A stretch of 64,000 bases of DNA. Source: Mucilaginibacter sp. GTDB lineage: Bacteria > Bacteroidota > Bacteroidia > Sphingobacteriales > Sphingobacteriaceae. This document shows positions 1-64,000 of the stretch, one piece after another. Within the stretch, counting starts at the first letter, position 1. Every line of letters starts with the position of its first letter. Made by a program: the position numbers and the translations under genes. Where the stretch lies: positions 19 through 64,018 of the forward strand of contig JAQBOK010000023.1 in NCBI GenBank assembly GCA_028288085.1, written 5' to 3'. The notes under the pieces are model-generated. The model had not been told where the DNA came from and searched no databases. It was given only the letters and a program-made list of their open reading frames with translations.

Positions 1-346
1 CGGGGGCGTGCAAATAAGTAAACCCGCGATCTTTCCATTCTTTGGTTCTTGCAATGGCGCCTTTTGCCGAAGTGGTGGTATGGTCAATAATTACCGCTCC
101 TTTTTTAAACCCTGCACTTGCCATTTCCAATACCTCGTTTACCGTGTCATCATCTTTTAGCGTAACATGAATAGTATCCGCGCCACTTACGGCGTCAGTA
201 ACCTTGGCGAATGCTTTTGCGCCGAAGGCCTCCAATGCTTTAGCCTTGCTTTCGGTACGGTTCCAGACTTGCACCTGGTCGCCTTTTTTGATCATCGCCT
301 TAACAAAATTTGAGCCTAAAAGACCCATGCCCAGAAATGCTTTCAT
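1..346 (-). CDS. NAD(P)-dependent oxidoreductase, 3-hydroxyisobutyrate/6-phosphogluconate dehydrogenase family (3'-truncated by the window edge)
   Basis: Not in the ORF track. Manual translation from ATG at 346 gives MKAFLGMGLLGSNFVKAMIKKGDQVQVWNRT...IIDHTT, with the Rossmann GxGxxG and WNRT motifs. Confidence 0.85.
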   Translation of the reverse strand, partial: MKAFLGMGLLGSNFVKAMIKKGDQVQVWNRTESKAKALEAFGAKAFAKVTDAVSGADTIHVTLKDDDTVNEVLEMASAGFKKGAVIIDHTTTSAKGAIARTKEWKDRGFTYLHAP

Positions 347-488
347 ACGTTTTATTTGTTTGGATAAAGTTAAGCACTTATGTTGGAGATTATAGTAATG
401 CGAACGTAAAACACGTGGTGAGGTTACAATTGTTTTCAAATAATTCCCTATCTTTCAATCCATTACAAACCATCACAATTTACGTTTC

Positions 489-1214
489 ATGGACACAGGG
501 CACAAATTCACGGAGAGCGGCTACAAAAATGTCAGCTTGCTGTTTGTTGTTATATTCGGCATTGTTGTTTTAGGTTTTTTCAAAACCTATTTCGGGCTCT
601 TCCCTACTTTTAATAACGTTACCACCATCCAGCATATCCACGGCCTGCTGTTCACAACTTGGTTTGTGCTGCTGTTTGTTCAGCCGCTGCTCATCCGGTC
701 TGGCAAATACAAGGCGCACCGCATCATCGGCAGGTTTACTTATGTGCTGGTGCCCTGCATCATCATTTCCATCCATTTTATTGCCCGCGAGGCGTATTTA
801 AACGCGGTAGCCGGGCATGGGCCCATGCCAGCCATCCTTGCCGGTATGTATTTTCCTACTTACCAGATATTTGATTTCTTCGTATTGTACCTGCTCGCCA
901 TCATCAACAAAAACCGCACGCCATACCACATGCGCTATATGATCGCCACCTCGCTGGCTATTGCCGGGGCTGGGCTGCGCAGGTTTTTTATGCATGTGTT
1001 TGGTATGGGCGGCGCCGACGCAGTGCTGTACGGGTTTTTAGTGCCCGACCTGATCCTGGTCGGCCTCATCGTTTACGACAGGATAAAGGGCAACAACAGC
1101 AGGGCCTATATCATCGCGTTCATCATTTTAGCGGTATCGCATTACGGTTATTATTTTATACCCCAGTCTGCGTTATGGCAATCCGTAGCCGGGTATTTTG
1201 TGAGGTTTTTTTAG
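489..1214 (+). CDS. Multi-pass inner-membrane protein of unknown function (possible heme-b-binding His residues)
   Basis: 241 aa with 6-7 hydrophobic segments and spaced His (HIHG, AHR, YHMRYM); divergent from the oxidoreductase. Confidence 0.7.
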   Translation: MDTGHKFTESGYKNVSLLFVVIFGIVVLGFFKTYFGLFPTFNNVTTIQHIHGLLFTTWFVLLFVQPLLIRSGKYKAHRIIGRFTYVLVPCIIISIHFIAREAYLNAVAGHGPMPAILAGMYFPTYQIFDFFVLYLLAIINKNRTPYHMRYMIATSLAIAGAGLRRFFMHVFGMGGADAVLYGFLVPDLILVGLIVYDRIKGNNSRAYIIAFIILAVSHYGYYFIPQSALWQSVAGYFVRFF

Positions 1215-1242
1215 GGGAGCGCCTTAATGATATAACAAACCA

Positions 1243-1402
1243 TGTCATTCGAACGAGTGTAGCGAGGAGAACTATTCTCTTGAGCGGGTTGTGCCTGGAT
1301 TGCGGGTGCGAAAAAAACTTATACGCTGCGCACAGTCCGCTTTGCATGTTGTCGAAGATCTCTCACTATCGCCTGCCTACCGCAGGCAGGTTCGAGATGA
1401 CA
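1243..1402. repeat. REP/MITE-like palindromic element with TGTCAT...ATGACA ends
   Basis: TGTCATTCGAAC (1243-1254) is a near-perfect inverted match to GTTCGAGATGACA (1390-1402); internal hairpin CCTGCCT-accgc-AGGCAGG (1372-1390). Confidence 0.65.
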
Positions 1403-1639
1403 GAGTTGAAGAAATTTCGGGCGTTGCCGCTGATAGGAGCGGGCCGGGCCTTACACTCATACGTCTGCAGGCATTAGGCGCGAAGGCCGGTATATGTTTC
1501 AGTCCCTAACGCATTTGTCTGAACCATGATTTATGTGATTAGATGATTGCCATGATTTTCCTAGCGGGTTGTTAGAAAAAGGCACGAGAAGCCTTTACGC
1601 TATACCCAGCTCCTCATTCTCGCGCCAGGTTTGGGGAAA

Positions 1640-2485
1640 TTAATTTTTTACAATAATTTCTTTTAATTCATTTATTGTGAAATAATTATTTTTCGCATTC
1701 TTCCGGTGCAACATTCTATGGCAATTGGAACATACCAATGCAAGGTCATTTAATTTTGTAAGTCGTTTCCCAGCTTTGGCAATAGGAGATTTGTGATGAC
1801 ATTCGATAAACCCATTTCCATGATTTCCATATCTTAATTTGAAATCAAAATTACAAACCTCGCAAAATAGAATATTACTTTTAATAGCTTCTTTTTTTTT
1901 TGCTTGGATAATTTGGGGGTCTCTTTCATAGTATTTATGTTCTTTCATCTTTACTTTTTCTTCACCCTCAATAGAACCATCTATCTCGATCTCGAAATTA
2001 TCATTAATAACAAATTCGAATAAATCTTTTAGTTCAGCATCTGGGTTAAAAAGATTCCAAATTTTTCTTTTTAGCTCGAGTTCGCTAATAGGTAATTTGT
2101 TAGTTCTTTCTATTAAGTTAATATTGCAACAAGCTCCCCTATTTGGCTTAAAAAAATTAAGTTCAATAGGTTTTGGAATGTATGCCATTGCGATAACCCC
2201 GACTAATCTGCAAAATGGGTGAGTAGAATCTCTTACTTCTATTTTATTATCCAATGGAGTTACAATATGCGTAAGATAAGTGCCTTTGGGATATTCTAAG
2301 CCCTTGTTGATTGTTTGAAATATTAAGATTAATTCACCACAAATAGCTTTTAGTACATTTCCTTTTTTCCTTTTTGGCCAATTTAAAAAAAATGAGCCTC
2401 CAACAATTGCGTCCATGTACGCCCACCCATTTCCTTGTTCCCTTTTGACGTTTTTAACCCAATTTAGATCACTAGAGGTATACAT
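1640..2485 (-). CDS. HNH endonuclease (McrA/type IV restriction-like) with uncharacterised N-terminal domain
   Basis: C-terminal CEVC...IECHH...LVCSNCHRMLH is a zinc-binding HNH of the McrA type; AT-rich. Confidence 0.85.
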   Translation of the reverse strand: MYTSSDLNWVKNVKREQGNGWAYMDAIVGGSFFLNWPKRKKGNVLKAICGELILIFQTINKGLEYPKGTYLTHIVTPLDNKIEVRDSTHPFCRLVGVIAMAYIPKPIELNFFKPNRGACCNINLIERTNKLPISELELKRKIWNLFNPDAELKDLFEFVINDNFEIEIDGSIEGEEKVKMKEHKYYERDPQIIQAKKKEAIKSNILFCEVCNFDFKLRYGNHGNGFIECHHKSPIAKAGKRLTKLNDLALVCSNCHRMLHRKNAKNNYFTINELKEIIVKN

Positions 2486-2488
2486 ATA

Positions 2489-3520
2489 TTATTCAGCTAT
2501 AGTATAATTGGCAATCATTTTCTCACCACAACTTAATAAGTAATCATAAGAAACAACTTCAATATGATTCAAATTACAATTTAGCATTCTAAGAGCATTA
2601 TATTGATCTTCGTTAAAATCCCTTGTCCTACCGGCAATAATTTTAATTCTTGGTCTTATGATCTTGACTTTATGTTCTTTTTCAATATTTAATTTGAAAT
2701 CATCCATTTTTTGAAAATAGAGCATGCATTGTCCAATCACCTTTGCCAAATCGGTGGACGGGTAATAACTACTGTGACTATCATCAAATTTAAAAAGTCC
2801 ACAAGTTGGTCGTTTAAGTTCTATTAAATCTAAAAATCCGTCTATAGATTGCATTAACATATCCGCTTCACTGAACATTGCGATTTTACGGGCTTCATGT
2901 TTTTTAATATATTCAATCCCGAAAATCCAATTGTGGTTTTTTTCAATCCAATTTTGAAATATTTTTTCAGGTTGGCTTGCTAAATAATCGCTTAGATTTT
3001 GATGGCTTTTTATTTCCTCTACGATATTTCCTGATTCTTCCAGTTCTAATAGTAATCTTAAATTATTAATCTCGTTCTGCCATTTTTGATGAATATATAG
3101 CGATGATAAATCCGCTATTATGCTTTTTCCTGATTTTTCTTCATCAGATAATGCAATAAGCAAATTTTTAATTCTATCCTCACTATTAAGTTTGTTTATT
3201 ACGATTTTCAGTATTCCATTATCGATATTTGACGATTTACTTAGAATATCAGCAATTTCATCGGTTGTTTCCAAAAATTTGCCGGATGTTTCGAAGGTTG
3301 AATCTCTGATAATTGAGATTTGACTCAAATGACTATATAGGCTTTTAATTTGGTTGCAATTCAAAGTTTCCGAAAATTTCGGTAGCCCATTATTATCAAA
3401 TGCATAAATTGACATAGTTAGATCGGCAGCGTTGACCGAGCTGTTTTTAATTCCAGAGAAATTTACCTTTAAAGTTAAGTTCTCATTTGAAAATATTTCT
3501 CTATCAAATTTAATACTCAT
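2489..3520 (-). CDS. sduA: Shedu anti-phage nuclease (DUF4263, PD-(D/E)xK)
   Basis: C-terminal EKIFQNWIEKNHNWIFG...ADMLMQSIDGFLDLIELKRP...VIGQCMLY...PRIKIIAGR...IEVVSYDYLL matches DUF4263/SduA motifs. Confidence 0.85.
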   Translation of the reverse strand: MSIKFDREIFSNENLTLKVNFSGIKNSSVNAADLTMSIYAFDNNGLPKFSETLNCNQIKSLYSHLSQISIIRDSTFETSGKFLETTDEIADILSKSSNIDNGILKIVINKLNSEDRIKNLLIALSDEEKSGKSIIADLSSLYIHQKWQNEINNLRLLLELEESGNIVEEIKSHQNLSDYLASQPEKIFQNWIEKNHNWIFGIEYIKKHEARKIAMFSEADMLMQSIDGFLDLIELKRPTCGLFKFDDSHSSYYPSTDLAKVIGQCMLYFQKMDDFKLNIEKEHKVKIIRPRIKIIAGRTRDFNEDQYNALRMLNCNLNHIEVVSYDYLLSCGEKMIANYTIAE

Positions 3521-3867
3521 CAGACTTTCATAATTACATCTTTATAACCATCCCACTCAGAATTGTAATTCTCATGATACGGGGGTGCAAACGCTCCTTT
3601 TTCTAATAGTACAAACACATTACTAAGGTCTTCAATATTATACATTCTGAAACTGGGAAATGGTTTTCCTTCTTTTGAATCAGATACGCCGTCAATTTGT
3701 ACTATATGTACTTTGGTGCTTTGTATATTTGTATTTTTTGCTGTAAAAATAAAGACCGCATAAGGATGTCCTATCCTTACTCCTTGCACCTTTCCTTCCT
3801 TGTTGTATTCAAAGGAAATATGGTTCCTGCTAGTTATGGCCTGTTTTAAAACTTCTAATGTGTTCAT
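3520..3867 (-). CDS. Stand-alone WYL-domain protein (no HTH)
   Basis: LKQAITSRNHISFEY...VRIGHPYAV...SFRMYNIEDLSNV fits the WYL pattern (AI..r..l.f.Y...R.v.Py...FRl.rI); stop overlaps the Shedu ATG (TGATG). Confidence 0.7.
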   Translation of the reverse strand: MNTLEVLKQAITSRNHISFEYNKEGKVQGVRIGHPYAVFIFTAKNTNIQSTKVHIVQIDGVSDSKEGKPFPSFRMYNIEDLSNVFVLLEKGAFAPPYHENYNSEWDGYKDVIMKV

Positions 3868-3990
3868 ATTGTTTAATTAAGGTTAGTTTCATTTAAACTT
3901 TGTAATAAGCTTATTATTTCAACAATACACATGCTTCAAATCCAATCGGTAAAGTTTTATCAAAAAGTACTATGAATAAAAAGCGTTTAT

Positions 3991-4392
3991 TTAAAGCAAT
4001 TTGTCAAGAAGCATTTTAATTTCTTCTAATCTTGGCTGCAACTGTTTTTTGTTGCTTTTATAATAGTCACTTATTTCAGGCAATCTATCAGGGGCTATTA
4101 TTTGTTCCTTAAGACTTGAACGTGTGCTATATGAAGTTGGATCAGAAAATATCCCTGATATAATTAAAATAGTCAAGTCTAAAGCGCGATGTATAGGTAA
4201 TTCTTCACTTTGTCGGCTCCATTTATTGCCTGTGTGCCTAAAAACCTTTACAGAAATTTGATCTTCGTCATACTGTGCTTGTCCAATAGACAATGCTTTA
4301 GCATCGCTGTTAGGAGCATATATGCCATCTTTTTTATCATAGTCATTTACAGCTATAATTGGTTTATGCTGTAAGTGTTCGGGGACATTCAT
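3991..4392 (-). CDS. DUF6530-family protein
   Basis: HKPII...YDKKDGIYAPNSDAKALSIG...SVKVFRHTGNKWSRQSEELPIHRALDL matches the DUF6530 consensus as recalled. Confidence 0.75.
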   Translation of the reverse strand: MNVPEHLQHKPIIAVNDYDKKDGIYAPNSDAKALSIGQAQYDEDQISVKVFRHTGNKWSRQSEELPIHRALDLTILIISGIFSDPTSYSTRSSLKEQIIAPDRLPEISDYYKSNKKQLQPRLEEIKMLLDKLL

Positions 4393-4564
4393 AAGAAAAT
4401 TTATTATTAAATGATTGGTTTTGATTTACTGTTTAGGCTAATACCAAAGCTTGGTTTAAATAATTTAACAAACAACCCGTTAAAACACCCAATTTTCAAT
4501 CCTTATTAGCCTGTAATAATGGTAATTAAAAAAATGGTTCGGACAAAGTCAATCAACGATTGCA

Positions 4565-5815
4565 TTACTCTAATAGCAATGAATCATCCTCATCCCCCAA
4601 GCTCAGATGGATCATGTCATTCCCTGCGATACCTTCAATTGAGCCTTTAATATGGGCGGCGTTTAGTAATACTTTTTCCAATTGTTTTTCGCGGGCTTTC
4701 CATAGTTTTTCCATGGCATCGCGTTCCCGTTGTATGGATAGGCGCATGCTCATATAGCCTTCGCGTATGGCTTTCCACTGTTCAGAAAACTCATTGCTTA
4801 TCAAATAATCATATAGCAGGTGCATTTTATCGCCTTTGTTATCCTGTGCTTTTGCCAGGTTGGCAAGCTTTATAATGCCATCCCGTAAGATGTATGATAC
4901 TGCTTTCACTTCATCAAATGAACAGATCCAAACACCCTCTTTTTCGCCAAAGCAATCCATCCCTTTTGGGTAGCATTGGGTAACAATTACAGCTACATCA
5001 ACCCCAATGGCACGCATATCCTTTTTCAATTTATCTATCCAGTCGATGGAGAAATCTTTGGTCCGCTTGCTCTCGTAAATAATGCGGCCACATTCCTGTC
5101 CAAATTGGTTGCGTACGGTTTGGATACAATCAGCACCGCGAACACCTTTGCCAACTTCGCCTATTACATCAAAAGGAAAACTATCGCGAAGCAATTCCTC
5201 CAATATCAGTTCCTGTACCTCACCCTGTAACTGCATGGAGCCTTGTTCCACTTTGCGTTTCATTTCTTCGGCAAGTTTTTTCTGGTCGTCTAACTGTTTT
5301 TCCAGTTCCTTTACCTTTAGCTGGTAGTCGGTATCTTTCAAATTGAATTTTTCGGCTTCCTGCTTTCTTATATTTTCGGTGAGTTCATTCCTTTGTTCCT
5401 GCAATTTGCGTTGCATGGAAAGTTCCAGTTCTTCTTCTTTTTGTTTTAGCGCCTGTTCTTTTTGCAGAAATTCAAGCTCTTTTTGCCGGGAAGCCTTTAG
5501 TTTTTCGTCTGAATCTTTAATGTTGCTTTGCAGCATCAGCAATTGATTCTCAAAGTCGGATGCTATGGATTTACGCAGATTTTCTTCAAGGGTTAATTGC
5601 AACTGTTTTTTCTCTGCTGCAAGGCGTTCTTCAAATTGTAATTGCTGCTGACGTTCTTTTACTGTAAACTCACTTTCTTTTCTCTTATATTCTTCTTCTT
5701 TTTGGGTAGTATATTCCTGCATTTTTACCCGAAGCTCTTTTTTATATTCTTCAGCCATCACTTCCTCAATAGGAAATCCAAAACCACAATTAGGACATTT
5801 AACTTCTGTTGCCAT
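4565..5815 (-). CDS. DUF2130-family protein (Zn ribbon, coiled coil, RmuC-like/PD-(D/E)xK C-terminus)
   Basis: Start reassigned to MATEVKCPNCG (ATG at 5815); long E/K/Q coiled coil, then QLQGEVQELILE...GADCIQ...IIYESKRTK. Confidence 0.85.
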   Translation of the reverse strand: MATEVKCPNCGFGFPIEEVMAEEYKKELRVKMQEYTTQKEEEYKRKESEFTVKERQQQLQFEERLAAEKKQLQLTLEENLRKSIASDFENQLLMLQSNIKDSDEKLKASRQKELEFLQKEQALKQKEEELELSMQRKLQEQRNELTENIRKQEAEKFNLKDTDYQLKVKELEKQLDDQKKLAEEMKRKVEQGSMQLQGEVQELILEELLRDSFPFDVIGEVGKGVRGADCIQTVRNQFGQECGRIIYESKRTKDFSIDWIDKLKKDMRAIGVDVAVIVTQCYPKGMDCFGEKEGVWICSFDEVKAVSYILRDGIIKLANLAKAQDNKGDKMHLLYDYLISNEFSEQWKAIREGYMSMRLSIQRERDAMEKLWKAREKQLEKVLLNAAHIKGSIEGIAGNDMIHLSLGDEDDSLLLE

Positions 5816-5937
5816 GTTTAAAAAAGGAATTAAATCTGCAATTATTATAATCGCGTTTAAAGATAGTGATTGGTAAAATATCTTCCTGATGGGATGCAGA
5901 AATAAATTGGTATGAGGGGGGCGGTTGTCCGCCGAGG

Positions 5938-5985
5938 GTATCACTTTGAGCCGGTTGAAGTTTGCCTGCCACGCTTCGACATTGC
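5938..5985. repeat. Degenerate REP-like element
   Basis: tcactttgagccggttgaag...cttcgac resembles TGTCA(C/T)CCTGAGC..GTCGAAG...CTTCGAC palindromic repeats; heavily decayed. Confidence 0.3.
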
Positions 5986-6179
5986 GGTGGTTGGGTTGTG
6001 GTTTATTGAATGTTGTTCCGCTCATGGCCGCGGGGGGCCTAGTCCGTTATTCACCAGTTATTTATTTTTTATCGGTGTTCATGATTGCTATCGCAATTTG
6101 ACGCGTCAAAAGTAACCAAAAGCGCTTGTTATTGTTATTCAATGGTGTTCATGAGACCGCTACGCTAAGTCTTGGATTT

Positions 6180-7050
6180 CTATGATTCATGCAACTAATC
6201 TGGAATAATTTTTTCATAGGGTCTGTTTTGGTTCACACAGACAAAAACACGTAATATTAGCTTGTTTCTTATCGCATTTACTGTGCTCATTTTATTTTTT
6301 CCATCCTGTTTTACCTGCGTTCGTAATAAAGTTTCAGGTCTTCGCTATGTTATATTGAGATTAATGCAGCAAGGTGTAATAGCCTTTTAAGATTTTTATT
6401 GGCCATATGCAACACTCTTCCTTTGCCTTTATATAAGCCGGATTCTTTTACGAATGGACGACACCGGCATGGCAGGCAAACTTTTTAGGGTCTTTAATCT
6501 CTTTAAACTCGTTTGTAGTGATGATGATCATAGTAGCAGTTACCTTTCCAATACCGCTTACTGATGTGATTAGGGCATATAGCCGCTTGAGTTCAGGATC
6601 GGTAGCTATGATCTCATCAATTTCTTTTTCAACTTTTCCAAATCTGTTTTGAGCCCGTTTAAGGTTCTATTACACAGCTTATTGTGGTGAGTTTGCTGTC
6701 TTTTTTTTATAAATGCGCCTGTCTCTTTGAATGGGGTCTTCAATGACTTTTGAACTTGCACTAGTCGAGAGCGGATTGTGGACAAGTGTGCCAATTGTTG
6801 AATAACTTCTCTTTTGGGTGTCCACAAGCGTAATCCATCACGATTTTTATAAGCGTATTCCGCAATATCGCATCTATCTTGTCATTTTTACTACGTAAAT
6901 TCCATAAGGAGTTTTTTATTTGCGTAGCTGCCTCCAAACAGATATGAATTTTTTTGGATAAAAAGCGGAAGCAATAATTGCGTTAGTGATGGAAGTGGAT
7001 ACCGGCCATGGTGACTAATGCCTGTGCAGTATGAACGGACTGCACGGCCG
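6180..7050 (-). pseudogene. IS110-family transposase remnant with multiple frameshifts
   Basis: Fragments across frames: LEAATQIKNSL, KNDKIDA-IAEYAYKNR-LRLWTPKREVIQQL, ITSVSGIGKVTA, KFACHAGV-PFVKESGLYKGKG, GKNKMSTVNAIRNKLILRVF. Ends approximate. Confidence 0.85.
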
Positions 7051-7221
7051 CAGGCAACGCCCCAATTTTAACGCAATGACGGTTTAAATAAATTAGAAAT
7101 CGAGCATTCCAAATCCCTCCCTAACCCACAAAATAAATACACAACGAACTGTGAATATTGTGATTTATTCTTTTTAAATTTATTCAGCATTTATTTCTTA
7201 ATTTCTCAATACCAGCCTATT

Positions 7222-7800
7222 ATGAAAAAGAATCACTTTTATCATTTTGCATTATTGGTATTATTAAGCCAGTTTGCAACATCGTTTGTTTTAGCACAAA
7301 CCAATCAGCCAATAATAGCTTATGTCAGCATCGACGGTACAAAAACAGGGGTATTTAAAGGCAATGCCGTTACAGAGGGCAACGAAGGCAAAATTGAATG
7401 TATCGGTTTCAGATATTCTGTTGCGGTACCTCATGATGTATCAAGCGGCCGGAGCAGCGGCAAACGCCAGCAATCGCCATTTGTTATTATAAAAAACATC
7501 GACTACTCGACCCCGCAATTATTACAGGCCGCCTACAACAACGAAACCCTGAAAACGGTGACCATTGAATTTACCAAAAAATCTGCCGACGGGCGGCAAA
7601 CCATCGCTTATAGGGTAACGCTCAAAAATGCTTCCATTTCGCTGATATCACAATATGGCGGTACAGCCTCGGCAGACAATGGCGTAAACCTTACCAACAA
7701 TGGCAGCTTGTTTGAGGAAGTTACCTTTACTTTCCAGGACATACAGTCTGATCACCTTATAGGCAACACCACCGCAATGGATTCCTGGACTAAGGAATAG
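7222..7800 (+). CDS. hcp: Orphan Hcp/TssD-like tube protein with N-terminal Sec signal peptide
   Basis: SGRSSGKRQQSPFVIIKNIDYSTPQLLQA...NETLKTVTIEF...VTLKNASIS...EEVTFTFQDI matches Hcp1; preceded by MKKNHFYHFALLVLLSQFATSFVLA|Q. Confidence 0.85.
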   Translation: MKKNHFYHFALLVLLSQFATSFVLAQTNQPIIAYVSIDGTKTGVFKGNAVTEGNEGKIECIGFRYSVAVPHDVSSGRSSGKRQQSPFVIIKNIDYSTPQLLQAAYNNETLKTVTIEFTKKSADGRQTIAYRVTLKNASISLISQYGGTASADNGVNLTNNGSLFEEVTFTFQDIQSDHLIGNTTAMDSWTKE

Positions 7801-7829
7801 GAGAATTAAATTCAAATGTAAACATAAAA

Positions 7830-7885
7830 TCCTTCCCCCTGGGAGGGGTACGGCTGGCCGTGATGTAGCAGGGCGGGGTTTAGCA
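7830..7885. repeat. GC-rich palindromic intergenic repeat (CCTTCCCCCTGGGAGGGG type)
   Basis: Related motifs at 41126-41162 and about 42675-42700; lies downstream of hcp. Confidence 0.4.
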
Positions 7886-7964
7886 AACTATTTAACTCCA
7901 TCTCCAACAAACGGAATCAAATCACCGGCAAATCACTGTCACCACTTTGGCCACTCCGTTTACT

Positions 7965-7972
7965 TAAATTTG
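7965..7972 (+). promoter_or_regulatory. Bacteroidota -7 promoter element TAAATTTG
   Basis: Matches TAnnTTTG about 220 bp upstream of the DUF6377 gene. Confidence 0.45.
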
Positions 7973-8195
7973 TATATCAGCATCAGCTGACGATCAACCT
8001 GTAACGCCTTGATCATGGTCGGCGTCTTGTCATTGGTTTTCCCGGTTTTACAGATCCTGTTTATTTAACAGTATTATTTACAATAAATTTTATATTTTTA
8101 GAATATCGATAACCGCGCTTAATTTTAATGTTTTTAACCTTAGGCCCGGCAACCAATTATACATCCTAAAGTTTTGTTACCCTGATTAATACTAA

Positions 8196-9797
8196 ATGAA
8201 ACGCATCCTGGTTTTTGTTCTGTTTTTATTTGTGTTTACCACAGCGTTTTGCCAGGGTTATGATAACTTAGCCACTAAACTCAATACCGTTCTTGATAAA
8301 AAGAAACAGTATGATGAGGAAAAGATAAGGAGGATAGATAATTTAAAAAAGCTGCTGAAGGAGGATGATAACCCCGATCTGAATGCCCGGTATGCGATCT
8401 ACCTGAGCTTGTATAATGAGTATAAATCATTTAATTATAACGAGGCATTTAATTATACCCAAAAATTGCAGCAGGTGGGCCGTTTGTTAAAAGACCCGGC
8501 CAAAATTGCTTATGGAAAAGTTAAGCTGGGGTTTATTTTGCTTTCGTCGGGCATGTTCAAAGAAACATTCGACTCCCTGCGTACCGTTAATGTAAAGCTG
8601 CTGGCTGATACGGAGAAGAAGGAATACTATTTCTTAACGGCCCGCACCTATTATGACCTGGCTGATTTTGATAAGGATAATTACTATGCCCCCATTTACA
8701 ATAGTCGCGCCAGCAAATACATTGATTCGGGAATTAATTTGTGCAAGGCAAACTCATTTGAATATGTTTATTATACCGGGTTAACGTCTCTTAAAACGGG
8801 TAATATGAATAAGGCGATAGCTAATTTAAAATTGCTTATTAGCCGGTCTGATTTAACCGACCACCGGTTTGCCGTAACCGCGTCAACACTCAGTGATATT
8901 TATATCAGGGCAAACAAACCCGATAGCGCCATTAGCCTTCTGGCACTCGCGGCAATGGCCGATATCCGGTCGTCAACCAAGGAAGCCGCCGCTATGCTTA
9001 ACCTGGCACAGTTGCTGCACACGCAGGGCGATGCCCGGAACGCCTATGTTTTTATAAGGCAGGCGATGGAGGATGCTATTTACTATGGCGCCAGGCAGCG
9101 AAAGATACAGGTGGGCGCCATTTTGCCGGTGATAGCGAGCGAACGGATCAACTCCGTGGAAGAACAGCGGCGTGTATTGTTCCTGTATGCTTTATCACTT
9201 ACCGTATTATCGCTCATTGTGGTAGTATTTGCAGTAATTATTTATAAGCAGCTCCGAAAATTAAAAATAGCCGATAAGATCATCCTCGAAGCCAATCATA
9301 ACCTGCAAGAGAGTATAGACAAACTGAATGAAGCCGATAAAATAAAGGAGGAATATATAGGCTATTATTTCAACCTCATATCTGAATACATTAATAAGCT
9401 GGAGAAATTTAAACGGTCTGTTGATAATAAACTAACCACCAAAAGGTTTGAAGATATCCGCATCATAGTAAACAACATCAACCTCACCAAAGAGCGCGAG
9501 GAGCTTTTTATTAATTTCGATAAAGCCTTTTTAAAGATCTTCCCCAATTTTGTTTGTGCCTACAATTCGTTATTTGACGAGGAGCACCAGGTGAAGCTTT
9601 TACCCAACCAACTAATGAATACCGACCTGCGGATATTTGCATTGATAAGGCTCGGTATCCACGATACCGAAAAGATAGCTAATATATTGGAGTACTCCGT
9701 AAACACCATTTACAATTACAAAGCCCGCATAAAAAGCAAATCAAAGATATCTAACGATGATTTTGAGCAGGCTATCATGGCAATTAAGGCCTTCTAA
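8196..9797 (+). CDS. SusR-like PUL regulator (TPR-like sensor, TM helix, DUF6377/HTH)
   Basis: Signal peptide, helical periplasmic region, one TM, then KEEYIGYYF...REELFINFDKAFLKIFPNF...TDLRIFALIRLGI.D...IA.IL.YSVNTIYNYKARIK; directly upstream of susC. Confidence 0.85.
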   Translation: MKRILVFVLFLFVFTTAFCQGYDNLATKLNTVLDKKKQYDEEKIRRIDNLKKLLKEDDNPDLNARYAIYLSLYNEYKSFNYNEAFNYTQKLQQVGRLLKDPAKIAYGKVKLGFILLSSGMFKETFDSLRTVNVKLLADTEKKEYYFLTARTYYDLADFDKDNYYAPIYNSRASKYIDSGINLCKANSFEYVYYTGLTSLKTGNMNKAIANLKLLISRSDLTDHRFAVTASTLSDIYIRANKPDSAISLLALAAMADIRSSTKEAAAMLNLAQLLHTQGDARNAYVFIRQAMEDAIYYGARQRKIQVGAILPVIASERINSVEEQRRVLFLYALSLTVLSLIVVVFAVIIYKQLRKLKIADKIILEANHNLQESIDKLNEADKIKEEYIGYYFNLISEYINKLEKFKRSVDNKLTTKRFEDIRIIVNNINLTKEREELFINFDKAFLKIFPNFVCAYNSLFDEEHQVKLLPNQLMNTDLRIFALIRLGIHDTEKIANILEYSVNTIYNYKARIKSKSKISNDDFEQAIMAIKAF

Positions 9798-10230
9798 GTA
9801 AAAATCACTTCCTGTTCCTGTTATATGCCGTTTATATTTACCGGCTATTGTATGTTGATTAAGTAATTGATTATCAGTTATTTGATATTTTATAAACACG
9901 CCTGTGGTTTATATTTTGCCTTTGAAAATTGCTGCCCAAAATTATATCCCCTCTATTTGATATCGTATTAGCAACCTGCTGAAGATCTGTTTTAGCACCA
10001 GCCAATATTATAAACCAATTATTGCCAAATCTTATTGTTTATGAAAACCTATCAAGGAAATGATCCATTGTTAGTTTGTTTTTCTGTACAGCTCTTAGGG
10101 TACAGCAGCAAGGCTGATATTAAGCATTTCAACATGCATTTGCTTTCGGGATAAAGCATCTATCCGGCGAAATTCTTACGCTCTTCAAAACCAATTAAAT
10201 ATCAATCAACAACCTAAAAATCTAAACATT

Positions 10231-13200
10231 ATGTATAAAAAACAATTACTAAAATTACTTTTTTGTCCTTTGTTTTTGCTGATATCATCCTGGGCCATGG
10301 CACAGAATGTATCAGTTACCGGTAAAGTTACCGACGAAAAAGGACAGGTGCTTCCCGGGGTAACAGTATCCATAAAGGGAACAACCAAAGGAACAAATTC
10401 AGACCTTAACGGAAAATATGTCATTACTGCCAACAGTAATGATGTGCTGATTTTTTCGATGGTTGGATTTGTAAAGCAGGAGGCTAACATAAATAGCCGG
10501 TCAACCATCAACATTACTTTAAAAGATCAGGATCAGCTTTTAAACGAAATTGTGGTTATTGGTTATGGTTCGCAAAAACGCCGGGACGTAACCGGTTCCA
10601 TTGCTTCAGTTAAGGGCGAAACCTTTAAAGATCAACCCATCACTAACCCCATATCGGCACTGCAAGGACGAATTGCAGGTGTTAACGTGGTAGAAAGCTC
10701 CGGGCAGCCGGGTGCTGCGCCAACTATTACCATTAGGGGGCTTTCTTCATTTTACCAACCAAATCCATTATATATAGTTGATGGTATAAGGGTTGGCGAT
10801 GTTTCTAACATCAACGTGCAGGATATAGCAAGTATTGATGTTTTAAAGGATGCGGCTTCTGCGGCCATTTACGGTTCTGCAGCAGCAGGCGGCGTTTTGC
10901 TGATCACCACTAAAAAAGGCACTGGATTAGGAACAGACCCGGTGATAAACTTTAGTGCAAGGTATGGTGTTACCAAGCCAAAACTGGTTAACCTGCTGGA
11001 TAGGGACGATTTCATAAAAATACAAAACATAGTTCACCCAGCTTTTTTTGCCGGTGCTACCAAAACAGATACCTTATCAAATACTGATTGGGTGCATTCG
11101 CTTTACAAAAATGCTGTCGAACAAAATTATAATGTATCGGTTTCTGGTTCATCACCCGTAGTAAATTATCTGTTCTCCGGGTTTTATAATGCGCAAAAAG
11201 GCTCATACATCAATAATTATTCAAATATTGGTGGAGCCCGCATTAATACCGATTACAAATTAAGTAAGTACATCACCGTAGGCGAGCAATTAGGTATATC
11301 GCAACGCAAAGCAGACCCAGTATTAACCGATCTGCATAATGCGCCATTCAGAACGCAGCCTATTATTCCATTGCGCAACGAAGATGGTACCTTTGGCACC
11401 GAGCCTTCTGGCTATAAAATACAATTTGGCGGGCCAAACTCTTACGCCGCTGCCCAAACCATTACCGCGCAGGATTACACAAATAATTTGCAGGCCAATG
11501 TGTATGCTGATATAAAGCTTCCCCTGCACCTTAATTTCCGCAGCACATTTGGTTATTCTTACTATTATTACACAAGAGATCAATTCCAGGATATTTATAA
11601 CGCCGGCGCTGTTTCAGTTGGAAACAACACCCTTTATAAAAACGAGGCGCAAAGCAACCAGTTGCTAAGCAACTATGTGCTTAGCTATAATCAGAGCTTT
11701 GGTAAACACAACATCAGTGCCGTAGCCGGTTTTGAACAGATCACCAGTACCGGCAATAGCTTGTATACCAGTATGGGTTCAATCGGAATAAATGGTTATT
11801 CTTATGTTCCTACATCCATTTCGGGTGCGCAAACAGTGCTTAATGGAACATATGATTCCAACAGCCTTATTAAATCTGAATTTGGCCGCTTAAACTACAA
11901 TTATAATAACCGGTACTACTTATCGGCCTCTATCAGGCAGGATGCCAACTTCTCGGTATTCGGTCCGGATAAGCAAAGAGGTGTATTTCCGGCAGCATCA
12001 GTTGGTTGGAACATTAACGAAGAGCAGTTTTTCAAAGCAGCTTTACCGGTAATTAATGCGCTTAAATTACGCGCCAGCTACGGCTCACTTGGTAACAGTA
12101 ATATTCCTCCATATTCTTATGCTGCTAATTATACCCAGTTTAATAGCACCACAGGTATATCAGGAGGCGCGCAAGGCTTTGCACCGGGCGCACCGTTCCA
12201 GGTTGCAAACTCCAGCACCAAGCTACCAAACCCTAATGTGCATTGGGAAACAGTTACCGAAGCCAACGTAGGGATAGACGGCGAAGCGTTGAATGGCCGC
12301 TTGTATTTTACAGCAGAATGGTATAATAAAAATACCAAAGATATGCTTTATGCATTGCAGCTGCCTACAAGTGCTGGCTTTACCCAACCATATTTTACCA
12401 ATATAGGCACAGCTAATAATCGTGGTTTCGACTTTATGGTGGGTTTCCGCGACAAAGTTGGGAAATTAGGTTATGACGTTAGCGTGAATGCCGGATTTAA
12501 CAAGAATAAATTATTAAGCTTATCTGGCGCCGCCACAGATGCTGTTGTTGATGGGTATAACTATTACAACAATTCAGACGCGGGCTTTAGCATAATGTCT
12601 AATCAAAACATTACTATCAGCAAGGCAGGCCAGCCGTTCGGATCTTTTTATGGCTATAAAGTACTTGGTATTTTCCAAACGGATGCAGAAGCAGCCGGGC
12701 AAAAAGTTAACGGAAACGTTGCCCATGCCGGTGACCTGCACTACCAGGATTTAGATGGTAATGGAGTTATTAACCAGGCCGATAAGCAGATAATAGGTAA
12801 TCCTAACCCTAAGCTGGTATACGGTATAAACATTCACCTTAACTACCAGGGTTTTGATCTGGCAATGTTATTTAACGGGGTAATGGGCGTTCAGCTCTTC
12901 AACGGGGTAAAGGCTTATGAAGAGTCTCTTTTTTCTGATGGTAATACCACCAGCAAAGTGTTTGGCGATTCGTACCTGGGCAGTAATGGACTTACTTCGC
13001 AGCCGCGCCTGGGCTTAGCGCAAAATGGTGGGTTTACATTAGATCCAAACCAAAACTATAGTTCAGTAAATAGCTATTTTGTTGAAAATGGAAGCTATTT
13101 AAAGCTGAAAAACCTGCAATTTGGTTACACATTTTCTAATGGCATTTTACGGCGGTTAAGTATTAAAAGCGCCAGGGTATATGTAATGGCTAATAATGTA

Positions 13201-13353
13201 TTTACCATCACTAAATATACAGGGCTTGATCCTGAATTAGGCAGCTCATTCACACCATCTGGCTATGGTACGGTAACTACACAAGGAATAGATGGGGTAA
13301 CAAATTATCCGCAAACACGGATCTACTCTGCAGGCCTGGATCTTACTTTTTAA
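10231..13353 (+). CDS. susC: SusC-like TonB-dependent transporter
   Basis: CarboxypepD_reg-like N-terminus, plug motifs (VVIGYG, LQGRIAGV, IDVLKDAASAAIYG, GVLLITTKKG), C-terminal YPQTRIYSAGLDLTF. Confidence 0.95.
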   Translation: MYKKQLLKLLFCPLFLLISSWAMAQNVSVTGKVTDEKGQVLPGVTVSIKGTTKGTNSDLNGKYVITANSNDVLIFSMVGFVKQEANINSRSTINITLKDQDQLLNEIVVIGYGSQKRRDVTGSIASVKGETFKDQPITNPISALQGRIAGVNVVESSGQPGAAPTITIRGLSSFYQPNPLYIVDGIRVGDVSNINVQDIASIDVLKDAASAAIYGSAAAGGVLLITTKKGTGLGTDPVINFSARYGVTKPKLVNLLDRDDFIKIQNIVHPAFFAGATKTDTLSNTDWVHSLYKNAVEQNYNVSVSGSSPVVNYLFSGFYNAQKGSYINNYSNIGGARINTDYKLSKYITVGEQLGISQRKADPVLTDLHNAPFRTQPIIPLRNEDGTFGTEPSGYKIQFGGPNSYAAAQTITAQDYTNNLQANVYADIKLPLHLNFRSTFGYSYYYYTRDQFQDIYNAGAVSVGNNTLYKNEAQSNQLLSNYVLSYNQSFGKHNISAVAGFEQITSTGNSLYTSMGSIGINGYSYVPTSISGAQTVLNGTYDSNSLIKSEFGRLNYNYNNRYYLSASIRQDANFSVFGPDKQRGVFPAASVGWNINEEQFFKAALPVINALKLRASYGSLGNSNIPPYSYAANYTQFNSTTGISGGAQGFAPGAPFQVANSSTKLPNPNVHWETVTEANVGIDGEALNGRLYFTAEWYNKNTKDMLYALQLPTSAGFTQPYFTNIGTANNRGFDFMVGFRDKVGKLGYDVSVNAGFNKNKLLSLSGAATDAVVDGYNYYNNSDAGFSIMSNQNITISKAGQPFGSFYGYKVLGIFQTDAEAAGQKVNGNVAHAGDLHYQDLDGNGVINQADKQIIGNPNPKLVYGINIHLNYQGFDLAMLFNGVMGVQLFNGVKAYEESLFSDGNTTSKVFGDSYLGSNGLTSQPRLGLAQNGGFTLDPNQNYSSVNSYFVENGSYLKLKNLQFGYTFSNGILRRLSIKSARVYVMANNVFTITKYTGLDPELGSSFTPSGYGTVTTQGIDGVTNYPQTRIYSAGLDLTF

Positions 13354-13377
13354 TATTCACTCTCAAAAATTATCAAA

Positions 13378-15234
13378 ATGTTAAAGAAAATATTTATAGC
13401 AGTACTGGCGGTTATGATAATGGCCGGCTGTAAAAAGGACCCCAAGAACGTTGGGCCCACCACGGCGTATAGCACAAGCACTTACCCCCGCAATATCGCC
13501 GATTTGCAAAGCATATTAGTTTCCTGTTATTCTAACCTGCGTGATCAGGGTATATTTGGTTTCCATTTTTTACCAAAGGCGCTGTCCAACTCTATGCATA
13601 CGGTTAATTCGGTTTATGCTGATGATCCGTCATGGAATGAAATGACCAATGCTAACCTTACCATTGGTAACGAATATGTTGGTGAAACATGGCAGGCCTT
13701 ATATATTGGTGTAAAGAACTGTAATTTAACTATTTATGCCGCCAATCAATATGTAAGTCAGCATAGTTTGAGTGATGCGGATAAGCAAACCGTTAACCTG
13801 GTACTTGGCCAGGCTTATTGTTTACGCGGATGGTATTACATGGAACTGGAATGTCTTTACGGCGAAAAGTACTTATCTGCTGGCGGGGTAGGCGGCGATG
13901 CGCTGGGCGTGCCTATTTATAATGGCGTACCAACAGATCTTGCAGGTACCCAAAAATCCAGATCTACAGTAAAAGAAGTATGGGCACTCATCATCAGTGA
14001 CTTTAAACAAGCTCAAACTTTGCTTAAAGGCCAGGTTTGGGGATCGGCTGATTTAGCCCGTGTAACAGAATGGTCTGCAGAAGGCCTATTAGGTAAAGCC
14101 TATGTATATACCCAGGATTGGGCTAATGCAAAAACAGCTTTGCTGGATGTGATTACCAAAAGTGGAAAATCATTAATGGATTATAGCACTTACCACAATG
14201 CGTTTAATGGCAGCAATAAGTTTAATACAGAGTCATTATTTGAGCTGTATATTGATGCCGATGCAAAAGGCGGTTATGGCATTTACAGTGGGGCAGCTAA
14301 CTCGGCAACCATCAACGGCCTTATATGGGCACCATTTACCTTTGGCGGATACAGCTCTAATGGTACCCCTTTTAATGGTTCAGAAACCCAAAACCAGGCT
14401 TTAGGTTATGGCAATGAGTTTTTTCATGATCAAAATGTTTTACGTTTCGGGTATTCACTGGGCAGCAATTTTAACCTGGTAGCTAATCCAAAATACAACC
14501 CAGTTGTAGGTCCAACGTTTTATAACCAGCAACAGGTAATGGATCCGGTTTATAAGCAGGCAGCTTTACTGGCCCGTACAAATAATACTACCGACCCGCG
14601 TTTATATGTAAATGCAATGCAGCCACGTATTGATTCGGTTCAATTTGATGGTAAAACATGGGCATTGGTTTGCAGGCCCGCATATTTTGCCGGATCTGCA
14701 AATAGCACAGCATATGGTTGGGCAATCAGGAAATACGCATCAATAAACTACAATGAAAATACAGGCCTGGGTAATCCTTCCGGCTCTGGAAATACAGCAG
14801 ACGCATGGGATTATTACATCCTCCGCCTGGCAGATGTATACCTGCTTTATGCAGAGGCATCCATACAAGGCGGCGATGCTGCAACGGGGCTCGAATATTT
14901 AAATAAGGTTAAACGCAGAGCATATAGCTATCCTGTTAATTCACCTTCGCCGGTTGATTATGCAAGCGCTACCAGTCAAACAAACGCTATAAATGACCCT
15001 GTTTTAGGGCACAACCCGCTATACTACGAGCGTTGGGCCGAATTGTTTAATGAAGGTTCATGGTGGTTTGATGTATGCAGGTGGCGCATAGGTAAATCAG
15101 AAGCAGCCTATTACGGAACCGCTATTAATGTTAACGGTGCTTTACATTGGGATGATTCTAAATCCTATGTATGGCCAATTCCGCAAAGTGAGATCAATAG
15201 CAATGGTAAGATAAAGCAGAGTTCGGGTTATTGA
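13378..15234 (+). CDS. susD: SusD/RagB-like surface lipoprotein
   Basis: Lipobox IMAGC; GQAYCLRGWYY, LRLADVYLLYAEA, ERWAELFNEG, WPIPQSEI. Confidence 0.93.
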   Translation: MLKKIFIAVLAVMIMAGCKKDPKNVGPTTAYSTSTYPRNIADLQSILVSCYSNLRDQGIFGFHFLPKALSNSMHTVNSVYADDPSWNEMTNANLTIGNEYVGETWQALYIGVKNCNLTIYAANQYVSQHSLSDADKQTVNLVLGQAYCLRGWYYMELECLYGEKYLSAGGVGGDALGVPIYNGVPTDLAGTQKSRSTVKEVWALIISDFKQAQTLLKGQVWGSADLARVTEWSAEGLLGKAYVYTQDWANAKTALLDVITKSGKSLMDYSTYHNAFNGSNKFNTESLFELYIDADAKGGYGIYSGAANSATINGLIWAPFTFGGYSSNGTPFNGSETQNQALGYGNEFFHDQNVLRFGYSLGSNFNLVANPKYNPVVGPTFYNQQQVMDPVYKQAALLARTNNTTDPRLYVNAMQPRIDSVQFDGKTWALVCRPAYFAGSANSTAYGWAIRKYASINYNENTGLGNPSGSGNTADAWDYYILRLADVYLLYAEASIQGGDAATGLEYLNKVKRRAYSYPVNSPSPVDYASATSQTNAINDPVLGHNPLYYERWAELFNEGSWWFDVCRWRIGKSEAAYYGTAINVNGALHWDDSKSYVWPIPQSEINSNGKIKQSSGY

Positions 15235-15251
15235 TATATAGTTGATTAATT

Positions 15252-15287
15252 AAGTGTAAAGCAGGTGAGATGGCTTTACACTTTTTT
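15252..15287 (+). terminator. Intrinsic terminator/attenuator between susD and the GH71-like gene
   Basis: 11-bp stem AAGTGTAAAGC/GCTTTACACTT followed by a T run. Confidence 0.7.
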
Positions 15288-15317
15288 ATGCCTTTTTAAT
15301 GTTAACAAAAGCCGGAT

Positions 15318-16955
15318 ATGCATTTGATTTATAATTTCCGAAAGGTGCGGTTACTCCTCTTATTTGTCATTTTTATTTTATGGAGTGGCAGCAGTAATGC
15401 ACAGGATTCATTAAAGAATCTTCCGGAATATAGTTTGCCACTTACCAGCCAAAAGTTGGTTATTGCTCATTGCATGACCAACATTATCCGGTTTAAAGGC
15501 CATGAAATGGAGGATAGCTGTAACCCTGCGTATTATTCGGCTGATGGAAATATATCTTCACCGATAGGCGGACTTACACAGGTAAAAACCATGGCCGATA
15601 GCTTACTGGCAAACGCAACGCTGGATGAAGCGGTTGAGTTTGAAATGCGTGCGGCTATCCGGTCGGGAATTGATGGCTTCCAGTTTTATTACATATTACA
15701 CAACCCCAAATGGGATGATATTATTAAGGCATATTTCAGGGTGGCCGGTCAAAAACATATCAATTTCAAATTCACCTTTTGTATATCACATCCGGATGGC
15801 GGCACCGAAGCCTTAAAGATCGAAGAATTTGCCAGGCGGATAAATAATATAATGGATGAAGTTGGGCGTAATAACCCGCACTGGTTACGTACCCCTGATG
15901 GCCGTCTTGTAATTTATCAGTGGGACGGCGAACATTTAGCAGATATCCCGGCAGATAAGCAGGCCTTACCCGACCAGTTTTATATTGCCCGTGCTTACAA
16001 ACGGCTTGCCGATGCGGTACATGAACGTTTTGCCTGTGTTTTTACCATCAATAAGGAGATTAGTCAGGATGATTTAAATCATTTCCTGGATTATTTTCCG
16101 GCAACATGGATATGGACATTGCCATATAGCAATAATTATATAGGTAATAGGGTGGCAGCTCAATGTAAGTTACGTCATCGCACATTCACCGCATCAGTTT
16201 TTAGTGATTTCTATACTTCAAAATTGTTGAAAAAGGGCACCTGGAATATGTACCACCGGGTTAGTGATGCAGTAAACGCAGGAATGAAAAATGTTGACAG
16301 GAAACAAATAATTACAGGCTTATCTTATAATTTCCGAAAACTTTTTGAATTTGGAATAAAGCAGGATGCGCCGGTTATAAATATAATTACCTGGAATGAT
16401 TATCCCGAAGGCCATCACCTTGCGCCGGAGGTCAATCATAATGAGGGCTTTTCCATATTACTGAATTACTATAAAAATGTATGGAAAACGTTGCCATCAC
16501 CATATTTGGGTAAAGATGTTGCGATCGTGTTTTTTAAAAAATATAAACACAATGTAAAGCCATACCCATTTGATATCCCCATAGTAAGTTTTCAAAAGGA
16601 GGCGGTACCACCATCATGGGAAGATTCTATTGAAGTGGTTACCCTGCTTTCTTCAAAAGCGGCGCTTAAAGTAAACGGCAAAACAAAGCAGGTTGTCGCT
16701 GGGTTGGTATCAACAAAGTTTCCTATGCAAGCAGGCCCTGTAAGTGTTTTTGTTAAAAGAAGCAATAAAATAACTGTTCACTTTACAACGCCCGAAGGGA
16801 TCACAGATAAACCTTACAGAACAGACAGGCTTACCTACACTTTCAGCAGTGAATTTAATGATTTTTATGCCAACCTGTTTAAGGGCTTTAAACCCGAATA
16901 TTCACATGAATACAATCCTGCTTTTAAAAGTGTTCATGTAAAAATGAATAAGTGA
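15318..16955 (+). CDS. GH71-like endo-alpha-1,3-glucanase family glycoside hydrolase
   Basis: Signal peptide ending NA|Q; VIAHCM, AAIRSGIDGFQF, IITWNDYPEGHH, matching the GH71/GH99 TWND..E motif. Confidence 0.7.
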   Translation: MHLIYNFRKVRLLLLFVIFILWSGSSNAQDSLKNLPEYSLPLTSQKLVIAHCMTNIIRFKGHEMEDSCNPAYYSADGNISSPIGGLTQVKTMADSLLANATLDEAVEFEMRAAIRSGIDGFQFYYILHNPKWDDIIKAYFRVAGQKHINFKFTFCISHPDGGTEALKIEEFARRINNIMDEVGRNNPHWLRTPDGRLVIYQWDGEHLADIPADKQALPDQFYIARAYKRLADAVHERFACVFTINKEISQDDLNHFLDYFPATWIWTLPYSNNYIGNRVAAQCKLRHRTFTASVFSDFYTSKLLKKGTWNMYHRVSDAVNAGMKNVDRKQIITGLSYNFRKLFEFGIKQDAPVINIITWNDYPEGHHLAPEVNHNEGFSILLNYYKNVWKTLPSPYLGKDVAIVFFKKYKHNVKPYPFDIPIVSFQKEAVPPSWEDSIEVVTLLSSKAALKVNGKTKQVVAGLVSTKFPMQAGPVSVFVKRSNKITVHFTTPEGITDKPYRTDRLTYTFSSEFNDFYANLFKGFKPEYSHEYNPAFKSVHVKMNK

Positions 16956-17011
16956 TCAGGCGTTGAATAAACATCAAAGCGATCAATTTTAACCGAATAA
17001 TTATTACAATA

Positions 17012-19150
17012 ATGAAGAAAATATTTATCTGTTTACTTAGCCTGGTATTGTTCAATGGCGTAAAAGCTCAAGGCAATAAATCTATCCGGGTTAGCATGAA
17101 TAAAGTGCAGCTTGAATTTATGCTTGATGCCGAAGGGAAACCCATTTACTCAGTTTATTATGGCGAAAAGCCGGTTATTAAGCCATCGGCGATGGGCTTT
17201 ACTTTGGCGAATGATAGCGCCTTTGATAAAAACTTTGAACTAACAGGCTCCGCGAGAACCGCTGTTGATGAAACATGGAAGCCGGTTTGGGGAGAAGTAA
17301 GCAGTATCCGCAACCATTACGAACAGTTAACAGTTCGCCTTAAACAAAAAAGCAGCCCGAACAGGTTACTGAATATCATTTTCAGAGTATTTGAGGATGG
17401 AGTAGGCTTTCGCTATGAATTTCCAAAACAACCGGGATTAAAGTATTTTGTGGTCTCAAATGAATTAACCGGCTTTAACCTGGCAGGCGATCATAAAGCC
17501 TTTTGGATACCCGGCGATTACGATACAAACGAATATCCATACACCACTTCGAAAATAAGTGAGATCGATAATACCCAGATGGTAAACTCGTCTACTGATA
17601 TCGCAATCCGCGTAGCGCCCGATCGTTATGCCGTGCAAACCCCCCTGATGATGAAGTCTGCCGACGGTTTATATATTAATATACATGAGGCGGCTTTAGT
17701 GAATTTCCCTGCCATGCAATTGCATGTGGATAACAACACCTATAAGCTCACTGCGAGTTTGGTGCCTGATGCCGTGGGTAATAAAGCTTATGTGCATGCC
17801 CCTTTCAATACCCCCTGGCGTACCATTATTGTAAGCGATAAAGCAACAGATATCCTGGCGTCAAAAATGATCCTGAACTTGAACGACCCATCTAAGATCA
17901 AAGATCCATCGTGGATTAAGCCAATGAAGTTTGTAGGAATATGGTGGGAGATGCAAACCGGGAAAAGTACCTGGAGCTATTCAAACGATGCCGATTCCCT
18001 TTCGGCAGATGGTAAATTGATCCCCAATGGCACCCACGGTGGTAATACCGCCAACGTAAAACGGTATATTGATTTCGCGGCAACTAATGGCATACAGGGT
18101 GTTTTAGTTGAAGGTTGGAATGTTGGCTGGGAAGACTGGTTTGGTAACTGGAAGGAGAACGTTTTCAGTTTTGTAACCCCATATCCGGATTTTAATGTAG
18201 ATGAACTAACCAAATACGCGGCATCAAAAGGTGTGCGTATCATCATGCATAATGAAACCTCTGGTTCTGCAACAGATTACGAGCGCCAGATGGATACTGC
18301 TTATCGTTATATGAATAAATATGGCTACACATCCGTAAAAACTGGTTACGTGGGTAAAATAATCCCCCGCGGTGAGCACCACGACGGGCAATGGATGGTG
18401 AACCATTATGTAAGGGTAGCACAAAAAACTGCCGATTACCACATTATGCTGGATGCCCACGAGCCCGTAAGGCCTACCGGTTTGCAGCGTACTTATCCAA
18501 ACTGGATGGCTTGTGAATCAGGCAGGGGGAATGAGTATAACGCTTTCGGTAATGGCAATAAGCCAGAGCACGAAACCATTATGCCTTTTACTCGTCTAAT
18601 GGGTGGTCCGATGGATTATACACCCGGTATATTTAAGATAAAAGGCTATACGGCAGATCCAAAAAGGCAATTGCAAAGTACCCTTGTTAAACAACTGGCC
18701 TTATATATCACCATGTACAGTCCGGTGGAAATGGCTGCTGACCTGCCAGAGAATTATGAGAAACACATGGACGCATTTCAATTCATAAAGGATGTAGCTG
18801 TAGATTGGGACGATACCAAAGTACTGGAAGCAGAACCCGGCGATTACATCACTATCGCACGTAAAGCTAAAGGTACTTCTGATTGGTTTATGGGCGCTAT
18901 TACTGATGAAAACAGCCGCAATACAAGTGTTTCTTTAAGCTTTTTGGATAAGAGTAAAAAGTATGTAGCCATTATTTATGCTGACGCGGATAATGCCGAT
19001 TGGAAAGAAAATCCCGAAGCATACAAAATTACCAAATACCTGGTGGATGCCGGCACCAAATTAAACCTTAAACTAGCCAAAGGCGGCGGCGCGGCGGTCA
19101 GCATAAAAGCTGCTACTACTGAGGACAAGGGATTAAAAATGTATAAATAA
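17012..19150 (+). CDS. GH97 alpha-glucosidase (SusB-like)
   Basis: WIKPMKFVGIWWEM, LVEGWNVGWEDW, IMHNETSG, VKTGYVG, DAHEPVRPTG, RLMGGPMDYTPGIF, AADLPENY. Confidence 0.93.
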   Translation: MKKIFICLLSLVLFNGVKAQGNKSIRVSMNKVQLEFMLDAEGKPIYSVYYGEKPVIKPSAMGFTLANDSAFDKNFELTGSARTAVDETWKPVWGEVSSIRNHYEQLTVRLKQKSSPNRLLNIIFRVFEDGVGFRYEFPKQPGLKYFVVSNELTGFNLAGDHKAFWIPGDYDTNEYPYTTSKISEIDNTQMVNSSTDIAIRVAPDRYAVQTPLMMKSADGLYINIHEAALVNFPAMQLHVDNNTYKLTASLVPDAVGNKAYVHAPFNTPWRTIIVSDKATDILASKMILNLNDPSKIKDPSWIKPMKFVGIWWEMQTGKSTWSYSNDADSLSADGKLIPNGTHGGNTANVKRYIDFAATNGIQGVLVEGWNVGWEDWFGNWKENVFSFVTPYPDFNVDELTKYAASKGVRIIMHNETSGSATDYERQMDTAYRYMNKYGYTSVKTGYVGKIIPRGEHHDGQWMVNHYVRVAQKTADYHIMLDAHEPVRPTGLQRTYPNWMACESGRGNEYNAFGNGNKPEHETIMPFTRLMGGPMDYTPGIFKIKGYTADPKRQLQSTLVKQLALYITMYSPVEMAADLPENYEKHMDAFQFIKDVAVDWDDTKVLEAEPGDYITIARKAKGTSDWFMGAITDENSRNTSVSLSFLDKSKKYVAIIYADADNADWKENPEAYKITKYLVDAGTKLNLKLAKGGGAAVSIKAATTEDKGLKMYK

Positions 19151-19163
19151 ATTTTAAAACACC

Positions 19164-19232
19164 AATTGTCATCCTGGGCGATAAGAAAGGCCCGCCCGTG
19201 AGCGGTCAAATGCTTCGTTCAGGATGACAATT
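19164..19232. repeat. REP/MITE-like element with 13-bp perfect terminal inverted repeat
   Basis: AATTGTCATCCTG (19164-19176) / CAGGATGACAATT (19220-19232); same TGTCAT...ATGACA core as 1243-1402. Confidence 0.7.
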
Positions 19233-19294
19233 CTTTTTTGAAATATGCCACCCTATCATTATCAATGGCATTGTTTATTTTTATCAAACTGTTA

Positions 19295-20557
19295 ATGAAC
19301 AAGGTACTTTCAGCTATTTTTATTTCCCTGATATCGCTCGGTTGCTCAAAAAGCAATTCACCCGGTAATCCCATACCAATTACGCCCGTAAAACCGCCGG
19401 ATACCGTTACTACTGTAACTACAGGAGGCGCAAAAGCAGTTAACAAAACCAATACGCAAAAAGTATATGTACACTATATGGCCTGGTTTGAGGATCCAAC
19501 CACATCAGGCACCGGGCATTGGGGACAGCACTGGACAATGGCCAACCAGAACCCGGATATCACATTAAGCAATGGCAGAAGACAAATAGCCTCCTGGTTT
19601 TACCCAATGATAGGCCCTTATGCCAGCTCAAACCGGGATGTGATCGATTATCACTTACTATTGATGAAATATGCCGGTATTGATGGTGTAATAGTAGATT
19701 GGTATGGCACACATAATGTATTAGACTATCCATTGGTAAAACGGAATACCGATTCGCTGTTTAACCGTGTACCCGGCGCCGGTTTACAGTTTGGTATTTG
19801 CTATGAAGATGCTACACTTGGCAAAGTGAAATCTGTTGCCGGAATTGATACGATAACCGCTGCCAATCAGGATTTTACTTACCTGCAATCAAATTATTTT
19901 AATAGCAGCAGTTATATAAAAATCAACAATCAGCCACTGTTGCTTTGCTTTGGCCCGCAAGGCATGAAAAAAACCGGCGACTGGCAGCAGGCCTTTTCGG
20001 GATTAACTACACAGCCACGTTTATTATCGCTGGAGTACCAGGGCAATATTACGGGCAGCGCCGGAAGTGGCGAATTTGCATGGGTTAGTTCAACCAGCCT
20101 GGCCGATCTGCAGGGATTTTACCAAAATCGGGCGCCTCAGATAGGGACTGCTTTTGCAGGCGCATATCCCGGTTTTAAAGATTTTTACATGCCGGGCGGT
20201 TGGGGTAATACCCTTTTTGTTATCGACCATAATGGTACATCTACCTTACAAAGCACACTCAATGCAGCTAAAGGCAGTAACCTGCCCAATCTGCAACTGA
20301 TTACCTGGAACGATTATGGCGAGGGCACCATGATAGAACCTACACTGGATTTTAATTTCGATTTCCTAAAAACCATTCAGCAATACACAGGTGTTACCTA
20401 TACCCAAATCGAATTGCAACTGATATACAAATGGTATACCCTGCGTAAAAAGTATGCGGGCAACATAGCAATTCAGCAAAAGCTCACTAATGCTTATAAT
20501 AGCTTGGTAGCGTTGGATGTGGCTACGGCTACCACTATCATATCGGGCATCAATTAA
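19295..20557 (+). CDS. GH99/GH71-like glycoside hydrolase lipoprotein
   Basis: Start moved to MNKVLSAIFISLISLGC (lipobox); VYVHYMAWF, FYPMIGPYAS, MKYAGIDGVIVDWYG, LITWNDYGEGTMIEP. Confidence 0.78.
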   Translation: MNKVLSAIFISLISLGCSKSNSPGNPIPITPVKPPDTVTTVTTGGAKAVNKTNTQKVYVHYMAWFEDPTTSGTGHWGQHWTMANQNPDITLSNGRRQIASWFYPMIGPYASSNRDVIDYHLLLMKYAGIDGVIVDWYGTHNVLDYPLVKRNTDSLFNRVPGAGLQFGICYEDATLGKVKSVAGIDTITAANQDFTYLQSNYFNSSSYIKINNQPLLLCFGPQGMKKTGDWQQAFSGLTTQPRLLSLEYQGNITGSAGSGEFAWVSSTSLADLQGFYQNRAPQIGTAFAGAYPGFKDFYMPGGWGNTLFVIDHNGTSTLQSTLNAAKGSNLPNLQLITWNDYGEGTMIEPTLDFNFDFLKTIQQYTGVTYTQIELQLIYKWYTLRKKYAGNIAIQQKLTNAYNSLVALDVATATTIISGIN

Positions 20558-21050
20558 TTGGTAACAGTTTACTTTTCAGCAAAGGCAAATCATCCCAATA
20601 TACCCAATGTGGGTTTAGGTACCCACTCCCGTATTTAAGATAAAATGCCTGGTAGGGGTTTTCCGGGAAGATACCTGCACAAAGGCTTTTGGCATTATGG
20701 CTGATGAGCCATGGGAGCAGTTTTTTTAAAAGTTCGGTACCTATCCCTTTGCCTTGCTCATCTTTCAATACGTAAAAATTTTCTATTTCAGAGTCTTTAT
20801 GGCGATTGGTTAGGTGCCCGGCAATAAACCCAACAATGCGTCCTTCTTTTACAGCTTTAAAAACTATTCGTTCAGGTTTGGAGCTAGCCGGACTTTCGCC
20901 CCTGAAATAAGTTTGCCAACGATATAAGCGTATAGCAGGGTCAATTGAAACCTCTTCCATGTGCTCGGGGTAAGACTGTAATTTGCTTTCGATTTCAACC
21001 CCGGTCAATTCCTCAATATCCGCTTCAGACGCTATTTCTATGCTGATCAC
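20550..21050 (-). CDS. GNAT family N-acetyltransferase
   Basis: IENFYVLKDEQGKGIGTELL acetyl-CoA motif; AFYLKYG. Confidence 0.85.
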   Translation of the reverse strand: MISIEIASEADIEELTGVEIESKLQSYPEHMEEVSIDPAIRLYRWQTYFRGESPASSKPERIVFKAVKEGRIVGFIAGHLTNRHKDSEIENFYVLKDEQGKGIGTELLKKLLPWLISHNAKSLCAGIFPENPYQAFYLKYGSGYLNPHWVYWDDLPLLKSKLLPIN

Positions 21051-21095
21051 TTATTTTAATTTTTATCAGCAAATTTAAATAATTAACTGATTGAT

Positions 21096-21470
21096 TTATA
21101 GTTGTTTACAGTTTGGATTATGTCCTTTCTTCATCATCATTTTTACGGCTTCGGCTATAAACCTTTTGCCATTACTGTCCAGGTTAAGTTGTTGGTCGCC
21201 ATCATATAGTTCATACTTTACGCCGCCATGCCCATTGTTTTTGGCTTCCAGTTTTTTATCGTTATAGTGGTACTTCACATACCCACCGGGAGAAATATCC
21301 TGTATAGCTGTTCCATCACCATTAAAATATACAGTTCCGGCATACTCAATTTTCAAATAGCTGTTATTGCTATTCTCAACAATGGTAGTATGCTTTCCTC
21401 CAATATGGCAAGCGGCAACCACTAGGTTTGCCAAAGCCATAATTACAATTGCTATTCTTAATTTTTTCAT
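21096..21470 (-). CDS. Small hypothetical lipoprotein
   Basis: MKKLRIAIVIMALANLVVAAC lipobox; beta-rich body. Confidence 0.65.
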   Translation of the reverse strand: MKKLRIAIVIMALANLVVAACHIGGKHTTIVENSNNSYLKIEYAGTVYFNGDGTAIQDISPGGYVKYHYNDKKLEAKNNGHGGVKYELYDGDQQLNLDSNGKRFIAEAVKMMMKKGHNPNCKQL

Positions 21471-21615
21471 TTCAGTGTTCGATTTGTTATTGCAAACATA
21501 TGTAAAATATTAGTACTATCCAATACATAGTACTGTAATAATTAAAATATCTTTTGTGCTTGGCAAAATGATTAAATAAAAAGGATATTTACTTTAAATA
21601 TTATCAAACCCGGTT

Positions 21616-23205
21616 ATGAGAAAATTATGTTTCACTTTATTAGTGCTTACTCTTGCTGCCCACACCATTGCAATAGCCCAGATTACAAAAGTAAAAAGTG
21701 CCAATGGCGAACTGGAAGGAACAGCCAACGCTACAACATCAGTTAGCAGTTTTAAAGGAATACCCTTTGCACAGCCGCCAGTAGGCAATTTGCGCTGGAA
21801 AGAACCGCAACCTGTTCAAAATTGGAACGGTGTGCGCAAGGCCGATCACTTTGGCCCAAAAGCCATGCAAAAAAATGTGTTTAGTGATATGGTTTTCCGT
21901 TCAGACGGTACGAGTGAAGACTGCTTATACCTGAATGTATGGACCCCGGCCAAATCCTCAAAAGAGAAATTGCCTGTGCTTGTTTATTTCTATGGTGGCG
22001 GTTTTGTTGCCGGCGATGGCTCTGAGCTCCGTTATGACGGCGAAAACATGGCGCAAAAAGGCATTGTAACGCTTACGGTTAACTATAGGCTTGGTGTGTT
22101 CGGTTTTATGGCACACCCCGAGCTAACAGCTGAATCGCCACACCATGCATCAGGTGATTACGGTCTTCTGGATCAGCACGCCGCTTTGCTTTGGGTGCAA
22201 AAAAATATATCCGCATTTGGTGGCGATCCAAAAAGGGTAACTATAGCGGGTGAATCGGCAGGGTCAATCGCTGTATGTGCGCAAATGGCGTCGCCATTGT
22301 CTAAAGATCTGATCGCAGGTGCTATTGGCGAAAGCGGCGCAATGATCAAGCCAACCTTACCAGCTATTCCGCTTGCTGATGGAGAAAAGAATGGCGTCGC
22401 TTTTGCTCAAAAAGTAAACGCACCGTCACTTGCTGCACTGCGCGCCATCCCGGCAGATCAGTTACTTGAAATGGCTTCAAAACAGGGCATGCCACCTATG
22501 GCACCAACTGTAGAGGGGTACTTCTTACCCAAAAATACTACTGAGATATTTGCTGCAGGCGACCAGGCCCGTGTACCTTTACTGGTGGGCTGGAACTCGG
22601 CCGAAGTGCCTTATCCGTCATTAATGTGGGGCGATGCGCCCACACCAGAAAACTATGTGAAAAAATTAAAACAGTTGTATGGTGATCATGCCGATGAAGT
22701 TTTGAAATTATATCCCGGGACCACACAAGATGAGGTGATCAAATCAGCGACAGAACTGGCCAGCGACAGGTTTATTGCTTACAGTACCTGGAAATGGGCC
22801 GATCTGCAGGCTCAGACAGGAGGCAAACCCGTTTATAGCTACATATTTGGGCACCCGCGGCCTGCAATGGTAAATGCCGCGTCTGCTGATGCTGCTAACA
22901 AAATGCCGCCGTCTTATGCGGGCGCTTCACACGCATCTGAAATTGAATATGCTTTGGGCAATCTTGCCAGTAATAAAGTATTTGCCTGGACACCTGACGA
23001 TTATAAAGTTTCGGCAACGATGGAAAACTATTTTGCTAACTTTATTAAAACCGGTAACCCTAATGGAGCAGGCCTGCCAGAATGGTCTGCTAACAAAGGT
23101 AACAGTGTTAGCCAATACATGATCATTAATGTAAATACCACTTTGCAGCCTGATCAAAATCGTGCGCGATATTTATTTTTAGACCAGGTTTATACGAAGA
23201 AATAA
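21616..23205 (+). CDS. Type B carboxylesterase/lipase, secreted
   Basis: FKGIPFAQPP, SEDCLYLNVW, YGGGF, GESAG nucleophile, HASEIEY. Confidence 0.93.
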   Translation: MRKLCFTLLVLTLAAHTIAIAQITKVKSANGELEGTANATTSVSSFKGIPFAQPPVGNLRWKEPQPVQNWNGVRKADHFGPKAMQKNVFSDMVFRSDGTSEDCLYLNVWTPAKSSKEKLPVLVYFYGGGFVAGDGSELRYDGENMAQKGIVTLTVNYRLGVFGFMAHPELTAESPHHASGDYGLLDQHAALLWVQKNISAFGGDPKRVTIAGESAGSIAVCAQMASPLSKDLIAGAIGESGAMIKPTLPAIPLADGEKNGVAFAQKVNAPSLAALRAIPADQLLEMASKQGMPPMAPTVEGYFLPKNTTEIFAAGDQARVPLLVGWNSAEVPYPSLMWGDAPTPENYVKKLKQLYGDHADEVLKLYPGTTQDEVIKSATELASDRFIAYSTWKWADLQAQTGGKPVYSYIFGHPRPAMVNAASADAANKMPPSYAGASHASEIEYALGNLASNKVFAWTPDDYKVSATMENYFANFIKTGNPNGAGLPEWSANKGNSVSQYMIINVNTTLQPDQNRARYLFLDQVYTKK

Positions 23206-23223
23206 TACCAACCTTAATATATC

Positions 23224-23259
23224 AAGAGCTGTCTTAAAAACATTAAGGCAGCTTTTTTT
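23224..23259. terminator. Terminator between convergent genes
   Basis: AGCTGTCTTA...TAAGGCAGCT stem followed by a T run. Confidence 0.6.
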
Positions 23260-23260
23260 C

Positions 23261-24301
23261 TTAATTGAACTTTACCACCTCAAAGTTTGATGCAGCTATA
23301 CTTCCAAGCTTTTGCAATTCATCATTGTTCCAGCGTGAATCTGGTGCGCCGCTGATATACATATTACTGCCAATATCGGCTAATATCAGGCCGTATTTTT
23401 TCATCGCTTTTAGGATGATTTGTATGTGTGCAGGATAAACGCTGATATCGAAACTGGCTTTTAGCCTGATCTTTGCACCAAATGGCAGCGAATATGGCCC
23501 CCCTGAACTATTAACACTATGGCGAGCAGGGGCAATGTAGGCAGGTTTTACGTTTGATGACGAGAGTGTGAACTGGATAGGATGATTGATAGCACCTTTT
23601 ACTATTTCATCATACTTCACTAGCCCCGGGAAAATAGGAAGGCCCGCGGCATCCGCTGATGTCCAACCGGCCGGCCTAAACTGATCTGATGCCAAATTGT
23701 AAATAGCACCGCTTGATGCCGACCATTTTCCGCCGCTAACACTGGCGTTATATAATTCATAAAGCATTTTATTATCCTTATCTACCACCAGCACATGCGA
23801 GTCGCCCTGGCCGTTACCTTCAATGGGGGCGTTACTGGGGATAGGATAAGGGCCTGCGTCACTTTCGCTGCCATAATTGCCGTCATATGCATTTGCACGA
23901 AAGGTTACCTTAATTTTTGGTTGGCTTCCGCATACAACAACAAAAGGAATACCTACAGGCGCATTGTCCCATAAACCACTACCAAAATCGGCTTTTAAAT
24001 GTGATGTGCCTATCAAAGCTATGATCTGGCTGCTATAGGGATCAACCGCCGATGCGGAAATATCCTGGTTCCATGAATTATCCGCCGGGAAAATCGACAT
24101 GTTTTCAATATCCGATATCTGTGCATTACAGGTTGTTGTGGTGCTTGTGGAAATTCCGGTGGTTATTCCGGAAGTAGTACCGGATGTGTTACCTGTGGAT
24201 GTTCCGTTTTTAGCCGGGGTTGTATTTTCACTCTTATTGCAACTGAACAGCAATAAACCAAACAGAACAGATATTGCGAAGGTTCCCGGTCTTATATCCA
24301 T
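23261..24301 (-). CDS. Lipoprotein of unknown function with Thr/Gly/Ser linker
   Basis: Lipobox LLFSC, low-complexity TSTGNTSGTTSG linker, then a conserved-looking domain (FPADNSWN, ESDAGPYPIP, GDSHVLVVD, WTSADAAGLP). Confidence 0.75.
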   Translation of the reverse strand: MDIRPGTFAISVLFGLLLFSCNKSENTTPAKNGTSTGNTSGTTSGITTGISTSTTTTCNAQISDIENMSIFPADNSWNQDISASAVDPYSSQIIALIGTSHLKADFGSGLWDNAPVGIPFVVVCGSQPKIKVTFRANAYDGNYGSESDAGPYPIPSNAPIEGNGQGDSHVLVVDKDNKMLYELYNASVSGGKWSASSGAIYNLASDQFRPAGWTSADAAGLPIFPGLVKYDEIVKGAINHPIQFTLSSSNVKPAYIAPARHSVNSSGGPYSLPFGAKIRLKASFDISVYPAHIQIILKAMKKYGLILADIGSNMYISGAPDSRWNNDELQKLGSIAASNFEVVKFN

Positions 24302-24457
24302 AATTTAAAATTTATCAGCAATAAAGCCGTACTGTTTTCAACGTATTTTTCGGGCAAAAGTTGCTCAATAATTTAATTGTATAATGTAATAGGAAAAAAT
24401 ATTGAACTATTCCTGATATAACGGATATTTGGCTAATTTCAAGGCATCGCTAAAACT

Positions 24458-25252
24458 ATGAATGATATCCGTCAGCCCCGAACTGTAAATGTGACCCGTT
24501 ACGTTACACCATTGCGTGAAGGCGGTTCGCTGCCTGCTATTGCCGGGGCTGATGATGATTTTTTGTACGTGGTCAAATTCCGGGGCGCGGGGCAGGGGGT
24601 TAAGGCTTTGATAGCTGAATTGATCGGTGGTGAAATAGCCTTGGCATTGGGTTTCAAAGTGCCCGAGATTGTATTTGCCAACTTAGATACCGCTTTTGGC
24701 CGTACAGAACCTGACGAAGAAATACAGGACCTGCTCAAAGCAAGCGTGGGACTCAATCTGGGCTTGCATTATCTTTCAGGCGCTATAACATTCGACCAGG
24801 CGGTTACACCGGTATCCCCGAAATTAGCATCACAGATTGTATGGCTCGATTGCCTGTTGACCAATGTAGACCGTACCGCCCGCAACACCAATATGCTTAC
24901 CTGGAATAAAGAATTGTGGCTGATAGATCATGGCGCGGCGCTTTATTTTCATCATAGCTGGGACAATTGGGAAGAACAGGCCAAAAAGCCCTTTGTGCTG
25001 GTGAAAGATCATGTTTTATTGTCGGGGGCATCCGAACTGGTTGAAGTTGACACGGAATTTCGTGCGATCTTAAGTAACGATGTTATCCGTTCCATCGTTT
25101 CATTGATACCCGATGAATGGCTTAAGCACGAATGGCAGGATGCTACACCTGGTGAAATAAGGGAAGTTTATGCCAAATTTTTAGAATTACGTATCGCCTC
25201 ATCCGCGATCTTTGTAAAAGAAGCACAATATGCAAGAGAATCACTTATTTGA
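24458..25252 (+). CDS. HipA-like Ser/Thr kinase (HipA_2 type)
   Basis: PLREGGSLP, YVVKFRGAGQG, AELIGGEIA, NVDRTARNTNML, WLIDHGAAL. Confidence 0.85.
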   Translation: MNDIRQPRTVNVTRYVTPLREGGSLPAIAGADDDFLYVVKFRGAGQGVKALIAELIGGEIALALGFKVPEIVFANLDTAFGRTEPDEEIQDLLKASVGLNLGLHYLSGAITFDQAVTPVSPKLASQIVWLDCLLTNVDRTARNTNMLTWNKELWLIDHGAALYFHHSWDNWEEQAKKPFVLVKDHVLLSGASELVEVDTEFRAILSNDVIRSIVSLIPDEWLKHEWQDATPGEIREVYAKFLELRIASSAIFVKEAQYARESLI

Positions 25253-25613
25253 GTATGCCGTTATTCGCGTAGTGCCGCAGGTAGAGCGCGAAGAGTTCCT
25301 CAATGTAGGGGTGATTCTGTTTTGCCCCAAACTAAAATTTCTGCAATGCCTGTGCGCGGTGGATGAGGAACGTCTTTGTTCATTTTCCAGCAGAGTGGAT
25401 ATAGCAGATTTAAAAGGTCACCTTCATTCATTCGGAGAAATATGCCGCGGTAGTAAAACTGCCGGGCCAATAGCTCAACTTGATATGGCTTCACGTTTCA
25501 GATGGCTCACTGCCACCCGGAGTACGGTGGTGCAAAGTTCAAAAGTACATCCGGGCTTATGCATCGATCCTGCGGAAACCCTTGAAAAATTATACCGTCA
25601 ATTAGTGTTATAG
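25230..25613 (+). CDS. DUF3037-family protein
   Basis: FEYAVIRVVPQVEREEFLNVGVILFC...RFRWLTATRSTVVQ.S.VHPG; overlaps the kinase stop by 23 nt. Confidence 0.87.
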   Translation: MQENHLFEYAVIRVVPQVEREEFLNVGVILFCPKLKFLQCLCAVDEERLCSFSSRVDIADLKGHLHSFGEICRGSKTAGPIAQLDMASRFRWLTATRSTVVQSSKVHPGLCIDPAETLEKLYRQLVL

Positions 25614-25698
25614 CATTTCCAAAACGTCATTCTATCCGGGAATGAGGGGATTTTATAGAAGGAATAGCGGACTATGAAAGTTGTACTGGCAAATCAGG

Positions 25699-26055
25699 TT
25701 AACCCATAAAAAACTGCTGACTTATGATCTTGCCATCACTAACCCTGTAAACGCAAAGCTCTTCCATCTCTTTGCGGCCCTGTCCGGTTATATCAAAGTC
25801 CATACTAAGGCCGATGGTAAAATGGTTGCCGGCAATAATGGGTGCTGATACTTTGATCTGATGTATGGTAGTGCGGGAAAGGAATTGCTTTTCCCGCTCA
25901 ATCAAATTTGCTAATCCCTTTAATGGGGGTTGGCTGGCATAGTTAGGGTCAATGCTTTCTGCATCATCAGTAAACAATTGCTCATAAGCCTCAACAAACT
26001 TTTGCTCGCCTAATAAGGCGGTTAAGTGGTTTGCTATTTCATGAATGGTGTACAT
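25699..26055 (-). CDS. SnoaL/NTF2-like protein
   Basis: AYEQLFTDDAESIDP...KGLANL...EELCVYRVSDGKIISQQF. Confidence 0.8.
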   Translation of the reverse strand: MYTIHEIANHLTALLGEQKFVEAYEQLFTDDAESIDPNYASQPPLKGLANLIEREKQFLSRTTIHQIKVSAPIIAGNHFTIGLSMDFDITGQGRKEMEELCVYRVSDGKIISQQFFMG

Positions 26056-26078
26056 GAATAGGTAACCTGATTAATACT

Positions 26079-26456
26079 TTATTGTTTGGAAATCGCGCTT
26101 GATTTCCATTTATGATAAGTTAAATATGAAACTATCACTAATGCTAAAAAAATCAGTGGCATTATGCGGAAATTAACAGGATCGCCCGATGCCGTATGAG
26201 CTATAAATGCCGAAATAAAAGTAAGTGCAAATCCTGCATAGGTCCATTCTTTTATCCTGGTTGCAACAGGTGCAATTAGTAAAACCGCGCCTATCAGTTT
26301 AGCAATAGCCAGTTCAACCCTAAAATAATCTGGATAACCCAGGTGATGAAAAGCCTGTAGCATGGCGTCCTGTGTTAAATAAGCATAACTCGAATAAGCC
26401 ATCATTATCGCGACTAAAGAAGTTGTAGCCCAGTAAGTAATTTTAATTGATTTCAT
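26079..26456 (-). CDS. DoxX-like membrane protein
   Basis: Start moved to MKSIKITYW; HLGYPDYFRVELAIAKLIG...KEWTYAGF...HTASGD. Confidence 0.85.
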   Translation of the reverse strand: MKSIKITYWATTSLVAIMMAYSSYAYLTQDAMLQAFHHLGYPDYFRVELAIAKLIGAVLLIAPVATRIKEWTYAGFALTFISAFIAHTASGDPVNFRIMPLIFLALVIVSYLTYHKWKSSAISKQ

Positions 26457-26555
26457 TTTATTTTTTTGATGGACAAAACTAACTATATTTGATTGTAAAT
26501 TGTTAGTAGTATACAAAAGGTTAGTGGTAATCTTTTGGTTAGTTGTGTTAAAAAA

Positions 26556-26924
26556 ATGGAAAATCAGGTGATAGCAGAACCCCTACATTCGGAAGCAGAA
26601 TGTAAGAGATCTTTAACCGCAGTGGGCGATGCACTTTATGTGATCGGCGGAAAATGGAAGTTGAGGATAATAATAGCTTTACGCGAGGGCAATAAGCGCT
26701 TTAATGAATTGCAGCGTACAGTAACGGGTATTTCGGCAAGGGTATTATCTCATGAATTGAAGGAACTGGAACTTAACGGTTTTGTAAAGCGTAATGTTTA
26801 TACCCAAATACCAGTTATAGTTGAGTATGAGCTTACCGAGTATAGTAATAGTTTAAATGATGTACTTCAATCTTTAAGTGAGTGGGGGGCCATGCACAGG
26901 GATAAGATCAGGAGAGAAAGGTAA
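26556..26924 (+). CDS. HxlR-family winged-helix regulator
   Basis: IGGKWKLRII, RFNELQR, ISARVLSHELKELE, VEYELTEY; divergent from DoxX/SnoaL. Confidence 0.9.
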   Translation: MENQVIAEPLHSEAECKRSLTAVGDALYVIGGKWKLRIIIALREGNKRFNELQRTVTGISARVLSHELKELELNGFVKRNVYTQIPVIVEYELTEYSNSLNDVLQSLSEWGAMHRDKIRRER

Positions 26925-27029
26925 AGAAATGTTCCCAAAAAGGCTTTGTAATAAAAATTTTACAATTTTTGATCGCAAAGTAAACTTTCTCTGTTTCAGG
27001 TGCGTACAAGCTTTACCTTAACTATTGAA

Positions 27030-27386
27030 ATGAAAAGAGTTTTAATCATTGAAGACGAACAGGATATTGTAGATATAGCCACTATGATATTAGAGGATGA
27101 AGGATATGAAGTGTGCAGTTTTAGTAATTTTTTGGGATTTGAAGGAAGAGTTAATGCAAGCCGTGCAGACCTTGTACTTCTTGACCTTAACCTGAATGGC
27201 TATCACGGAAAGGATATTTGTAAATACATTAAGCAGAACGACAGTCTGAAGCAAACGAAAGTTGTTTTAATGTCGGCCAACCGCGATATTCAATTAGTGA
27301 AAGAGGAGGCGGGGGCAGATGCCTATATCTGTAAACCTTTTGACCTTATCGATTTCATACAAACCATAAAAACGCACATTAATTAG
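27030..27386 (+). CDS. Stand-alone response regulator receiver (CheY-like)
   Basis: VLIIEDE, LVLLDLNL, VVLMSA, YICKPF; ATG at 27030. Confidence 0.88.
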   Translation: MKRVLIIEDEQDIVDIATMILEDEGYEVCSFSNFLGFEGRVNASRADLVLLDLNLNGYHGKDICKYIKQNDSLKQTKVVLMSANRDIQLVKEEAGADAYICKPFDLIDFIQTIKTHIN

Positions 27387-27487
27387 CAGGTATACCATTT
27401 TCATGTCATAGTATTTAAATAAAACATTATTTAAATATGAAAGTTGTGATTGATATTTTAACTTTATAGTTACCTATATCACAAAAC

Positions 27488-27841
27488 ATGAGTAAAAGAA
27501 TATTACTGCTTGAAGATGAAGAAAAGATCCTCGAGCTTATACAGGAGATACTTGAAGCAGAAGGTTATAATGTAATAGCCTTTAAGCACTATGAATCTGT
27601 GGAGGATATTATTGAATTTGCCCCTGGATTAATATTGCTCGATATCAGGTTATCTGACGGATATGGTCACTTACTGTGCGAAGACCTTAAATCCAATCCA
27701 AAAACCACCCACATCCCTGTAATTTTGGTTTCAGGTGCCGATAACCTCGAAAAAATAGCACAGGATTATAAAGCTGATAATTATTTATCCAAACCATTTA
27801 GTGTAGATGAGTTGGTGAAAATGGTTAAGCAATATGATTAA
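27488..27841 (+). CDS. Stand-alone response regulator receiver (CheY-like)
   Basis: ILLLEDE, LILLDIRL, VILVSG, YLSKPF. Confidence 0.88.
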   Translation: MSKRILLLEDEEKILELIQEILEAEGYNVIAFKHYESVEDIIEFAPGLILLDIRLSDGYGHLLCEDLKSNPKTTHIPVILVSGADNLEKIAQDYKADNYLSKPFSVDELVKMVKQYD

Positions 27842-27976
27842 GAATTATATAAGCAGCAGCAAGTGCCGACCAGGGCATTAATTCAATATTTTCAGCATCA
27901 CATCTATCTTAACATATTCAAATATCAGGCTCTTGGCCGACGGATTGTTTTTTTGTCACTTTAATAAAAATTGGAC

Positions 27977-28729
27977 ATGAAAAATTTAGCAGGGAAAACA
28001 GCAGTAATAACAGGTGGCAATAGCGGCATAGGACTGGCCACAGCCCATGAATTTATAGCGCAGGGGGCTAAAGTAATTATTACCGGGCGTAACGAAAAAG
28101 CGCTGAATGAGGCCGTAGCTCAATTAGGTGATAATGCTTATGCTATTGCATCTGATATGGGCGATATGCAGCAGATCAGGCAGTTAAATCAACAGGTTAA
28201 GGCCATTGTACCTGGTATTGATATTATTTTTGTAAATGCCGGTATTGGTAAATTTAACCAGTTGGAAAGCATGACCGAAGAAATGTTTGATGAGATCATG
28301 GACATTAACTTTAAAGGTGCTTATTTTAGTCTGCAGCAATTATTACCGCTTGTAAACAACGGAGGTTCTATTATTATAAATGCCTCAATTAACGCGCATA
28401 TAGGCATGGTCGGGGCAAGTGTATATGCGGCCAGCAAAGCAGCAATACTTTCTTTAGCCAAAAACTTATCGGCTGAATTGCTGCCGAGAAAAATAAGGGT
28501 GAATGCGATAAGTCCGGGCCCTGTAGGTACACCTTTGCATAGTTCCGAAAAGCTGGGCATTAATAAAGAGCAATTAAAAAGCATGGATGAAGACACTGTT
28601 AAGCAAGTTCCGTTGGGCCGGTATGGAACAGCCGAAGAAATAGCTAAAATAGTTGCCTTCTTCGCTTCTGACGACTCTTCATTTATTCTGGGCGCTGAAT
28701 TGATTGCAGACGGCGGCATGGCATTATAA
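27977..28729 (+). CDS. SDR family oxidoreductase
   Basis: TGGNSGIG, VNAG, YAASK, NAISPG, ADGG. Confidence 0.93.
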   Translation: MKNLAGKTAVITGGNSGIGLATAHEFIAQGAKVIITGRNEKALNEAVAQLGDNAYAIASDMGDMQQIRQLNQQVKAIVPGIDIIFVNAGIGKFNQLESMTEEMFDEIMDINFKGAYFSLQQLLPLVNNGGSIIINASINAHIGMVGASVYAASKAAILSLAKNLSAELLPRKIRVNAISPGPVGTPLHSSEKLGINKEQLKSMDEDTVKQVPLGRYGTAEEIAKIVAFFASDDSSFILGAELIADGGMAL

Positions 28730-28892
28730 GTGTTATAAGATGCTGAGCTATTGCCAAACCCCGCCATTAATTTCACGCGACTTTTGTTTTGTGATTAAAA
28801 TAAACAAGTGATATTAATTAAAAAAAAGCAGTCAGGGTAGCCCCATCGATGGTGTGACCTCTTAAAATGTTGGATTTGATAATTAGAATTTC

Positions 28893-28900
28893 TACATTTG
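28893..28900 (+). promoter_or_regulatory. -7 promoter element TACATTTG upstream of the MATE leader
   Basis: Matches TAnnTTTG. Confidence 0.5.
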
Positions 28901-28919
28901 TTTTATCAACCAACGCGTC

Positions 28920-28952
28920 ATGATAGTAGCAATAGTCCGTATGAGGTTTTAA
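28920..28952 (+). other. Candidate leader peptide MIVAIVRMRF upstream of MATE
   Basis: 10-codon uORF just after the -7 element, overlapping a TAGTCC/GGACTA stem. Confidence 0.3.
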
Positions 28953-29034
28953 CCGGGGACTAAAATTTCTGACTCACTTTCTTCAGCATTCCGCTGAATA
29001 GTTTCACTATTTATTATTACTATCTTTTATTTAT

Positions 29035-30462
29035 ATGACAGCAAATCAAACAGCTACCGCGAGTACGCTATCCCGGATATTTACACTTTTAAAACAGTCC
29101 CTTCAGGGCGAAAATATCGACTTTACTAAAGGTAGCATGCGGCGGGCCGTATTATTGCTGGCTATACCGATGATGCTTGAAATGGCAATGGAGTCGGTTT
29201 TTGCCCTGGTCGATCTTTATTTTGTCGGGCATTTGCGCCATAGTAGTTATGCCATTCAAACCGTTGGGTTAACTGAGTCAGTTTTAACCATTATCTATTC
29301 ATTGGCAATAGGCATGAGCATGGCCGCCACGGCAATAGTAGCCCGCAGAATAGGCGAGCAAAACCCGGTAGCCGCAGCCAAAGCGGGTATGCAGGCAGTT
29401 ACCATTGCAGTGCTCATCAACCTGGTTATCGGTATAGCGGGTTTTTATTTTGCCACTAATATTTTAACCATAATGGGCGCTTCCGCCGAAACTGCAAAAT
29501 TGGGCACCAACTTTACACGTATTATGATGGCCGAAAGTATCATCATTGTATTGCTGTTCCTTATCAACGGGATATTCAGAGGGGCCGGAAACGCGGCTAT
29601 AGCCATGAAAAGCCTATGGATAGCCAATATAGCCAACATTATTTTGTGCCCGATATTTATTAATGGTTTAGGCCCCATACCCGCCTTTGGGTTAACAGGC
29701 GCTGCCATTGCGACAACAATTGGCAGGGGCACAGGTGTTTGCTACCAGCTTTATCATTTATTTAATGGCGAAAATATAATTAAAGTTCATTTAGCTTATC
29801 TGAAACCACATTGGGAGCAGATAAAGGCCATTTTTAAAATTGCTATTCCAGGTATACTGCAATTTGTAATTGGGTCATGCAGCTGGATATTTTTAGCCCA
29901 GCTGGTGGCTACGACCGGTGGCGATCATGGGTCTGCAGGCTATCAAACATCCATCAGACTAATGATGTTTTTTATGCTGCCTGCCTGGGGCATGAGCAAT
30001 GCGGCTGCTACCTTAGTAGGACAAAACCTGGGGGCAAAAGAATTTTTAAGAGCCGAAGAATCCGTTCTAAAAACAGTTAAATACAATGTGATCTATATGG
30101 CCGGTGTTACCGTCATTACCTTTTTAGCGGCCCCTTATTTGGTCGCTTTTTTTACCAATGATGTGCAGGTAAAAGAAGTAGCTACCCAGGCATTACGCAT
30201 TTTGAGTGTGGGCTACATCTTTTACGGTATAGGTATGGTGATGATGAGCGCGTTTAACGGTGCTGGCGACACCTGGACTACTACCTGGGTAAATTTATTC
30301 GGTTTTTGGCTGTTCCAGGTGCCACTGGCTTACGTATTGGATAAACATTTTAAAATGGGAATAATCGGCGTATTTATAGCTATACCAATAGCGGAAACCT
30401 GTATGGCAATAGCAAGTTACTTCTTGTTTAAAACAGGTAAATGGAAAAAGGTGAAAGTGTAA
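29035..30462 (+). CDS. MATE family efflux transporter
   Basis: LAIPMMLEM, DLYFVGHL, ARRIGE, FRGAG, GQNLGA, AFNGAGDT; about 12 TM. Confidence 0.93.
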   Translation: MTANQTATASTLSRIFTLLKQSLQGENIDFTKGSMRRAVLLLAIPMMLEMAMESVFALVDLYFVGHLRHSSYAIQTVGLTESVLTIIYSLAIGMSMAATAIVARRIGEQNPVAAAKAGMQAVTIAVLINLVIGIAGFYFATNILTIMGASAETAKLGTNFTRIMMAESIIIVLLFLINGIFRGAGNAAIAMKSLWIANIANIILCPIFINGLGPIPAFGLTGAAIATTIGRGTGVCYQLYHLFNGENIIKVHLAYLKPHWEQIKAIFKIAIPGILQFVIGSCSWIFLAQLVATTGGDHGSAGYQTSIRLMMFFMLPAWGMSNAAATLVGQNLGAKEFLRAEESVLKTVKYNVIYMAGVTVITFLAAPYLVAFFTNDVQVKEVATQALRILSVGYIFYGIGMVMMSAFNGAGDTWTTTWVNLFGFWLFQVPLAYVLDKHFKMGIIGVFIAIPIAETCMAIASYFLFKTGKWKKVKV

Positions 30463-30632
30463 ATCAAATACAGTATTTAATTAAAGATTGTTTGTTGTTG
30501 AATTAATCATTAGGTAACAATTGCCTTGAAGGGAAAAATTAACAAAACAATACAAATGTTTAATTGTACTTAGTTATGAAAATCCGATCCTCTTATTATA
30601 TTCTATTTAATTCCGAAGCAAAATTTATTCCA

Positions 30633-31016
30633 ATGAGCAAGCTGATATTAATTGATGATGATGTGATATATCACAAAATTGCCCAGATAATGTTAAAGGA
30701 ATATAGTCCGGTCAAAGAAGTTATTTCAAGTCTGGATGGTAAAGCTACTCTTGAATATCTGAAAGAGAATAGATCGAATGAAGAAAATCTTCCTGATTAT
30801 ATATTTGTCGATCTGAACATGCCTGACTACAATGGATGGGATTTTTTAAATGCCTATAAAAGGATTCGTAAATCTTTACAAAAAGTAATACGTATCTATA
30901 TTGTATCGTCTTCTATTGATCCTAATGACATTAAACGCTCCAAAAATTACACTTTTGTTCATTCATTTATTGTGAAGCCGTTGAGAAGGGAATTTTTACA
31001 AGCTTTGATCGATTGA
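30633..31016 (+). CDS. Stand-alone response regulator receiver
   Basis: Start moved to MSKLILIDDD; IFVDLNMPDYNGWDFL, IVSSS, FIVKPL. Confidence 0.88.
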   Translation: MSKLILIDDDVIYHKIAQIMLKEYSPVKEVISSLDGKATLEYLKENRSNEENLPDYIFVDLNMPDYNGWDFLNAYKRIRKSLQKVIRIYIVSSSIDPNDIKRSKNYTFVHSFIVKPLRREFLQALID

Positions 31017-31310
31017 TGTTTCCAATATTCTGTACCACTCCCGCGGGCTTTATTGTTCCACAATTCAGGCTATCTGATTTTCACCTAATTATTTGTAAAA
31101 TAAACTGGCTTTGCCAAATGGCCTGTGATTGAAACGATGTGATTTTTATTAGAACATTTTGTAACTAAATTTATTTATTAATGAGCAATTAGTCATCTCA
31201 AAACAATATACTCAAATTGTTTTGGATGCAATTAGTTAAAATAACTAACATTGAACCCCTGCTATTGTTATGCAGCTGATTCCAGGGATAGATGATAAAA
31301 GGGGGATTAT

Positions 31311-33248
31311 TTGTTGCAACTATTACACTACCAGAAAACGATAAAAAAATTTGCAAAGTCATTATTTGCAAACCTCATTTTATTAATTTGTTTACTACCA
31401 GCATTAAATGCATCGGCTCAGCAAAAAGTTACAATTGATGATGGGGTAAAACAACACATTTTTTCCTACAATGAAATAGAATGCCTGGAGGATACCAACG
31501 GATCACTCCAATTTAACCAGGTTTTGTCGCCGCAGGTATCATCTCAATTTAAGCCCAGCTGGTCAAGCACTCCCCAAAATTACAACCGGTCTTCGGTATA
31601 TTGGTACAGGATCAGCATTAAACACCCGCTAAACACTAAGAAAAATTGGGTGCTTGAATTTTTTGATCAAACTATTGATGATATAACTGCTTACATACCT
31701 ACCTCAAGCGGAAAATTTGAAATAGAGAAATTGGGGGCTTTAAATAAATTTGGCAAACGACAGATTCAACATAAAAACTTCGTGGTTGGGCTTAATATTC
31801 ATCCTCCTGCCACCTATACCTATTATTTCAGGATAAAATCGCATCAAACGGCAGATGTCATCATTGTACTTCGTTCTGTTAACTGGTTCATTGAATATGC
31901 ATTAAGCGAATACTTGCTTTTTGGCGTGTTTTATGGAATGATATTGGTTTTTGCTTTTTATAACCTGTTAATGTTTGTAGCTGTAAGACAACGACAGTAC
32001 ATATATTATATACTATATAACCTGAGTGTAGGCTTTTATGAGCTTTGCAGCGATGGTATTGGTTATCAATATATATGGCCAAATTCACCCGTTTGGAATG
32101 AGTATGCTTACGGATTTGCTCTTTGTAGTATCAGCGTATTTGCATTAATGTTTACCAACAAATTGTTGTTTGTGAAAATAAAAGCTCCCCGGTTACACAA
32201 ATTGATAAATATAGTAATAGGGGCAAGGATCGCCTTTTTCGTTATTTGCTTTTTCGTAAACAAGCAATGGTTCAATTATCGGTTTTTAGAATTTTTGCCG
32301 CTATGCATAGCATTTTATACGGGTATCTATGTATATATAAAAGGATACAGACCGGCCCGGTTTTTTGTATTGGGCTATAGCTTTTTGTTCACTGGGTTTG
32401 TAATGAAACTACTGATCACCATTGGGCAAATGGATTTGGGCGCCTTTAGTTATTATAGCCTTAGTATTTGTTTTATTTTAGAAATGATCTTTCTTGCACT
32501 CGCATTGAGTGATAAAGTAAGAATTTTAAAACGGCAAAAAGATAAGGCGCAGCGCGAAATTATCAAACAGCTAAAAGCTACCCAAAGACTTAAAGAATCT
32601 ATCAATACCAGGCTGGAAGAACAAGTACAGGAAAGAACACGCGAAGTATTGGAGAAGGCGGGCATTATTGAAAAGCAAAACGAAGACCTTAACCTTGTTA
32701 ATGAAATTTTGCAGGTACAGGCAGCCGATATATTGAGAATGAATTTGTTGCTTGAAAAGGATAACCTGGAGCTGCAAACAGGTTTTGAAAAAGTTACCCG
32801 GGATCGGATCATGTCTGCCGGCGTAGATTTTGAAGAGTTTAGCAGAATTTACCCGGACCCCGACAGTTGCTATAAGTTTTTGGCAAACCTTAAGTGGAAT
32901 AACGGATATAAATGCCATAGATGCGGCAACACGCATTCTTTTAATGGACATGTGAACCACAGCAGGCGCTGCGGTAAATGCAGTTACGAAGAATCTGTTA
33001 CGGTAAACACAATATTTCACAATACGCGGATTCCTATAACCAAGGCTTTTTATATGATATTTTTGGTTTATTCAACTAACGGCAAAATATCATCTTACAA
33101 ACTGTCTGAAATGTTATCTATACGCCAAAGTACTTGCTGGGCATACAGCAATCGCATAAAAAAACTCTTATCAAGCCGCAGAAAAGGAGTTAAAAGCGAA
33201 ACCAATGAGGGTTGGAGCAAGCTGGTGCTGGATATGCACGAAGAATAA
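31311..33248 (+). CDS. 7TM-DISM membrane sensor (DISMED2 + 7TM + coiled coil) fused to an IS1595-type Zn-ribbon/HTH domain
   Basis: IECLEDTNGSL...VYWYRISI...WVLEF (DISMED2-like); FYGMILVFAFYNLLMF...LEMIFLALALSDKV (7TM-DISM); C-terminal FSRIYPD..SCYKFLANLKWNNGYKCHRC...RCGKC..SVTVNTIFHNTRIPI...ISSYKLSEMLSIRQSTCWAY. Confidence 0.85.
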   Translation: MLQLLHYQKTIKKFAKSLFANLILLICLLPALNASAQQKVTIDDGVKQHIFSYNEIECLEDTNGSLQFNQVLSPQVSSQFKPSWSSTPQNYNRSSVYWYRISIKHPLNTKKNWVLEFFDQTIDDITAYIPTSSGKFEIEKLGALNKFGKRQIQHKNFVVGLNIHPPATYTYYFRIKSHQTADVIIVLRSVNWFIEYALSEYLLFGVFYGMILVFAFYNLLMFVAVRQRQYIYYILYNLSVGFYELCSDGIGYQYIWPNSPVWNEYAYGFALCSISVFALMFTNKLLFVKIKAPRLHKLINIVIGARIAFFVICFFVNKQWFNYRFLEFLPLCIAFYTGIYVYIKGYRPARFFVLGYSFLFTGFVMKLLITIGQMDLGAFSYYSLSICFILEMIFLALALSDKVRILKRQKDKAQREIIKQLKATQRLKESINTRLEEQVQERTREVLEKAGIIEKQNEDLNLVNEILQVQAADILRMNLLLEKDNLELQTGFEKVTRDRIMSAGVDFEEFSRIYPDPDSCYKFLANLKWNNGYKCHRCGNTHSFNGHVNHSRRCGKCSYEESVTVNTIFHNTRIPITKAFYMIFLVYSTNGKISSYKLSEMLSIRQSTCWAYSNRIKKLLSSRRKGVKSETNEGWSKLVLDMHEE

Positions 33249-33561
33249 TCACCTTTTTAACTTCATTTGCCCTGCTGTAAACAGCTCTGTATCAATTTAT
33301 TAAAAAGGGTATTTACCCGTATCATTACAGACAGATTTTCCCTGCCATTTTCTTTCTTTTTAATTAATAATCAACACTTTAAATTACTTTGATTTAAGGT
33401 ATTAAACCGTATTGTTTATTTTATAACTGTTTATATATCAGTTATTTATGTGAAAAAATATTATATTTTTTTTCTTTTTAATGTTTTATGCATTTAACTT
33501 TACCCCTCAATTCAATTAATATGCTATCAGCATAATACCAATTTTAAAAACACAAAAATGT

Positions 33562-36500
33562 ATGAAAAAACGACTTACTTTAATTGTAGTCATCTTATTA
33601 ATCAGCAGTGCTTTTGCCTGGGCACAAACAATCGCTGTTAATGGAATTGTCAAAGATGACCAGGGCATAACACTGCCCGGAGTAACTGTTACAGTAAAAG
33701 GCACATCCAATGCTGCTGTAACAGATATAAATGGAAAATATTCCATAAGTGTTCCCGGCAACGGAACCCTGGTGTTTTCATTTATTGGCTACGACAGCCA
33801 GGAGCAACCTGTAAATAACCGTACAGAGATCGATGTATCATTTGTTGCAACAAACAAGCAGCTAAATGAAGTGGTAGTTGTTGGTTATGGTTCTCAAAGA
33901 AAAAAGGATATCACATCTGCCATATCAACGGTAAGTGTTAAAGATGTTAGCTCAAGACCTATAGTTAATACTTCAGAAGTATTAGAGGGTAAAGCTGCAG
34001 GTGTACAGGTGTTTGATGCATCTGGCGCTCCGGGTGGCGGCAACTTCAGCGTAAGGATACGGGGAGCATCATCGCCAAATGGTTCTGAGCCTATTTATGT
34101 TATTGATGGGGTTGTAGTGCAAAATACTTCGAGTATAGATCCCAATAACATTGAGTCTATCAGTGTTTTGAAAGATGCCTCGGCTGCCGGAATTTACGGA
34201 TCATTAGGCGCAACAAATGGCGTTGTATTAATTACCACTAAAAAGGGAGTTAAAGGACAAACCAAGGTTGAAGTAAACATGTATACAGGTAGGCAACAAA
34301 TAATTAAAAAATTAGATATGCTGAATGCCGACCAGTATAAGAGCCTTATAAGTGATGAGTATACAAATGCCGGCCAATCAGTACCTGCATACCCGGCTAA
34401 CTTCACCGCCAATAATAACTGGCAGGATTTGACCTATAGAACCGCTAACCAAAGCGGAGTAAACGTTGGTTTATCCGGCGGTACAGATAAGGGCACTTTT
34501 TATTTAGGATTGGGCGACTTAAACCAGGATGGAATTATATACGGAACAAATTTTAAACGTTACTCCATTAATTTAAGCCTGGAACAAAAAATGAAAAGTT
34601 GGTTGTCTTTTGGTACCGACATCGCTTATAACAGGCAGGATGGTCGTACCGTAAATGATAACAACTCTGCAAATCATGGCGGTACAGTGCTGGCTGCTTT
34701 ATCTACGCCTCCAATTGTGCCGATATATAATGCAGATGGTATGTATCAGTCAAACTCTGATAATACAACCAATCCACTGGATGATATTTACAGTAATGAA
34801 AACCATTATGTAAAAAATAATTTATTAGGAAATGTGCATGCTGAAATTACTTTGCCATTTAATATTAAATACCGCTCACAACTTGGTATCTCCTTAAATG
34901 ATTATAATACTGATTCATTTATCAATCCTTTGACTAACCAGGGGGCCAGCCAGGTTAATGGTGTAGGTAGCAGCGAGAATAATGAAACATTCAGATATAC
35001 CTGGGATAATACCTTAACTTATTCAACAGTAATTAATAAAAAACATAGCATTACTGCTGTAATAGGAACATCAGCTATCGAGGAAAAATATACCGATAGC
35101 TATTTGTATGGCACAGGTTTCCCGGCTGGGGTTACTACCTTAAATGCAGCAAGTGCAAATAAATCAATTTCTACTTATAAAACCGACTGGACAACCAATT
35201 CTTATTTTGGTCGTGTCAATTACGGCTACAATGATAAATATTTGTTAACGGCATCGTTAAGGGCAGACGGATCATCAAGGGCGGGCATCAACAATCAGTG
35301 GGGATATTTCCCTGCCGTATCTGGCGCATGGCGTATCTCAAACGAGGATTTTCTGAAAAATAGTAACTTTGTAAATGATCTTAAATTAAGAGCTGGTTAT
35401 GGTGAAGTGGGTAACTTACCGCAAACACTTTATAATAGCTACAGCACATTAAACCCCGCGGCTTACTTATTTGGAGGTACCAGCGCATCCGGGTATAATC
35501 CTACCAATCCGGCAGGTAACCCCGATTTAAAATGGGAAACCACCAAAGGATTAAACATTGGGTTTGACTTGTCTGTTTTAAATGACAAAATATCATTAAG
35601 TGCTGATTATTACAGTAAAAAAACTACCGATTTTATTTTTCCTGTTATAATATCCACAGCTGAAGGCGGCAGTGCAAATCTTAAGAATACTAATTTGCCC
35701 GGTTATGTATTAAATCGAGGTATTGAATTTTCGCTAACCGGCAGAATAATAGCGGATAAAGACTTCTCATGGACAGCTACGCTGAACGCATCATTTAATA
35801 AAAATGTAGTTAATGGAATGCCACAGATATTAGACTCTAATGGCAATAAAGTTGATCAGACTTTTCCTTTTGGCGGAATTGCATTTGGCGGAAACGGAAA
35901 TGCAACCAACCTGGCAATTGTGAAAAATGGCCTTCCATTAGGAGCATTTTATGGTTATCAGTTTGCCGGAGTAGATCCTGCTAACGGCAATGCATTGTAT
36001 AAAACAGCAAAAGGAGGTACCACCGCGACACCAACAACGGATGACCAAACCTACTTGGGAAGCGGTTTGCCAAAAGCAGTTTACGGCTTTGCGAATACTA
36101 TCACCTATAAAAATTTAAGTTTAGACTTTTTGTTTGATGCGGTAGCAGGCAACAAGGTATATGATGCCACAAGAGTTGAAACCGAAGGGATGGATTTAAC
36201 AGGTAATGCAAGCACCGCTGTATTGAACAGGTGGAGAAAGCCGGGTGACATTACAAATGTTCCTGCGGCAAATATTACCGGTATCAATGCTGCGGGCTTT
36301 TCAACCATTGTACCGTCTTCACGCTTTATTGAAAATGGAGCTTTTGTGAGATTGAAATCATTGTCATTGGGCTATGTGATTAAAAATGAACTTCTTGAAA
36401 AACAAGGGATAAAAATACGCGTGTACGCAACAGCTCAAAACTTGTTTACCATTACCAAGTACAAAGGATATTATCCTGAAGTGAATTCGTTTAGCGGAAG

Positions 36501-36612
36501 TTCGCAAAGTGGAGGCTCCCTTGGCGCGCCAAGCTCAACTGCTATAGGTATTGACTATGGCACATATCCGCAAACAAAAACTTATACAGCGGGCCTGAAT
36601 GTATCATTTTAA
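33562..36612 (+). CDS. susC: SusC-like TonB-dependent transporter
   Basis: VVVGYG, LEGKAAGV, ISVLKDASAAGIYG, GVVLITTKKG, YPQTKTYTAGLNVSF. Confidence 0.95.
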   Translation: MKKRLTLIVVILLISSAFAWAQTIAVNGIVKDDQGITLPGVTVTVKGTSNAAVTDINGKYSISVPGNGTLVFSFIGYDSQEQPVNNRTEIDVSFVATNKQLNEVVVVGYGSQRKKDITSAISTVSVKDVSSRPIVNTSEVLEGKAAGVQVFDASGAPGGGNFSVRIRGASSPNGSEPIYVIDGVVVQNTSSIDPNNIESISVLKDASAAGIYGSLGATNGVVLITTKKGVKGQTKVEVNMYTGRQQIIKKLDMLNADQYKSLISDEYTNAGQSVPAYPANFTANNNWQDLTYRTANQSGVNVGLSGGTDKGTFYLGLGDLNQDGIIYGTNFKRYSINLSLEQKMKSWLSFGTDIAYNRQDGRTVNDNNSANHGGTVLAALSTPPIVPIYNADGMYQSNSDNTTNPLDDIYSNENHYVKNNLLGNVHAEITLPFNIKYRSQLGISLNDYNTDSFINPLTNQGASQVNGVGSSENNETFRYTWDNTLTYSTVINKKHSITAVIGTSAIEEKYTDSYLYGTGFPAGVTTLNAASANKSISTYKTDWTTNSYFGRVNYGYNDKYLLTASLRADGSSRAGINNQWGYFPAVSGAWRISNEDFLKNSNFVNDLKLRAGYGEVGNLPQTLYNSYSTLNPAAYLFGGTSASGYNPTNPAGNPDLKWETTKGLNIGFDLSVLNDKISLSADYYSKKTTDFIFPVIISTAEGGSANLKNTNLPGYVLNRGIEFSLTGRIIADKDFSWTATLNASFNKNVVNGMPQILDSNGNKVDQTFPFGGIAFGGNGNATNLAIVKNGLPLGAFYGYQFAGVDPANGNALYKTAKGGTTATPTTDDQTYLGSGLPKAVYGFANTITYKNLSLDFLFDAVAGNKVYDATRVETEGMDLTGNASTAVLNRWRKPGDITNVPAANITGINAAGFSTIVPSSRFIENGAFVRLKSLSLGYVIKNELLEKQGIKIRVYATAQNLFTITKYKGYYPEVNSFSGSSQSGGSLGAPSSTAIGIDYGTYPQTKTYTAGLNVSF

Positions 36613-36635
36613 TACAAACCCTAAATTTTAAGAAA

Positions 36636-38111
36636 ATGAAGAAATATTATAAAATATCGGCAATTGCGATGTGTTTAGCAATTGGACTAACATCAAGCTG
36701 TAAAAAGGACTTTTTAAATAAACAGCCTATTTCACAGGGTACCGCAGGTAACTATTATAAAACGGCCAGTGATGCTGAAGGCGGATTGGTGGGGGCTTAT
36801 CAGCAAGCTTTTTTGAACGATCAATATTGGGTTTGGGATTATACAACCAATGGTGATGCACGCGCGGATAATTGTTATTCTGGTGGAAATAATCCTGATA
36901 ACATTGGTGTAGATAACTTTACCCTATCATCACTTAATGGAAATATAACCCGCGACTGGCAGGGATTATACCAGGATATCTATGCTTCAAATATAGTATT
37001 AGATTATGTACCCAAAATTCCTGCAACGCAATTTGCAAATAACAGGCAACAGCAAATTCTTGGGGAAGTTAAATTTATAAGAGCATTATCCTATTTTCAG
37101 CTGGTTACCACTTACGGAGATGTTCCATTAATTTTATCAACCATAAATACACCAGTTAAACCAACAAGGACAGCAGCGAGCACTGTATATGCCCAAATAG
37201 AAAAGGATCTGCTGGATGGTGAGGCGGTTCTACCGGTTTCATTTGCCAATGTGGGGCATGCCACACAAGGCGCTGTACAGGCCTTATTAGCAAAAGTATA
37301 TGCCCAGGAAGGTAAATACCAACAATGTCTGGACTATTGCAACAAGGTGATTAACGGTGGTCAATATGCATTAGTACCAAACTATGCAACCTTGTTTGAT
37401 GGCACTAAAAATACCTCTGAGTCCATATTTGAGATACAACACTCATCTGCCAGTGGTTTTACTACTTACAATACTTCGTTGTATTTACCTGCTCAGTTTG
37501 GCACCTATTCTTTTTTAAAGTTTAATGTTCCAACTAATGACCTTATTAAGTTGTTTAAATCACAAAACGACAATATCCGTTTAAACGCGTCGGTCTTTAC
37601 AGCAACAATAGCACCTGATGGAACAGTAGCAGGAGACCCAATCCCACCTCCATACACTAACGCTTCACCTACAGTTCCTTTCTTGTATAAATGGAAAACC
37701 AACATCTCGCAATTTGGCGGCGGTACAGATAATACCATACTATTACGCCTGGCTGATATTATACTGCTAAAGGCCGAAGCCTCAAACCAATTGGGACAAA
37801 CAGCACCGGCAGTCACTTTGGTAAACCAGATCAGAACAAGGGTTAAACTACCTGCTATAACAGCAACTACTCAAGCTGACGTTGCGTTGGCCATATTAAC
37901 TGAACGCAGAATGGAGCTGGCTTTTGAAGGCTTCCGCTGGAACGACCTTTTGAGGTATGGTAAACAATATACGATCAGTTTAATGAATAGCCAGGTTGAC
38001 CCTTTCGGGAAAACATTAAATTATAATGTAACCCCAAATAAATTGTTATTCCCAGTTCCGTATAATGAGATACAGTTAGACGGTAACCTTACTCAAAACC
38101 CTGGTTATTAA
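36636..38111 (+). CDS. susD: SusD/RagB-like surface lipoprotein
   Basis: Lipobox LTSSC; GEVKFIRALSYF, LRLADIILLKAEA, ERRMELAFEGFRWNDL, PVPYNEI, QNPGY. Confidence 0.94.
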   Translation: MKKYYKISAIAMCLAIGLTSSCKKDFLNKQPISQGTAGNYYKTASDAEGGLVGAYQQAFLNDQYWVWDYTTNGDARADNCYSGGNNPDNIGVDNFTLSSLNGNITRDWQGLYQDIYASNIVLDYVPKIPATQFANNRQQQILGEVKFIRALSYFQLVTTYGDVPLILSTINTPVKPTRTAASTVYAQIEKDLLDGEAVLPVSFANVGHATQGAVQALLAKVYAQEGKYQQCLDYCNKVINGGQYALVPNYATLFDGTKNTSESIFEIQHSSASGFTTYNTSLYLPAQFGTYSFLKFNVPTNDLIKLFKSQNDNIRLNASVFTATIAPDGTVAGDPIPPPYTNASPTVPFLYKWKTNISQFGGGTDNTILLRLADIILLKAEASNQLGQTAPAVTLVNQIRTRVKLPAITATTQADVALAILTERRMELAFEGFRWNDLLRYGKQYTISLMNSQVDPFGKTLNYNVTPNKLLFPVPYNEIQLDGNLTQNPGY

Positions 38112-38119
38112 TTCCTATT

Positions 38120-38152
38120 AAAAGCCGCAATCTATCAATTGCGGCTTTTTTA
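38120..38152 (+). terminator. Intrinsic terminator after susD
   Basis: AAAAGCCGCAAT/ATTGCGGCTTTT 12-bp stem plus T run. Confidence 0.75.
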
Positions 38153-38201
38153 TAGTTTTTAGCGTATCTTAATTGCTTTAACATATTCATAATTATATAC
38201 A

Positions 38202-39620
38202 ATGTATAACTGTAAGTATCTCATTATCGTTTTATTAATCATATTTGGTTTGCAATCAATTAATGCTGATGGCCAAAAATTGAAACATGGGGTAACCAAA
38301 CCTCAGTTATGGCTCACCGATCCTGATCACGAAGTGCTGTTTAAATTACAAGATCAAAGCGTTAAGCAGGTACCCACACTAAAAAGTATCCCAGCAATCA
38401 TCATTGATAAATCAACGGTTTATCAGCAAATGGATGGTTTTGGGTTCGCTTTAACAGGTGGTAGTGCTATGCTTATTAATAAAATGAGCACTGATAAGCA
38501 GGCTGATCTATTAAAGGAATTATTTGGAGTTAGTAAAAACGATATTGGTGTTAGCTACTTACGGATAAGCGTAGGAGCATCAGACCTTGATGATCATGTT
38601 TTCTCTTATGATGATCTGCCAAAGGGTGAAACAGACGAAGATCTTAAAAAATTCAGTTTGGCTAATGATGAAAAAGCACTGATACCAGTGTTGAAAAAAA
38701 TATTGATTATAAATCCGGATATTAAGATCCTTGCATCGCCATGGAGCCCTCCAACCTGGATGAAGACTAATGACAGTACAGGTGGCGGGCATTTAAAACC
38801 TGAATATTATCATGCTTATTCGCAATACTTAATAAAATATATAAAGGGAATGGCAGCTAACGGGATTCATATTGATGCGCTCACAACTCAAAATGAACCA
38901 CTAAACCCCAAAAATAACCCCAGTATGGTTATGGAAGCGCCCGAACAGGGCAACTTTATTAGGAATAACCTGGGGCCCGATTTTAGGATTGAAAAAATTA
39001 ACACGAAGATCATTCTGTATGATCATAACGCCGACAGGCCTGATTATCCTATTTCAATTCTAAATGACCCGGAAGCTAAAAAATATGTAGATGGCTCGGC
39101 TTTTCATCTATATGGCGGCAAAATAGAAGCCCTATCCGATGTTCATAATGCTCATCCTGATAAAAACCTATACTTTACAGAAGAGTGGGTTGGCGCGCCG
39201 GGTAATTTAAAAGAGAATATGCGCTTTCACATAAAGGATTTAATAATTGGCGCGCCCAGAAACTGGAGCCGTAATGTTATTGAATGGAACCTGGCAGCAG
39301 ATCAGAACCAGGAACCACATACTCCGGGTGGATGTGATCGTTGCCTGGGCGCTATTACTATAAATGGAGATCAGGTGACAAGAAATTCAGCTTATTATAT
39401 CATTGCACATGCTTCAAAATTTGTAAGACCAGGCTCACGGCGCATAGCATCTAATTACTTAAAAGAATTACCAAATGTTGCATTCTTAACACCGGCAGGA
39501 AAAATTGTTCTGATCGTGTATAATGATTCCAGCGACACGCAAACTTTTAATATTAAATTAAATAATAAACAGCTGTCTTCTGTTTTAAATCCTGGTGCTA
39601 CGGGTACTTTTCTGTTTTGA
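38202..39620 (+). CDS. GH30 glycoside hydrolase (GH30_3-like, probable endo-beta-1,6-glucanase)
   Basis: QQMDGFGFALT, YLRISVGASD, ASPWSPPTWMKT, TTQNEP (acid/base), YFTEEW (nucleophile), WNLAAD, HASKFVRPG. Confidence 0.88.
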   Translation: MYNCKYLIIVLLIIFGLQSINADGQKLKHGVTKPQLWLTDPDHEVLFKLQDQSVKQVPTLKSIPAIIIDKSTVYQQMDGFGFALTGGSAMLINKMSTDKQADLLKELFGVSKNDIGVSYLRISVGASDLDDHVFSYDDLPKGETDEDLKKFSLANDEKALIPVLKKILIINPDIKILASPWSPPTWMKTNDSTGGGHLKPEYYHAYSQYLIKYIKGMAANGIHIDALTTQNEPLNPKNNPSMVMEAPEQGNFIRNNLGPDFRIEKINTKIILYDHNADRPDYPISILNDPEAKKYVDGSAFHLYGGKIEALSDVHNAHPDKNLYFTEEWVGAPGNLKENMRFHIKDLIIGAPRNWSRNVIEWNLAADQNQEPHTPGGCDRCLGAITINGDQVTRNSAYYIIAHASKFVRPGSRRIASNYLKELPNVAFLTPAGKIVLIVYNDSSDTQTFNIKLNNKQLSSVLNPGATGTFLF

Positions 39621-39690
39621 TTTTCAAAAGGACTTTACTCTTGACTTAAAAACACGGACCAATGCCTTTTGCAGACGTCACATACTATGT

Positions 39691-39728
39691 AAAAAGCCGG
39701 TAACTTATCCAGTTACCGGCTTTTTTTT
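39691..39728. terminator. Bidirectional terminator between GH30 and tRNA-Arg
   Basis: Perfect 15-bp stem AAAAAGCCGGTAACT/AGTTACCGGCTTTTT. Confidence 0.85.
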
Positions 39729-39729
39729 G

Positions 39730-39801
39730 TGCACTCGAAGGGATTCGAACCCCCATCATCAGAACCGGAATCTGACATTCTATCCATTGAACTACGAATG
39801 C
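39730..39801 (-). tRNA. tRNA-Arg (anticodon CCG)
   Basis: GCATTCG acceptor pairs CGAGTGC; anticodon arm TCAGA-TTCCGGT-TCTGA; TTCGAAT T-loop; CCA not encoded. Confidence 0.95.
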
Positions 39802-39812
39802 GATTATTGGTG

Positions 39813-39820
39813 CAAAGATA
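39813..39820 (-). promoter_or_regulatory. -7 element TATCTTTG for tRNA-Arg
   Basis: TAnnTTTG 12 bp upstream of the tRNA 5' end. Confidence 0.7.
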
Positions 39821-39911
39821 TTACATAGAGACAGGATATAAGAATTAAGAGTAAAGAAATATAATTTGCAGGTATCTCTTGATACTTAACTCTTATCTCC
39901 GCTTCTGAAAA

Positions 39912-41015
39912 TTAAACGTTAAACCTGAAATGCATTACATCTCCGTCCTGAACAATATAAGTTTTTCCCTCAATAGCCATTTTGCCGGCTTCCTTGATAG
40001 CAGCTTCTGAACCCCTATATTTTACAAAGTCCTCATATTTGATTACTTCGGCACGGATAAAACCTTTTTCAAAATCGGTATGGATAACACCTGCCGCTTG
40101 CGGCGCGGTAAAGCCTTTGGTAATGGTCCAGGCACGTACTTCCTGTACACCAGCTGTGAAATAGGTAGCCAGGTTGAGTAATTTATAAGCTGCCTTGATC
40201 AGTTTGTTCACCCCTGATTCGATTAAACCCAGATCATCAAGAAACATCTGGCGTTCCTCGTATGTTTCCAACTGGGCAATTTCCGATTCTATTTGAGCCG
40301 AAATAATCAGAACCTCGGCATTTTCCTCTTTTACAGCGGCTTTTACCTTTTCTACATAAGCATTGCCTGTATTGACGGATGCTTCGTCTACATTGCAAAC
40401 GTACATTACGGGCTTGGCGGTAAGCAGCCATATATCCTCTATACAATCCTTGTCTTCTTCGGCAACCGGGGCCGTACGTGCCGATTTACCGGCAAGCAGA
40501 TGATTTTTGTAAATGGTTAACACATCAAAAGCCCTTTTAGCATCCTTATCACCGCCTGTTTTAGCCATTTTTTCAATCTTACTGATCTTTTTTTCGATGG
40601 AATCCAGGTCTTTAAGCTGTAACTCAGTATCAATGATCTCCTTATCGCGTATCGGATCAACCGATCCGTCAACATGGATCACATTATCATTATCAAAACA
40701 GCGCAGCACATGTATAATGGCATTGGTAGAGCGTATGTTGCCCAGGAATTGGTTGCCCAAACCTTCGCCCTTACTTGCACCTTTTACTAAACCTGCAATA
40801 TCAACTATCTCGATAACGTTCGGCACTGTATTTTTTGGCTCAACTATCTCAACCAGTTGAGTCAAACGCTCGTCAGGCACGGTAATAACGCCTACATTTG
40901 GCTCAATAGTGCAAAATGGAAAGTTTGCTGCCTGTGCCTTGGCATTTGATAAGCAATTAAAAAGTGTTGATTTCCCTACATTTGGCAAACCTACTATCCC
41001 GCATTGTAAACCCAT
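39912..41015 (-). CDS. ychF: Redox-regulated ATPase YchF
   Basis: [46 protein letters not shown]-terminal TGS domain. Confidence 0.98.
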
Positions 41016-41125
41016 AGTTATAATTTTTAGCCCCTCTAAACGGCGCAGCCCTCATAAACATCATGAGAGCAAACACATCGTGAATAATCTCCCCCTGTCG
41101 GAGAGACTTTAAAATTTCTTTAATT

Positions 41126-41162
41126 AAAGCCCTCCCTCCCTGGATGGGTTGGGTAGGGCTTT
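41126..41162. repeat. Palindromic intergenic repeat
   Basis: AAAGCCCT...AGGGCTTT with a GC-rich inner stem; related to 7830-7885 and about 42675-42700. Confidence 0.5.
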
Positions 41163-41169
41163 TCGGCCG

Positions 41170-41177
41170 CAAAGATA
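41170..41177 (-). promoter_or_regulatory. -7 element TATCTTTG for ychF
   Basis: TAnnTTTG upstream of ychF. Confidence 0.6.
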
Positions 41178-41278
41178 ACAGAAAAAACCTGCCAATAATT
41201 TGAAAAAATAAACGACTTTTGCCGAACATTACCGCAAAGCAACAGAATTAATTACGATGTAAAAAAGAGGGCCTTTTT

Positions 41279-42658
41279 ATGGAAGAAATGGTTGAACAAA
41301 TAGAACTATTACTGGAACAAAATGATGATACACAACTCCAGGAATATCTCAACAACCTTAATATATCAGATGTTGAAGTACTGATAGGTGAACTTCCCGA
41401 ATACGGCCCCCGATTTATCGAAATACTTTCAGTAAACCGCGCAGTAAATGTATTCCGTATACTTGATTTTCCTGTACAGGAGCGCATACTGAAAAAACTT
41501 TCGGGCCCTAAAATAGCCGAACTGATCAATGAGCTTCCTCCCGATGACCGTACATCTCTTTTTAGCGAACTGCATGGCGATACGGTAAAAGTGCTTATCC
41601 AGCATTTACCTTCTGACGATCGTAAAGAAGCCCTAAGATTGCTGGGTTATAAAGAGGATAGTGTGGGAAGGTTGATGACACCTGATTATATCACTGTAAA
41701 AAAGACCTGGAATGTAGCGCGTGTGCTCACACATATACGGGAGTTTGGAAAGAATTCTGAAACCATTGATGTACTCTACGTGATTGATAGCGATGGCGTA
41801 TTGCTGGATGATATCAGGATACGCGAAATATTATTGGTAGAACCCGAAACAAAGGTAAGTGCATTGATGGATAGCAGGCTGATAGCATTGAATGTGAAAG
41901 ATCCGCAACAAGAAGCTATCAATATATTCAGGATGAATAACCGTGTAGCCCTGCCCGTTACCGATGATAGGAATATTCTGCTGGGTATAGTTACAGTGGA
42001 TGATATACTCTGGATAGCCAATGAGGAGTATACGGAGGATATCCAAAAAATAGGTGGTACCGAAGCGCTGGATGAGCCGTACCTTGATATCAATTTGTTC
42101 AGGCTGGTAAAAAAACGTGTTGGCTGGCTCATTATTTTATTTTTAAGCGAAATGCTTACTACAACCGCAATGCAATCATATGGTGGTGAGTTGGCATCAT
42201 TAACAATGCTGGCGTTTTTTGTTCCCCTTATTATTTCCAGCGGCGGTAATAGCGGTTCCCAAGCATCAACGCTGATCATCCAGGCCATGGCATTAGGAGA
42301 GGTTAAACTGGCCGATTGGTGGCGCGTTATGCGGCGCGAGATCATATCGGGGTTAATGTTAGGGGCAATACTTGGAGTGATCGGTTTTTCGAGGGTCGCT
42401 ATCTGGACCACATTCAGCAGCATTTATGGCGTGCATTGGCTATTAATGGCCTTCACGGTCGGTTTCTCGCTAATTGGGGTAGTTCTATGGGGTTCATTAG
42501 CAGGTTCCATGCTTCCATTGGTATTAAAAAAGCTTGGGTTTGACCCTGCTACATCCTCCGCACCATTTGTCGCCACATTGGTTGATGTAACGGGCCTGGT
42601 TATTTATTTCAATATAGCTATGCTTATTTTCGGTCACATCTTACACGCTGTGAAGTAA
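41279..42658 (+). CDS. mgtE: Magnesium transporter MgtE
   Basis: MgtE_N, CBS pair (SVGRLMTPDY), RVGWLIILF, SGGNSGSQ, DPA..SAPFVATLVD. Confidence 0.96.
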   Translation: MEEMVEQIELLLEQNDDTQLQEYLNNLNISDVEVLIGELPEYGPRFIEILSVNRAVNVFRILDFPVQERILKKLSGPKIAELINELPPDDRTSLFSELHGDTVKVLIQHLPSDDRKEALRLLGYKEDSVGRLMTPDYITVKKTWNVARVLTHIREFGKNSETIDVLYVIDSDGVLLDDIRIREILLVEPETKVSALMDSRLIALNVKDPQQEAINIFRMNNRVALPVTDDRNILLGIVTVDDILWIANEEYTEDIQKIGGTEALDEPYLDINLFRLVKKRVGWLIILFLSEMLTTTAMQSYGGELASLTMLAFFVPLIISSGGNSGSQASTLIIQAMALGEVKLADWWRVMRREIISGLMLGAILGVIGFSRVAIWTTFSSIYGVHWLLMAFTVGFSLIGVVLWGSLAGSMLPLVLKKLGFDPATSSAPFVATLVDVTGLVIYFNIAMLIFGHILHAVK

Positions 42659-42718
42659 TAATCTTACAAATAAAAAAACCCTCTCTTTTGGAGAGGGTTG
42701 GTATGCGTATTTTATTAA

Positions 42719-43249
42719 TTACTGTTTCTTAATTTCCACTCTGCGGTTTAGTATTCTTCCTGCCTCGGTAGTATTATCAGCAATGGGATTGCCTTCGCCA
42801 TAACCCTTTGTTGTTAAATTATCTGTACTAACTCCTGTATTAACCAAATAGGCTTTAACAGAGTTCGCCCTATCGGCAGATAATACCATATTGTGCTCAT
42901 CAGTTCCTTCTGCAGAAGCATATCCTTTTAAAATAAATTTAGCTGAAGGATCTTTTTTCATTTCTGCAGCAGCTTTATCTAATATAGGGTACGATTCTGT
43001 TTTCAATATCCCTGAATCGAACTCAAATTGAATATTACTGAAATTATAGTCAGGAGGAGCAGGTGCTGGGGCCGGAGCGGGTGTTGGTGCCGGTGGTGGT
43101 GGCGTTTGCTGAACTGGCGGCGCCGTTTTTGTGGTATCTGCAGGCGGCGCGGCTGGTTTTTGTATTGCTTTTTTTGCCTTACAGGCCTGTAACGAAATTA
43201 ATGCGGATAAGATAATGATTGGGAAATAATGGGATCTTAAAAATTTCAT
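42719..43249 (-). CDS. OmpA-family peptidoglycan-binding lipoprotein with Pro-rich linker
   Basis: Lipobox LQAC, PAPTPAPAP linker, IQFEFDS...GYAS...N..LS..RA..VK..L...GR..NRRVEI. Confidence 0.9.
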   Translation of the reverse strand: MKFLRSHYFPIIILSALISLQACKAKKAIQKPAAPPADTTKTAPPVQQTPPPPAPTPAPAPAPAPPDYNFSNIQFEFDSGILKTESYPILDKAAAEMKKDPSAKFILKGYASAEGTDEHNMVLSADRANSVKAYLVNTGVSTDNLTTKGYGEGNPIADNTTEAGRILNRRVEIKKQ

Positions 43250-43433
43250 AATATTATAGTTAGTTAAAATAACGGCGCTTACAGCAGCTTTATTACTTGC
43301 TGCTTGCGCCTTTGCTGCAAGTATAACATCAAAAATTCTTTTTTGTTACCTTTTTCACAAAAAGGCAACGTTAGGATGTTATACCAAACTTGCCGGCAAG
43401 CCGGGTTTTAATGAAGCTAAATGCGTTACGGGA

Positions 43434-43664
43434 TCATTCGCTATTTTCGTTTTTTATGCCTTTTAGCAAGGCATAAATGGCCATAGCATGCCCGTGCCCA
43501 AGATCAAAATCGTCCTTAAGCCATTTTACAATATCTCCTGCTTTTACGGTGGACTTAATTTCTCTGTTTTGAGTGAACCCCTTTTGCTCAGCAAGTTCCC
43601 GGAAATCTGCAGGCCCTTTGCCCGTTTTTGTTTTGATGTTGTTGATATAAGCCTGGAATGACAT
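43434..43664 (-). CDS. DUF4287-family protein
   Basis: MSFQAYINNIKTKTGK...VKWLKDDFDLGHGHAMAI. Confidence 0.85.
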   Translation of the reverse strand: MSFQAYINNIKTKTGKGPADFRELAEQKGFTQNREIKSTVKAGDIVKWLKDDFDLGHGHAMAIYALLKGIKNENSE

Positions 43665-43812
43665 ATTGCGGCGATTATTTGTTAACTAATTATAGTTTAT
43701 TAAATATTCAAATATAACACTGTAAATTCAATACAATGTGGTGCATAACGACAAAAGGACGGGGTGATCACAACACCAGGATACACACGGAATACAAAGT
43801 AAATATGAAACT

Positions 43813-44246
43813 TTATTGTTTTTCAATGCCCCTCCTAAATAACAATGCGTCCGCATTCCATCTGTCATATTTACCGGGAACAAGCAAGATTGTGATCAGT
43901 AAAATGGCCCTTGGTATCACATGCTGCAGGTCCCAGATGGGTTCTAAAAGGCCGTGCCCAAATGAAACGATCAGCAGATCGATGCCAAGAAGGTATAAGG
44001 CATATTTTCTGAAAAAGCCTATGATGAGTAAAAAATCACAGATCATCTCAATATACGAAGTATAATAGGCGGTACCCCATATCAACCATTTAGGCAGGAA
44101 GGTTTTTTCAAATGCAACAAAAAACAGACGTATACTTTGGGTACAGTGTAGGTAAATATTTTTCCATACCCCTGCATCATGAAAATTATTCCAAGCAGCG
44201 CTCTTGTAAACAATATAGCCGCGGCTCTTGATGTTTTATCGTTCAT
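43813..44246 (-). pseudogene. DoxX-family membrane protein interrupted by a single -1 frameshift
   Basis: ATG 44246 gives MNDKTSRAAAILFTRALLGIIFMMQGYGKIFTYTVPKVY; the frame shifts near 44130 and resumes as FVAFEKTFLPKWLIWGTAYY...GHGLLEPIWDLQHV. Confidence 0.75.
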
Positions 44247-44297
44247 TAATTCTTTAAATTAAAGCAATTAGAACTTAAAAGTACAGCAATTTGATTG

Positions 44298-44909
44298 CTA
44301 AAGCTTTTGTATGCACCATGTAGTCATACACCGCATGTTTTGCACGTTAGTGGTTTTAATAGGTTCGTGCAGATGTCCGTTTAGTCTGGAGGTATAGTTT
44401 ACCAGTGTTTGCTCATTTACCAGGAAACGTTCAGAACCATCAGGCAGTAAGTAACGGCCATTATTCAGGGGCTGTACCAGGCTTTCAATGCCGATGTCAG
44501 AGGCCAGGCGGGCAAAAAAGTAGCCTCCTTGTTTAAGTACACGCCATATAGAGCGTAACATGTTATCAAAATGGGCCTCATCGCGGGCAAAATGCAGCAC
44601 AGCGCTACAAATTATCAGGTCGAAGTATTGGTCGTTAAAAGGCATATTTTCGGCGGGAGCAACCTTAAAATTGGCTTGAGGATTAATAGGAGCAAGGCTT
44701 TTGGCTAAGGATTTTACCATTTCAACCGCTTCGGTATTCGGATCCACGCCATAAACTTCGTATCCATTTTGCAGAAAATAAACCAGGTTGCGCCCTCCAC
44801 CGCATCCCGTGTCTAATACCTTTTTGCAATCATCATACGTGCCTTTCAACAACTGGTCAAACAGGTAGATATCAATATTGCCAAAATTTTGTTGGAGGGT
44901 TGATCGCAT
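44298..44909 (-). CDS. Class I SAM-dependent methyltransferase
   Basis: VLDTGCGGGRN, YGVDP, FDLIICSAVLHF, LKQGG. Confidence 0.9.
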   Translation of the reverse strand: MRSTLQQNFGNIDIYLFDQLLKGTYDDCKKVLDTGCGGGRNLVYFLQNGYEVYGVDPNTEAVEMVKSLAKSLAPINPQANFKVAPAENMPFNDQYFDLIICSAVLHFARDEAHFDNMLRSIWRVLKQGGYFFARLASDIGIESLVQPLNNGRYLLPDGSERFLVNEQTLVNYTSRLNGHLHEPIKTTNVQNMRCMTTWCIQKL

Positions 44910-45195
44910 GGTGTTTATATATCAGCTAAAATAACGTGTTTTTTTCACACAAATTGGTTATCAGTAGTTTCTAATTTAAGCCGAAGTAAATTGAAGCAAC
45001 TGCCAACGCTCTCACCGCTTCTTCAGGAGTAAATTATCAGGTGTAATTTATAGTCTCTTAGATCCTGGATATTAAAATACGTAAAAATACGTGCTTAAAT
45101 ACGGTGTTTTTACCTCTTTGAAAATCAGTTATTTATCTCAGTTTTAACTTGTAGTTTTTGAAGATATACCTCCAATTATTAACCTTTCAAATCTT

Positions 45196-45546
45196 ATGAG
45201 ATCATCACACAATTTACGCCATCCCCTTTACGGCAAACTTATGCTGGCATTGTCCGTCACATTTATATTTAGTAGTTGCTATACGGTAAGGGTTGCTACC
45301 CAGGCGCAATCAGGAGCTGAAGTCTCCGGTGCAACCGTTAATCACTTTCTTTGGGGATTGATACAAAGTCCTAAAAGAGTAACCACTCCAATTTGCGATT
45401 CCTTAGGGGCGAATGGGATGGCCGAAGTAACTGTTAAAAATAATTTTGGCTATTCTCTTATTACAGTTGCTACTCTGGGTATTTGGAGCCCAACACGGAT
45501 TGAATGGAAATGCAGTAAACCTTGTCAAAAGGTAGGAAACCTATAA
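45196..45546 (+). CDS. Bor/Iss-like lipoprotein
   Basis: Lipobox FSSC; HFLWGL...C...V.V.NNF...LITVATLGIWSP..IEWKC matches the Bor pattern. Confidence 0.72.
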   Translation: MRSSHNLRHPLYGKLMLALSVTFIFSSCYTVRVATQAQSGAEVSGATVNHFLWGLIQSPKRVTTPICDSLGANGMAEVTVKNNFGYSLITVATLGIWSPTRIEWKCSKPCQKVGNL

Positions 45547-45558
45547 AATCATCAGCAA

Positions 45559-47073
45559 ATGAAAGTAATTAAAACTGGCGATAAAACTTGGGAAAACCGC
45601 CATGAAACATTCGTAGAGGATATTCAGGATCTGTACGAATTAGGAAATGAAGATGCCCTGGATGCCCTGGACAGCTATAACGACGCGACTAAAGGATTCC
45701 AGAACCTGATTAGCGAGGCTATAGCCACACAAACACCCCTCCGGTCGCTTGGGGGCGGGTGGTCATGGATGAAGATCGCGACTGTAAACAATGGCATAAT
45801 GCTGGATACGAAGTCGCTTAATACAGTATTTAATGTTAGCACCAATAGTGTTTCGGCAACTTATACAGGTAACACGGCAAACTTGCTTTTTGCACAAAGC
45901 GGCAATTGTATATGGGAATTGAGCAAGTATTTGCAGCAAAAAAACAGGTCATTAAAAACCTCGGGAGCAAGTAACGGGCAAACTTTAGCGGGAGCGGTAA
46001 GTACGGGTACACATGGCTCTGCCTTTGATTTTGGGGCTACGCCGGAGTTTGTGGTGGGCTTGCATCTTATTGTAGGCCCTGACCGGCATATCTGGCTGGA
46101 AAGAGCTTCGGCCCCCGTAGTATCCGATGCTTTTATTCAGAGTTTGCAAACAGAACTGGTGCAAAATGATGACCTTTTTAATGCGGCGCTGGTAAGTTTC
46201 GGGAGCTTTGGCATTATTCACGGAATGATGATAGAAACAGAAGACCTGTATTTGCTGGAAACTTATATGCAGCGCATGCCTTATGATGACTCATTAAAAG
46301 CCATCATGCAAACACTTGATTTTAGTACTGCAAATTTACCCTGTGGCAATGAGCGTCCTTTTCATTTTTCGGTATTGCTTAATCCTTATGATATGGATAA
46401 TGGGGCTTTTGTTACTACCATGTATAAGCGCCGTTATCAACCAGGCTATCAGCCGCCGGTAGGTAACGCAGCAGGCATTGGTCCTGGTGATGATGCAGCC
46501 GCATTTATGGGAACGCTTACAGAAGTTGCCCCGGCAATGGTGCCATTATTGGTTAACAAGGTATTGGGAGCAAGCTTAACGCTTTTTGAAAAGCAGTTTG
46601 GCATCCACAGCGAGATTTTTAATAATACCACGCTGCGTGGTAAATTGTTAAGTGCGGCTGTAGGTTTTTCAATAGATAACGTAAACCAGGTTGCCCAACT
46701 AATGTTAGACCTTAATCAGGAAGTTGGCCCATTTACTGGTATTTTCTCCTTTAGGTTTGTTAAACAATCAACAGCAACCATGGGTTTTACCCGTTTTGAA
46801 CGTACCTGTGTAATGGAACTTGACGCACCATATTCAGATAATACTTATAGTTTTTATACGCAGGTTTGGCAGAAACTGGAGGATGCAAATATCCCTTTTG
46901 GCTTCCATTGGGGAAAAGTGAACGAACTGAATCCTGATAGAATAGCCAGCATGTACGGCGCCGCTGCAGACCAATGGGTAGCGGCCCGCAATAAACTGCT
47001 GGATGCTGATAGCATGAAGGTTTTTACTAATCCAATTTTACAGCAATGGGGTTTAGATACAGTATTGCCATAA
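45559..47073 (+). CDS. FAD-linked oxidase (VAO/PCMH fold, sugar-lactone oxidase-like)
   Basis: LRSLGGGWSW, GQTLAGAVSTGTHGS, AALVSFGSFGII, C-terminal FHWGK. Confidence 0.85.
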   Translation: MKVIKTGDKTWENRHETFVEDIQDLYELGNEDALDALDSYNDATKGFQNLISEAIATQTPLRSLGGGWSWMKIATVNNGIMLDTKSLNTVFNVSTNSVSATYTGNTANLLFAQSGNCIWELSKYLQQKNRSLKTSGASNGQTLAGAVSTGTHGSAFDFGATPEFVVGLHLIVGPDRHIWLERASAPVVSDAFIQSLQTELVQNDDLFNAALVSFGSFGIIHGMMIETEDLYLLETYMQRMPYDDSLKAIMQTLDFSTANLPCGNERPFHFSVLLNPYDMDNGAFVTTMYKRRYQPGYQPPVGNAAGIGPGDDAAAFMGTLTEVAPAMVPLLVNKVLGASLTLFEKQFGIHSEIFNNTTLRGKLLSAAVGFSIDNVNQVAQLMLDLNQEVGPFTGIFSFRFVKQSTATMGFTRFERTCVMELDAPYSDNTYSFYTQVWQKLEDANIPFGFHWGKVNELNPDRIASMYGAAADQWVAARNKLLDADSMKVFTNPILQQWGLDTVLP

Positions 47074-48401
47074 TTGATAAAGCAAGGTTCGGGGGCAGGT
47101 TACTGGTTAGTTTGGTTTGCTGTTTTTCAACCTTTCTAACCAGGGCGCAAACCCCTGCGCAAATTATCAGCGAATTAAAATTGGTGAACAACAATGTTGC
47201 CAATACGCCCTGCAGTACTGGAAGGGGTATGCTGATATCTAATAAAGCGATGAACATTTTCCTCTCCAACAAGGTGAGCTCCTATCTTTCTGGTAATGAG
47301 GACCTTTCCCTTTATAAAAATTACGTCACCTTAAATGCTTCTGAAGGAAGTATCACTATCAACCATAATTTTCACCAACCTGTAGATAGTGATGATTGGG
47401 TAAAGTCATTTGTTATTATAGGGGCAAGGGCCAATATAGCTAATGCCTATGCAGCCAGGTTTTCAAATAAATATTTTGATAACCGGTTGGGATTTGTACT
47501 CCAAAAAACCTGGATGGGAAAGCCGATTACCTTCTACGATAAATGTAGCAGCCAGAAAATGGCTATGGATGCCCAAAGATCCGCAATACTGCATGGGCTC
47601 GAAACAACGCTTAACAGAAAGGCGGTTGATTTTGAACGTGCCCTAGATTCTATTAAACAAGCAGAAATACCGGGTCAAAGCCCAAATGCTGCAAAAACAC
47701 GACTAAGACAGGGTTTTTACGCTGCCCTTAGGTCAGAATACCTTCAAAAGTTTTCAGAAGCGCAATCGGACTTACTGATAAAGACAAATAATTACAACCT
47801 GGTAACCGACAACTGGACCAGTCTAGGCATTTATATCCCTATCATCCTTCAAAAATTTGAGGTAAGTACGGCGCTTAATACAGATGTTGCAAGGCGATAT
47901 AATTATCCGCTTGAATTTTCAGTAAGCCATACCCGTCTTTGGGAGAGCATCAAAGTTGGACGGATATTTTTCACTTTAAGCACCCGGGCGTTTTTGAATA
48001 ATTCGATACAAAGTGGCGCCCTTTATAATGCCGATATAAGCGGGCCCGAAATTGCTAATGGGGCAAATACGCTTTCATTAAATCAAGGCAATCGATTTAT
48101 AGGTGATTATAAAAACTATGTTACCCCAGTTGTTGCAGGTAAACTGGTATACATCCCACCTGATTCACACGTGGGGGTCAGTTTCCGTGTCGAAAAAAAC
48201 TTTGGTACTTACCACGCGCTAAATTCCATACTGGGTATTCCCATTGTTTTGATCGATAAAAATGGCGTGCCTGCAATTAATTTTGAGGCGCAGATATTGT
48301 TTACAGATATGAACAATTCCATCAAAAGCAGCCAGCTTCCGTTTAATAAAAACGCTATAGGACTAACGGTGGGCATACCTTTTAGTAAGATTGTTTATTA
48401 G
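47046..48401 (+). CDS. Secreted or outer-membrane protein of unknown function
   Basis: Hydrophobic N-region ending TRA|Q; alternating beta-strand patterns; C-terminal IGLTVGIPF. Start uncertain. Confidence 0.65.
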   Translation: MGFRYSIAIIDKARFGGRLLVSLVCCFSTFLTRAQTPAQIISELKLVNNNVANTPCSTGRGMLISNKAMNIFLSNKVSSYLSGNEDLSLYKNYVTLNASEGSITINHNFHQPVDSDDWVKSFVIIGARANIANAYAARFSNKYFDNRLGFVLQKTWMGKPITFYDKCSSQKMAMDAQRSAILHGLETTLNRKAVDFERALDSIKQAEIPGQSPNAAKTRLRQGFYAALRSEYLQKFSEAQSDLLIKTNNYNLVTDNWTSLGIYIPIILQKFEVSTALNTDVARRYNYPLEFSVSHTRLWESIKVGRIFFTLSTRAFLNNSIQSGALYNADISGPEIANGANTLSLNQGNRFIGDYKNYVTPVVAGKLVYIPPDSHVGVSFRVEKNFGTYHALNSILGIPIVLIDKNGVPAINFEAQILFTDMNNSIKSSQLPFNKNAIGLTVGIPFSKIVY

Positions 48402-48538
48402 GATTGAATTAAATGCAGTACGGCCGGGGTGGTCCCGATCAGAGTGACAAACGAAGTAATGCAAACAATCGCAACTCCTGTATTTTTAAACGCTTTCGCC
48501 GATTTTAATATTTTGCACTTAAAAAGGTTGAAAAAGTG

Positions 48539-48546
48539 TACCTTTG
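48539..48546 (+). promoter_or_regulatory. -7 element TACCTTTG for the J-KTSC gene
   Basis: TAnnTTTG 80 bp upstream of the ATG. Confidence 0.55.
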
Positions 48547-48625
48547 CAAAATTATTTTCTTGAAAAAGCGCGTAACTATTATATATGCTATCACTTCAAT
48601 GACAATAAGTTAACGAATTGATAAT

Positions 48626-49075
48626 ATGAAAAAAATAGTAGACTACCGCAAGCTTTTAGGGGTAAATAAAGAAGCTGAATTAAAAGAATTAAAAACTGTT
48701 TACAGGAGTTTAATGAAAACCTGGCATCCTGATAAATTTCAGGATAGTGCCGAAACCAGGCTGGAAGCTGAAGAGAAAAGTAAAACAATTATTGAAGCCT
48801 ATCACTTTCTGGTAAGCATTGCTCCAGAAACACTTAACCAATCTGTTGAGGAATACAACAATACCACTGCCAGTTCTGGCATTTTGGATTTTGAATATAA
48901 ATCGCAGGTGCTTAAAATACATTTTGCAGATGGTAACGTGTATGAATATTTCGACGTGCCAAAGGAAGTTTACAGGAAACTGATCAACGCAGATTCTTCC
49001 GGCAGGTTTGCCCGCAGGCATATTTTTAATGCCTATGTTTACAGGAGCCTTAATAAACTGGTTGCTACGGCTTAA
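48626..49075 (+). CDS. DnaJ J-domain + KTSC-domain protein
   Basis: DYRKLLGV...YRSLMKTWHPDK (HPD motif)...IIEAY; then SSGI..FEY...L.IHF.DG.VYEYFDVP.EVY..L..A.S.GRF. Confidence 0.9.
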   Translation: MKKIVDYRKLLGVNKEAELKELKTVYRSLMKTWHPDKFQDSAETRLEAEEKSKTIIEAYHFLVSIAPETLNQSVEEYNNTTASSGILDFEYKSQVLKIHFADGNVYEYFDVPKEVYRKLINADSSGRFARRHIFNAYVYRSLNKLVATA

Positions 49076-49209
49076 AACTATTTGTTTTTAAGCTGATAAG
49101 AAGGAGATGTAAAATCCTCTTTACAAAGCGCATCGGCATAAAGGCGAGGTGGTGCCTGGCACGAATGCCTTCTTTGGGGTGAGTTGAATACGATTTCCTT
49201 AACTTAGTA

Positions 49210-49255
49210 ACACTTGTTGATAAACGCCGGCATCGCAGCGTATATCAACAAGTGT
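49210..49255. repeat. Long intergenic hairpin
   Basis: ACACTTGTTGATA/TATCAACAAGTGT perfect 13 bp, extended by ACGC/GCGT. Confidence 0.75.
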
Positions 49256-49730
49256 AATGTAATCAGCAGTGAATACACCGCCTCAGATATCGTTCCTAAA
49301 AAATTTACTCTGTACAGTTTTTCGGGTTATACGTTAGTTTTAGCAGTTGTTTGGCTTTAACTAAATATCCCATAGGCCAGGTTTAATAGCTTTCGGATTT
49401 AAAAATGGCCTGTTTTAAGCCTTTGTTATTAAAAAATCAGATTTGTTACCCTAACAAATAGTCCTTACATTTATACAACCAATAGTTGTAAGTAAATCCA
49501 TTTAAATTAAATTTTTGTTTTTATCATCAATAGCTTCCCAGCCGGTGGAGATGTTGTGTTAAATGATTTTTTTGAAAATACCGTGAAAACACGGGTTGAA
49601 TACTAACTAAATATTGGTAAGCTTTACGAAAGTTAAATCATTCCCTCATTAATCATTTTGGCTTAAGCATTTGAGTCGTAAACCGAGGGGAATTGCTAGC
49701 CGTTACATCTTGCTGATAGGGATTATTGTT

Positions 49731-52700
49731 ATGTCTAAACTTATTAAATTGAGAAAATCGGATTCCACATCTGATAATAATTCATCTGGCGGGCACAATG
49801 TTGTTAATCTCCTTTTTAGGAAACTTATCGAGAATAGCTACGAGGGGGTTACTTTACTGGATAAAGATCTGCAAATTATTTACCGAAGTAATTCAGCAGA
49901 GCGTATCAATGGTCTGAATACCGCTGACCGTTTAAAATATAACACTACCGCTTTAATCCATCCGGACGATGTGGAACGGGTTAAATTGTTGCTTGATGAA
50001 GTGCTTGTAAATCCCGGCCTGACCAAAACATGCACTTTCAGGTCAAAACATGGAGATGGGCACTTCATTTGGCTGGAATGTGTTTATACCAATATGCTTG
50101 ATGAACACGGGGTTAATGCCATAGTATGCAACTTCAGGGACATCTCAGAAAAAATACATGCCGACGAATTACTTCAGCTAACCATGCAGGAGTTATTCGC
50201 TTACAAATATGCATTGGATGAATCATCTATTGTAGCCATCACCGATCAAAAGGGGATCATAAGGCATGTGAATGAGAATTTTTGCCGGATATCCAAATAC
50301 ACGGCATCAGAACTCATCGGTCAAGACCACCGCATCATCAATTCAGGGTATCATGATAAAGCATTTATTCGCAATCTATGGGTAACTATTTCGAAAGGTG
50401 ATACCTGGAAGGGTGAAATAAAAAACAAGGCGAAGGACGGCACTTATTATTGGGTGGATACTACCATTGTGCCTTTTTTAAACGAAAAAGGCAAACCATA
50501 CCAGTACGTTGCAATAAGGGCAGATATTACTGAACGCAAGCTTAATCAGGAAAAAATTATTGAAAGCGAAAGCTTTATTAAAACCATCACCGATAATTTA
50601 CCGGCAATGATAGCGTATTGGAACGCAGATCTGCAATGTTTATTTGCCAATAAACCTTATATGGAATGGTTTGAAAAGAACCCGACTGAAATACTGGGTA
50701 TCAACAAACGTAACCTGCTTGATAAGGAAGAATTTGAGATGCATGCCGCGCATATTCAAAATGTTTTAAATGGCAAGCCCGAAAGCTTTGAACGTGCCTT
50801 TTACAAAAGTAATGGCGCAAAGATTTTTACACATACCCAATATTTACCAGATAAGCAGGATAGTGTCATCAAAGGCTTTTATTCCCTTGTTTATGATGTC
50901 ACGGAGATCAAACTTGCCGAGATTGAGGTAAAGAAAAAGACCGAACAGATAGAGAATATACTTGAAAGCATAACAGATGGTTTTGTTGCAATAGATAGAG
51001 ACACGCGTTATACCTATGGAAACAAAAGAATTGAAGAAATTTTCGGGGTGCCTGTATCAGCAATTTTGGGTAAAACGCTTTTAGAGGTTTACCCCGGGGC
51101 TACTGAAACCGAGACCTATAAGTCAATAAAAAAGGCGCTGCAAGAAAAGATATACGTATGTAACGACGATTATTATGCACCATATAATTTATGGCTCGAA
51201 AACAGGATATACCCTTCGGGCAGTGGGGTATCCATGTTCATCAGGGATATTACAGAACGAAAAAATGAAGAGCTGCAGAAATCTTTACTCTCTGAGATAA
51301 GTCTTATTTTTAATGAAACATTTGAATTAAAAGACACCCTCCAAAAAGTATTGGAACGGCTGGTTTATTTTGGCAATTTCGGTATGGCCGAAGCCTGGTT
51401 AATCGGTATCGACAAAAATATCATACAACTTACTGCCAGTTTCCCAAAAACCACCGAGCTGCAAGTTTTTTATGACGAAAGCAAAGAAATAAAAAGCTTT
51501 GTAAAAGGCCAGGGTTTGCCCGGGATAGCATGGGAGACACAAAAAGTACAGTTTTGGCGTGATGTTGATAAAAACGAACAATTTGTCCGTCGCACGGCGG
51601 CTAAGAAAGTTGGCCTCAAAACGGTATGTGGCATACCGCTGCAACATAATAAAGAAGTAATCGGCGTGTTGCTTCTCGGATCTACCAGGGACGAAAAACA
51701 AGAAACTGACTTTAATAAATTGGTTGGAAGCTTGAGTGATTATTTGGGAACCGAGATAAAACGTAAGCAACTGGAACAGGAATTGAAACAAGTATTTGAT
51801 TTTGCACCCGATATTCTTTGCATTGCCAATATTGACGGATACTTTAAGAAAGTTAACCCGGCTATGAGTGTTTTGCTTGAATATAACGAAGAGGAGTTAT
51901 TATCAAGGCCATTTATGGAGTTTGTTCACCCTCTAGACAAAGAGAAAACTGTTTCTGAATTGCAGAATATCATTACCGGTAAACCAACATACTATATTGA
52001 GAACCGGTACATCACAAAATCAGGCAAAATTAAATGGCTGGCGTGGACTACCACAGGGGCGTCTGAGCAGGGTATATTATATTGCTCGGCAAAAGATATT
52101 ACGGATAAAAAAGAATTAACAGAACTGCTTAATAAGGCGATAACGCTCGCCCGTATAGGCGCATGGGAAGTTGACCTCGTGAAGGGCATTGTTCATTGGT
52201 CGGATATAACCAGGGAAATTCATGAGACTGAACCCGGTTTTGAGCCTAATATAGAAGAAGCCTCCAATTTTTACAAAGAAGGAGAGAACCGGGAGACTAT
52301 TATTAAAATAATGGAGGCCGCTGCTATTAGAGGAACCCGTGCTGATGTTGAACTGCAAATTATTACTGCAAAAGGAAGAGCAAAATGGGTAAGGATCATT
52401 GTTGAAGCCGAATTTACAGATGGTAAATGTGAGCGGCTATATGGCAGTTTCCAGGATATTGATGATCGCAAAAGGGCTGAGATATCAGGAAAACAAGCCC
52501 TTGAGGAGCGGAATACCATATTGGAGAGTATTGATGACGCTTTTTTCGCTGTTGATAAAAATTGGGTGGTAACTTATTGGAACAATATGGCCGAAAATGT
52601 TTTGAAGACGCCCAGGGATAAAACCCTAAACCACAACCTGTGGGAAATATTTTCTGAATCAATTGATTCAAATTCCTATAAAAAATATCACCAGGCCCTT

Positions 52701-53564
52701 AAAACTAACCAGGCAGTTCACTTTGAAGATTATTATCCACCATTGCACAAATGGTATGAAATAAGCGCCTATCCTTCTGATAATGGTTTATCGGTTTACT
52801 TTAAAGATGTTACCGACCGTAAATTGTCTGATACGCTTTTGAGAGAACTGAATGTTAAGCTTCAAAAACATGCCAGGGAGCTGGCTATTTCAAATGCCGA
52901 GTTAGAACAATTTGCTTATGTAGCCTCGCATGATTTGCAGGAGCCGCTTAGAATGGTAACCAGTTTTATGAGCCAGTTGGAAAAAAAATATGGTGATGTG
53001 GTAGATGAGAAAGGCAGGCAGTACATACATTTTGCAGTTGATGGCGCTAAAAGGATGCGGCAAATAATTCTCGACCTGCTTGAGTTCTCGCGGGTTGGCA
53101 GAACAGAAGATGACCTGGAGGATGTGAATTTCAATAAGGTTGTTAATGAAATACTTGTGCTTTACCGAAGGCAGATAGAGGAGGTGCAAGCCAGTATTGA
53201 ATTTGAAAACTTACCAATAATTAAAACTTATAAAACGCCTGTAAGGCAGGTTTTCCAAAACCTGGTAAGCAATAGCTTAAAATACCATAGTGCTGATAGG
53301 GCTCCAGTAATTAGTATATCCTGTAAAGAAACCGGCACGCAATTTCAATTTACCATTAAAGATAACGGGATTGGTATTGCACCCGAATATTTTGATAAAA
53401 TATTTATCATTTTTCAGCGATTGCATAATAAAGATGAATATTCTGGCACAGGGATGGGCCTGGCAATTGCAAAAAAAATAATAGAAAATATGGGTGGCAA
53501 AATATGGGTTAAATCAGAAGAAGGCAAGGGCAGTACATTTTACTTTACCATGTTAAAAAAATAG
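49731..53564 (+). CDS. Multi-PAS/GAF sensor histidine kinase
   Basis: Several PAS repeats, one GAF (GLPGIAW...GIPL), HisKA EQFAYVASHDLQEPLR, HATPase (FQNLVSNSLKY, DNGIGI, GTGMGLAI); start probably ATG 49731. Confidence 0.93.
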   Translation: MSKLIKLRKSDSTSDNNSSGGHNVVNLLFRKLIENSYEGVTLLDKDLQIIYRSNSAERINGLNTADRLKYNTTALIHPDDVERVKLLLDEVLVNPGLTKTCTFRSKHGDGHFIWLECVYTNMLDEHGVNAIVCNFRDISEKIHADELLQLTMQELFAYKYALDESSIVAITDQKGIIRHVNENFCRISKYTASELIGQDHRIINSGYHDKAFIRNLWVTISKGDTWKGEIKNKAKDGTYYWVDTTIVPFLNEKGKPYQYVAIRADITERKLNQEKIIESESFIKTITDNLPAMIAYWNADLQCLFANKPYMEWFEKNPTEILGINKRNLLDKEEFEMHAAHIQNVLNGKPESFERAFYKSNGAKIFTHTQYLPDKQDSVIKGFYSLVYDVTEIKLAEIEVKKKTEQIENILESITDGFVAIDRDTRYTYGNKRIEEIFGVPVSAILGKTLLEVYPGATETETYKSIKKALQEKIYVCNDDYYAPYNLWLENRIYPSGSGVSMFIRDITERKNEELQKSLLSEISLIFNETFELKDTLQKVLERLVYFGNFGMAEAWLIGIDKNIIQLTASFPKTTELQVFYDESKEIKSFVKGQGLPGIAWETQKVQFWRDVDKNEQFVRRTAAKKVGLKTVCGIPLQHNKEVIGVLLLGSTRDEKQETDFNKLVGSLSDYLGTEIKRKQLEQELKQVFDFAPDILCIANIDGYFKKVNPAMSVLLEYNEEELLSRPFMEFVHPLDKEKTVSELQNIITGKPTYYIENRYITKSGKIKWLAWTTTGASEQGILYCSAKDITDKKELTELLNKAITLARIGAWEVDLVKGIVHWSDITREIHETEPGFEPNIEEASNFYKEGENRETIIKIMEAAAIRGTRADVELQIITAKGRAKWVRIIVEAEFTDGKCERLYGSFQDIDDRKRAEISGKQALEERNTILESIDDAFFAVDKNWVVTYWNNMAENVLKTPRDKTLNHNLWEIFSESIDSNSYKKYHQALKTNQAVHFEDYYPPLHKWYEISAYPSDNGLSVYFKDVTDRKLSDTLLRELNVKLQKHARELAISNAELEQFAYVASHDLQEPLRMVTSFMSQLEKKYGDVVDEKGRQYIHFAVDGAKRMRQIILDLLEFSRVGRTEDDLEDVNFNKVVNEILVLYRRQIEEVQASIEFENLPIIKTYKTPVRQVFQNLVSNSLKYHSADRAPVISISCKETGTQFQFTIKDNGIGIAPEYFDKIFIIFQRLHNKDEYSGTGMGLAIAKKIIENMGGKIWVKSEEGKGSTFYFTMLKK

Positions 53565-53570
53565 CAGATC

Positions 53571-53993
53571 ATGAAGGGGATAAATATTTTGTTTATAGAG
53601 GATAACGAAGGCGATATTTTGCTAACAACCGAGGCCTTTGAAGAAAGTAAGATAATTAATAATATCACAACGATAAGGGACGGTAAGGAGGCGATCAGAT
53701 TTTTTGAAACTTTAATAAAGAAGGAAGAAATACCCCACCTGGTTTTATTGGATATTAACCTGCCAAAAATAAGCGGTCACGAAGTGCTATTGTATATTAA
53801 AAATCACGAAAAGTATAAAAGCATACCGGTCATAATGTTAACTACTTCGTCATCTGAAAAGGATATTTTACAATCTTATAAAAACCACGTAAACTGTTTT
53901 ATAACAAAACCGATAGATGTATCTGATTTTATGAAGGCGATAACCAAAATTGAAGATTTTTGGATCAATATAGTTTCTATCCCGGCCAAATAA
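53571..53993 (+). CDS. Rcp1-type single-domain response regulator
   Basis: IEDNEGD, LLDINLPK, MLTTSS, NCFITKP. Confidence 0.92.
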   Translation: MKGINILFIEDNEGDILLTTEAFEESKIINNITTIRDGKEAIRFFETLIKKEEIPHLVLLDINLPKISGHEVLLYIKNHEKYKSIPVIMLTTSSSEKDILQSYKNHVNCFITKPIDVSDFMKAITKIEDFWINIVSIPAK

Positions 53994-53999
53994 ATTATC

Positions 54000-55103
54000 A
54001 TGCCCAATAAAGGTGATCATAATATTTTAGTTATTGAAGACAACCCCGGAGATTTTGCCCTGGTTGAAGAGTTTTTATTGGAACAAATTGAAGCGCCAAT
54101 AATTTCACATGCCCAGGATTATAAAGCTGCAAAAGAAATATTAGCTCACCGTGATCATCCATTTGATATTATACTCCTTGATCTTTCATTGCCCGATAAA
54201 ACCGGACTCCCTCTAATACAGGAGGTAATTGAGATAGCGTTAAATGCATCGGTCATAGTTTTAACCGGCTATGCTGATTTTGAATTTGGGGTAAAATCAC
54301 TTTCAATAGGTGTGTCAGATTATATTTTAAAGGAGGAAATAACTTCTTTATCGCTTTACAAAAGTATTGTGTACAGTACCGAACGTAAAAAAATAATATC
54401 AGCCCTTGAAATATCCGAAATGCGTGCCAGAAGCTTCGCAAAGCAGTTAAATAATGTTTTAGAGGAAGAACGGGCACGGATTGCACGTGAAATTCATGAT
54501 GAGTTTGGCCAGCAATTATCAGGGCTGAAAATGTCGTTAACATCATTAAAAAAAAATGAAGGCGTTCGCAGCGATGTTGCTCCCATTATTGATGTTATAG
54601 TAGCAGATGTGAATACCAGCATACAATCTTTAAGGCAAATTGCTAATGAATTGCGCCCTGTATTAATTGATAAGTTGGGATTATTTGCTGCTATAGAGTG
54701 GCTTGTTAGTGAATTTGAAAAAAAAACCGGGATCTCCAGCCGTATTTACGTGGATATAGATCAGCCTGTAATTAATAAAATGCTCGAAATAAATATTTTT
54801 CGCATTTGCCAGGAAGCGTTAACCAATATCACCAAACATGCAGAGGCTACCATGGTAAATTTCCGGATAGAAAACAACACCCAGATATTGACGATCAGAA
54901 TAATTGATAACGGTAAAGGTATTAAAGCCAGCACTTTACATAACCCGCTATCAATGGGCCTATTAAACATGCGGGAGCGTGCTAATCTTATAGGGGCAGA
55001 AATAAATATTACCAGTTCGTTTGATAAAGGGACTGTTATTGAGCTTATAGTAAGTACAAATGGCAAGGAAAATATTAATAGCCGACGATCATTCAGCAAT
55101 TAG
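54000..55103 (+). CDS. Receiver + HisKA_3 histidine kinase
   Basis: REC (IEDNPGD, LLDLSLPD), then EEERARIAREIHDEFGQQL, LRPVLID, RICQEALTNI, DNGKG, GLLNMRERA. Confidence 0.92.
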   Translation: MPNKGDHNILVIEDNPGDFALVEEFLLEQIEAPIISHAQDYKAAKEILAHRDHPFDIILLDLSLPDKTGLPLIQEVIEIALNASVIVLTGYADFEFGVKSLSIGVSDYILKEEITSLSLYKSIVYSTERKKIISALEISEMRARSFAKQLNNVLEEERARIAREIHDEFGQQLSGLKMSLTSLKKNEGVRSDVAPIIDVIVADVNTSIQSLRQIANELRPVLIDKLGLFAAIEWLVSEFEKKTGISSRIYVDIDQPVINKMLEINIFRICQEALTNITKHAEATMVNFRIENNTQILTIRIIDNGKGIKASTLHNPLSMGLLNMRERANLIGAEINITSSFDKGTVIELIVSTNGKENINSRRSFSN

Positions 55104-55692
55104 GATCGGTGTAAAACAAATTTGCGCTGCCGAATTCCCATCACTTCAGTTTGGCGAGGCGGTAAATTATGCAGAAGTATTTCAAAGGCTAAAAGAAAGC
55201 GATTGGGATATTCTAATACTTGATATTGACTTACCGGGCAGAAGCGGGCTGGATATTTTAAAACAGATAAAAACAGAAAAAATAAAAGTGCCTGTTTTAA
55301 TGTTCAGTTTTCATAGCGAAGAACAGATCGCACTCAGGGCATTAAAAATTGGAGCCTCTGGTTACCTGTCAAAAGAAGCTGCCGATATGGAATTAATTAA
55401 AGCGATTAATAAGATTATGGATGGCAAAAAGTACGTGTCACAAGCACTTTCAGAAAAATTACTTGACATGCTTGATGATAGTTCAAATAAAGAACCCCAC
55501 GAACTTTTGTCAGATAGGGAGTATCAAACACTGCTTCTGATCGCATCCGGAAAAGGGGTGTCGGAAATTGCTGATATACTTTGCCTCAGTACACCTACCG
55601 TCAGTACGTACCGAGCACGTATTCTTGAAAAAATGAAACTCAAAAATAATGCAGAACTAATTACCTATGCGATTAGTCAGAAGTTAGTATAG
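55060..55692 (+). CDS. NarL/LuxR-family response regulator
   Basis: LIADDH, ILDIDLPGRSG, GYLSK; LSDREY...IA..L.LS..TVSTYRARILEKM. Confidence 0.93.
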   Translation: MARKILIADDHSAIRIGVKQICAAEFPSLQFGEAVNYAEVFQRLKESDWDILILDIDLPGRSGLDILKQIKTEKIKVPVLMFSFHSEEQIALRALKIGASGYLSKEAADMELIKAINKIMDGKKYVSQALSEKLLDMLDDSSNKEPHELLSDREYQTLLLIASGKGVSEIADILCLSTPTVSTYRARILEKMKLKNNAELITYAISQKLV

Positions 55693-55701
55693 CTGCCAGG
55701 G

Positions 55702-55722
55702 TTGTAGACCAAACAACTACAA
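55702..55722. promoter_or_regulatory. Palindromic candidate operator TTGTAG-N9-CTACAA
   Basis: Inverted hexamer just downstream of the NarL-type gene and upstream of a small ORF. Confidence 0.35.
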
Positions 55723-55793
55723 GATTTTCATAATTGCGTCTATAATTCGCTAGCATCATATTTAACAACTTTGATTTGTTAAATAATTAGCTC

Positions 55794-56028
55794 ATGAAAA
55801 ATCCCATAGAACTTTATTATTTGTATTGCTTGAATATGCAATGCCATGTTTCCATTTATCATCGCATGGTGGAACTTCGTGTCCCTTTTACTGCCGAAAA
55901 CCTGACGGCAACGCATATCTGCTCGTTGCAATCAGCCATTGGTTTCTTTAATGGATATTGAAATAGGGAGTGCGATGGCGGGGACTGGTGCTAAAAGGAG
56001 CAATAAGGTAAATCATCTAAGTAATTAG
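55794..56028 (+). pseudogene. Small Cys-rich (putative Zn-finger) protein, apparently frameshifted
   Basis: MKNPIELYYLYCLNMQCH...HICS (stop 55961 in this frame); another frame continues CNQPLVSLMDIEIG...N* to 56028. Confidence 0.45.
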
Positions 56029-56097
56029 TAAATATTATAAGATCAAATGCGGAAACCTGGCCGCTTGCGGATTAACCTAATTGTTGAATACTAAAAA

Positions 56098-57135
56098 TTG
56101 AGAAAAATGACAACGGATAAAAAAGAGTTTAATATTTTGATTATCGAGGATAACCCTGGAGATTTTGTCCTTGTAGAAGATTTTTTAGTTGAACAAATAG
56201 AGGTAGTTACATTAATGCAGGCAATAGACTTTAAGGAAGCGCAAGAGATACTATCGGCCGGGATATTTAAATTTGATGTTATTCTTTTAGATCTTTCACT
56301 GCCAGACAAATCCGGCTTGCCACTCATTAGGGAGATTGTTGAATTAAGTTTAAATACACCTGTAATAGTTTTAACGGGATACGCTGATTCGGCCTTTGGG
56401 GTAAAGTCCCTTTCATTAGGGATTGCTGATTATATCTTGAAAGAGGAGTTAACTGCCAGCTCATTATACAAAAGTATAGTATACAGTTCTGAGCGTAAAA
56501 AAGCGATTTCAGCGATTGAAGAGTCAGAAAAAAAATACAGCGAACTATTCCATTTGAGTCCATTGCCAATGTTTGTATTTGAGTTAGAAACATTGATTTT
56601 TTTAGATGTGAATGAAGCATTTATAAGGCATTACGGCTATACCAGGGAAATGCTTTTGATGATGAATTTGAAAGAAATAAGATCACAGGAAGAAATTCCT
56701 GCATTTGAAATGGCGCTATTAAAATTTAACAAAGATCCAATTAATAATAGTTTAGGAATATTTAAACATTTAAAGAAAAACGGAGAGGTCATCAGTGTAG
56801 AAATTCAAAGTAATTTTATCAATTATAAAGGGATAAATGCAAGGGTTAGCATTGCAACGGATATTACCGAAAGATTAAATTACATCAAAGAGATAGAGGA
56901 ACAAAATAGAAAACTGAGCGAAATATCGTGGATACAATCACATATAGTAAGGGCGCCGCTTGCCCGGATCATGGGGCTTGTTAACATTATAAAAGATTTA
57001 AAAGATGAAGATGAGAAAAGAAGAATGTTTGAATATCTCTTATTATCTGCTGACGAACTTGATAAAGTTATAAGGGAAATAACAGATAAAACAATAGTAG
57101 CTGAAGATGAAATATCTTTTACGAACGTGTCTTGA
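56098..57135 (+). CDS. Receiver + PAS + HisKA-like protein lacking an HATPase domain
   Basis: REC, PAS (PLPMFVF, VNEAF), then EISWIQSHIVRAPLARIMGLV, ending about 50 aa later; ATG alternative at 56107. Confidence 0.88.
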   Translation: MRKMTTDKKEFNILIIEDNPGDFVLVEDFLVEQIEVVTLMQAIDFKEAQEILSAGIFKFDVILLDLSLPDKSGLPLIREIVELSLNTPVIVLTGYADSAFGVKSLSLGIADYILKEELTASSLYKSIVYSSERKKAISAIEESEKKYSELFHLSPLPMFVFELETLIFLDVNEAFIRHYGYTREMLLMMNLKEIRSQEEIPAFEMALLKFNKDPINNSLGIFKHLKKNGEVISVEIQSNFINYKGINARVSIATDITERLNYIKEIEEQNRKLSEISWIQSHIVRAPLARIMGLVNIIKDLKDEDEKRRMFEYLLLSADELDKVIREITDKTIVAEDEISFTNVS

Positions 57136-57167
57136 GTATGTGGCGTAACTCTCCTGCCGATAAAATC

Positions 57168-57521
57168 TTAAAATTTCATCTTGTTTTCTGCAAACTGGCA
57201 TACACCATCTAAAATGCAGCTTAACTCTGTTCCTTTATCTGTCAGGCTATATTCTGTGCGTGGAGGATTGCCCGGTATATAGCTTTTATGAATTAATTCG
57301 TGCTGTTCCAAAAACTTTAACCTGTCAGCAAGAATATGATCACTAATGTGTTCTAAATTCTCTTTCAAGCTTGTAAAACGGTTATTGCCTTCTTCAATAC
57401 CAAACAGCACTTCGGTCATCCATCGCTTGCTTAACAAATATATTAATTCGTTAAGTGCACATTTTTCTTCCAAAAATGATTGATTATAAAAATTTGTGGA
57501 ACTGAGCTTTCTCTCTGCCAT
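57168..57521 (-). CDS. HxlR-family regulator
   Basis: LLSKRW, RFTSL, ISDHILADRLK.LE, PPRTEYSLT.KG; divergent from the AKR. Confidence 0.88.
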   Translation of the reverse strand: MAERKLSSTNFYNQSFLEEKCALNELIYLLSKRWMTEVLFGIEEGNNRFTSLKENLEHISDHILADRLKFLEQHELIHKSYIPGNPPRTEYSLTDKGTELSCILDGVCQFAENKMKF

Positions 57522-57684
57522 AGCTAACCTTTTAATGAGTGCCTAATTACTTAGTAAGTTATTGATGCAAAGAACCATTTATTGTTCCTTTGTTGCTGTC
57601 TTTAATAATATAGTAACGTATAGTTAAGCAAAGTTATTTTATAAGGACTAATTAACAAAAAATGTATTTTAAATTAACTCAACT

Positions 57685-58680
57685 ATGAAATACCGGAAAT
57701 TAGGAAACACAGACTTGCAACTTTCAGAGGTAACTTTTGGGGCATGGGCAGCCGGGGGCTGGATGTGGGGCGGTACAGAAAAAAAAGATGCGATTAAAGC
57801 CATCAGGGTCTCTTATTCGCTGGGGGTAACATCAATTGATACGGCGCCTATTTACGGGCAGGGAGCAAGTGAGGAAATTGTTGGCGAGGCCATTAAGGGC
57901 ATACCACGTGATAGCTTTCAGATACTGACCAAATATGGCATGCGCTGGGATTTGAAAAAAGGGGATTTTGCCTTTAGCAGTAAGAATAATAACGGCAGTG
58001 ATATTGATATCTATAAATATGCGGGTAAGGAAAGTATAATTAAAGAATGTGAAGACAGCTTAAGAAGATTAGGCACAGATTACATTGACCTTTATCAAAT
58101 TCACTGGCCCGACTCTACAACACCTATTGAAGAAAGCATGGAAGCTGTTTGCCGGCTTATTGAACAAGGGAAAGTATTGCATGCAGGAGTTTGCAATTAT
58201 GATGTGGCCCAGTTGGAAGAGGCCACAAAGTATATCCCCCTGGTATCAGACCAGGTTCCTTATAGTATGGTAAAACGGGATATTGAAACAGAACTTGTTC
58301 CGTATTGCATCGAAAATAATAAATCTATATTGGCATACAGCCCACTGGAGCGCGGGCTATTAACCGGGAAGATGCAACCCGGATACAAATTTTCTGAAGG
58401 TGATCACCGTAAAAGCGTCTCGTTTTTTAAGGATGAAAATTTAAAACAAACTAATGATTTTTTAAATCTAATAAGGCCCATTGCCGATGACAAACATATA
58501 ACCCTCGGGCAATTAGTTATTCTATGGACACTTCAACAGCCTGGAATTACTATTGCCCTGGTTGGCGCACGGAATTATGAACAAGCTATTGAAAATGCGA
58601 AAGCAATAGACAACAGTTTAAGTAAAGAGGAAACGGATTTGATTTCGGCGCATCTTGCTTCTCTTGAATTAGTACTTTAA
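57685..58680 (+). CDS. Aldo/keto reductase
   Basis: YRKLG, IDTAPIYG, ILTKYG, SLRRLGTDYIDLYQIHWPD, AYSPLERGLLTGK. Confidence 0.94.
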   Translation: MKYRKLGNTDLQLSEVTFGAWAAGGWMWGGTEKKDAIKAIRVSYSLGVTSIDTAPIYGQGASEEIVGEAIKGIPRDSFQILTKYGMRWDLKKGDFAFSSKNNNGSDIDIYKYAGKESIIKECEDSLRRLGTDYIDLYQIHWPDSTTPIEESMEAVCRLIEQGKVLHAGVCNYDVAQLEEATKYIPLVSDQVPYSMVKRDIETELVPYCIENNKSILAYSPLERGLLTGKMQPGYKFSEGDHRKSVSFFKDENLKQTNDFLNLIRPIADDKHITLGQLVILWTLQQPGITIALVGARNYEQAIENAKAIDNSLSKEETDLISAHLASLELVL

Positions 58681-58694
58681 ATTACTTGGGAAAA

Positions 58695-59681
58695 ATGGAT
58701 GAAATGCCTGTTATTTTACAGCAGGATCTGGACCCGGTAATTGAAGAACTGCTTAAAACAAAGTTTAATGATGAGCATAATGCATCGTTTTTTGTCCCGG
58801 CATTCCAGTCCCGGCTTAATGAACTTGTAAGGTTAGTGTCTTTTTCAGACACTAACCCCATGATGATTAAAGAGCTGAAATTCATCATTGGCGAACTTCC
58901 GGAATTCAAGATCAGGATATATGATACCGCACCTGATTTTAATAAGCCTGTGCTGGTTTACTTTCACGGTGGCAACTGGGTGGCGGGTAACCTCGAAACC
59001 TGTGATCATATTTGTCGTACCCTCGCTGAAGGAAGCGGTTACACCGTTGTTTCAGTGGATTACGCACTCGCGCCTGAATATCATTTCCCGGTTCCTTTGT
59101 ATCAGGGGCTCGAGGTGATCAATTGGATAAAGAAACAGGGACTCTACTTTGGAATGGATCATAAAAGGATTGTTGTTGGCGGAGATAATGCAGGTGGTAA
59201 TATTGCAGCTGGCTTGGTTAATCTGTTGCACCATACCAGGGGAGATAAATTGTTTGGGCAATTGTTGATCTGCCCGGCTCTTGAATACTATTTTGATACC
59301 CCGTCATATCTTGAATATGATGAAGGCTATCTAATTTCAAGGGCCGTGATGCAGCAAAGCTGGAGAATGTATTTGGAGAAAATTGAGGACGGCCATAGCG
59401 AATTTGCATCACCTGTGTTGGCAGGTAGTGTGGCGCATGCGCCCCCAACTCTGATTTATACTGCCGGATATGATCCCTTAAGAGATGAGGCCGAAAAATA
59501 CGCGGTTCGTTTGCAGCAAGAGGGGGTAACTGTCTCCCTTAAATGCTACAGGAGTGTAACTCATTATTTTTGGCTGATGGGTGGCATCCTTAACACAGCA
59601 TGTAAGGCGCATAAAAGCGCAATAGACTTTCTCTTAAGTATTAATACACGTGACCAGACTCATAAAATTACCGGGAAATAG
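58695..59681 (+). CDS. HSL-family alpha/beta hydrolase with GDNAG in place of GDSAG
   Basis: YFHGGNW, VSVDYALAPE, GGDNAGGNIA, YDPLRDE, VTHYF. Confidence 0.85.
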   Translation: MDEMPVILQQDLDPVIEELLKTKFNDEHNASFFVPAFQSRLNELVRLVSFSDTNPMMIKELKFIIGELPEFKIRIYDTAPDFNKPVLVYFHGGNWVAGNLETCDHICRTLAEGSGYTVVSVDYALAPEYHFPVPLYQGLEVINWIKKQGLYFGMDHKRIVVGGDNAGGNIAAGLVNLLHHTRGDKLFGQLLICPALEYYFDTPSYLEYDEGYLISRAVMQQSWRMYLEKIEDGHSEFASPVLAGSVAHAPPTLIYTAGYDPLRDEAEKYAVRLQQEGVTVSLKCYRSVTHYFWLMGGILNTACKAHKSAIDFLLSINTRDQTHKITGK

Positions 59682-59726
59682 TCAAACTATTTGTAAGATG
59701 TCACATATCTATCGCGAGTCATAGAT

Positions 59727-60929
59727 TTAAACACCCTTTACTTTGAGCTTGTCTATTTTGAAGCTGGATTTAATTGCAGCTAAAAATCTATCCTTACTTG
59801 TGACACCCAATGCAGGGTTTGTTTTCAAGAAATCCTGCCTTACAGCCGAAGCTGTTTTAGCTGAACAGGTAGGGGTCCATCCGGGAGCCATTACGATGTA
59901 TAATAACTTATTCTTTATTCCAGCTGCATTTTTTACATCGCGATAAAGAAGTAATATTTCCCCAAAATACAAATCTGAAAAATTGGTGACATCTAACTCT
60001 CTTGAGATACCGTAGTTTACCTTAACCTCTTCTTTAATTGGTTGCAATGTCCCAAACATCCAATCCCAAATAGGCAAAACAAAAGCAAAATTTGTATCAA
60101 GATACAGGGGGTTTTTTGCATGGTGCACCCGATGATGCGATGGTGTAATAATAAGATAGCGCAATATGCCTAATTGACCATTTTTTAAAGCCCTTTCGCT
60201 CACATGGGTAAATACTCCCCATGCACTGTCAATAGACATAATTGCCAAAAACATAAGCGGGTTAACGCCCAAAAGAGTTGAAATAACTAAATGAATTAAG
60301 GTAGAATAATAGCTCTCTGCGAAGAAATGAACCCAATTTACGGTCATGTTTAATTCAGCTGGCGCATGATGCGGAGAGTGGAGGCACCACAAAAATCGTA
60401 TGCGATGAGAACTGAAATGGAATACCCATGTAGAAAACTCCCAGCATAAATAAGCATAAATCCAACTATACCATTTTAAATTGATGGTGAATAATCCGAA
60501 TTTTTGAATATGGGGCAGCCAAATCCAAAACATATTGATCAAAATTAACTTTGGCAAAAGTTGGTGGATCAATAAGGCCAAAAAAGATGGTTTATAGTTT
60601 ACTGAAACTTTTTTAAAGATGATTTTATACTTATCATAGCCTTGTGTATTGCCTCTTTCTTCTTTTAAAAGCTGAATGATAAAGAACAGAATTTCCCATA
60701 AAACACAAGTAGCGCTCAATATGATCAATATAGATACTACACTTATATAATACTCGTGAGTGAAAATAGGATCGACGATCGCACCAATATAACCCTTACC
60801 TTTTATTGAATCGTGGACATATGACCCATAGCTTGTAACCAGGTGATACATTATATAACCAAATGCCAATACGAAAATTACATTTTCTATAATTCTCAAA
60901 TTTTTATTCAGTTTTTCCGTAGAATTCAT
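59727..60929 (-). CDS. Sterol desaturase/fatty-acid hydroxylase family diiron membrane enzyme
   Basis: His boxes HFSSH, HSPHH, FTH, PSHHRVHH; NF...LPIWDWMFGT. Confidence 0.88.
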   Translation of the reverse strand: MNSTEKLNKNLRIIENVIFVLAFGYIMYHLVTSYGSYVHDSIKGKGYIGAIVDPIFTHEYYISVVSILIILSATCVLWEILFFIIQLLKEERGNTQGYDKYKIIFKKVSVNYKPSFLALLIHQLLPKLILINMFWIWLPHIQKFGLFTINLKWYSWIYAYLCWEFSTWVFHFSSHRIRFLWCLHSPHHAPAELNMTVNWVHFFAESYYSTLIHLVISTLLGVNPLMFLAIMSIDSAWGVFTHVSERALKNGQLGILRYLIITPSHHRVHHAKNPLYLDTNFAFVLPIWDWMFGTLQPIKEEVKVNYGISRELDVTNFSDLYFGEILLLYRDVKNAAGIKNKLLYIVMAPGWTPTCSAKTASAVRQDFLKTNPALGVTSKDRFLAAIKSSFKIDKLKVKGV

Positions 60930-61338
60930 TTACGATTATTTGATATAATGGTCTTCAACAAAACTAAAAAATTCTTTATTAGATATATCGTAATACTTAT
61001 ACATTAAATTGCCGGCATTTGTTGTATCTAAGATTATGTATGCATTGAATTTGAGAGGTTTGGTGTTGTTTGATGATGGTTCCCGTGATCCGGCTGGTGC
61101 AATTTTAGAGCTTTTTTGATGGGTTTAAAAGGGCTTAGCAAACCTTTTGGACTAACTAAATAAAACACTTACCTTTAAAGCAGACTTGGCTTTATGCTAC
61201 TCAATAGTACAAAAAATGAAGATAAATGAAGATCAGGATTTGTAGATATTGAACTATTAGCCTTTTTGCATATTATTCATAAATACAATCGTTTCGGCAA
61301 CTCTATTGTCATTCTTTGAAAAATTATAATCAGGCATT

Positions 61339-63048
61339 ATGAAAAAATCATTACGGGCATTGCACCTGGTATTTTTTAGTCTATCCTTATTTATACTCTT
61401 GTCGTGCAATAGAAAAAACAATACACCATCCAGCGCAGCAATAAATGCAATTAATCTGAAACGGGGAAAAATTACCGTATGTGGTGCCCCAGGGAAGCAA
61501 TTCGGCTTAATCGAATTTGAAACATCATCTCCCATGAGTGTAAAAGAAGACTTTAATCTGGCCATAGCGCTACTCCATTCATTTGAATATGATGAAGCAG
61601 AAAAGGTTTTTGCTAAAATAATTGATGAAGACCCAGCTTGTGCCATGGCCTACTGGGGAGTGGCTATGTGCAACAATCATCCGCTATGGTCGCCACCTAC
61701 TGAGGCTGAACTAAAAAAAGGGTCTAAAGCAATTGCTATTGCGCAGCATATTACCCAAAAATCAAAAAGAGAATCTGATTATATTGAAGCAATGGCCTTG
61801 TTCTATAAGGATTGGGATAAAGTGGATCATCATACACGCAGCATCCGCTTTGAAAAAGCGATGGGAAAAACATACAGAGAAAATCCAGCTGATAAGGAAG
61901 CTGCTATATTTTATGCTTTGGCACTTGATGCAGCGGCAGATCCGACTGACAGATCATTCAGCAATCAAAAAAAAGCTGGGGCTATTTTGACCTCCTTATA
62001 TCCCGGCGAACCCGATCATCCGGGAATTGTACATTATATTATTCATACTTACGATTATCCCGAGCTTGCAATATTAGCCCTGCCGGCCGCAAGAAGATAT
62101 GCTTCCATCGCTCCGTCCTCTGCACATGCCCAGCACATGCCTTCGCATATATTTACAAGATTGGGGCTTTGGGACGAATGCATTAGTTCAAACCTTGTTT
62201 CTGTTTCTTATGCAAAGTGCTATGCCCAAGGCGCGGGTATTAAAGGGAGTTGGGATCAGGAACTGCATGGTATGGACTACCTGGTATATGCCTACCTGCA
62301 AAAAGCGGAAAACAAGCTTGCGAAAGAGCAATGCGATTATCTTAATACGATTGATGCGGTGTATCCGGTGGATGCTACAGACGCCTATGCTTTTGCTGCT
62401 ATTCCCTCCCGCTATGCGCTTGAAAACAAAATGTGGAAAGATGCAGCCAGCCTCAAAATACATCCGGCTGATTTTCCGTGGCAAAAATTTCCATGGCAAA
62501 AAGCTATTGTCAATTTTACCCGGCTTCTCGGGTTTGTTCATATCGGTAAAATTGATTCAGCCAGGAATGAGTTAAAAAACCTGAACACGATCTATGATAC
62601 ATTGTTGAAACAAAAAGATTTGTATAAAGCCAACCAGGTAAAAATTCAGATCAATACATCCGAAGCATGGATACTCTTTAAAGAAGGAAAAAATAATGAA
62701 GCATTAAAGGCTATGATTGTTGCAGCTGATATGGAAGACAATACTCAAAAAAGTCCCGTTACCCCGGGCGAAGTAATTCCGGCCAGAGAATTGTTGGGAG
62801 ATATGTTACTGCAAATGAACCAACCTGAAAAAGCTTTGGAAGCTTACGAAGCGGATTTGAAAAGGCACTCCAACCGGTTTAACGGCATTTATGGCGCAGG
62901 ATTAGCTGCTGAAAAATTGCACGATTTTAAAAAAGCTAATTCCTATTACCGGCAATTGACGGGTATTACAAGCACAACTGATTCAAACAGGCCCGAACTT
63001 GAAGCAGCAAGGTTGTTTTTAAAAAAACAAAAATATCAATCTACATAG
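61339..63048 (+). CDS. TPR-like alpha-solenoid lipoprotein
   Basis: Lipobox LLSC; LLHSFEY..A...F...DP.CAMAYWG, HYIIH, HAQHMPSHIF; C-terminal TPRs. Confidence 0.8.
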   Translation: MKKSLRALHLVFFSLSLFILLSCNRKNNTPSSAAINAINLKRGKITVCGAPGKQFGLIEFETSSPMSVKEDFNLAIALLHSFEYDEAEKVFAKIIDEDPACAMAYWGVAMCNNHPLWSPPTEAELKKGSKAIAIAQHITQKSKRESDYIEAMALFYKDWDKVDHHTRSIRFEKAMGKTYRENPADKEAAIFYALALDAAADPTDRSFSNQKKAGAILTSLYPGEPDHPGIVHYIIHTYDYPELAILALPAARRYASIAPSSAHAQHMPSHIFTRLGLWDECISSNLVSVSYAKCYAQGAGIKGSWDQELHGMDYLVYAYLQKAENKLAKEQCDYLNTIDAVYPVDATDAYAFAAIPSRYALENKMWKDAASLKIHPADFPWQKFPWQKAIVNFTRLLGFVHIGKIDSARNELKNLNTIYDTLLKQKDLYKANQVKIQINTSEAWILFKEGKNNEALKAMIVAADMEDNTQKSPVTPGEVIPARELLGDMLLQMNQPEKALEAYEADLKRHSNRFNGIYGAGLAAEKLHDFKKANSYYRQLTGITSTTDSNRPELEAARLFLKKQKYQST

Positions 63049-63178
63049 GAACAAGATAATAGTCCCTGATTAAATTAATTTTTCCTCATGCTAAACATCG
63101 CGATACAATCGTGACGCAATAGGCCCGAATAGGGTTGTGTTGACTGTAAAGGGTATGAAGTAGCTTGTTTGTGAAACA

Positions 63179-63214
63179 AAAAACAGCCTTCCTAATATAG
63201 GAGAGGCTGTTTTT
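63179..63214. terminator. Bidirectional intrinsic terminator
   Basis: AAAAACAGCCT/AGGCTGTTTTT 11-bp stem plus inner TCCT/AGGA. Confidence 0.8.
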
Positions 63215-63224
63215 GTCTTTTTGG

Positions 63225-63240
63225 GTGATCCCGCTGGGAC
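63225..63240 (-). mobile_element. att site: displaced 3' end of a tRNA (probably tRNA-Arg UCU)
   Basis: Reverse complement GTCCCAGCGGGATCAC is a T-stem 3' half plus acceptor stem; no upstream tRNA body; integrase starts 165 bp away. Confidence 0.7.
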
Positions 63241-63404
63241 GATAATTATTTTAACACGTAGTCTTTTCCGCTCTCAATTACGCTCATTTTAGGTATAAAA
63301 TGCCACTTTACTTAACTATCGTTAACAACGAAAATCAAATAAACTGCTTAAAACCGTTCACAATCCGTTCATTTTTTATAAATTTGATCAAATAATTTAT
63401 CCAT

Positions 63405-64000
63405 ATGGCCGGTTTTAGACATTCAGTTAAATTCTATTTACAAAAAAGCGAACCTCAAAATAAAGTGACACAGATCCGGGCGTATGTTCGATACAATAAT
63501 AAGCTGGTCATCATTGGTACGGGCAAAATGATTGAGCCGCGTTATTGGAATAATGACAAGAACGAACCAAAGCAAACAGCCAAGCTGGCCAATGCTGATA
63601 AGTTAAAATCAGATATTGAAAATATTGGTAAATGGCTAAGCTCCACATTCGAATATTTAACTAGTAAAGAAAATGTTTACCCGGAACCTGAAAAGCTAAA
63701 AGAACTTTGTTTGCAAGTATTGAAAACTGATGGCACCCTTCCCGATCAATACAAGAAGCCTGATAAATTATCAGTGGCGGGTTACATTAAACGTTTAATA
63801 TCTGATACAAAATCGGGGAGAAGATCCAACAGCAAGGGAGAGACTTTAGCACCCGGCACAATTCGACACTATAACAGCGCTGCGGGTGTGATTAATCGGT
63901 ACCTTAAACACTGCTATAAATCCGATATTGGTTTTGCTGAGATAGATTTGCAATTTTATTATGATTTCCGTGATTACGCCTATCAAGTTGAAAAGTTGTC
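63405..64000 (+). CDS. Tyrosine site-specific integrase, N-terminal part (runs off the window)
   Basis: Not in the ORF track. MAGFRHSVKFYLQK...IRAYVRYNNKLVIIGTGKMIEPRYWN (arm-binding-like)...TLAPGTIRHYNS...IGFAEIDLQFYYDFRDY (SAM-like domain). Confidence 0.85.
   Translation, partial: MAGFRHSVKFYLQKSEPQNKVTQIRAYVRYNNKLVIIGTGKMIEPRYWNNDKNEPKQTAKLANADKLKSDIENIGKWLSSTFEYLTSKENVYPEPEKLKELCLQVLKTDGTLPDQYKKPDKLSVAGYIKRLISDTKSGRRSNSKGETLAPGTIRHYNSAAGVINRYLKHCYKSDIGFAEIDLQFYYDFRDYAYQVEKL

Follow-up and report, generated by a model that had tools for sequence, protein, structure and literature searches.

A low-GC islet in a Mucilaginibacter genome carries a WYL-like/Shedu gene pair beside a candidate Type IV restriction enzyme

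Four adjacent genes of a Mucilaginibacter sp. contig (JAQBOK010000023.1), encoding a DUF6530 protein, a small WYL-like protein, a Shedu nuclease and an HNH protein, raise the question of whether they constitute one composite defence system or separate units that have come to lie side by side. The first possibility was put forward from the letters and open reading frames alone (hereafter the sequence-only reading), with the WYL protein as a nucleic-acid sensor controlling or partnering two nucleases. On the analysis reported here, of a window of 64,000 nucleotides that includes the locus, we consider it probable that the islet stacks independent modules and does not encode one four-gene machine. 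The failure of the four-gene reading spares effort that would otherwise go into a stacking artefact. The features are listed in Table 1.

Table 1. Features of the locus, with positions counted from the first nucleotide of the window
Feature	Position	Strand	Description
DUF6530 short-form protein	3991..4392	-	133 aa; PF20140; function-unassigned family
Small stand-alone WYL-like protein	3520..3867	-	115 aa, HTH-less; predicted Shedu partner/sensor subunit
Shedu nuclease SduA	2489..3520	-	343 aa; N-terminal partner-binding region (predicted) and C-terminal DUF4263 PD-(D/E)XK
EVE/YTH-like (PUA-superfamily) + HNH protein	1640..2485	-	281 aa; candidate stand-alone Type IV restriction endonuclease
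DUF2130 coiled-coil PD-(D/E)XK-superfamily protein	4565..5815	-	PF09903; resident genus gene
Low-GC foreign islet with all four genes	1620..4564	.	GC 0.24-0.35; no match in 18 same-genus genomes

ORF calling on the window returned the four genes in a single orientation, and their junctions, re-read from the sequence, are as first described: the WYL-like and Shedu genes have one base in common (TGATG), the HNH gene follows Shedu after 3 nt and DUF6530 lies 123 nt ahead of the WYL-like gene. As full-length homologues are numerous for all four proteins, these can be taken as real genes. Scans for sigma-70 promoters and terminators gave scores no better than those of shuffled sequences, with no obvious promoter or terminator found by motif scans between the genes, and on the minus strand the motif TAnnTTTG, the -7 element of Bacteroidota, is matched exactly at 6114, upstream of DUF2130, and otherwise only inside genes. 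This, together with the 3-nt gap between Shedu and HNH, is compatible with a shared transcript, so that the genes may be co-transcribed and functional cross-talk is conceivable. The spacer to the left of the HNH gene (425 nt, GC-rich) is not a known RNA, since an Rfam scan of positions 1-8000 gave zero matches.

The GC content of the four genes is 0.30-0.35 and that of the spacers 0.24-0.28, compared with 0.40 for the window, 0.50 for the left flank and 0.405 for the DUF2130 gene; the AT-richness noted in the sequence-only reading thus holds over about 2.9 kb (30-35 % GC vs 40 % in the window). The islet DNA had no match in 18 same-genus genomes, and amongst 41 genomes of the genus the window's Shedu family was found in the source genome only, plus one partial match with an in-frame stop. 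The low-GC stretch is of foreign origin, a small islet of defence genes gained by horizontal transfer. Inverted repeats of about 100 nt (1412-1516 and 6976-7069) were considered as borders of a mobile unit and dropped, because the genus has dozens of copies of this element, which is therefore no evidence of borders.

The Shedu protein matches SduA_C (PF14082, E 3e-18), and PADLOC, which had been suggested as a check on the locus, called both SduA (E 4e-40) and mREase_IV, the latter for the HNH protein (E 4.5e-8). The Shedu protein has 325 homologues. D220, D227, D231, E234 and K236 are invariant (DLIELKRP motif), the PD-(D/E)XK residues D231, E234 and K236 being intact and invariant across 25 homologues. 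A search of PDB sequences with a profile of the subfamily found none of the Shedu (DUF4263) chains, which marks the subfamily as a distant branch. Searched by tblastn, the window Shedu gave only partial Calothrix and Halobaculum matches amongst plasmids and nothing amongst phages, with no enterobacterial match in either set. As for its partner, all 66 loci where Shedu has the N-domain of the window type have a WYL-like gene immediately ahead of Shedu, typically with a 1-nt overlap, and none of the 14 loci where Shedu has another N-domain does. This coupling supports the proposal that the WYL-like protein is a partner of Shedu in a defence locus. It had also been said that the composite idea would fall if the genes never co-occurred elsewhere; in the loci searched, this is what was found for HNH and DUF6530, not for the WYL-like and Shedu genes. 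Judged by gene content and order, the latter two appear to form a recurring two-gene anti-phage unit, of a type that has been described before.

That type is KELShedu (KELA + KELB), a two-component WYL-like and Shedu system from E. coli, also termed 'Type IV Shedu' and published in 2025 (Zhang et al., Sci Adv 2025, PMC12577705); with it, the earlier description of Shedu as a single-gene system only is outdated. According to that report, KELA (KEL80640.1) is a 12.6 kDa WYL-like protein without Trp and KELB (KEL80639.1) a DUF4263 protein, their genes lie 3 bp apart in the bicistronic KELAB operon, both are required, and the complex forms via the KELB N-domain; inhibition of the nuclease by NTPs and abortive infection also characterise the type. 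The likeness to the window locus, as drawn from descriptions and gene content, covers architecture, sizes and spacing: an HTH-less WYL-like beta-barrel of ~110-115 aa without a conserved Trp directly upstream of Shedu, a Shedu protein of ~340-360 aa with a C-terminal DUF4263 domain, almost contiguous genes, a predicted contact of the partner with the N-terminal domain of Shedu, and location in a defence island. The hosts differ, an enterobacterium there and one of the Bacteroidota here, as do the junctions, a 3-bp gap against a 1-nt overlap. Single-gene SduA of Bacillus cereus and E. coli (Doron 2018; Loeff 2023, bioRxiv 10.1101/2023.08.10.552762; Gu 2023, bioRxiv 10.1101/2023.08.10.552793) has the same DUF4263 PD-(D/E)XK core (D...E-x-K), variable N-terminal sensor domains and a frequent position beside R-M systems, whereas the window's subfamily is always paired with a separate WYL-like gene. 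By analogy with KELA/KELB, the Sm/SH3-barrel WYL-like protein would bind the N-terminal domain of the nuclease and restrain or tune it until infection alters the nucleic-acid or nucleotide status; once released, the Shedu PD-(D/E)XK nuclease would degrade DNA.

The second putative module is the HNH protein. Its C-terminal domain matches PF01844 (E 1.5e-7) and aligns with E. coli McrA (6ghc, E 3.6e-7); the Cys4 zinc site and HNH motif are present, with C208, C211, C252, C255, H230, H231, H256 and H260 invariant and N254 conserved in at least 90 % of 47 homologues. Residues 1-180 have no Pfam match. In the AlphaFold2 model (pLDDT 89.7), this N-domain finds EVE/YTH-like folds as its best Foldseek matches (2p5d, 2hd9 and 1wmm, probability 1.00, with PH1033 and MJECL36 among the fold matches), together with THYN1-5mC (5j3e) and YTHDF2/DC1; the matches are moderate, with E 2e-3 to 5e-2 and target TM 0.44-0.54. 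PUA-HNH fusions are single-protein modification-dependent enzymes (PMC6765204, PMC7897488), and VcaM4I and TspA15I (EVE-HNH; PMC7897488, and the screen of Lutz et al. 2019, PMC6765204) combine, as is predicted for the window protein, an N-terminal PUA-like (EVE/YTH-type) fold with a C-terminal Cys4 HNH in ~280 aa. They differ in that the window's N-domain lacks a Pfam match and its fold is nearer to PH1033, MJECL36, THYN1 and YTH than to the listed EVE-HNH enzymes; VcaM4I is absent from the 50 best Foldseek matches. On the predicted fold, the protein is a candidate Type IV restriction enzyme uniting an EVE/YTH-like modified-base reader with a McrA-type HNH. It would act autonomously, its pocket reading a modified base and the zinc-finger HNH cutting nearby, so that cleavage probably depends on the modification and the targets would be phages with modified DNA, which evade other systems. 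Full-length homologues of the same architecture number 1462, and the protein adds a PUA-like reader domain family of ~1,500 members to the candidate modification-dependent restriction enzymes.

DUF6530 is matched with confidence (PF20140, E 3e-34, 118.5 bits, above the cut-off), over profile positions 1-85 of 159 only and not over the full-length model; this short form is common to one other genome and about 270 homologues (269 counted). The family occurs in 4 of 401 phylum genomes, and elsewhere its members head varying cargo genes in mobile (mobilisable) elements and defence islands. For this reason the protein is probably a sign of the vehicle or cargo slot by which the islet arrived, and from its gene contexts it seems to be an unrelated passenger with no conserved partnership with the three remaining genes. 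A literature search by the name DUF6530 found no mention.

Whether these units belong together was judged from their recurrence. Among 120 related Shedu loci, examined out to +/-8 kb, none has a homologue of HNH or DUF6530, a count by single-sequence phmmer that very distant HNH or DUF6530 relatives could escape. Similarly, neither Shedu nor WYL is present in four independent contexts of HNH homologues, and Shedu, WYL and HNH are all missing from seven DUF6530 contexts. The four-gene order proposed in the sequence-only reading hence did not hold in any of these settings. Shedu is often stacked with restriction systems; in a set of 5,499 Shedu genes, 602 were located inside R-M systems (bioRxiv 10.1101/2023.08.10.552793).

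One further gene deserves attention. Next upstream of the four, just outside 1640-4392, lies a DUF2130 gene (PF09903, E 2e-64), whose ORF extends to 6025 but which probably starts at 5815, given that its orthologues have 416 aa; the sequence-only reading left out this gene, the sole other recurrent neighbour of WYL-Shedu. It is present in 12 of 18 same-genus genomes at 70-77 % nucleotide identity (73-82 % at the amino acid level in the ten same-genus orthologues compared), and the islet lies immediately downstream of this resident nuclease-like gene. Amongst 64 unique WYL-Shedu loci, 13 adjoin DUF2130, and the two are neighbours in 6 of the 15 genomes having both, which is far more frequent than chance. 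For all four closest Shedu homologues DUF2130 lies directly downstream of Shedu, at 5-24 nt; in other clades the two genes are closely spaced or overlap (-17 to +53 nt), and the adjacency spans at least seven clades of the Shedu tree in differing arrangements. DUF2130 is absent altogether from 17 of 32 host genomes. In two WYL-Shedu loci the neighbour is an RmuC gene (Pfam), in one of them 3 nt downstream of Shedu, and about three quarters of the loci have neither DUF2130 nor RmuC as a neighbour. DUF2130 forms a Pfam family separate from RmuC within the same PD-(D/E)XK superfamily (PMC3424549). The positional link of WYL-Shedu with DUF2130 appears to be undescribed so far; going by titles and abstracts, none of the papers found to mention DUF2130 concerns phage defence.

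A role of DUF2130 as a mere flank of an integration hot-spot was considered and does not fit fully; in the window's genus its other neighbours are housekeeping genes, and amongst relatives of one flavobacterial host the gene is patchy (2 of 25 genomes). A pure hot-spot model and a pure cassette model each fail in some cases. Tentatively, and as a possibility we hold to be less than even, WYL-like and Shedu cassettes may be functionally tied to coiled-coil PD-(D/E)XK proteins of the DUF2130/RmuC type as a three-component variant of Shedu not described before. Many lineages would then carry their own DUF2130 within the cassette, at tight or overlapping junctions, while the window cassette would have landed beside a resident, genus-conserved DUF2130 and may use that gene; the DUF2130 protein could make or hold a DNA structure sensed by the WYL-like subunit, or act as a second effector. 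DUF2130 right after Shedu is a feature of many family members and not of the window operon, and is not mentioned in the portions of the KELAB description drawn on here. Shield (ShdA, an RmuC-domain anti-phage nuclease; PMC10270631) is a precedent for RmuC-type PD-(D/E)XK proteins in phage defence, but the window's DUF2130 is a soluble zinc-ribbon/coiled-coil protein, genus-conserved and without a PADLOC match. The link provides a handle for giving a role to a common nuclease-like protein.

The same spacings can be read in another way, namely that the WYL-Shedu pair works with an exchangeable second nuclease, DUF2130 or RmuC elsewhere and the EVE-like-HNH protein here, with the resident DUF2130 perhaps contributing. 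The slot directly 3' of Shedu is often taken by a further gene of nuclease type, be it DUF2130 or RmuC, or one with a weak GIY-YIG-like match (Pfam E 0.005, below the cut-off), and the HNH gene, at the distance seen for RmuC in one locus, could fill it functionally. We regard this as unlikely, however, because the HNH family is widespread without Shedu and never accompanies it in the 120 loci, PUA-HNH enzymes work singly (PMC6765204, PMC7897488), most WYL-Shedu loci have no such neighbour, many hosts have no DUF2130 at all, and nucleases are abundant in defence islands regardless.

The assignment of the WYL-like protein bears on a different alternative. Its own match to the Pfam WYL profile is weak (PF13280, E 0.0015, 18.9 bits against a gathering cut-off of 21.8, profile positions 2-40 of 70 aligned), whereas 35 of 67 orthologues match it, the best at E 4e-6. 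Searches of PDB sequences with the Shedu or WYL-like proteins or their profiles gave nothing significant, and only fold comparison was informative: for the AlphaFold2 model (pLDDT 93.8) the best 24 Foldseek matches in the PDB are all WYL domains (PafBC, BrxR, DriD, CapW). The family-level Pfam matches and the fold comparison still place the protein in the WYL/Sm-like fold, so that the WYL label stands for fold and family although the window copy itself falls below the Pfam cut-off. The family alignment shows no conserved Trp.

As those nearest structures belong to the transcription factors BrxR, CapW, DriD and PafBC, the protein might be thought to regulate the operon instead of serving as a nuclease subunit. 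This is very unlikely: its 115 aa include neither an HTH nor a WCX domain, its presence follows the Shedu N-domain perfectly, as expected of a protein-protein partner, and KELA is reported to co-purify with KELB and to leave KELB expression unrepressed (PMC12577705). The coupling of partner gene and N-domain favours a role as subunit over one as regulator. A single composite system, in which a WYL sensor would control both Shedu and HNH with DUF6530 as an extra component, could draw on co-orientation, tight spacing and common low GC, but with the combination in none of the 120 Shedu loci, four HNH contexts and seven DUF6530 contexts, and the WYL-like protein co-varying with the Shedu N-domain only, it is extremely improbable.

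The two-gene WYL-like and Shedu family is spread across Bacteroidota, the candidate phyla radiation (CPR), Cloacimonadota, Ignavibacteriota, Fusobacteriota and Margulisbacteria, and a two-component architecture so far known from one E. coli operon thus extends to a large, widely transferred family.

The locus belongs to already known kinds of system. Most probably it consists of two defence modules, independent of each other, and a passenger, all on a single foreign islet and possibly on one transcript; what was observed are the domains, catalytic residues and folds, together with the co-occurrence and the foreignness. The ORFs and the sequence itself bear out the sequence-only reading of four co-oriented genes (here placed on the minus strand), with the WYL-like and Shedu genes overlapping by 1 nt (TGATG), a 3-nt gap between Shedu and HNH and a 123-nt gap between DUF6530 and the WYL-like gene. 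They also confirm that these genes are more AT-rich than their flanks, the GC content of the four genes and their spacers being 0.24-0.35 as compared with 0.40 for the window, 0.50 for the left spacer and 0.405 for the DUF2130 gene, which is the next gene upstream. The further proposal of a four-gene composite system is unsupported. The window's proteins were compared by phmmer with all ORFs of the fetched Shedu loci, of which species-representative genomes supplied 41 and metagenomes 80, with flanks of up to 8 kb, and homologues of neither HNH nor DUF6530 were detected. Recurrence of the four genes together was likewise not seen elsewhere, since four independent genomic contexts of close HNH homologues contained no Shedu or WYL gene and seven DUF6530 contexts contained no Shedu, WYL or HNH.

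Open reading frames of the islet and of the adjoining upstream gene, with their domain matches
Gene	Coordinates	Strand	Length	Domain evidence
DUF6530	4392..3991	minus	133 aa	Pfam E 3e-34, first 85 of 159 model positions only
WYL-like	3867..3520	minus	115 aa	Pfam WYL weak, E 0.0015, below gathering score
Shedu	3520..2489	minus	343 aa	SduA_C/Shedu E 3e-18; PADLOC SduA E 4e-40
HNH	2485..1640	minus	281 aa	Pfam HNH E 1.5e-7; PADLOC mREase_IV E 4.5e-8
DUF2130	6025..4565	minus	486 aa	Zinc ribbon and coiled coil

Searches with Shedu identified 325 full-length matches with 47-66% identity from many phyla. Where Shedu matched the window's protein from the N-terminus and there was room upstream, a WYL-like gene was found directly upstream in every unique locus (66/66), usually with the 1-nt overlap seen in the window, and it was missing in all 14 loci whose Shedu has another N-terminal region. 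Such perfect co-variation (66/66 vs 0/14) is expected of a protein-protein partnership between the WYL-like protein and the Shedu N-domain. Pfam WYL is matched by 35 of 67 WYL-like orthologues (best E 4e-6), and the AlphaFold2 model, for which 67 sequences were used, has high confidence (pLDDT 93.8). The top 24 fold matches to it in the PDB are without exception WYL domains, those of PafBC, BrxR, DriD and CapW (7tb5), with query TM of 0.51-0.61. The protein has no HTH domain and its family has no conserved tryptophan.

In architecture the window's WYL-Shedu pair matches KELShedu, the two-component Shedu of E. coli (Zhang et al. 2025, PMC12577705), which makes it a candidate member of that type. 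KELA is a 12.6-kDa WYL-like barrel without Trp, with CapW (7tb5) and BrxR (7t8k) as nearest structures, and its gene precedes that of the DUF4263 nuclease KELB by 3 bp. The system needs both genes, the two proteins co-purify via the KELB N-domain, the nuclease is inhibited by NTPs and defence is by abortive infection. By analogy, the WYL-like protein of the window may bind the Shedu N-domain and thereby gate a non-specific DNA nuclease.

Other neighbourhoods were seen among the Shedu relatives. Three from CPR bacteria and Planctomycetes (L014, L030, L040) have a different, longer N-terminal region without a WYL partner; a type I HsdM methylase gene precedes them at a distance of 2-17 nt, and in L014 and L030 an HsdS-like gene follows. 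At six loci from different phyla (L001, L003, L004, L006, L032, L039), the gene for a 150-aa protein that weakly resembles GIY-YIG (Pfam E 0.005, below cut-off; one copy at a 0-nt gap) adjoins WYL-Shedu pairs and precedes that for a 775-818 aa SMC_N/AAA_15 ATPase, possibly another defence pair.

The HNH gene is most economically read as coding for a Type IV enzyme that acts autonomously and lies stacked after the Shedu pair. Its family comprises 1462 proteins of equal length and architecture, mostly from Bacteroidota, and the four contexts of its close homologues are a conjugative element, an island of Flavobacterium chilense, a site beside a tRNA synthetase and another beside an Eco57I-type R-M system with an SMC-like ATPase. 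For the C-terminal domain, E. coli McrA is a match (6ghc, E 3.6e-7), and the Cys4 and His/Asn residues are retained. By the AlphaFold2 model (pLDDT 89.7), residues 1 to ~135 probably belong to the PUA superfamily: the EVE proteins PH1033 and MJECL36, THYN1 bound to 5-methylcytosine DNA and YTH m6A readers head the fold matches, at moderate scores. Fusions of PUA and HNH domains are well established as modification-dependent restriction enzymes that consist of one protein (PMC6765204, PMC7897488), and the window's enzyme would be predicted to cut DNA with a modified base. In Gu et al. (bioRxiv 10.1101/2023.08.10.552793), 602 of 5,499 Shedu genes fall inside R-M systems, and a restriction enzyme beside Shedu is therefore ordinary. 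Behind two HNH homologues, at a distance of 11-12 nt, comes a gene for a 245-260 aa protein without Pfam match (L082, 6922-7659; L086, 6876-7658), which is not in the window.

DUF6530 is read as a passenger or a marker of the delivering element. The family is rare (4/401 phylum genomes), its short form has 269 well-conserved homologues, and its usual place is at the head of variable genes, after a long spacer. Neighbours vary across the seven contexts, from a HicB-like gene to unknown small genes; the cargo includes a 448-aa protein that has a DACNV 'probable sensor' domain and an N6_N4 methyltransferase as neighbour (L174/L175), and a relaxase/primase element with OLD-like and UvrD-like (Gabija-type) genes (L176).

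The islet is a recent acquisition. No DNA match to 1640-4392 was found in 18 same-genus genomes, and among 41 genus genomes the window's Shedu family was present in G000 only, apparently the window's own genome, apart from one partial match with an in-frame stop. This match (L173, G401:C22:83838-84377) covers the C-terminal half only, with an in-frame TAA, and probably represents a different Shedu in decay.

DUF2130, listed in the PD-(D/E)XK superfamily (PMC3424549), is a conserved resident gene in this genus: 12 of 18 same-genus genomes contain DNA that matches it at 70-77%, the amino-acid identity across the ten same-genus regions fetched is 73-82%, and its neighbours are housekeeping genes. 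In those ten regions the protein has 416-428 residues (416 in eight), which puts the probable start at Met71 (5815), just ahead of the CPNC zinc ribbon.

Elsewhere, DUF2130 is the one neighbour of WYL-Shedu pairs that recurs: of 64 unique loci, 13 have it next to the pair (8/39 where both flanks reach at least 1.5 kb), and the related RmuC adjoins two more. For the four closest Shedu homologues (63-66% identity), DUF2130 follows Shedu at a distance of 5-24 nt on each of the five contigs, and the adjacency is spread over at least seven Shedu-tree clades with differing arrangements. Among 32 genomes with the pair, 15 carry DUF2130, always in single copy, and it is adjacent in six; if adjacency is assumed to arise by chance at 0.002 per genome, the binomial probability of at least 6/15 is ~3e-13. 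Against a background of 81/401 phylum genomes, the odds ratio is 3.5 (p 0.0014), an approximate value as not every host is of that phylum. The link holds in one direction, the pair being near none of 30 sampled DUF2130 loci. Shield indicates that RmuC-type domains are able to act in defence (PMC10270631), which for DUF2130 is a lead, not evidence, and phage defence is, judged from titles and abstracts, not the subject of the four papers found to mention DUF2130. A functional tie between WYL-Shedu and DUF2130 is possible, if less likely than not; the association is the item that deserves follow-up.

The distribution of DUF2130 among the relatives of one flavobacterial host is patchy (2/25), making it mobile accessory DNA there. 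One subfamily (L170, L011, L012, L037) is 67-79% identical across Bacteroidales, Flavobacteriales and Saccharibacteria hosts, the adjoining Shedu proteins belonging to different Shedu-tree clades, which suggests very slow evolution or separate transfer.

Two inverted copies of a ~100-nt element (1412-1516 and 6976-7069; 76-88% complementary) bracket a 5.5-kb segment with HNH, Shedu, WYL, DUF6530 and DUF2130. Dozens of copies in both orientations occur across same-genus genomes, and the element is therefore probably a REP/MITE-like intergenic repeat. Just upstream of DUF2130, the sequence 5968-6175 recurs with 78-96% identity on no fewer than seven further contigs of this genome and contains an exact Bacteroidota -7 promoter motif at 6114. 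An Hcp-family protein is encoded at 7222-7800 (PF05638, E 1e-24), the match beginning at residue 34, behind what looks like a signal peptide.

Follow-up and report, generated by a model that had tools for sequence, protein, structure and literature searches.

[quoted passage not shown] Canonical T6SS-i Hcps, represented by P. aeruginosa Hcp3 (3HE1), EAEC Hcp1 (4HKH) and V. cholerae Hcp (5MXN), have no leader and form their tube within the TssBC sheath in the cytoplasm. Annotation pipelines call every protein that matches PF05638 a "T6SS tube protein". The protein described here, encoded by a soil Mucilaginibacter-type bacterium, falls into the same family and is modelled with the same fold (TM up to 0.94), but it carries a predicted cleavable Sec leader, and proteins of this kind are found mostly in T6SS-less genomes, with no VgrG, effector or immunity genes as neighbours. 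Based on the leader, the T6SS-less genome and the lack of such neighbours, it is probably not a functional TssD.

Other described systems resemble it in part. The Bacteroidota T6SS-iii has a TssD (PF17642) that occurs in the same host phylum and shares the general tube-protein fold class with our protein, but it belongs to a different sequence family. An earlier note on this DNA had stated that the T6SS-iii uses a different tube family, and this was found to be so: PF17642 matched T6SS-iii genomes, whereas our protein matched PF05638 only. Periplasmic T6SS immunity proteins (Tsi/Tai/Tli) and orphan immunity islands are likewise exported, sporadic and found in weapon-less bacteria. However, Tsi/Tai/Tli have no relation to our protein in sequence or fold, and they bind the active site of one cognate toxin, in contrast to the hypothetical sequestration of toxins in an Hcp lumen. 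Hcp-ET and other extended Hcp effectors, as well as the minor Hcps of cargo cassettes, are also Hcp domains specialised outside the main cluster. These proteins have C-terminal toxin or adaptor extensions, lack a signal peptide and depend on the T6SS, whereas our protein has an N-terminal leader, no extension, and no toxin or immunity genes beside it.

Hcp domain and leader of the protein

The gene lies in a stretch of DNA of 64 kb (the window), and its parts are listed in table 1. The open reading frame is intact, and its translation is identical to that quoted in the earlier note. The Hcp identity proposed there was borne out by two profiles. PF05638 (T6SS_HCP) matched residues 34-178 with 87.4 bits (cut-off 23.5) over profile positions 1-129 of 129, and TIGR03344 ("type VI secretion system tube protein TssD") matched residues 31-191 with 106.9 bits (cut-off 58.9) over positions 3-166 of 167. 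PF05638 was the sole Pfam match at E <= 1; neither PF17642, the T6SS-iii TssD, nor the eCIS/phage tail tube families PF06841 and PF19266 were matched. Fourteen solved Hcp-family structures matched the protein by sequence, including EvpC and the T6SS Hcp chains of 7FCF. The closest solved relative was P. aeruginosa Hcp3 (E 2e-18, 29-30% identity), and this alignment begins at residue 30. A PADLOC scan of the protein gave no match.

Table 1. Parts of the hcp gene, in positions of the window
Feature	Position	Strand	Basis
Complete Hcp precursor gene, 192 aa plus stop	7222..7800	+	PF05638 and TIGR03344 matches
Predicted signal peptide, residues 1-25 (MKKNHFYHFALLVLLSQFATSFVLA)	7222..7296	+	predicted SPI cut after Ala25 (VLA|QTNQ)
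Predicted mature Hcp domain, residues 26-192; Hcp core, residues 31-191	7297..7797	+	profiles and fold
AT-rich intergenic region 5' of hcp, presumed promoter and 5' UTR	6938..7221	+	

Structure prediction, which the earlier note had suggested, gave the Hcp fold. The AlphaFold2 monomer model (pLDDT 83, pTM 0.72, 28 homologues) consists of an all-beta domain preceded by a lone N-terminal helix (residues 3-25). When it was searched with Foldseek, the top 20 matches were all Hcp structures, with TM (target) values of 0.83-0.94, an E of 1e-15 to 6A2V and the TM of 0.94 to EAEC Hcp1. The conserved C-terminal D-x-W is also present in the Hcp domain. Judged by the profiles and the model, the protein is a full-length T6SS-i-type Hcp with an N-terminal add-on of 25-30 residues.

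The first 25 residues fall outside the Hcp profile match and have the layout of a Sec signal peptide, with an n-region containing two Lys (MKKNH), an h-region (FYHFALLVLL) and a c-region (SQFATSFVLA), and the predicted cleavage site shows V, A and Q at -3, -1 and +1, respectively. Mean hydropathy is about +2.1 for residues 9-25 and -0.35 for residues 26-60. Residues 1-59 contain no Cys at all, and hence no lipobox. At the other end, the TIGR03344 profile extends to residue 191 of 192, and there is therefore neither a T9SS C-terminal domain nor a toxin extension. With neither a lipobox nor a T9SS sorting domain, the protein is expected to be soluble.

The start codon was examined because the leader reported in the earlier note would disappear if the true start lay downstream of it. 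ATG 7222 is the earliest ATG, GTG or TTG in its frame, in which the 50 preceding codons contain no stop. Up to codon 70 there is one further canonical start, a TTG that falls within the hydrophobic core at codon 12. At the point where canonical Hcps begin, codons 31-32 read ATA ATA. Since ATG 7222 is the first in-frame start and no usable start exists near the Hcp domain, the leader is obligatory. A sigma-70 consensus scan of the plus strand over 6938..7221 gave no match, Bacteroidota promoters being different from this consensus.

About 40 homologues are of almost equal length to the protein, and some of them are named Mucilaginibacter. The full-length orthologues that were aligned all start with M-K/R-K, continue with a hydrophobic stretch and have [AS]-x-A|Q at the predicted cut; conservation is at least 90% at each of M1, A25 and Q26. 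The reading frame is intact across the orthologues, at 60-87% amino-acid identity. Among nine orthologous genes, the median dN/dS was about 0.26 for the leader and about 0.15 for the mature part, and the mean hydropathy of the leader was about +2.1, against about -0.4 over the following 35 residues. The dN/dS of 0.26 and the preserved hydropathy thus indicate that the leader is translated and constrained.

In Bacteroidota, SPI substrates mostly have Gln at +1, which is cyclised to pyroglutamate (the Q-rule; PMC5837995; PMC10653852). The earlier note had called Gln at +1 typical of these substrates, and the literature (PMC5837995), the conservation in the clade and the comparison of phyla all agreed with this. 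Among leader-bearing Hcps of named genomes, Q was found at +1 in 10 of 11 proteins from Bacteroidota vs 1 of 14 from other phyla (Fisher p = 3.5e-5). At SPI sites predicted by crude criteria in the bacterium's own genome, Q was the most frequent +1 residue (17% vs 3.7% background), and two exported proteins encoded nearby in the window have it as well, a SusC (...WAMA|QNV) and a DUF6377 protein (...TAFC|QGY). In the exported Hcps from outside Bacteroidota, the predicted cut falls directly before A-[LV]-N-A-Y, and it would restore the native N-terminus of leaderless Hcps (MALNAY...). The Gln at +1 tracks the host phylum, and the leader is in this respect host-adapted. On the basis of its anatomy, the lack of an alternative start, the conservation, the host-adapted +1 residue and the position of the cut, we read the add-on as a real, though predicted, Sec/SPI signal peptide.

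Contractile systems and gene neighbourhood

The assembly of the genome comprises 5.07 Mb in 383 contigs and is an estimated 96.9% complete; the window lies on contig C268. The earlier note had found no T6SS gene in the window. We confirmed this over its 64 kb and extended the search to the whole genome, where PF05638 detected one Hcp, the protein itself. No TssC (PF05943) was detected in the genome, a profile that is valid for T6SS-i only and misses T6SS-iii sheaths (it was silent in PF17642-positive genomes), and no T6SS-iii tube (PF17642) was detected either, so that the absence of a T6SS-iii is judged from PF17642 and tblastn. For the latter, all ORFs from two T6SS-i clusters and two T6SS-iii clusters were compared with the genome. 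No T6SS structural gene was found, and the matches corresponded to ClpB and to the spike, PAAR and gp25 of eCIS operons. The genome-wide search that the earlier note had suggested, by profiles and tblastn, therefore returned no T6SS. The genome is without a T6SS, although a cluster could still lie in the missing ~3% of this fragmented assembly.

There are two eCIS/PVC-type operons in the genome, on contigs C74 and C249, which the earlier note did not include in its reading of the genome. Their genes encode Pvc16_N, a phage sheath, two gp19 tube proteins, CIS_tube, a VgrG-like spike, PAAR and gp25. Two weak Phage_GPD matches were considered as the VgrG of a hidden T6SS and were ruled out, as both lie within these operons.

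We also investigated the genus. The leader-bearing Hcp was found in 8 of 151 species genomes, the T6SS-i sheath TssC in none of the 151, and the T6SS-iii tube (PF17642) in 30 of the 151, including 1 of the 8 Hcp carriers. In the phylum, PF05943 matched 4 of 151 genomes, and the one cluster inspected carries TssM, TssA and TagF. Since only one of the eight carriers in the genus has a T6SS-iii tube and TssC is absent from all 151 genomes, the exported Hcp gene shows no linkage to a T6SS and does not depend on one. In addition, a leader-bearing TssD-like family (168-181 aa, L116-L120) occurs in the genus as a parallel case.

In the window, hcp is flanked by a low-GC island on one side and a PUL on the other. 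The former (GC 0.30-0.31) contains an HNH/type-IV-REase-like gene, Shedu SduA, a WYL-like gene, DUF6530 and DUF2130, and the PUL contains a DUF6377 regulator, SusC and SusD. The GC of hcp (0.43) equals that of the host backbone. Close orthologues have unrelated housekeeping surroundings (SurA/MoxR...ferrochelatase; phospholipase C...DoxX), and across 27 leader-bearing loci no neighbour family recurs besides Hcp itself. The gene is a stand-alone gene, and its neighbourhood gives no pointer to its function.

Leader-bearing Hcps in other genomes

A HMMER search of 1.84 billion cluster representatives yielded 2,899 relatives at E <= 1e-3, and the nearest 148 of them (50%-identity clusters) were classified by what precedes the Hcp domain at their N-termini. 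A hydrophobic leader (SPI, lipobox or Tat) was seen in about 83 of these clusters, where the calls for distant relatives are heuristic (hydropathy window, charge, -3/-1 residues). An SPI-like hydrophobic leader was assigned to 78 clusters and a lipobox was flagged in 5, while 38 were leaderless, 16 had another N-terminal extension and 11 were multi-domain or large. Clear lipoboxes were recognised by eye (LLAAC, LTGC, VSGC), and one leader (P0109) contained a Tat-like SNRRSLIK motif. The multi-domain group included proteins with 5-17 Hcp repeats, and some exported forms have a collagen-like G-x-y stalk between the leader and the Hcp domain.

The earlier note had pointed to the phylogeny and the neighbourhoods of leader-bearing Hcps. 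A tree computed from 145 Hcp domains, which addressed whether the leaders had a single origin, was poorly resolved. Our protein was placed among 18 clusters that form a clade with leaders throughout (SH-aLRT 95). Elsewhere in this tree, leader-bearing and leaderless forms were interspersed, and supported branches forced at least four changes between them.

A scan of GTDB species genomes gave 80 loci in many phyla. T6SS genes within 8 kb were found at none of 25 leader-bearing loci vs 10 of 61 leaderless loci (p = 0.03). Similarly, TssC was present in the genomes of 1 of 24 leader-bearing carriers vs 9 of 26 leaderless carriers (p = 0.011). PF17642 was found in 2 of 11 Bacteroidota carriers of a leader-bearing Hcp, and 21 of 24 carrier genomes were without any T6SS marker. 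The exported Hcps were distributed in Bacteroidota, Acidobacteriota, Myxococcota, Planctomycetota, Armatimonadota, Chloroflexota and Actinomycetota. Our protein is not a one-off; as judged from predicted leaders, it is one member of a very large exported-Hcp class that spans multiple phyla.

In fact, databases label such proteins "type VI secretion system tube protein Hcp/TssD". The protein studied here is a member of the Hcp family in sequence and fold, but it falls outside the operational definition of a T6SS tube protein: a signal peptide is present and there is no T6SS core in the genome. The "HcpA-E" proteins of Helicobacter we take to be a collision of names with Hcp. In the literature we found no description of a Sec-exported Hcp, including by a term search within the text of Zhang et al. 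2012.

Export, alternative explanations and significance

Taken together, it is very probable that the protein is a Sec-exported, T6SS-independent protein with the Hcp fold, as the predicted leader and the model suggest. The earlier note had arrived at an exported, T6SS-free Hcp with a host-adapted leader, and the fold, the conservation of the leader and the T6SS-less genome lend support to it. The protein would be a T6SS-i-type Hcp that was removed from its type VI context and given a host-adapted Sec signal peptide. After translation from ATG 7222, the precursor would be guided by its leader to SecYEG and cut after V-L-A25 by signal peptidase I. Gln26 would become the new N-terminus, which the glutaminyl cyclase of Bacteroidota would presumably convert to pyroglutamate. 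The Hcp domain of ~18 kDa would then fold in the periplasm, most likely as the hexameric ring typical of the family, and may be released in outer-membrane vesicles. Since the genome has none of them, the protein would act without a type VI sheath, baseplate, spike or ClpV.

A mis-called start, with a leaderless cytoplasmic Hcp serving a T6SS elsewhere in the genome, would agree with the cytoplasmic location of canonical Hcp. Orphan hcp genes are common, as 51 of 61 leaderless relatives have no T6SS gene within 8 kb, and the assembly is fragmented and ~3% incomplete. Nevertheless, this explanation is extremely improbable, because no ATG, GTG or TTG is available between codons 12 and 70, ATA ATA occupies codons 31-32, and the leader is under purifying selection in all orthologues. 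Besides, the genome offers no TssC, no TssD-iii and no structural tblastn match to T6SS-i or T6SS-iii, and 7 of the 8 congeneric carriers are also without a T6SS-iii tube. A leader that is translated might instead remain uncleaved, as a signal anchor tethering Hcp to the outer face of the inner membrane. The stretch F9-A25 is hydrophobic over ~17 residues and was modelled as part of the single helix of residues 3-25. However, its second half is broken by the polar residues S16, Q17, T20 and S21, as in a c-region, and V-L-A followed by Q is near-invariant (A25 and Q26 at least 90%), which is the Bacteroidota SPI signature (PMC5837995). As the predicted cut in other phyla also restores the native Hcp N-terminus, we regard an anchor as unlikely.

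The eCIS operons provide another conceivable context, in which the protein would be an accessory tube or cargo adaptor for one of the two particles. Sheath, VgrG-like spike, PAAR and gp25 are all encoded in the genome, and the Hcp fold is homologous to contractile-tail tube proteins. But each operon has its own tubes (two gp19-type and CIS_tube), a Sec leader cannot be reconciled with particles that are put together in the cytoplasm, and hcp is located on another contig; none of 27 leader-bearing loci adjoins contractile-system genes. Such a role is therefore hardly credible. The sporadic distribution (8 of 151 genomes of the genus), the low-GC defence/mobile island next to the gene and the lack of conserved partners might also suggest a functionless, decaying relic of a lost T6SS, whose hydrophobic N-terminus would be an accidental upstream extension. 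This scenario is scarcely compatible with a reading frame that is intact in all orthologues at a dN/dS of ~0.15, nor with a GC that equals the host backbone. Moreover, with TssC in 0 of 151 genomes, the genus has no obvious T6SS-i from which a relic could derive, and the combination of leader and Hcp recurs across many phyla with phylum-appropriate cleavage sites. We consider the relic very unlikely indeed.

For the exported, T6SS-independent Hcp, the role can be conjectured from the properties of the ring. An Hcp ring can hold small proteins in its ~4-nm lumen or stack into tubes, and its role is therefore taken to be that of a periplasmic protein-binding cage or scaffold. In a rough order of preference, the conjectured roles are a toxin-capturing decoy that gives immunity, a holdase for the cell's own envelope proteins, and a structural oligomer. 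The decoy would fit the sporadic distribution and the T6SS-less hosts. A broader and improbable proposal is that exported Hcp rings in the periplasm of T6SS-less bacteria are a defence that recaptures Hcp-borne toxins from T6SS-armed neighbours by sequestering them in the lumen, in place of inhibitors specific to one toxin, and that the Sec-, lipoprotein- and Tat-exported Hcps, including collagen-stalked forms and forms with 5-17-fold tandem domains, make up a large unrecognised class of T6SS-independent extracytoplasmic rings. Monoderms (Actinomycetota, Chloroflexota) have exported Hcps as well, which speaks against an anti-T6SS role confined to the periplasm for the whole class. The monoderm, collagen-stalked and tandem-giant forms are not explained by a decoy and look more like surface or matrix modules.

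If the export is confirmed, the Hcp ring would serve a second purpose, in the envelope or extracellularly, and the occurrence of T6SSs in metagenomes would be overestimated by counts of hcp. The protein would also provide a stand-alone 18-kDa example with which Hcp rings can be tested as periplasmic cages, and possibly as broad anti-T6SS decoys.

Genomic surroundings of the Hcp gene

The Hcp gene stands between two gene groups in the window. On one side is an island of defence-type genes on the - strand (1640-6025), with a GC content of 0.30-0.31, followed by two short ORF fragments to which no family was assigned. Immediately downstream lies a polysaccharide-utilisation locus (8196-15234) that forms a transcription unit of its own, apart from the Hcp gene, and whose adjacency to Hcp was not kept at the orthologue loci. 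Outside the window, two operons for extracellular contractile injection systems (eCIS, PVC/Afp-like) were found in the same assembly, each encoding Pvc16_N, a sheath, two gp19 tube proteins, CIS_tube, a VgrG-like spike (~600 aa), PAAR and gp25. Because both operons reach contig ends, their cargo genes were not seen.

Features of the window and eCIS operons on other contigs of the assembly
Feature	Position	Strand	Remark
HNH/type-IV-restriction-like protein	window 1640-2485	-	island
Shedu SduA	window 2489-3520	-	island; PADLOC E 3e-40
Small WYL-like protein	window 3520-3867	-	island
DUF6530	window 3991-4392	-	island
DUF2130	window 4565-6025	-	island
Two short ORF fragments	window 6606-6937		after island genes
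Hcp gene	window 7222-7800	+	192 aa
Cys60 codon of Hcp	window 7399-7401	+	IECIGF
DUF6377/TPR/LuxR-type membrane regulator	window 8196-9797		utilisation locus
SusC	window 10231-13353		utilisation locus
SusD	window 13378-15234		utilisation locus
eCIS operon 1	C249:14763-22618
eCIS operon 2	C74:7055-14448

Leaderless Hcps and T6SS markers in Bacteroidota

Leaderless Hcps of the PF05638 type (MALNAYLKLKGQKQG...) were also found in Chitinophagaceae, Ferruginibacter, Chryseobacterium and Bacteroidales (loci L060-L062, L068, L081, L085, L088-L092, L099 and L104), and T6SS-i genes were absent within 8 kb of these loci. Some of the genomes carrying these orphan Hcps of T6SS-i type have T6SS-iii markers alone. 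In the genome profile search, the TssC profile PF05943 found T6SS-i sheaths and gave no match in genomes carrying the T6SS-iii tube PF17642; PF05943 by itself should not be used to call Bacteroidota free of T6SS.

Predicted exported tube proteins

The Hcp of the window contains a lone cysteine, Cys60, which is nearly invariant across the exported clade of Bacteroidota; at the same alignment position canonical Hcps have a buried hydrophobic residue. Under the oxidising conditions of the periplasm, Cys60 might pair between subunits as a disulfide. In some exported Hcps of Actinomycetota (including Frankiaceae) and of one MAG labelled Thaumarchaeota, collagen-like G-P-x repeats and a Cys-containing N-domain are placed between leader and Hcp domain (loci L054, L093 and L109; relatives P0120, P0064, P0147, P0183 and P0190), an arrangement that resembles collagen-stalked surface fibres. 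Other relatives are giants in which 5-17 Hcp domains follow one another in tandem (P0047, 1230 aa; P0055, 1157 aa; P0070, 5053 aa; P0076, 3375 aa; P0107, P0112 and P0131), so that six domains of a single chain could form a covalent ring; at least P0076 has a clear signal peptide. The export routes also include a Tat-like twin-arginine leader (SNRRSLIK, P0109) and lipoprotein lipoboxes (LLAAC, LTGC and VSGC; P0052, P0062, P0068 and L043), with a cyanobacterial and a Chloroflexota MAG among the carriers. An Armatimonadia MAG holds a tandem pair of leader-bearing Hcp genes (L044:6595-7700).

A second family of tube-like proteins with leaders (L116-L120, 168-181 aa) was found in five genomes of the same genus (G093, G013, G117, G027 and G051). 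Their leaders are of the textbook Bacteroidota type (...QTRA|QTEE and ...STYA|QTDE), and the C-terminal part of the family matches the T6SS-iii tube PF17642 (29.6 bits, cut-off 25.8). The family looks like a tube protein recruited to the envelope in parallel.

Follow-up and report, generated by a model that had tools for sequence, protein, structure and literature searches.

A candidate membrane-tethered PUL regulator with an IS1595 transposase-type output module in Mucilaginibacter sp.

Regulation of PULs is usually ascribed to HTCS, SusR-like and ECF-sigma/anti-sigma systems, and to cytoplasmic regulators of the LacI, GntR and AraC types. The BguR class was added only in 2026 (bioRxiv 10.64898/2026.01.10.698779). 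In a stretch of 64,000 nucleotides from Mucilaginibacter sp. (hereafter the window), a gene for a membrane protein that ends in a transposase-like module stands beside susC, susD and GH30 genes, which raises the question of whether and how such a protein might control the neighbouring PUL. A first-pass annotation, made from the DNA letters, had proposed a one-component regulator outside the usual classes. In the literature searched, in which subscription journals were thinly covered, no paper on this architecture was found.

Architecture of the regulator and its locus

Pfam matches and the hydropathy profile agreed with the reading frame, signal peptide, DISMED2 domain and 7TM region assigned in the first-pass annotation (Table 1). 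The AxA-QQ motif of the signal peptide was kept in the alignment of homologues. In the AF2 model the strands of the DISMED2 domain span residues 48-189, and its top fold match was the periplasmic domain of RetS (3JYB, TMt 0.81), with CBM-like sandwiches ranking next; this domain is presumed to be a glycan-binding sensor. The seven TM helices were also supported by the hydropathy profile and the AF2 model and, because an odd number of them follows an exported N-terminus, the C-terminus is placed in the cytoplasm. From TM7 a single helix (residues 379-485) runs on unbroken for about 105 residues with pLDDT of about 80-90, and the coiled coil noted earlier is probably a dimeric one. A short, flexible linker of low model confidence (residues 484-507) parts the helix from the C-terminal module, which was modelled with moderate confidence (pLDDT 71) and consists of leader helices, a zinc ribbon (C535-x2-C538…C554-x2-C557) and HTH-like helices at residues 576-588, 595-602 and 606-622 (IRQSTCW).

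The Pfam search returned no HisKA, HATPase, REC, AraC or sigma/anti-sigma domain in the regulator, and no match to TPR_SusR/DUF6377, Reg_prop/Y_Y_Y or GerE. Kinase, GGDEF, cyclase and PP2C outputs were likewise absent by Pfam and NCBIfam, the cytoplasmic part being the helix plus the zinc-ribbon/HTH. Domain matches, hydropathy and the AF2 model together describe one chain that joins a periplasmic sensor, a membrane span and a DNA-binding-type domain, and that is free of phosphorelay domains.

The gene was seen directly upstream of susC, susD and GH30, as had been stated, and the regulator of the other PUL in the window does belong to DUF6377. The best solved relative of the GH30 protein was 5NGK, the endo-1,6-beta-glucanase BT3312 (268 bits), which points to a probable endo-beta-1,6-glucanase.

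Table 1. Features of the regulator gene, its neighbours and the regulator-susC spacer (positions in the window).
Feature	Position	Strand	Basis or remark
DUF6377 regulator of the other PUL	8196-9797		
Stand-alone receiver, 150-aa Response_reg ORF	30564-31016	same as regulator	Pfam; 295 bp upstream of the regulator
Regulator gene, 645 aa, TTG start	31311-33248	+	ORF list, translation, Pfam and NCBIfam domains
Signal peptide, residues 1-37 (…LLPALNASA, then QQ)	31311-31421	+	residues 13-37 form a hydrophobic stretch
Periplasmic 7TMR-DISMED2 beta-sandwich, residues 55-187	31473-31871	+	PF07696, E 3e-32
7TMR-DISM_7TM, seven TM helices, residues 200-402	31908-32516	+	PF07695, E 2e-46, model positions 1-205 of 205
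Long cytoplasmic signalling helix	32517-32765	+	AF2 model
IS1595-transposase-derived module, residues 501-625	32811-33185	+	PF12760 and NF033547 matches, BLASTP, AF2
Distal candidate operator site, GGTATTTACCCGTATCA	33308-33324	+	pattern match; position kept in orthologous spacers
Conserved element B1, TAATAATCAAC; consensus CTGATAATCAA	33363-33375	+	anchored alignment, 53 non-redundant spacers
Proximal candidate operator site, GGTATTAAACCGTATTG	33398-33414	+	90 bp past the distal site and 97 bp ahead of the -7 box
Conserved element B2, CTGTTTATATATCAG; consensus CTAATTATCA	33428-33441	+	anchored alignment, 53 non-redundant spacers
Putative susC -7 promoter box, conserved TAACTTTAC	33495-33503	+	spacer alignments
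susC-like TonB-dependent transporter	33562-36612	+	Pfam CarbopepD_reg_2, Plug, TonB_dep_Rec; syntenic
susD-like glycan-binding lipoprotein	36636-38111	+	Pfam SusD-like_3, SusD_RagB; syntenic
GH30 glycoside hydrolase	38202-39620	+	Pfam Glyco_hydro_30 and 30C

Kinship and distribution of the C-terminal module

Residues 518-559 matched Zn_ribbon_IS1595 (PF12760) with an E-value of 7.8e-5 and 23 bits, slightly below the curated cut-off of 25.4 bits, and the same profile was matched at E <= 0.01 by all of the aligned relatives (37/37; best E 4.8e-7). Colinear with the ribbon, residues 571-625 aligned with profile positions 1-56 of 215 of NCBIfam transpos_IS1595 (NF033547). BLASTP gave 37.6% identity over 125 aa (107 bits) between residues 501-625 and residues 1-125 of a bona fide IS1595 transposase, which carries both DDE_Tnp_IS1595 and Zn ribbon domains, and the putative recognition helix reads IRQSTCW in the regulator and LRQKTCW in the nearest real transposase. 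Judged by sequence, the module is homologous to the entire N-terminal region of IS1595 transposases, a likeness that the first-pass annotation had recognised and had started at about 32829, the base at which the peptide FEEFSRIYPD… (from residue 507) indeed begins.

The regulator shares with the IS1595 transposases (ISXO2-like; PF12760 plus PF12762, NF033547) the N-terminal zinc ribbon and HTH over their full length, whereas it has neither a DDE domain nor terminal inverted repeats, occurs as a single copy and carries the module C-terminal to a membrane sensor. Pfam and NCBIfam found no DDE catalytic domain (PF12762), the protein stopping 20 aa past the module, and around the gene only weak, AT-rich inverted repeats were detected, so that the earlier statement that neither a DDE domain nor IS ends follow was borne out. 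In the 5.07-Mb genome there was no second copy, the regulator being the sole PF12760 match above the cut-off. In the tree, the regulator modules formed one branch apart from the transposases (SH-aLRT 99.4), and a single capture of the DNA-binding module from an IS1595-type transposase is the best explanation of these relationships.

No solved structure resembling the module was found. When the C-terminal model was run through Foldseek on the PDB, no match fell below E = 1, and profile searching of PDB sequences came up empty; a BFVD fold search gave two matches, neither of them named. The weak Foldseek matches were to zinc ribbons of a generic kind, the DNA-binding domain of DnaA and the HTH of Lrp. 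Separately, one genome (G368) was seen to encode nine IS1595-like paralogues of about 310 aa that are 70-80% identical within the coding region only; when they were checked for inverted repeats, none could be detected.

Homologues of the regulator numbered more than 1235, full-length ones more than 1200, and at least 457 genome loci encoding relatives were found, of which the best 80 were used for the counts of synteny and spacers. The order regulator-susC-susD-GH30 was kept in 76 of these 80 loci (Mucilaginibacter, Pedobacter, Chitinophaga, Dyadobacter, Arcticibacter), and the module was intact in all 80, with the four ribbon cysteines invariant in the alignments. The full-length fusion is conserved with intact reading frames in hundreds of genomes from three Bacteroidota orders. 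The zinc-ribbon/HTH was the most constrained part of the protein, with a dN/dS of 0.013-0.015 compared with 0.026 for the 7TM region, 0.054 for the long helix and 0.072 for the sensor. More divergent relatives adjoin other beta-glucan genes (GH3 and GH16, GH81, or GH16). The family is a widespread and unstudied one of soil Bacteroidota that fronts genes for the uptake of fungal beta-1,6-glucan.

The helix and module were also found on other sensors. Coil plus module occurs on Reg_prop/Y_Y_Y sensors, the propeller type of HTCS and BguR, in CAZyme clusters, and a metagenomic protein (P0316), encoded beside a GH97 gene, joins them to a SusR-type TPR sensor. The sensor part of P0316 shares 36% identity with the DUF6377 protein of the window, while its coil and zinc-ribbon/HTH share 42% identity over 204 aa with the regulator. 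In this chimera the long helix was transferred together with the DNA-binding module. Proteins of 140-270 aa that are hardly more than the module exist as well, many of which may be fragments. We lean slightly towards the broader reading that an ancient capture of the IS1595 head gave rise to a portable helix/zinc-ribbon/HTH module on at least three unrelated periplasmic glycan sensors (7TMR-DISM, propeller/Y_Y_Y and SusR-type TPR), which together make up a large, unrecognised class of PUL regulators. Such a class would be ATP-independent and typical of environmental Bacteroidota, current pipelines would be mislabelling it as 'ParA', 'hypothetical' or transposase markers, and its GH30 subfamily would recognise promoters built to one fixed plan, with two phased GGTAT-N5-CGTATC direct repeats that three orders conserve.

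The spacer between the regulator gene and susC

Analysis of the spacer suggested a candidate operator made of two phased direct repeats, GGTAT-N5-CGTATC, on the forward strand only. GGTATN5CGTAT matched twice in the window against 0.04 matches expected, while across the genome its counts were at background level only. Exactly two forward GGTAT-N5-CGTATC sites, 90-92 bp apart, were present in 59 of the 80 spacers. Like the fusion and its place before the PUL, this pair of sites is kept in three orders of Bacteroidota. The 8-mer TAACTTTA was found in 55/80, its distance to the proximal site being constant, and the candidate sites lie about 97-99 bp upstream of this conserved TAACTTTA -7 box. From general knowledge of Bacteroidota promoters, we take TAACTTTAC to be a -7 box of the Bacteroidota type (TAnnTTTG-like). 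A weight matrix gave 5.46 sites per kb in spacers and 0.0056 per kb elsewhere, with none on the reverse strand, an enrichment of about 1000-fold that is partly circular, the matrix having been trained and scored on the same spacers. The motif was absent from divergent family members and from propeller-type and SusR-type loci, and is therefore specific to the GH30 subfamily.

A further pair of elements kept in the spacer, CTRATWATCA, could be the real operator or the site of another factor. The candidate operator is centred at about -100 and -190, which is far upstream for a simple activator. A scan for sigma-70 promoters and terminators, ill-suited to Bacteroidota, gave counts equal to those of shuffled sequences. 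Descent of the operator from transposon ends was considered and rejected: in the nearest real IS1595 element (L093/L135) the inverted repeats are perfect and 15 bp long, TAGAATAAGGCGTTT, and their apparent 9-of-12 likeness to the operator failed weight-matrix scoring, the best score of -3.8 lying at the 95th percentile of background.

Mechanism, alternatives and relation to known regulators

We consider it likely that the protein regulates transcription of the adjacent susC-susD-GH30 (beta-1,6-glucan) PUL as a one-component factor, tethered to the membrane and free of a phosphorelay, and that it most likely switches the PUL on without relay proteins; that the module binds DNA, which sites it recognises, which ligand is sensed and in which direction regulation works are points that we infer. 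In the proposed mechanism, the surface GH30 enzyme would release oligosaccharides, which SusCD would import and the periplasmic domain would bind. The ligand signal would pass through the 7TM bundle into the probably dimeric helix and alter the geometry of the two cytoplasmic DNA-binding heads. Still anchored at the membrane, the heads would bind the GGTAT-N5-CGTATC repeats, which lie about 100 and 190 bp upstream of the susC promoter, and turn on transcription in the manner of SusR and BguR.

The same protein may instead be a repressor whose tethered heads, in the absence of ligand, sit on the repeats and block or loop the susC promoter, or ligand may trigger proteolysis in the disordered linker and free a zinc-ribbon/HTH fragment to act in the cytoplasm, options that we regard as unlikely. 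Looping would be in keeping with two sites on one helix face, at the spacing given above and a long way upstream of the promoter, and release with the low-confidence linker and the proteins reduced to little more than the module, fragments or not. Yet the closest analogues, SusR (from general knowledge) and BguR, are activators thought to work while membrane-bound, the conservation and transfer of the long helix along with the module suggest direct mechanical coupling, and no protease gene is conserved across the 80 loci. It is less probable still that the module has lost DNA binding, acting through RNA or partner binding or through zinc-ribbon dimerisation, and that the spacer motifs belong to an unlinked regulator. 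Consistent with such a loss, the literature searched holds no demonstration of DNA binding by any IS1595 N-terminal domain, the fold searches return just weak and generic zinc-ribbon and HTH matches, and the spacer holds a second family of conserved elements. Against it stand a purifying selection that is stronger on the ribbon and the HTH-like helices than anywhere else in the protein, a putative recognition helix that the nearest real transposase carries in almost the same form, the place of the P0316 module at the C-terminal position of the second half of DUF6377 (presumed to hold the DNA-binding region), and the lack of any other conserved regulator gene at the 80 loci.

The stand-alone receiver encoded just upstream on the same strand might suggest that the sensor acts through it in an unconventional two-component relay, a notion that we find very improbable, as both kinase and phosphotransfer domains are lacking in the regulator. 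Involvement of the receiver gene was rejected upon its absence from the equivalent position in the other 80 loci. The first-pass annotation had itself named a chance in-frame insertion as grounds for refutation, in which an IS1595 remnant in a 7TMR-DISM gene would be a strain-specific, decaying pseudogene; the module is transposase-derived and the Pfam ribbon score in the window is sub-threshold, but a fusion that hundreds of species from three orders keep full-length and in frame, with invariant cysteines, a module dN/dS of about 0.014, and no inverted repeats, DDE remnant or further genome copy, refutes this reading and leaves it with a negligible probability.

The protein shares the DISMED2 fold and the 7TM module with 7TMR-DISM receptors such as RetS, LadS, SagS and RgsP (PF07695/PF07696), in whose known members the signalling output is a histidine kinase, GGDEF, cyclase or phosphatase domain; to our knowledge, none with a direct DNA-binding output has been described. 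Like the Bacteroides HTCS, it is an inner-membrane protein encoded beside its PUL that may sense glycans in the periplasm, whereas HTCS combine HisKA, HATPase, REC and AraC domains in one chain. Factors of the ToxR/CadC type bind DNA while staying in the inner membrane, as the regulator may do, but they are bitopic and of opposite topology, with an N-terminal winged-helix DNA-binding domain and otherwise unrelated domains.

The nearest parallels in logic are SusR and BguR. The SusR/DUF6377 proteins are likewise membrane-anchored, one-component PUL regulators in the same slot before susC and susD, with a TPR sensor and an output domain that are unrelated to those of the regulator, and in B. thetaiotaomicron the equivalent GH30_3 1,6-beta-glucan PUL is governed by the SusR-type BT3309 (PMC5481569). 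BguR of Formosa agariphila is a one-component PUL activator that spans the membrane and has been proven by deletion and transcriptomics, for which its authors named SusR as the only comparable case (bioRxiv 10.64898/2026.01.10.698779). Both BguR and the regulator adjoin a beta-glucan PUL, have a conserved motif between the regulator gene and the first PUL gene, and are restricted to Bacteroidota. In BguR, however, the sensor is a tandem beta-propeller/Y_Y_Y one, a single TM helix crosses the membrane and the HTH is of the GerE/LuxR kind, whereas the regulator combines a DISMED2 sandwich with seven TM helices and a zinc-ribbon/HTH of the transposase type, its function still being a prediction; sensors of the BguR type joined to the output module of the regulator do exist among its relatives. 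By these domain comparisons, the regulator resembles SusR and BguR in logic and not in descent, and the earlier placement outside the usual classes stands in so far as HTCS and sigma/anti-sigma domains are missing, while the working principle is one that SusR and BguR already exemplify.

Domestication of transposase domains into transcription factors is well known in eukaryotes and rarely documented in bacteria, and the regulator, if the proposed reading is true, would be a clear bacterial case of a transposase DNA-binding domain turned into the output of a transcription factor. PF12760 alone would then be unsuitable as a marker of mobile elements, for which it has been used (e.g., PMC13639185). 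Genetic tools for Bacteroidota other than Bacteroides would gain a ready-made glycan-inducible switch in the sensor and its conserved candidate operator. Moreover, the family would represent a further class of PUL regulators, the dominant one at the fungal beta-glucan loci of soil Sphingobacteriales, Chitinophagales and Cytophagales, and such soil Bacteroidota matter for the turnover of fungal necromass.

Domain architecture of the regulator

The first-pass annotation had described the ORF upstream of susC as a membrane sensor ending in an IS1595-type domain, and Pfam, NCBIfam, hydropathy and AlphaFold2 all agreed with this description (see the table). The reading frame is closed four codons upstream of the TTG start. 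Residues 571-625 matched positions 1-56 of the NCBIfam IS1595 transposase model, a segment that real transposases have between ribbon and DDE domain. The membrane helices are visible in the hydropathy profile, and the full-length AlphaFold2 model (alignment of 37 sequences) reached a mean pLDDT of 79. In Foldseek, the best match of the periplasmic part was 3JYB, the sensor domain of RetS (TMt 0.81, E 6e-6), and next came carbohydrate-binding sandwiches of glycosidases and of CBM6/CBM28. As an exported N-terminal domain precedes the seven helices, the C-terminal module is on the cytoplasmic side.

Features of the two PULs, the regulator and the spacer upstream of susC (nucleotide positions unless residues of the regulator are indicated)
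Feature	Position	Strand	Remarks
Second PUL	8196-15234	+	
DUF6377/TPR regulator of second PUL	8196-9797	+	282 bits
susC of second PUL	10231-13353	+	
susD of second PUL	13378-15234	+	
Stand-alone receiver	30564-31016	+	150-aa response-regulator ORF, TTG start, no output domain
Regulator ORF	31311-33248	+	645 codons open from TTG, AAAAGGGGG just before start
Signal peptide	residues 13-37		hydropathy, …NASA/QQ
Beta-sandwich	residues 48-189		AlphaFold2
7TMR-DISMED2	residues 55-187		Pfam, E 3e-32
7TMR-DISM_7TM	residues 200-402		Pfam, E 2e-46, entire model matched
Seven membrane helices			AlphaFold2, after beta-sandwich
Single unbroken helix	residues 379-485		AlphaFold2, prolongs TM7 into cytoplasm
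Low-confidence linker	residues 484-507		AlphaFold2
Compact C-terminal module			AlphaFold2, two short helices, strand-based ribbon, three helices
Zn_ribbon_IS1595	residues 518-559		Pfam, E 7.8e-5, 23 bits (cut-off 25.4)
Ribbon cysteines	C535/C538/C554/C557		AlphaFold2, carried by strand-based ribbon
Three module helices	residues 576-588, 595-602, 606-622		AlphaFold2
Distal candidate operator site, GGTATTTACCCGTATCA	33308-33324	+	
Second conserved spacer elements, consensus CTGATAATCAA and CTAATTATCA	33363-33375 and 33428-33441		
Proximal candidate operator site, GGTATTAAACCGTATTG	33398-33414	+	
susC	33562-36612		downstream of regulator
susD	36636-38111		downstream of susC
GH30	38202-39620		downstream of susD

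Transposase ancestry of the C-terminal module

For comparison we used genuine IS1595 transposases (NF033547, 165-206 bits) encoded in genomes of the same family, among them a 294-aa protein with Pfam DDE_Tnp_IS1595 and Zn_ribbon domains (L093:1285-2166), whose element has terminal inverted repeats perfect over 15 bp. Residues 501-625 of the regulator shared 37.6% identity (107 bits) with the first 125 residues of this transposase, which bears out the likeness to the IS1595 N-terminus that had been noticed at first pass, and three further transposase sequences scored 44-65 bits against the module. The putative recognition helix, IRQSTCW in the regulator, is LRQKTCW in the L093 transposase. Pfam and NCBIfam scans of the regulator found no DDE domain, and the inverted repeats searched for around its gene were not convincing, as the first reading had it. 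In the 5.07-Mb genome, the regulator is the sole PF12760 match over the cut-off, and there is no second copy. On sequence homology, rather than on fold because no solved structure resembling the module was found (fold search and profile search of PDB sequences), the C-terminus of the regulator is judged to be transposase-derived.

A maximum likelihood tree of 133 modules split 111 regulator modules from 22 transposases (SH-aLRT 99.4), with the 7TMR and propeller regulator types interleaved (seven changes, one or two of them forced by well-supported branches). A single capture of the module from a transposase is supported, short of proof because the regulators were picked as best matches to the query and the transposase sample was small. 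Separately, one genome (G368; L102, L129-L134) holds nine IS1595-like paralogues of ~305-320 aa; among transposase sequences, their N-termini resemble the regulator module most (up to 128 bits). Their mutual identity of 70-80% is confined to the coding region, and no terminal inverted repeats were found at them; these copies may be old or immobile, or unusual in some other way.

Conservation of the regulator and the module on other sensors

A word-indexed protein search returned more than 1235 homologues of the regulator, and the best 120 were all 526-757 aa long with sensor domains, from Mucilaginibacter, Pedobacter, Chitinophaga, Arcticibacter and Rubrolithibacter. Scanning one genome per species located relatives at 457 loci, and the module was intact in all of the 80 loci kept. 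The three Pfam domains matched in 37/37 aligned full-length members. C520, C535, C538, C554 and C557 do not vary, nor does most of the HTH. Median dN/dS values (Nei-Gojobori, 10-15 pairs), rough since dS is near saturation, were 0.013 for the HTH, 0.015 for the zinc ribbon, 0.026 for the 7TM part, 0.054 for the helix and 0.072 for the sensor; the ranking is nevertheless clear, and the most constrained part of the regulator is the transposase-derived one. An accidental fusion confined to this strain, with decayed cysteines or flanking IS ends, is ruled out by the 457 loci, the invariant cysteines and the lack of convincing inverted repeats; the gene is conserved rather than accidental. Among 401 evenly sampled Bacteroidota genomes, nine from three families had long forms, and the remaining matches were all ~300-aa transposases.

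The 156-aa C-terminus was also searched against 1.84 billion representatives, yielding 7357 proteins at E <= 1e-3 and 1299 at E <= 1e-10. Nearly all of the best 150 matched at their C-terminal end, and their lengths clustered at ~600-650 aa (7TMR-DISM type), ~980-1100 aa and <300 aa (short forms or fragments). In the proteins of ~1000 aa, Reg_prop propellers and Y_Y_Y, the periplasmic sensor type of HTCS and BguR, are followed by a ribbon over the Pfam cut-off. The three propeller-type loci looked up (L125, L127 and L128; P0143, P0285 and P0283) all lie in CAZyme clusters, namely susC-susD-FG-GAP-GH43-regulator, GH94-GH2-esterases-regulator-DUF5040-GH127, and GH94-GH2-esterases-regulator with GH30 nearby. 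Since no protein of this type occurred in the 401 genomes, the type seems rare or confined to lineages known mainly via metagenomes.

A metagenomic chimera of 577 aa (P0316, L136:1253-2986; three member sequences only, on contigs <=4.7 kb) joins a TPR_SusR/DUF6377 N-terminal half and TM to the coil and IS1595-type zinc-ribbon/HTH, and a GH97 gene comes after it. Its identity to the window's DUF6377/TPR_SusR regulator is 36% over residues 28-448, and its identity to the helix and module of the regulator studied here is 42% over residues 374-577. The module thus takes the place of the DUF6377 C-terminal half in SusR-type regulators, which presumably holds their DNA-binding region. Among comparative arguments that the two parts would do the same job, this protein is the strongest. 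Judged from such domain swaps, the module is a portable output domain.

Genomic context, spacer motifs and regulation

The regulator lies directly upstream of susC-susD-GH30, as the first-pass annotation stated, and tblastn with the window proteins recovered this order on one strand throughout in 76/80 loci, two being cut by a contig end; the genera span three orders, Dyadobacter included. In two regulator paralogues among the 80 loci, GH30 comes directly after. A Mucilaginibacter paralogue subgroup (L078, L079 and L080; 57-58% identity) likewise has GH30 next, without susC/susD, and NZ_CP183226 has both a PUL-linked copy (L005) and such a paralogue (L079). The nearest solved relative of the GH30 is 5NGK (268 bits), that is BT3312, the endo-beta-1,6-glucanase from the pustulan PUL of Bacteroides thetaiotaomicron, in which the SusR-type regulator BT3309 occupies the equivalent slot (PMC5481569). 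In the second PUL of the window, a DUF6377 regulator indeed stands ahead of susC/susD. More divergent family members have other beta-glucan genes as neighbours: susC-susD-GH3-GH16, a 1961-aa GH81 with CBM6 modules, or a GH16 ~3 kb off; one adjoins GH20 and CBM9 genes. The receiver ORF, 295 bp upstream of the regulator, is missing from this place in the 80 loci, and the upstream MatE is not conserved in them either.

The 313-bp regulator-susC spacer contains both occurrences of GGTATN5CGTAT in the 64-kb window (0.04 expected); genome-wide there are 15 versus 9 for the reversed control, with no other pair. A weight matrix from 73 exact sites of orthologous spacers (>=12 bits) found exactly two forward-strand sites in 59/80 spacers, one site in 18/80, where in most cases a weaker partner stands at the same distance, and zero reverse-strand sites in the 80 spacers. 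The paired sites are 90-92 bp apart. Site density was 5.46/kb in spacers versus 0.0056/kb in the remaining 1.6 Mb of the loci, an optimistic fold-enrichment because the matrix was trained on those spacers; this training has no bearing on the fixed strand, spacing and register. A conserved TAACTTTA(C) lies 99 bp (97 in the window) downstream of the start of the proximal site; we take it to be the Bacteroidota -7 box of the TAnnTTTG type, and a conserved CTTG precedes it by ~21 nt in most genera. Both CTGATAATCAA and CTAATTATCA contain ATCA, as does the CGTATCA half-site, and they could be extra half-sites or the site of another factor. The GGTAT-N5-CGTATC motif is absent from the two paralogue loci without susC, from the L078-L080 subgroup and from the divergent subfamilies, as expected if specificity has diverged.

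Known outputs of 7TMR-DISM receptors are kinase, GGDEF, cyclase and phosphatase domains, and in the literature we found none described with a DNA-binding output. Nor did full-text literature yield a paper on the present architecture, an absence that is no proof as most subscription journals lie outside its coverage. In BguR of Formosa agariphila, a GerE HTH is joined through a helical linker and one TM helix to a propeller/Y_Y_Y sensor; the deletion mutant no longer grew on laminarin, the stretch separating the BguR gene from the PUL contains a conserved motif, and the authors saw a comparable architecture only in SusR (bioRxiv 10.64898/2026.01.10.698779). The proposed place outside the usual classes therefore holds for sensor, membrane module and (putative) DNA-binding domain, all of which differ from BguR, but not for the logic, which is alike.

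These results support the earlier reading of a one-component glycan-sensing PUL regulator. The module probably binds zinc and DNA, with the spacer motif as its candidate operator, and the regulator would act while membrane-bound, presumably activating rather than repressing, with a beta-1,6-gluco-oligosaccharide as the probable ligand. Public records name its relatives '7TM diverse intracellular signaling domain-containing protein', 'hypothetical' or 'transposase-like zinc ribbon protein', and many are labelled 'chromosome partitioning protein ParA' or 'ribosomal protein S27AE'. Mobile-element pipelines that take PF12760 as a transposase marker (PMC13639185) would wrongly flag regulators bearing this module.
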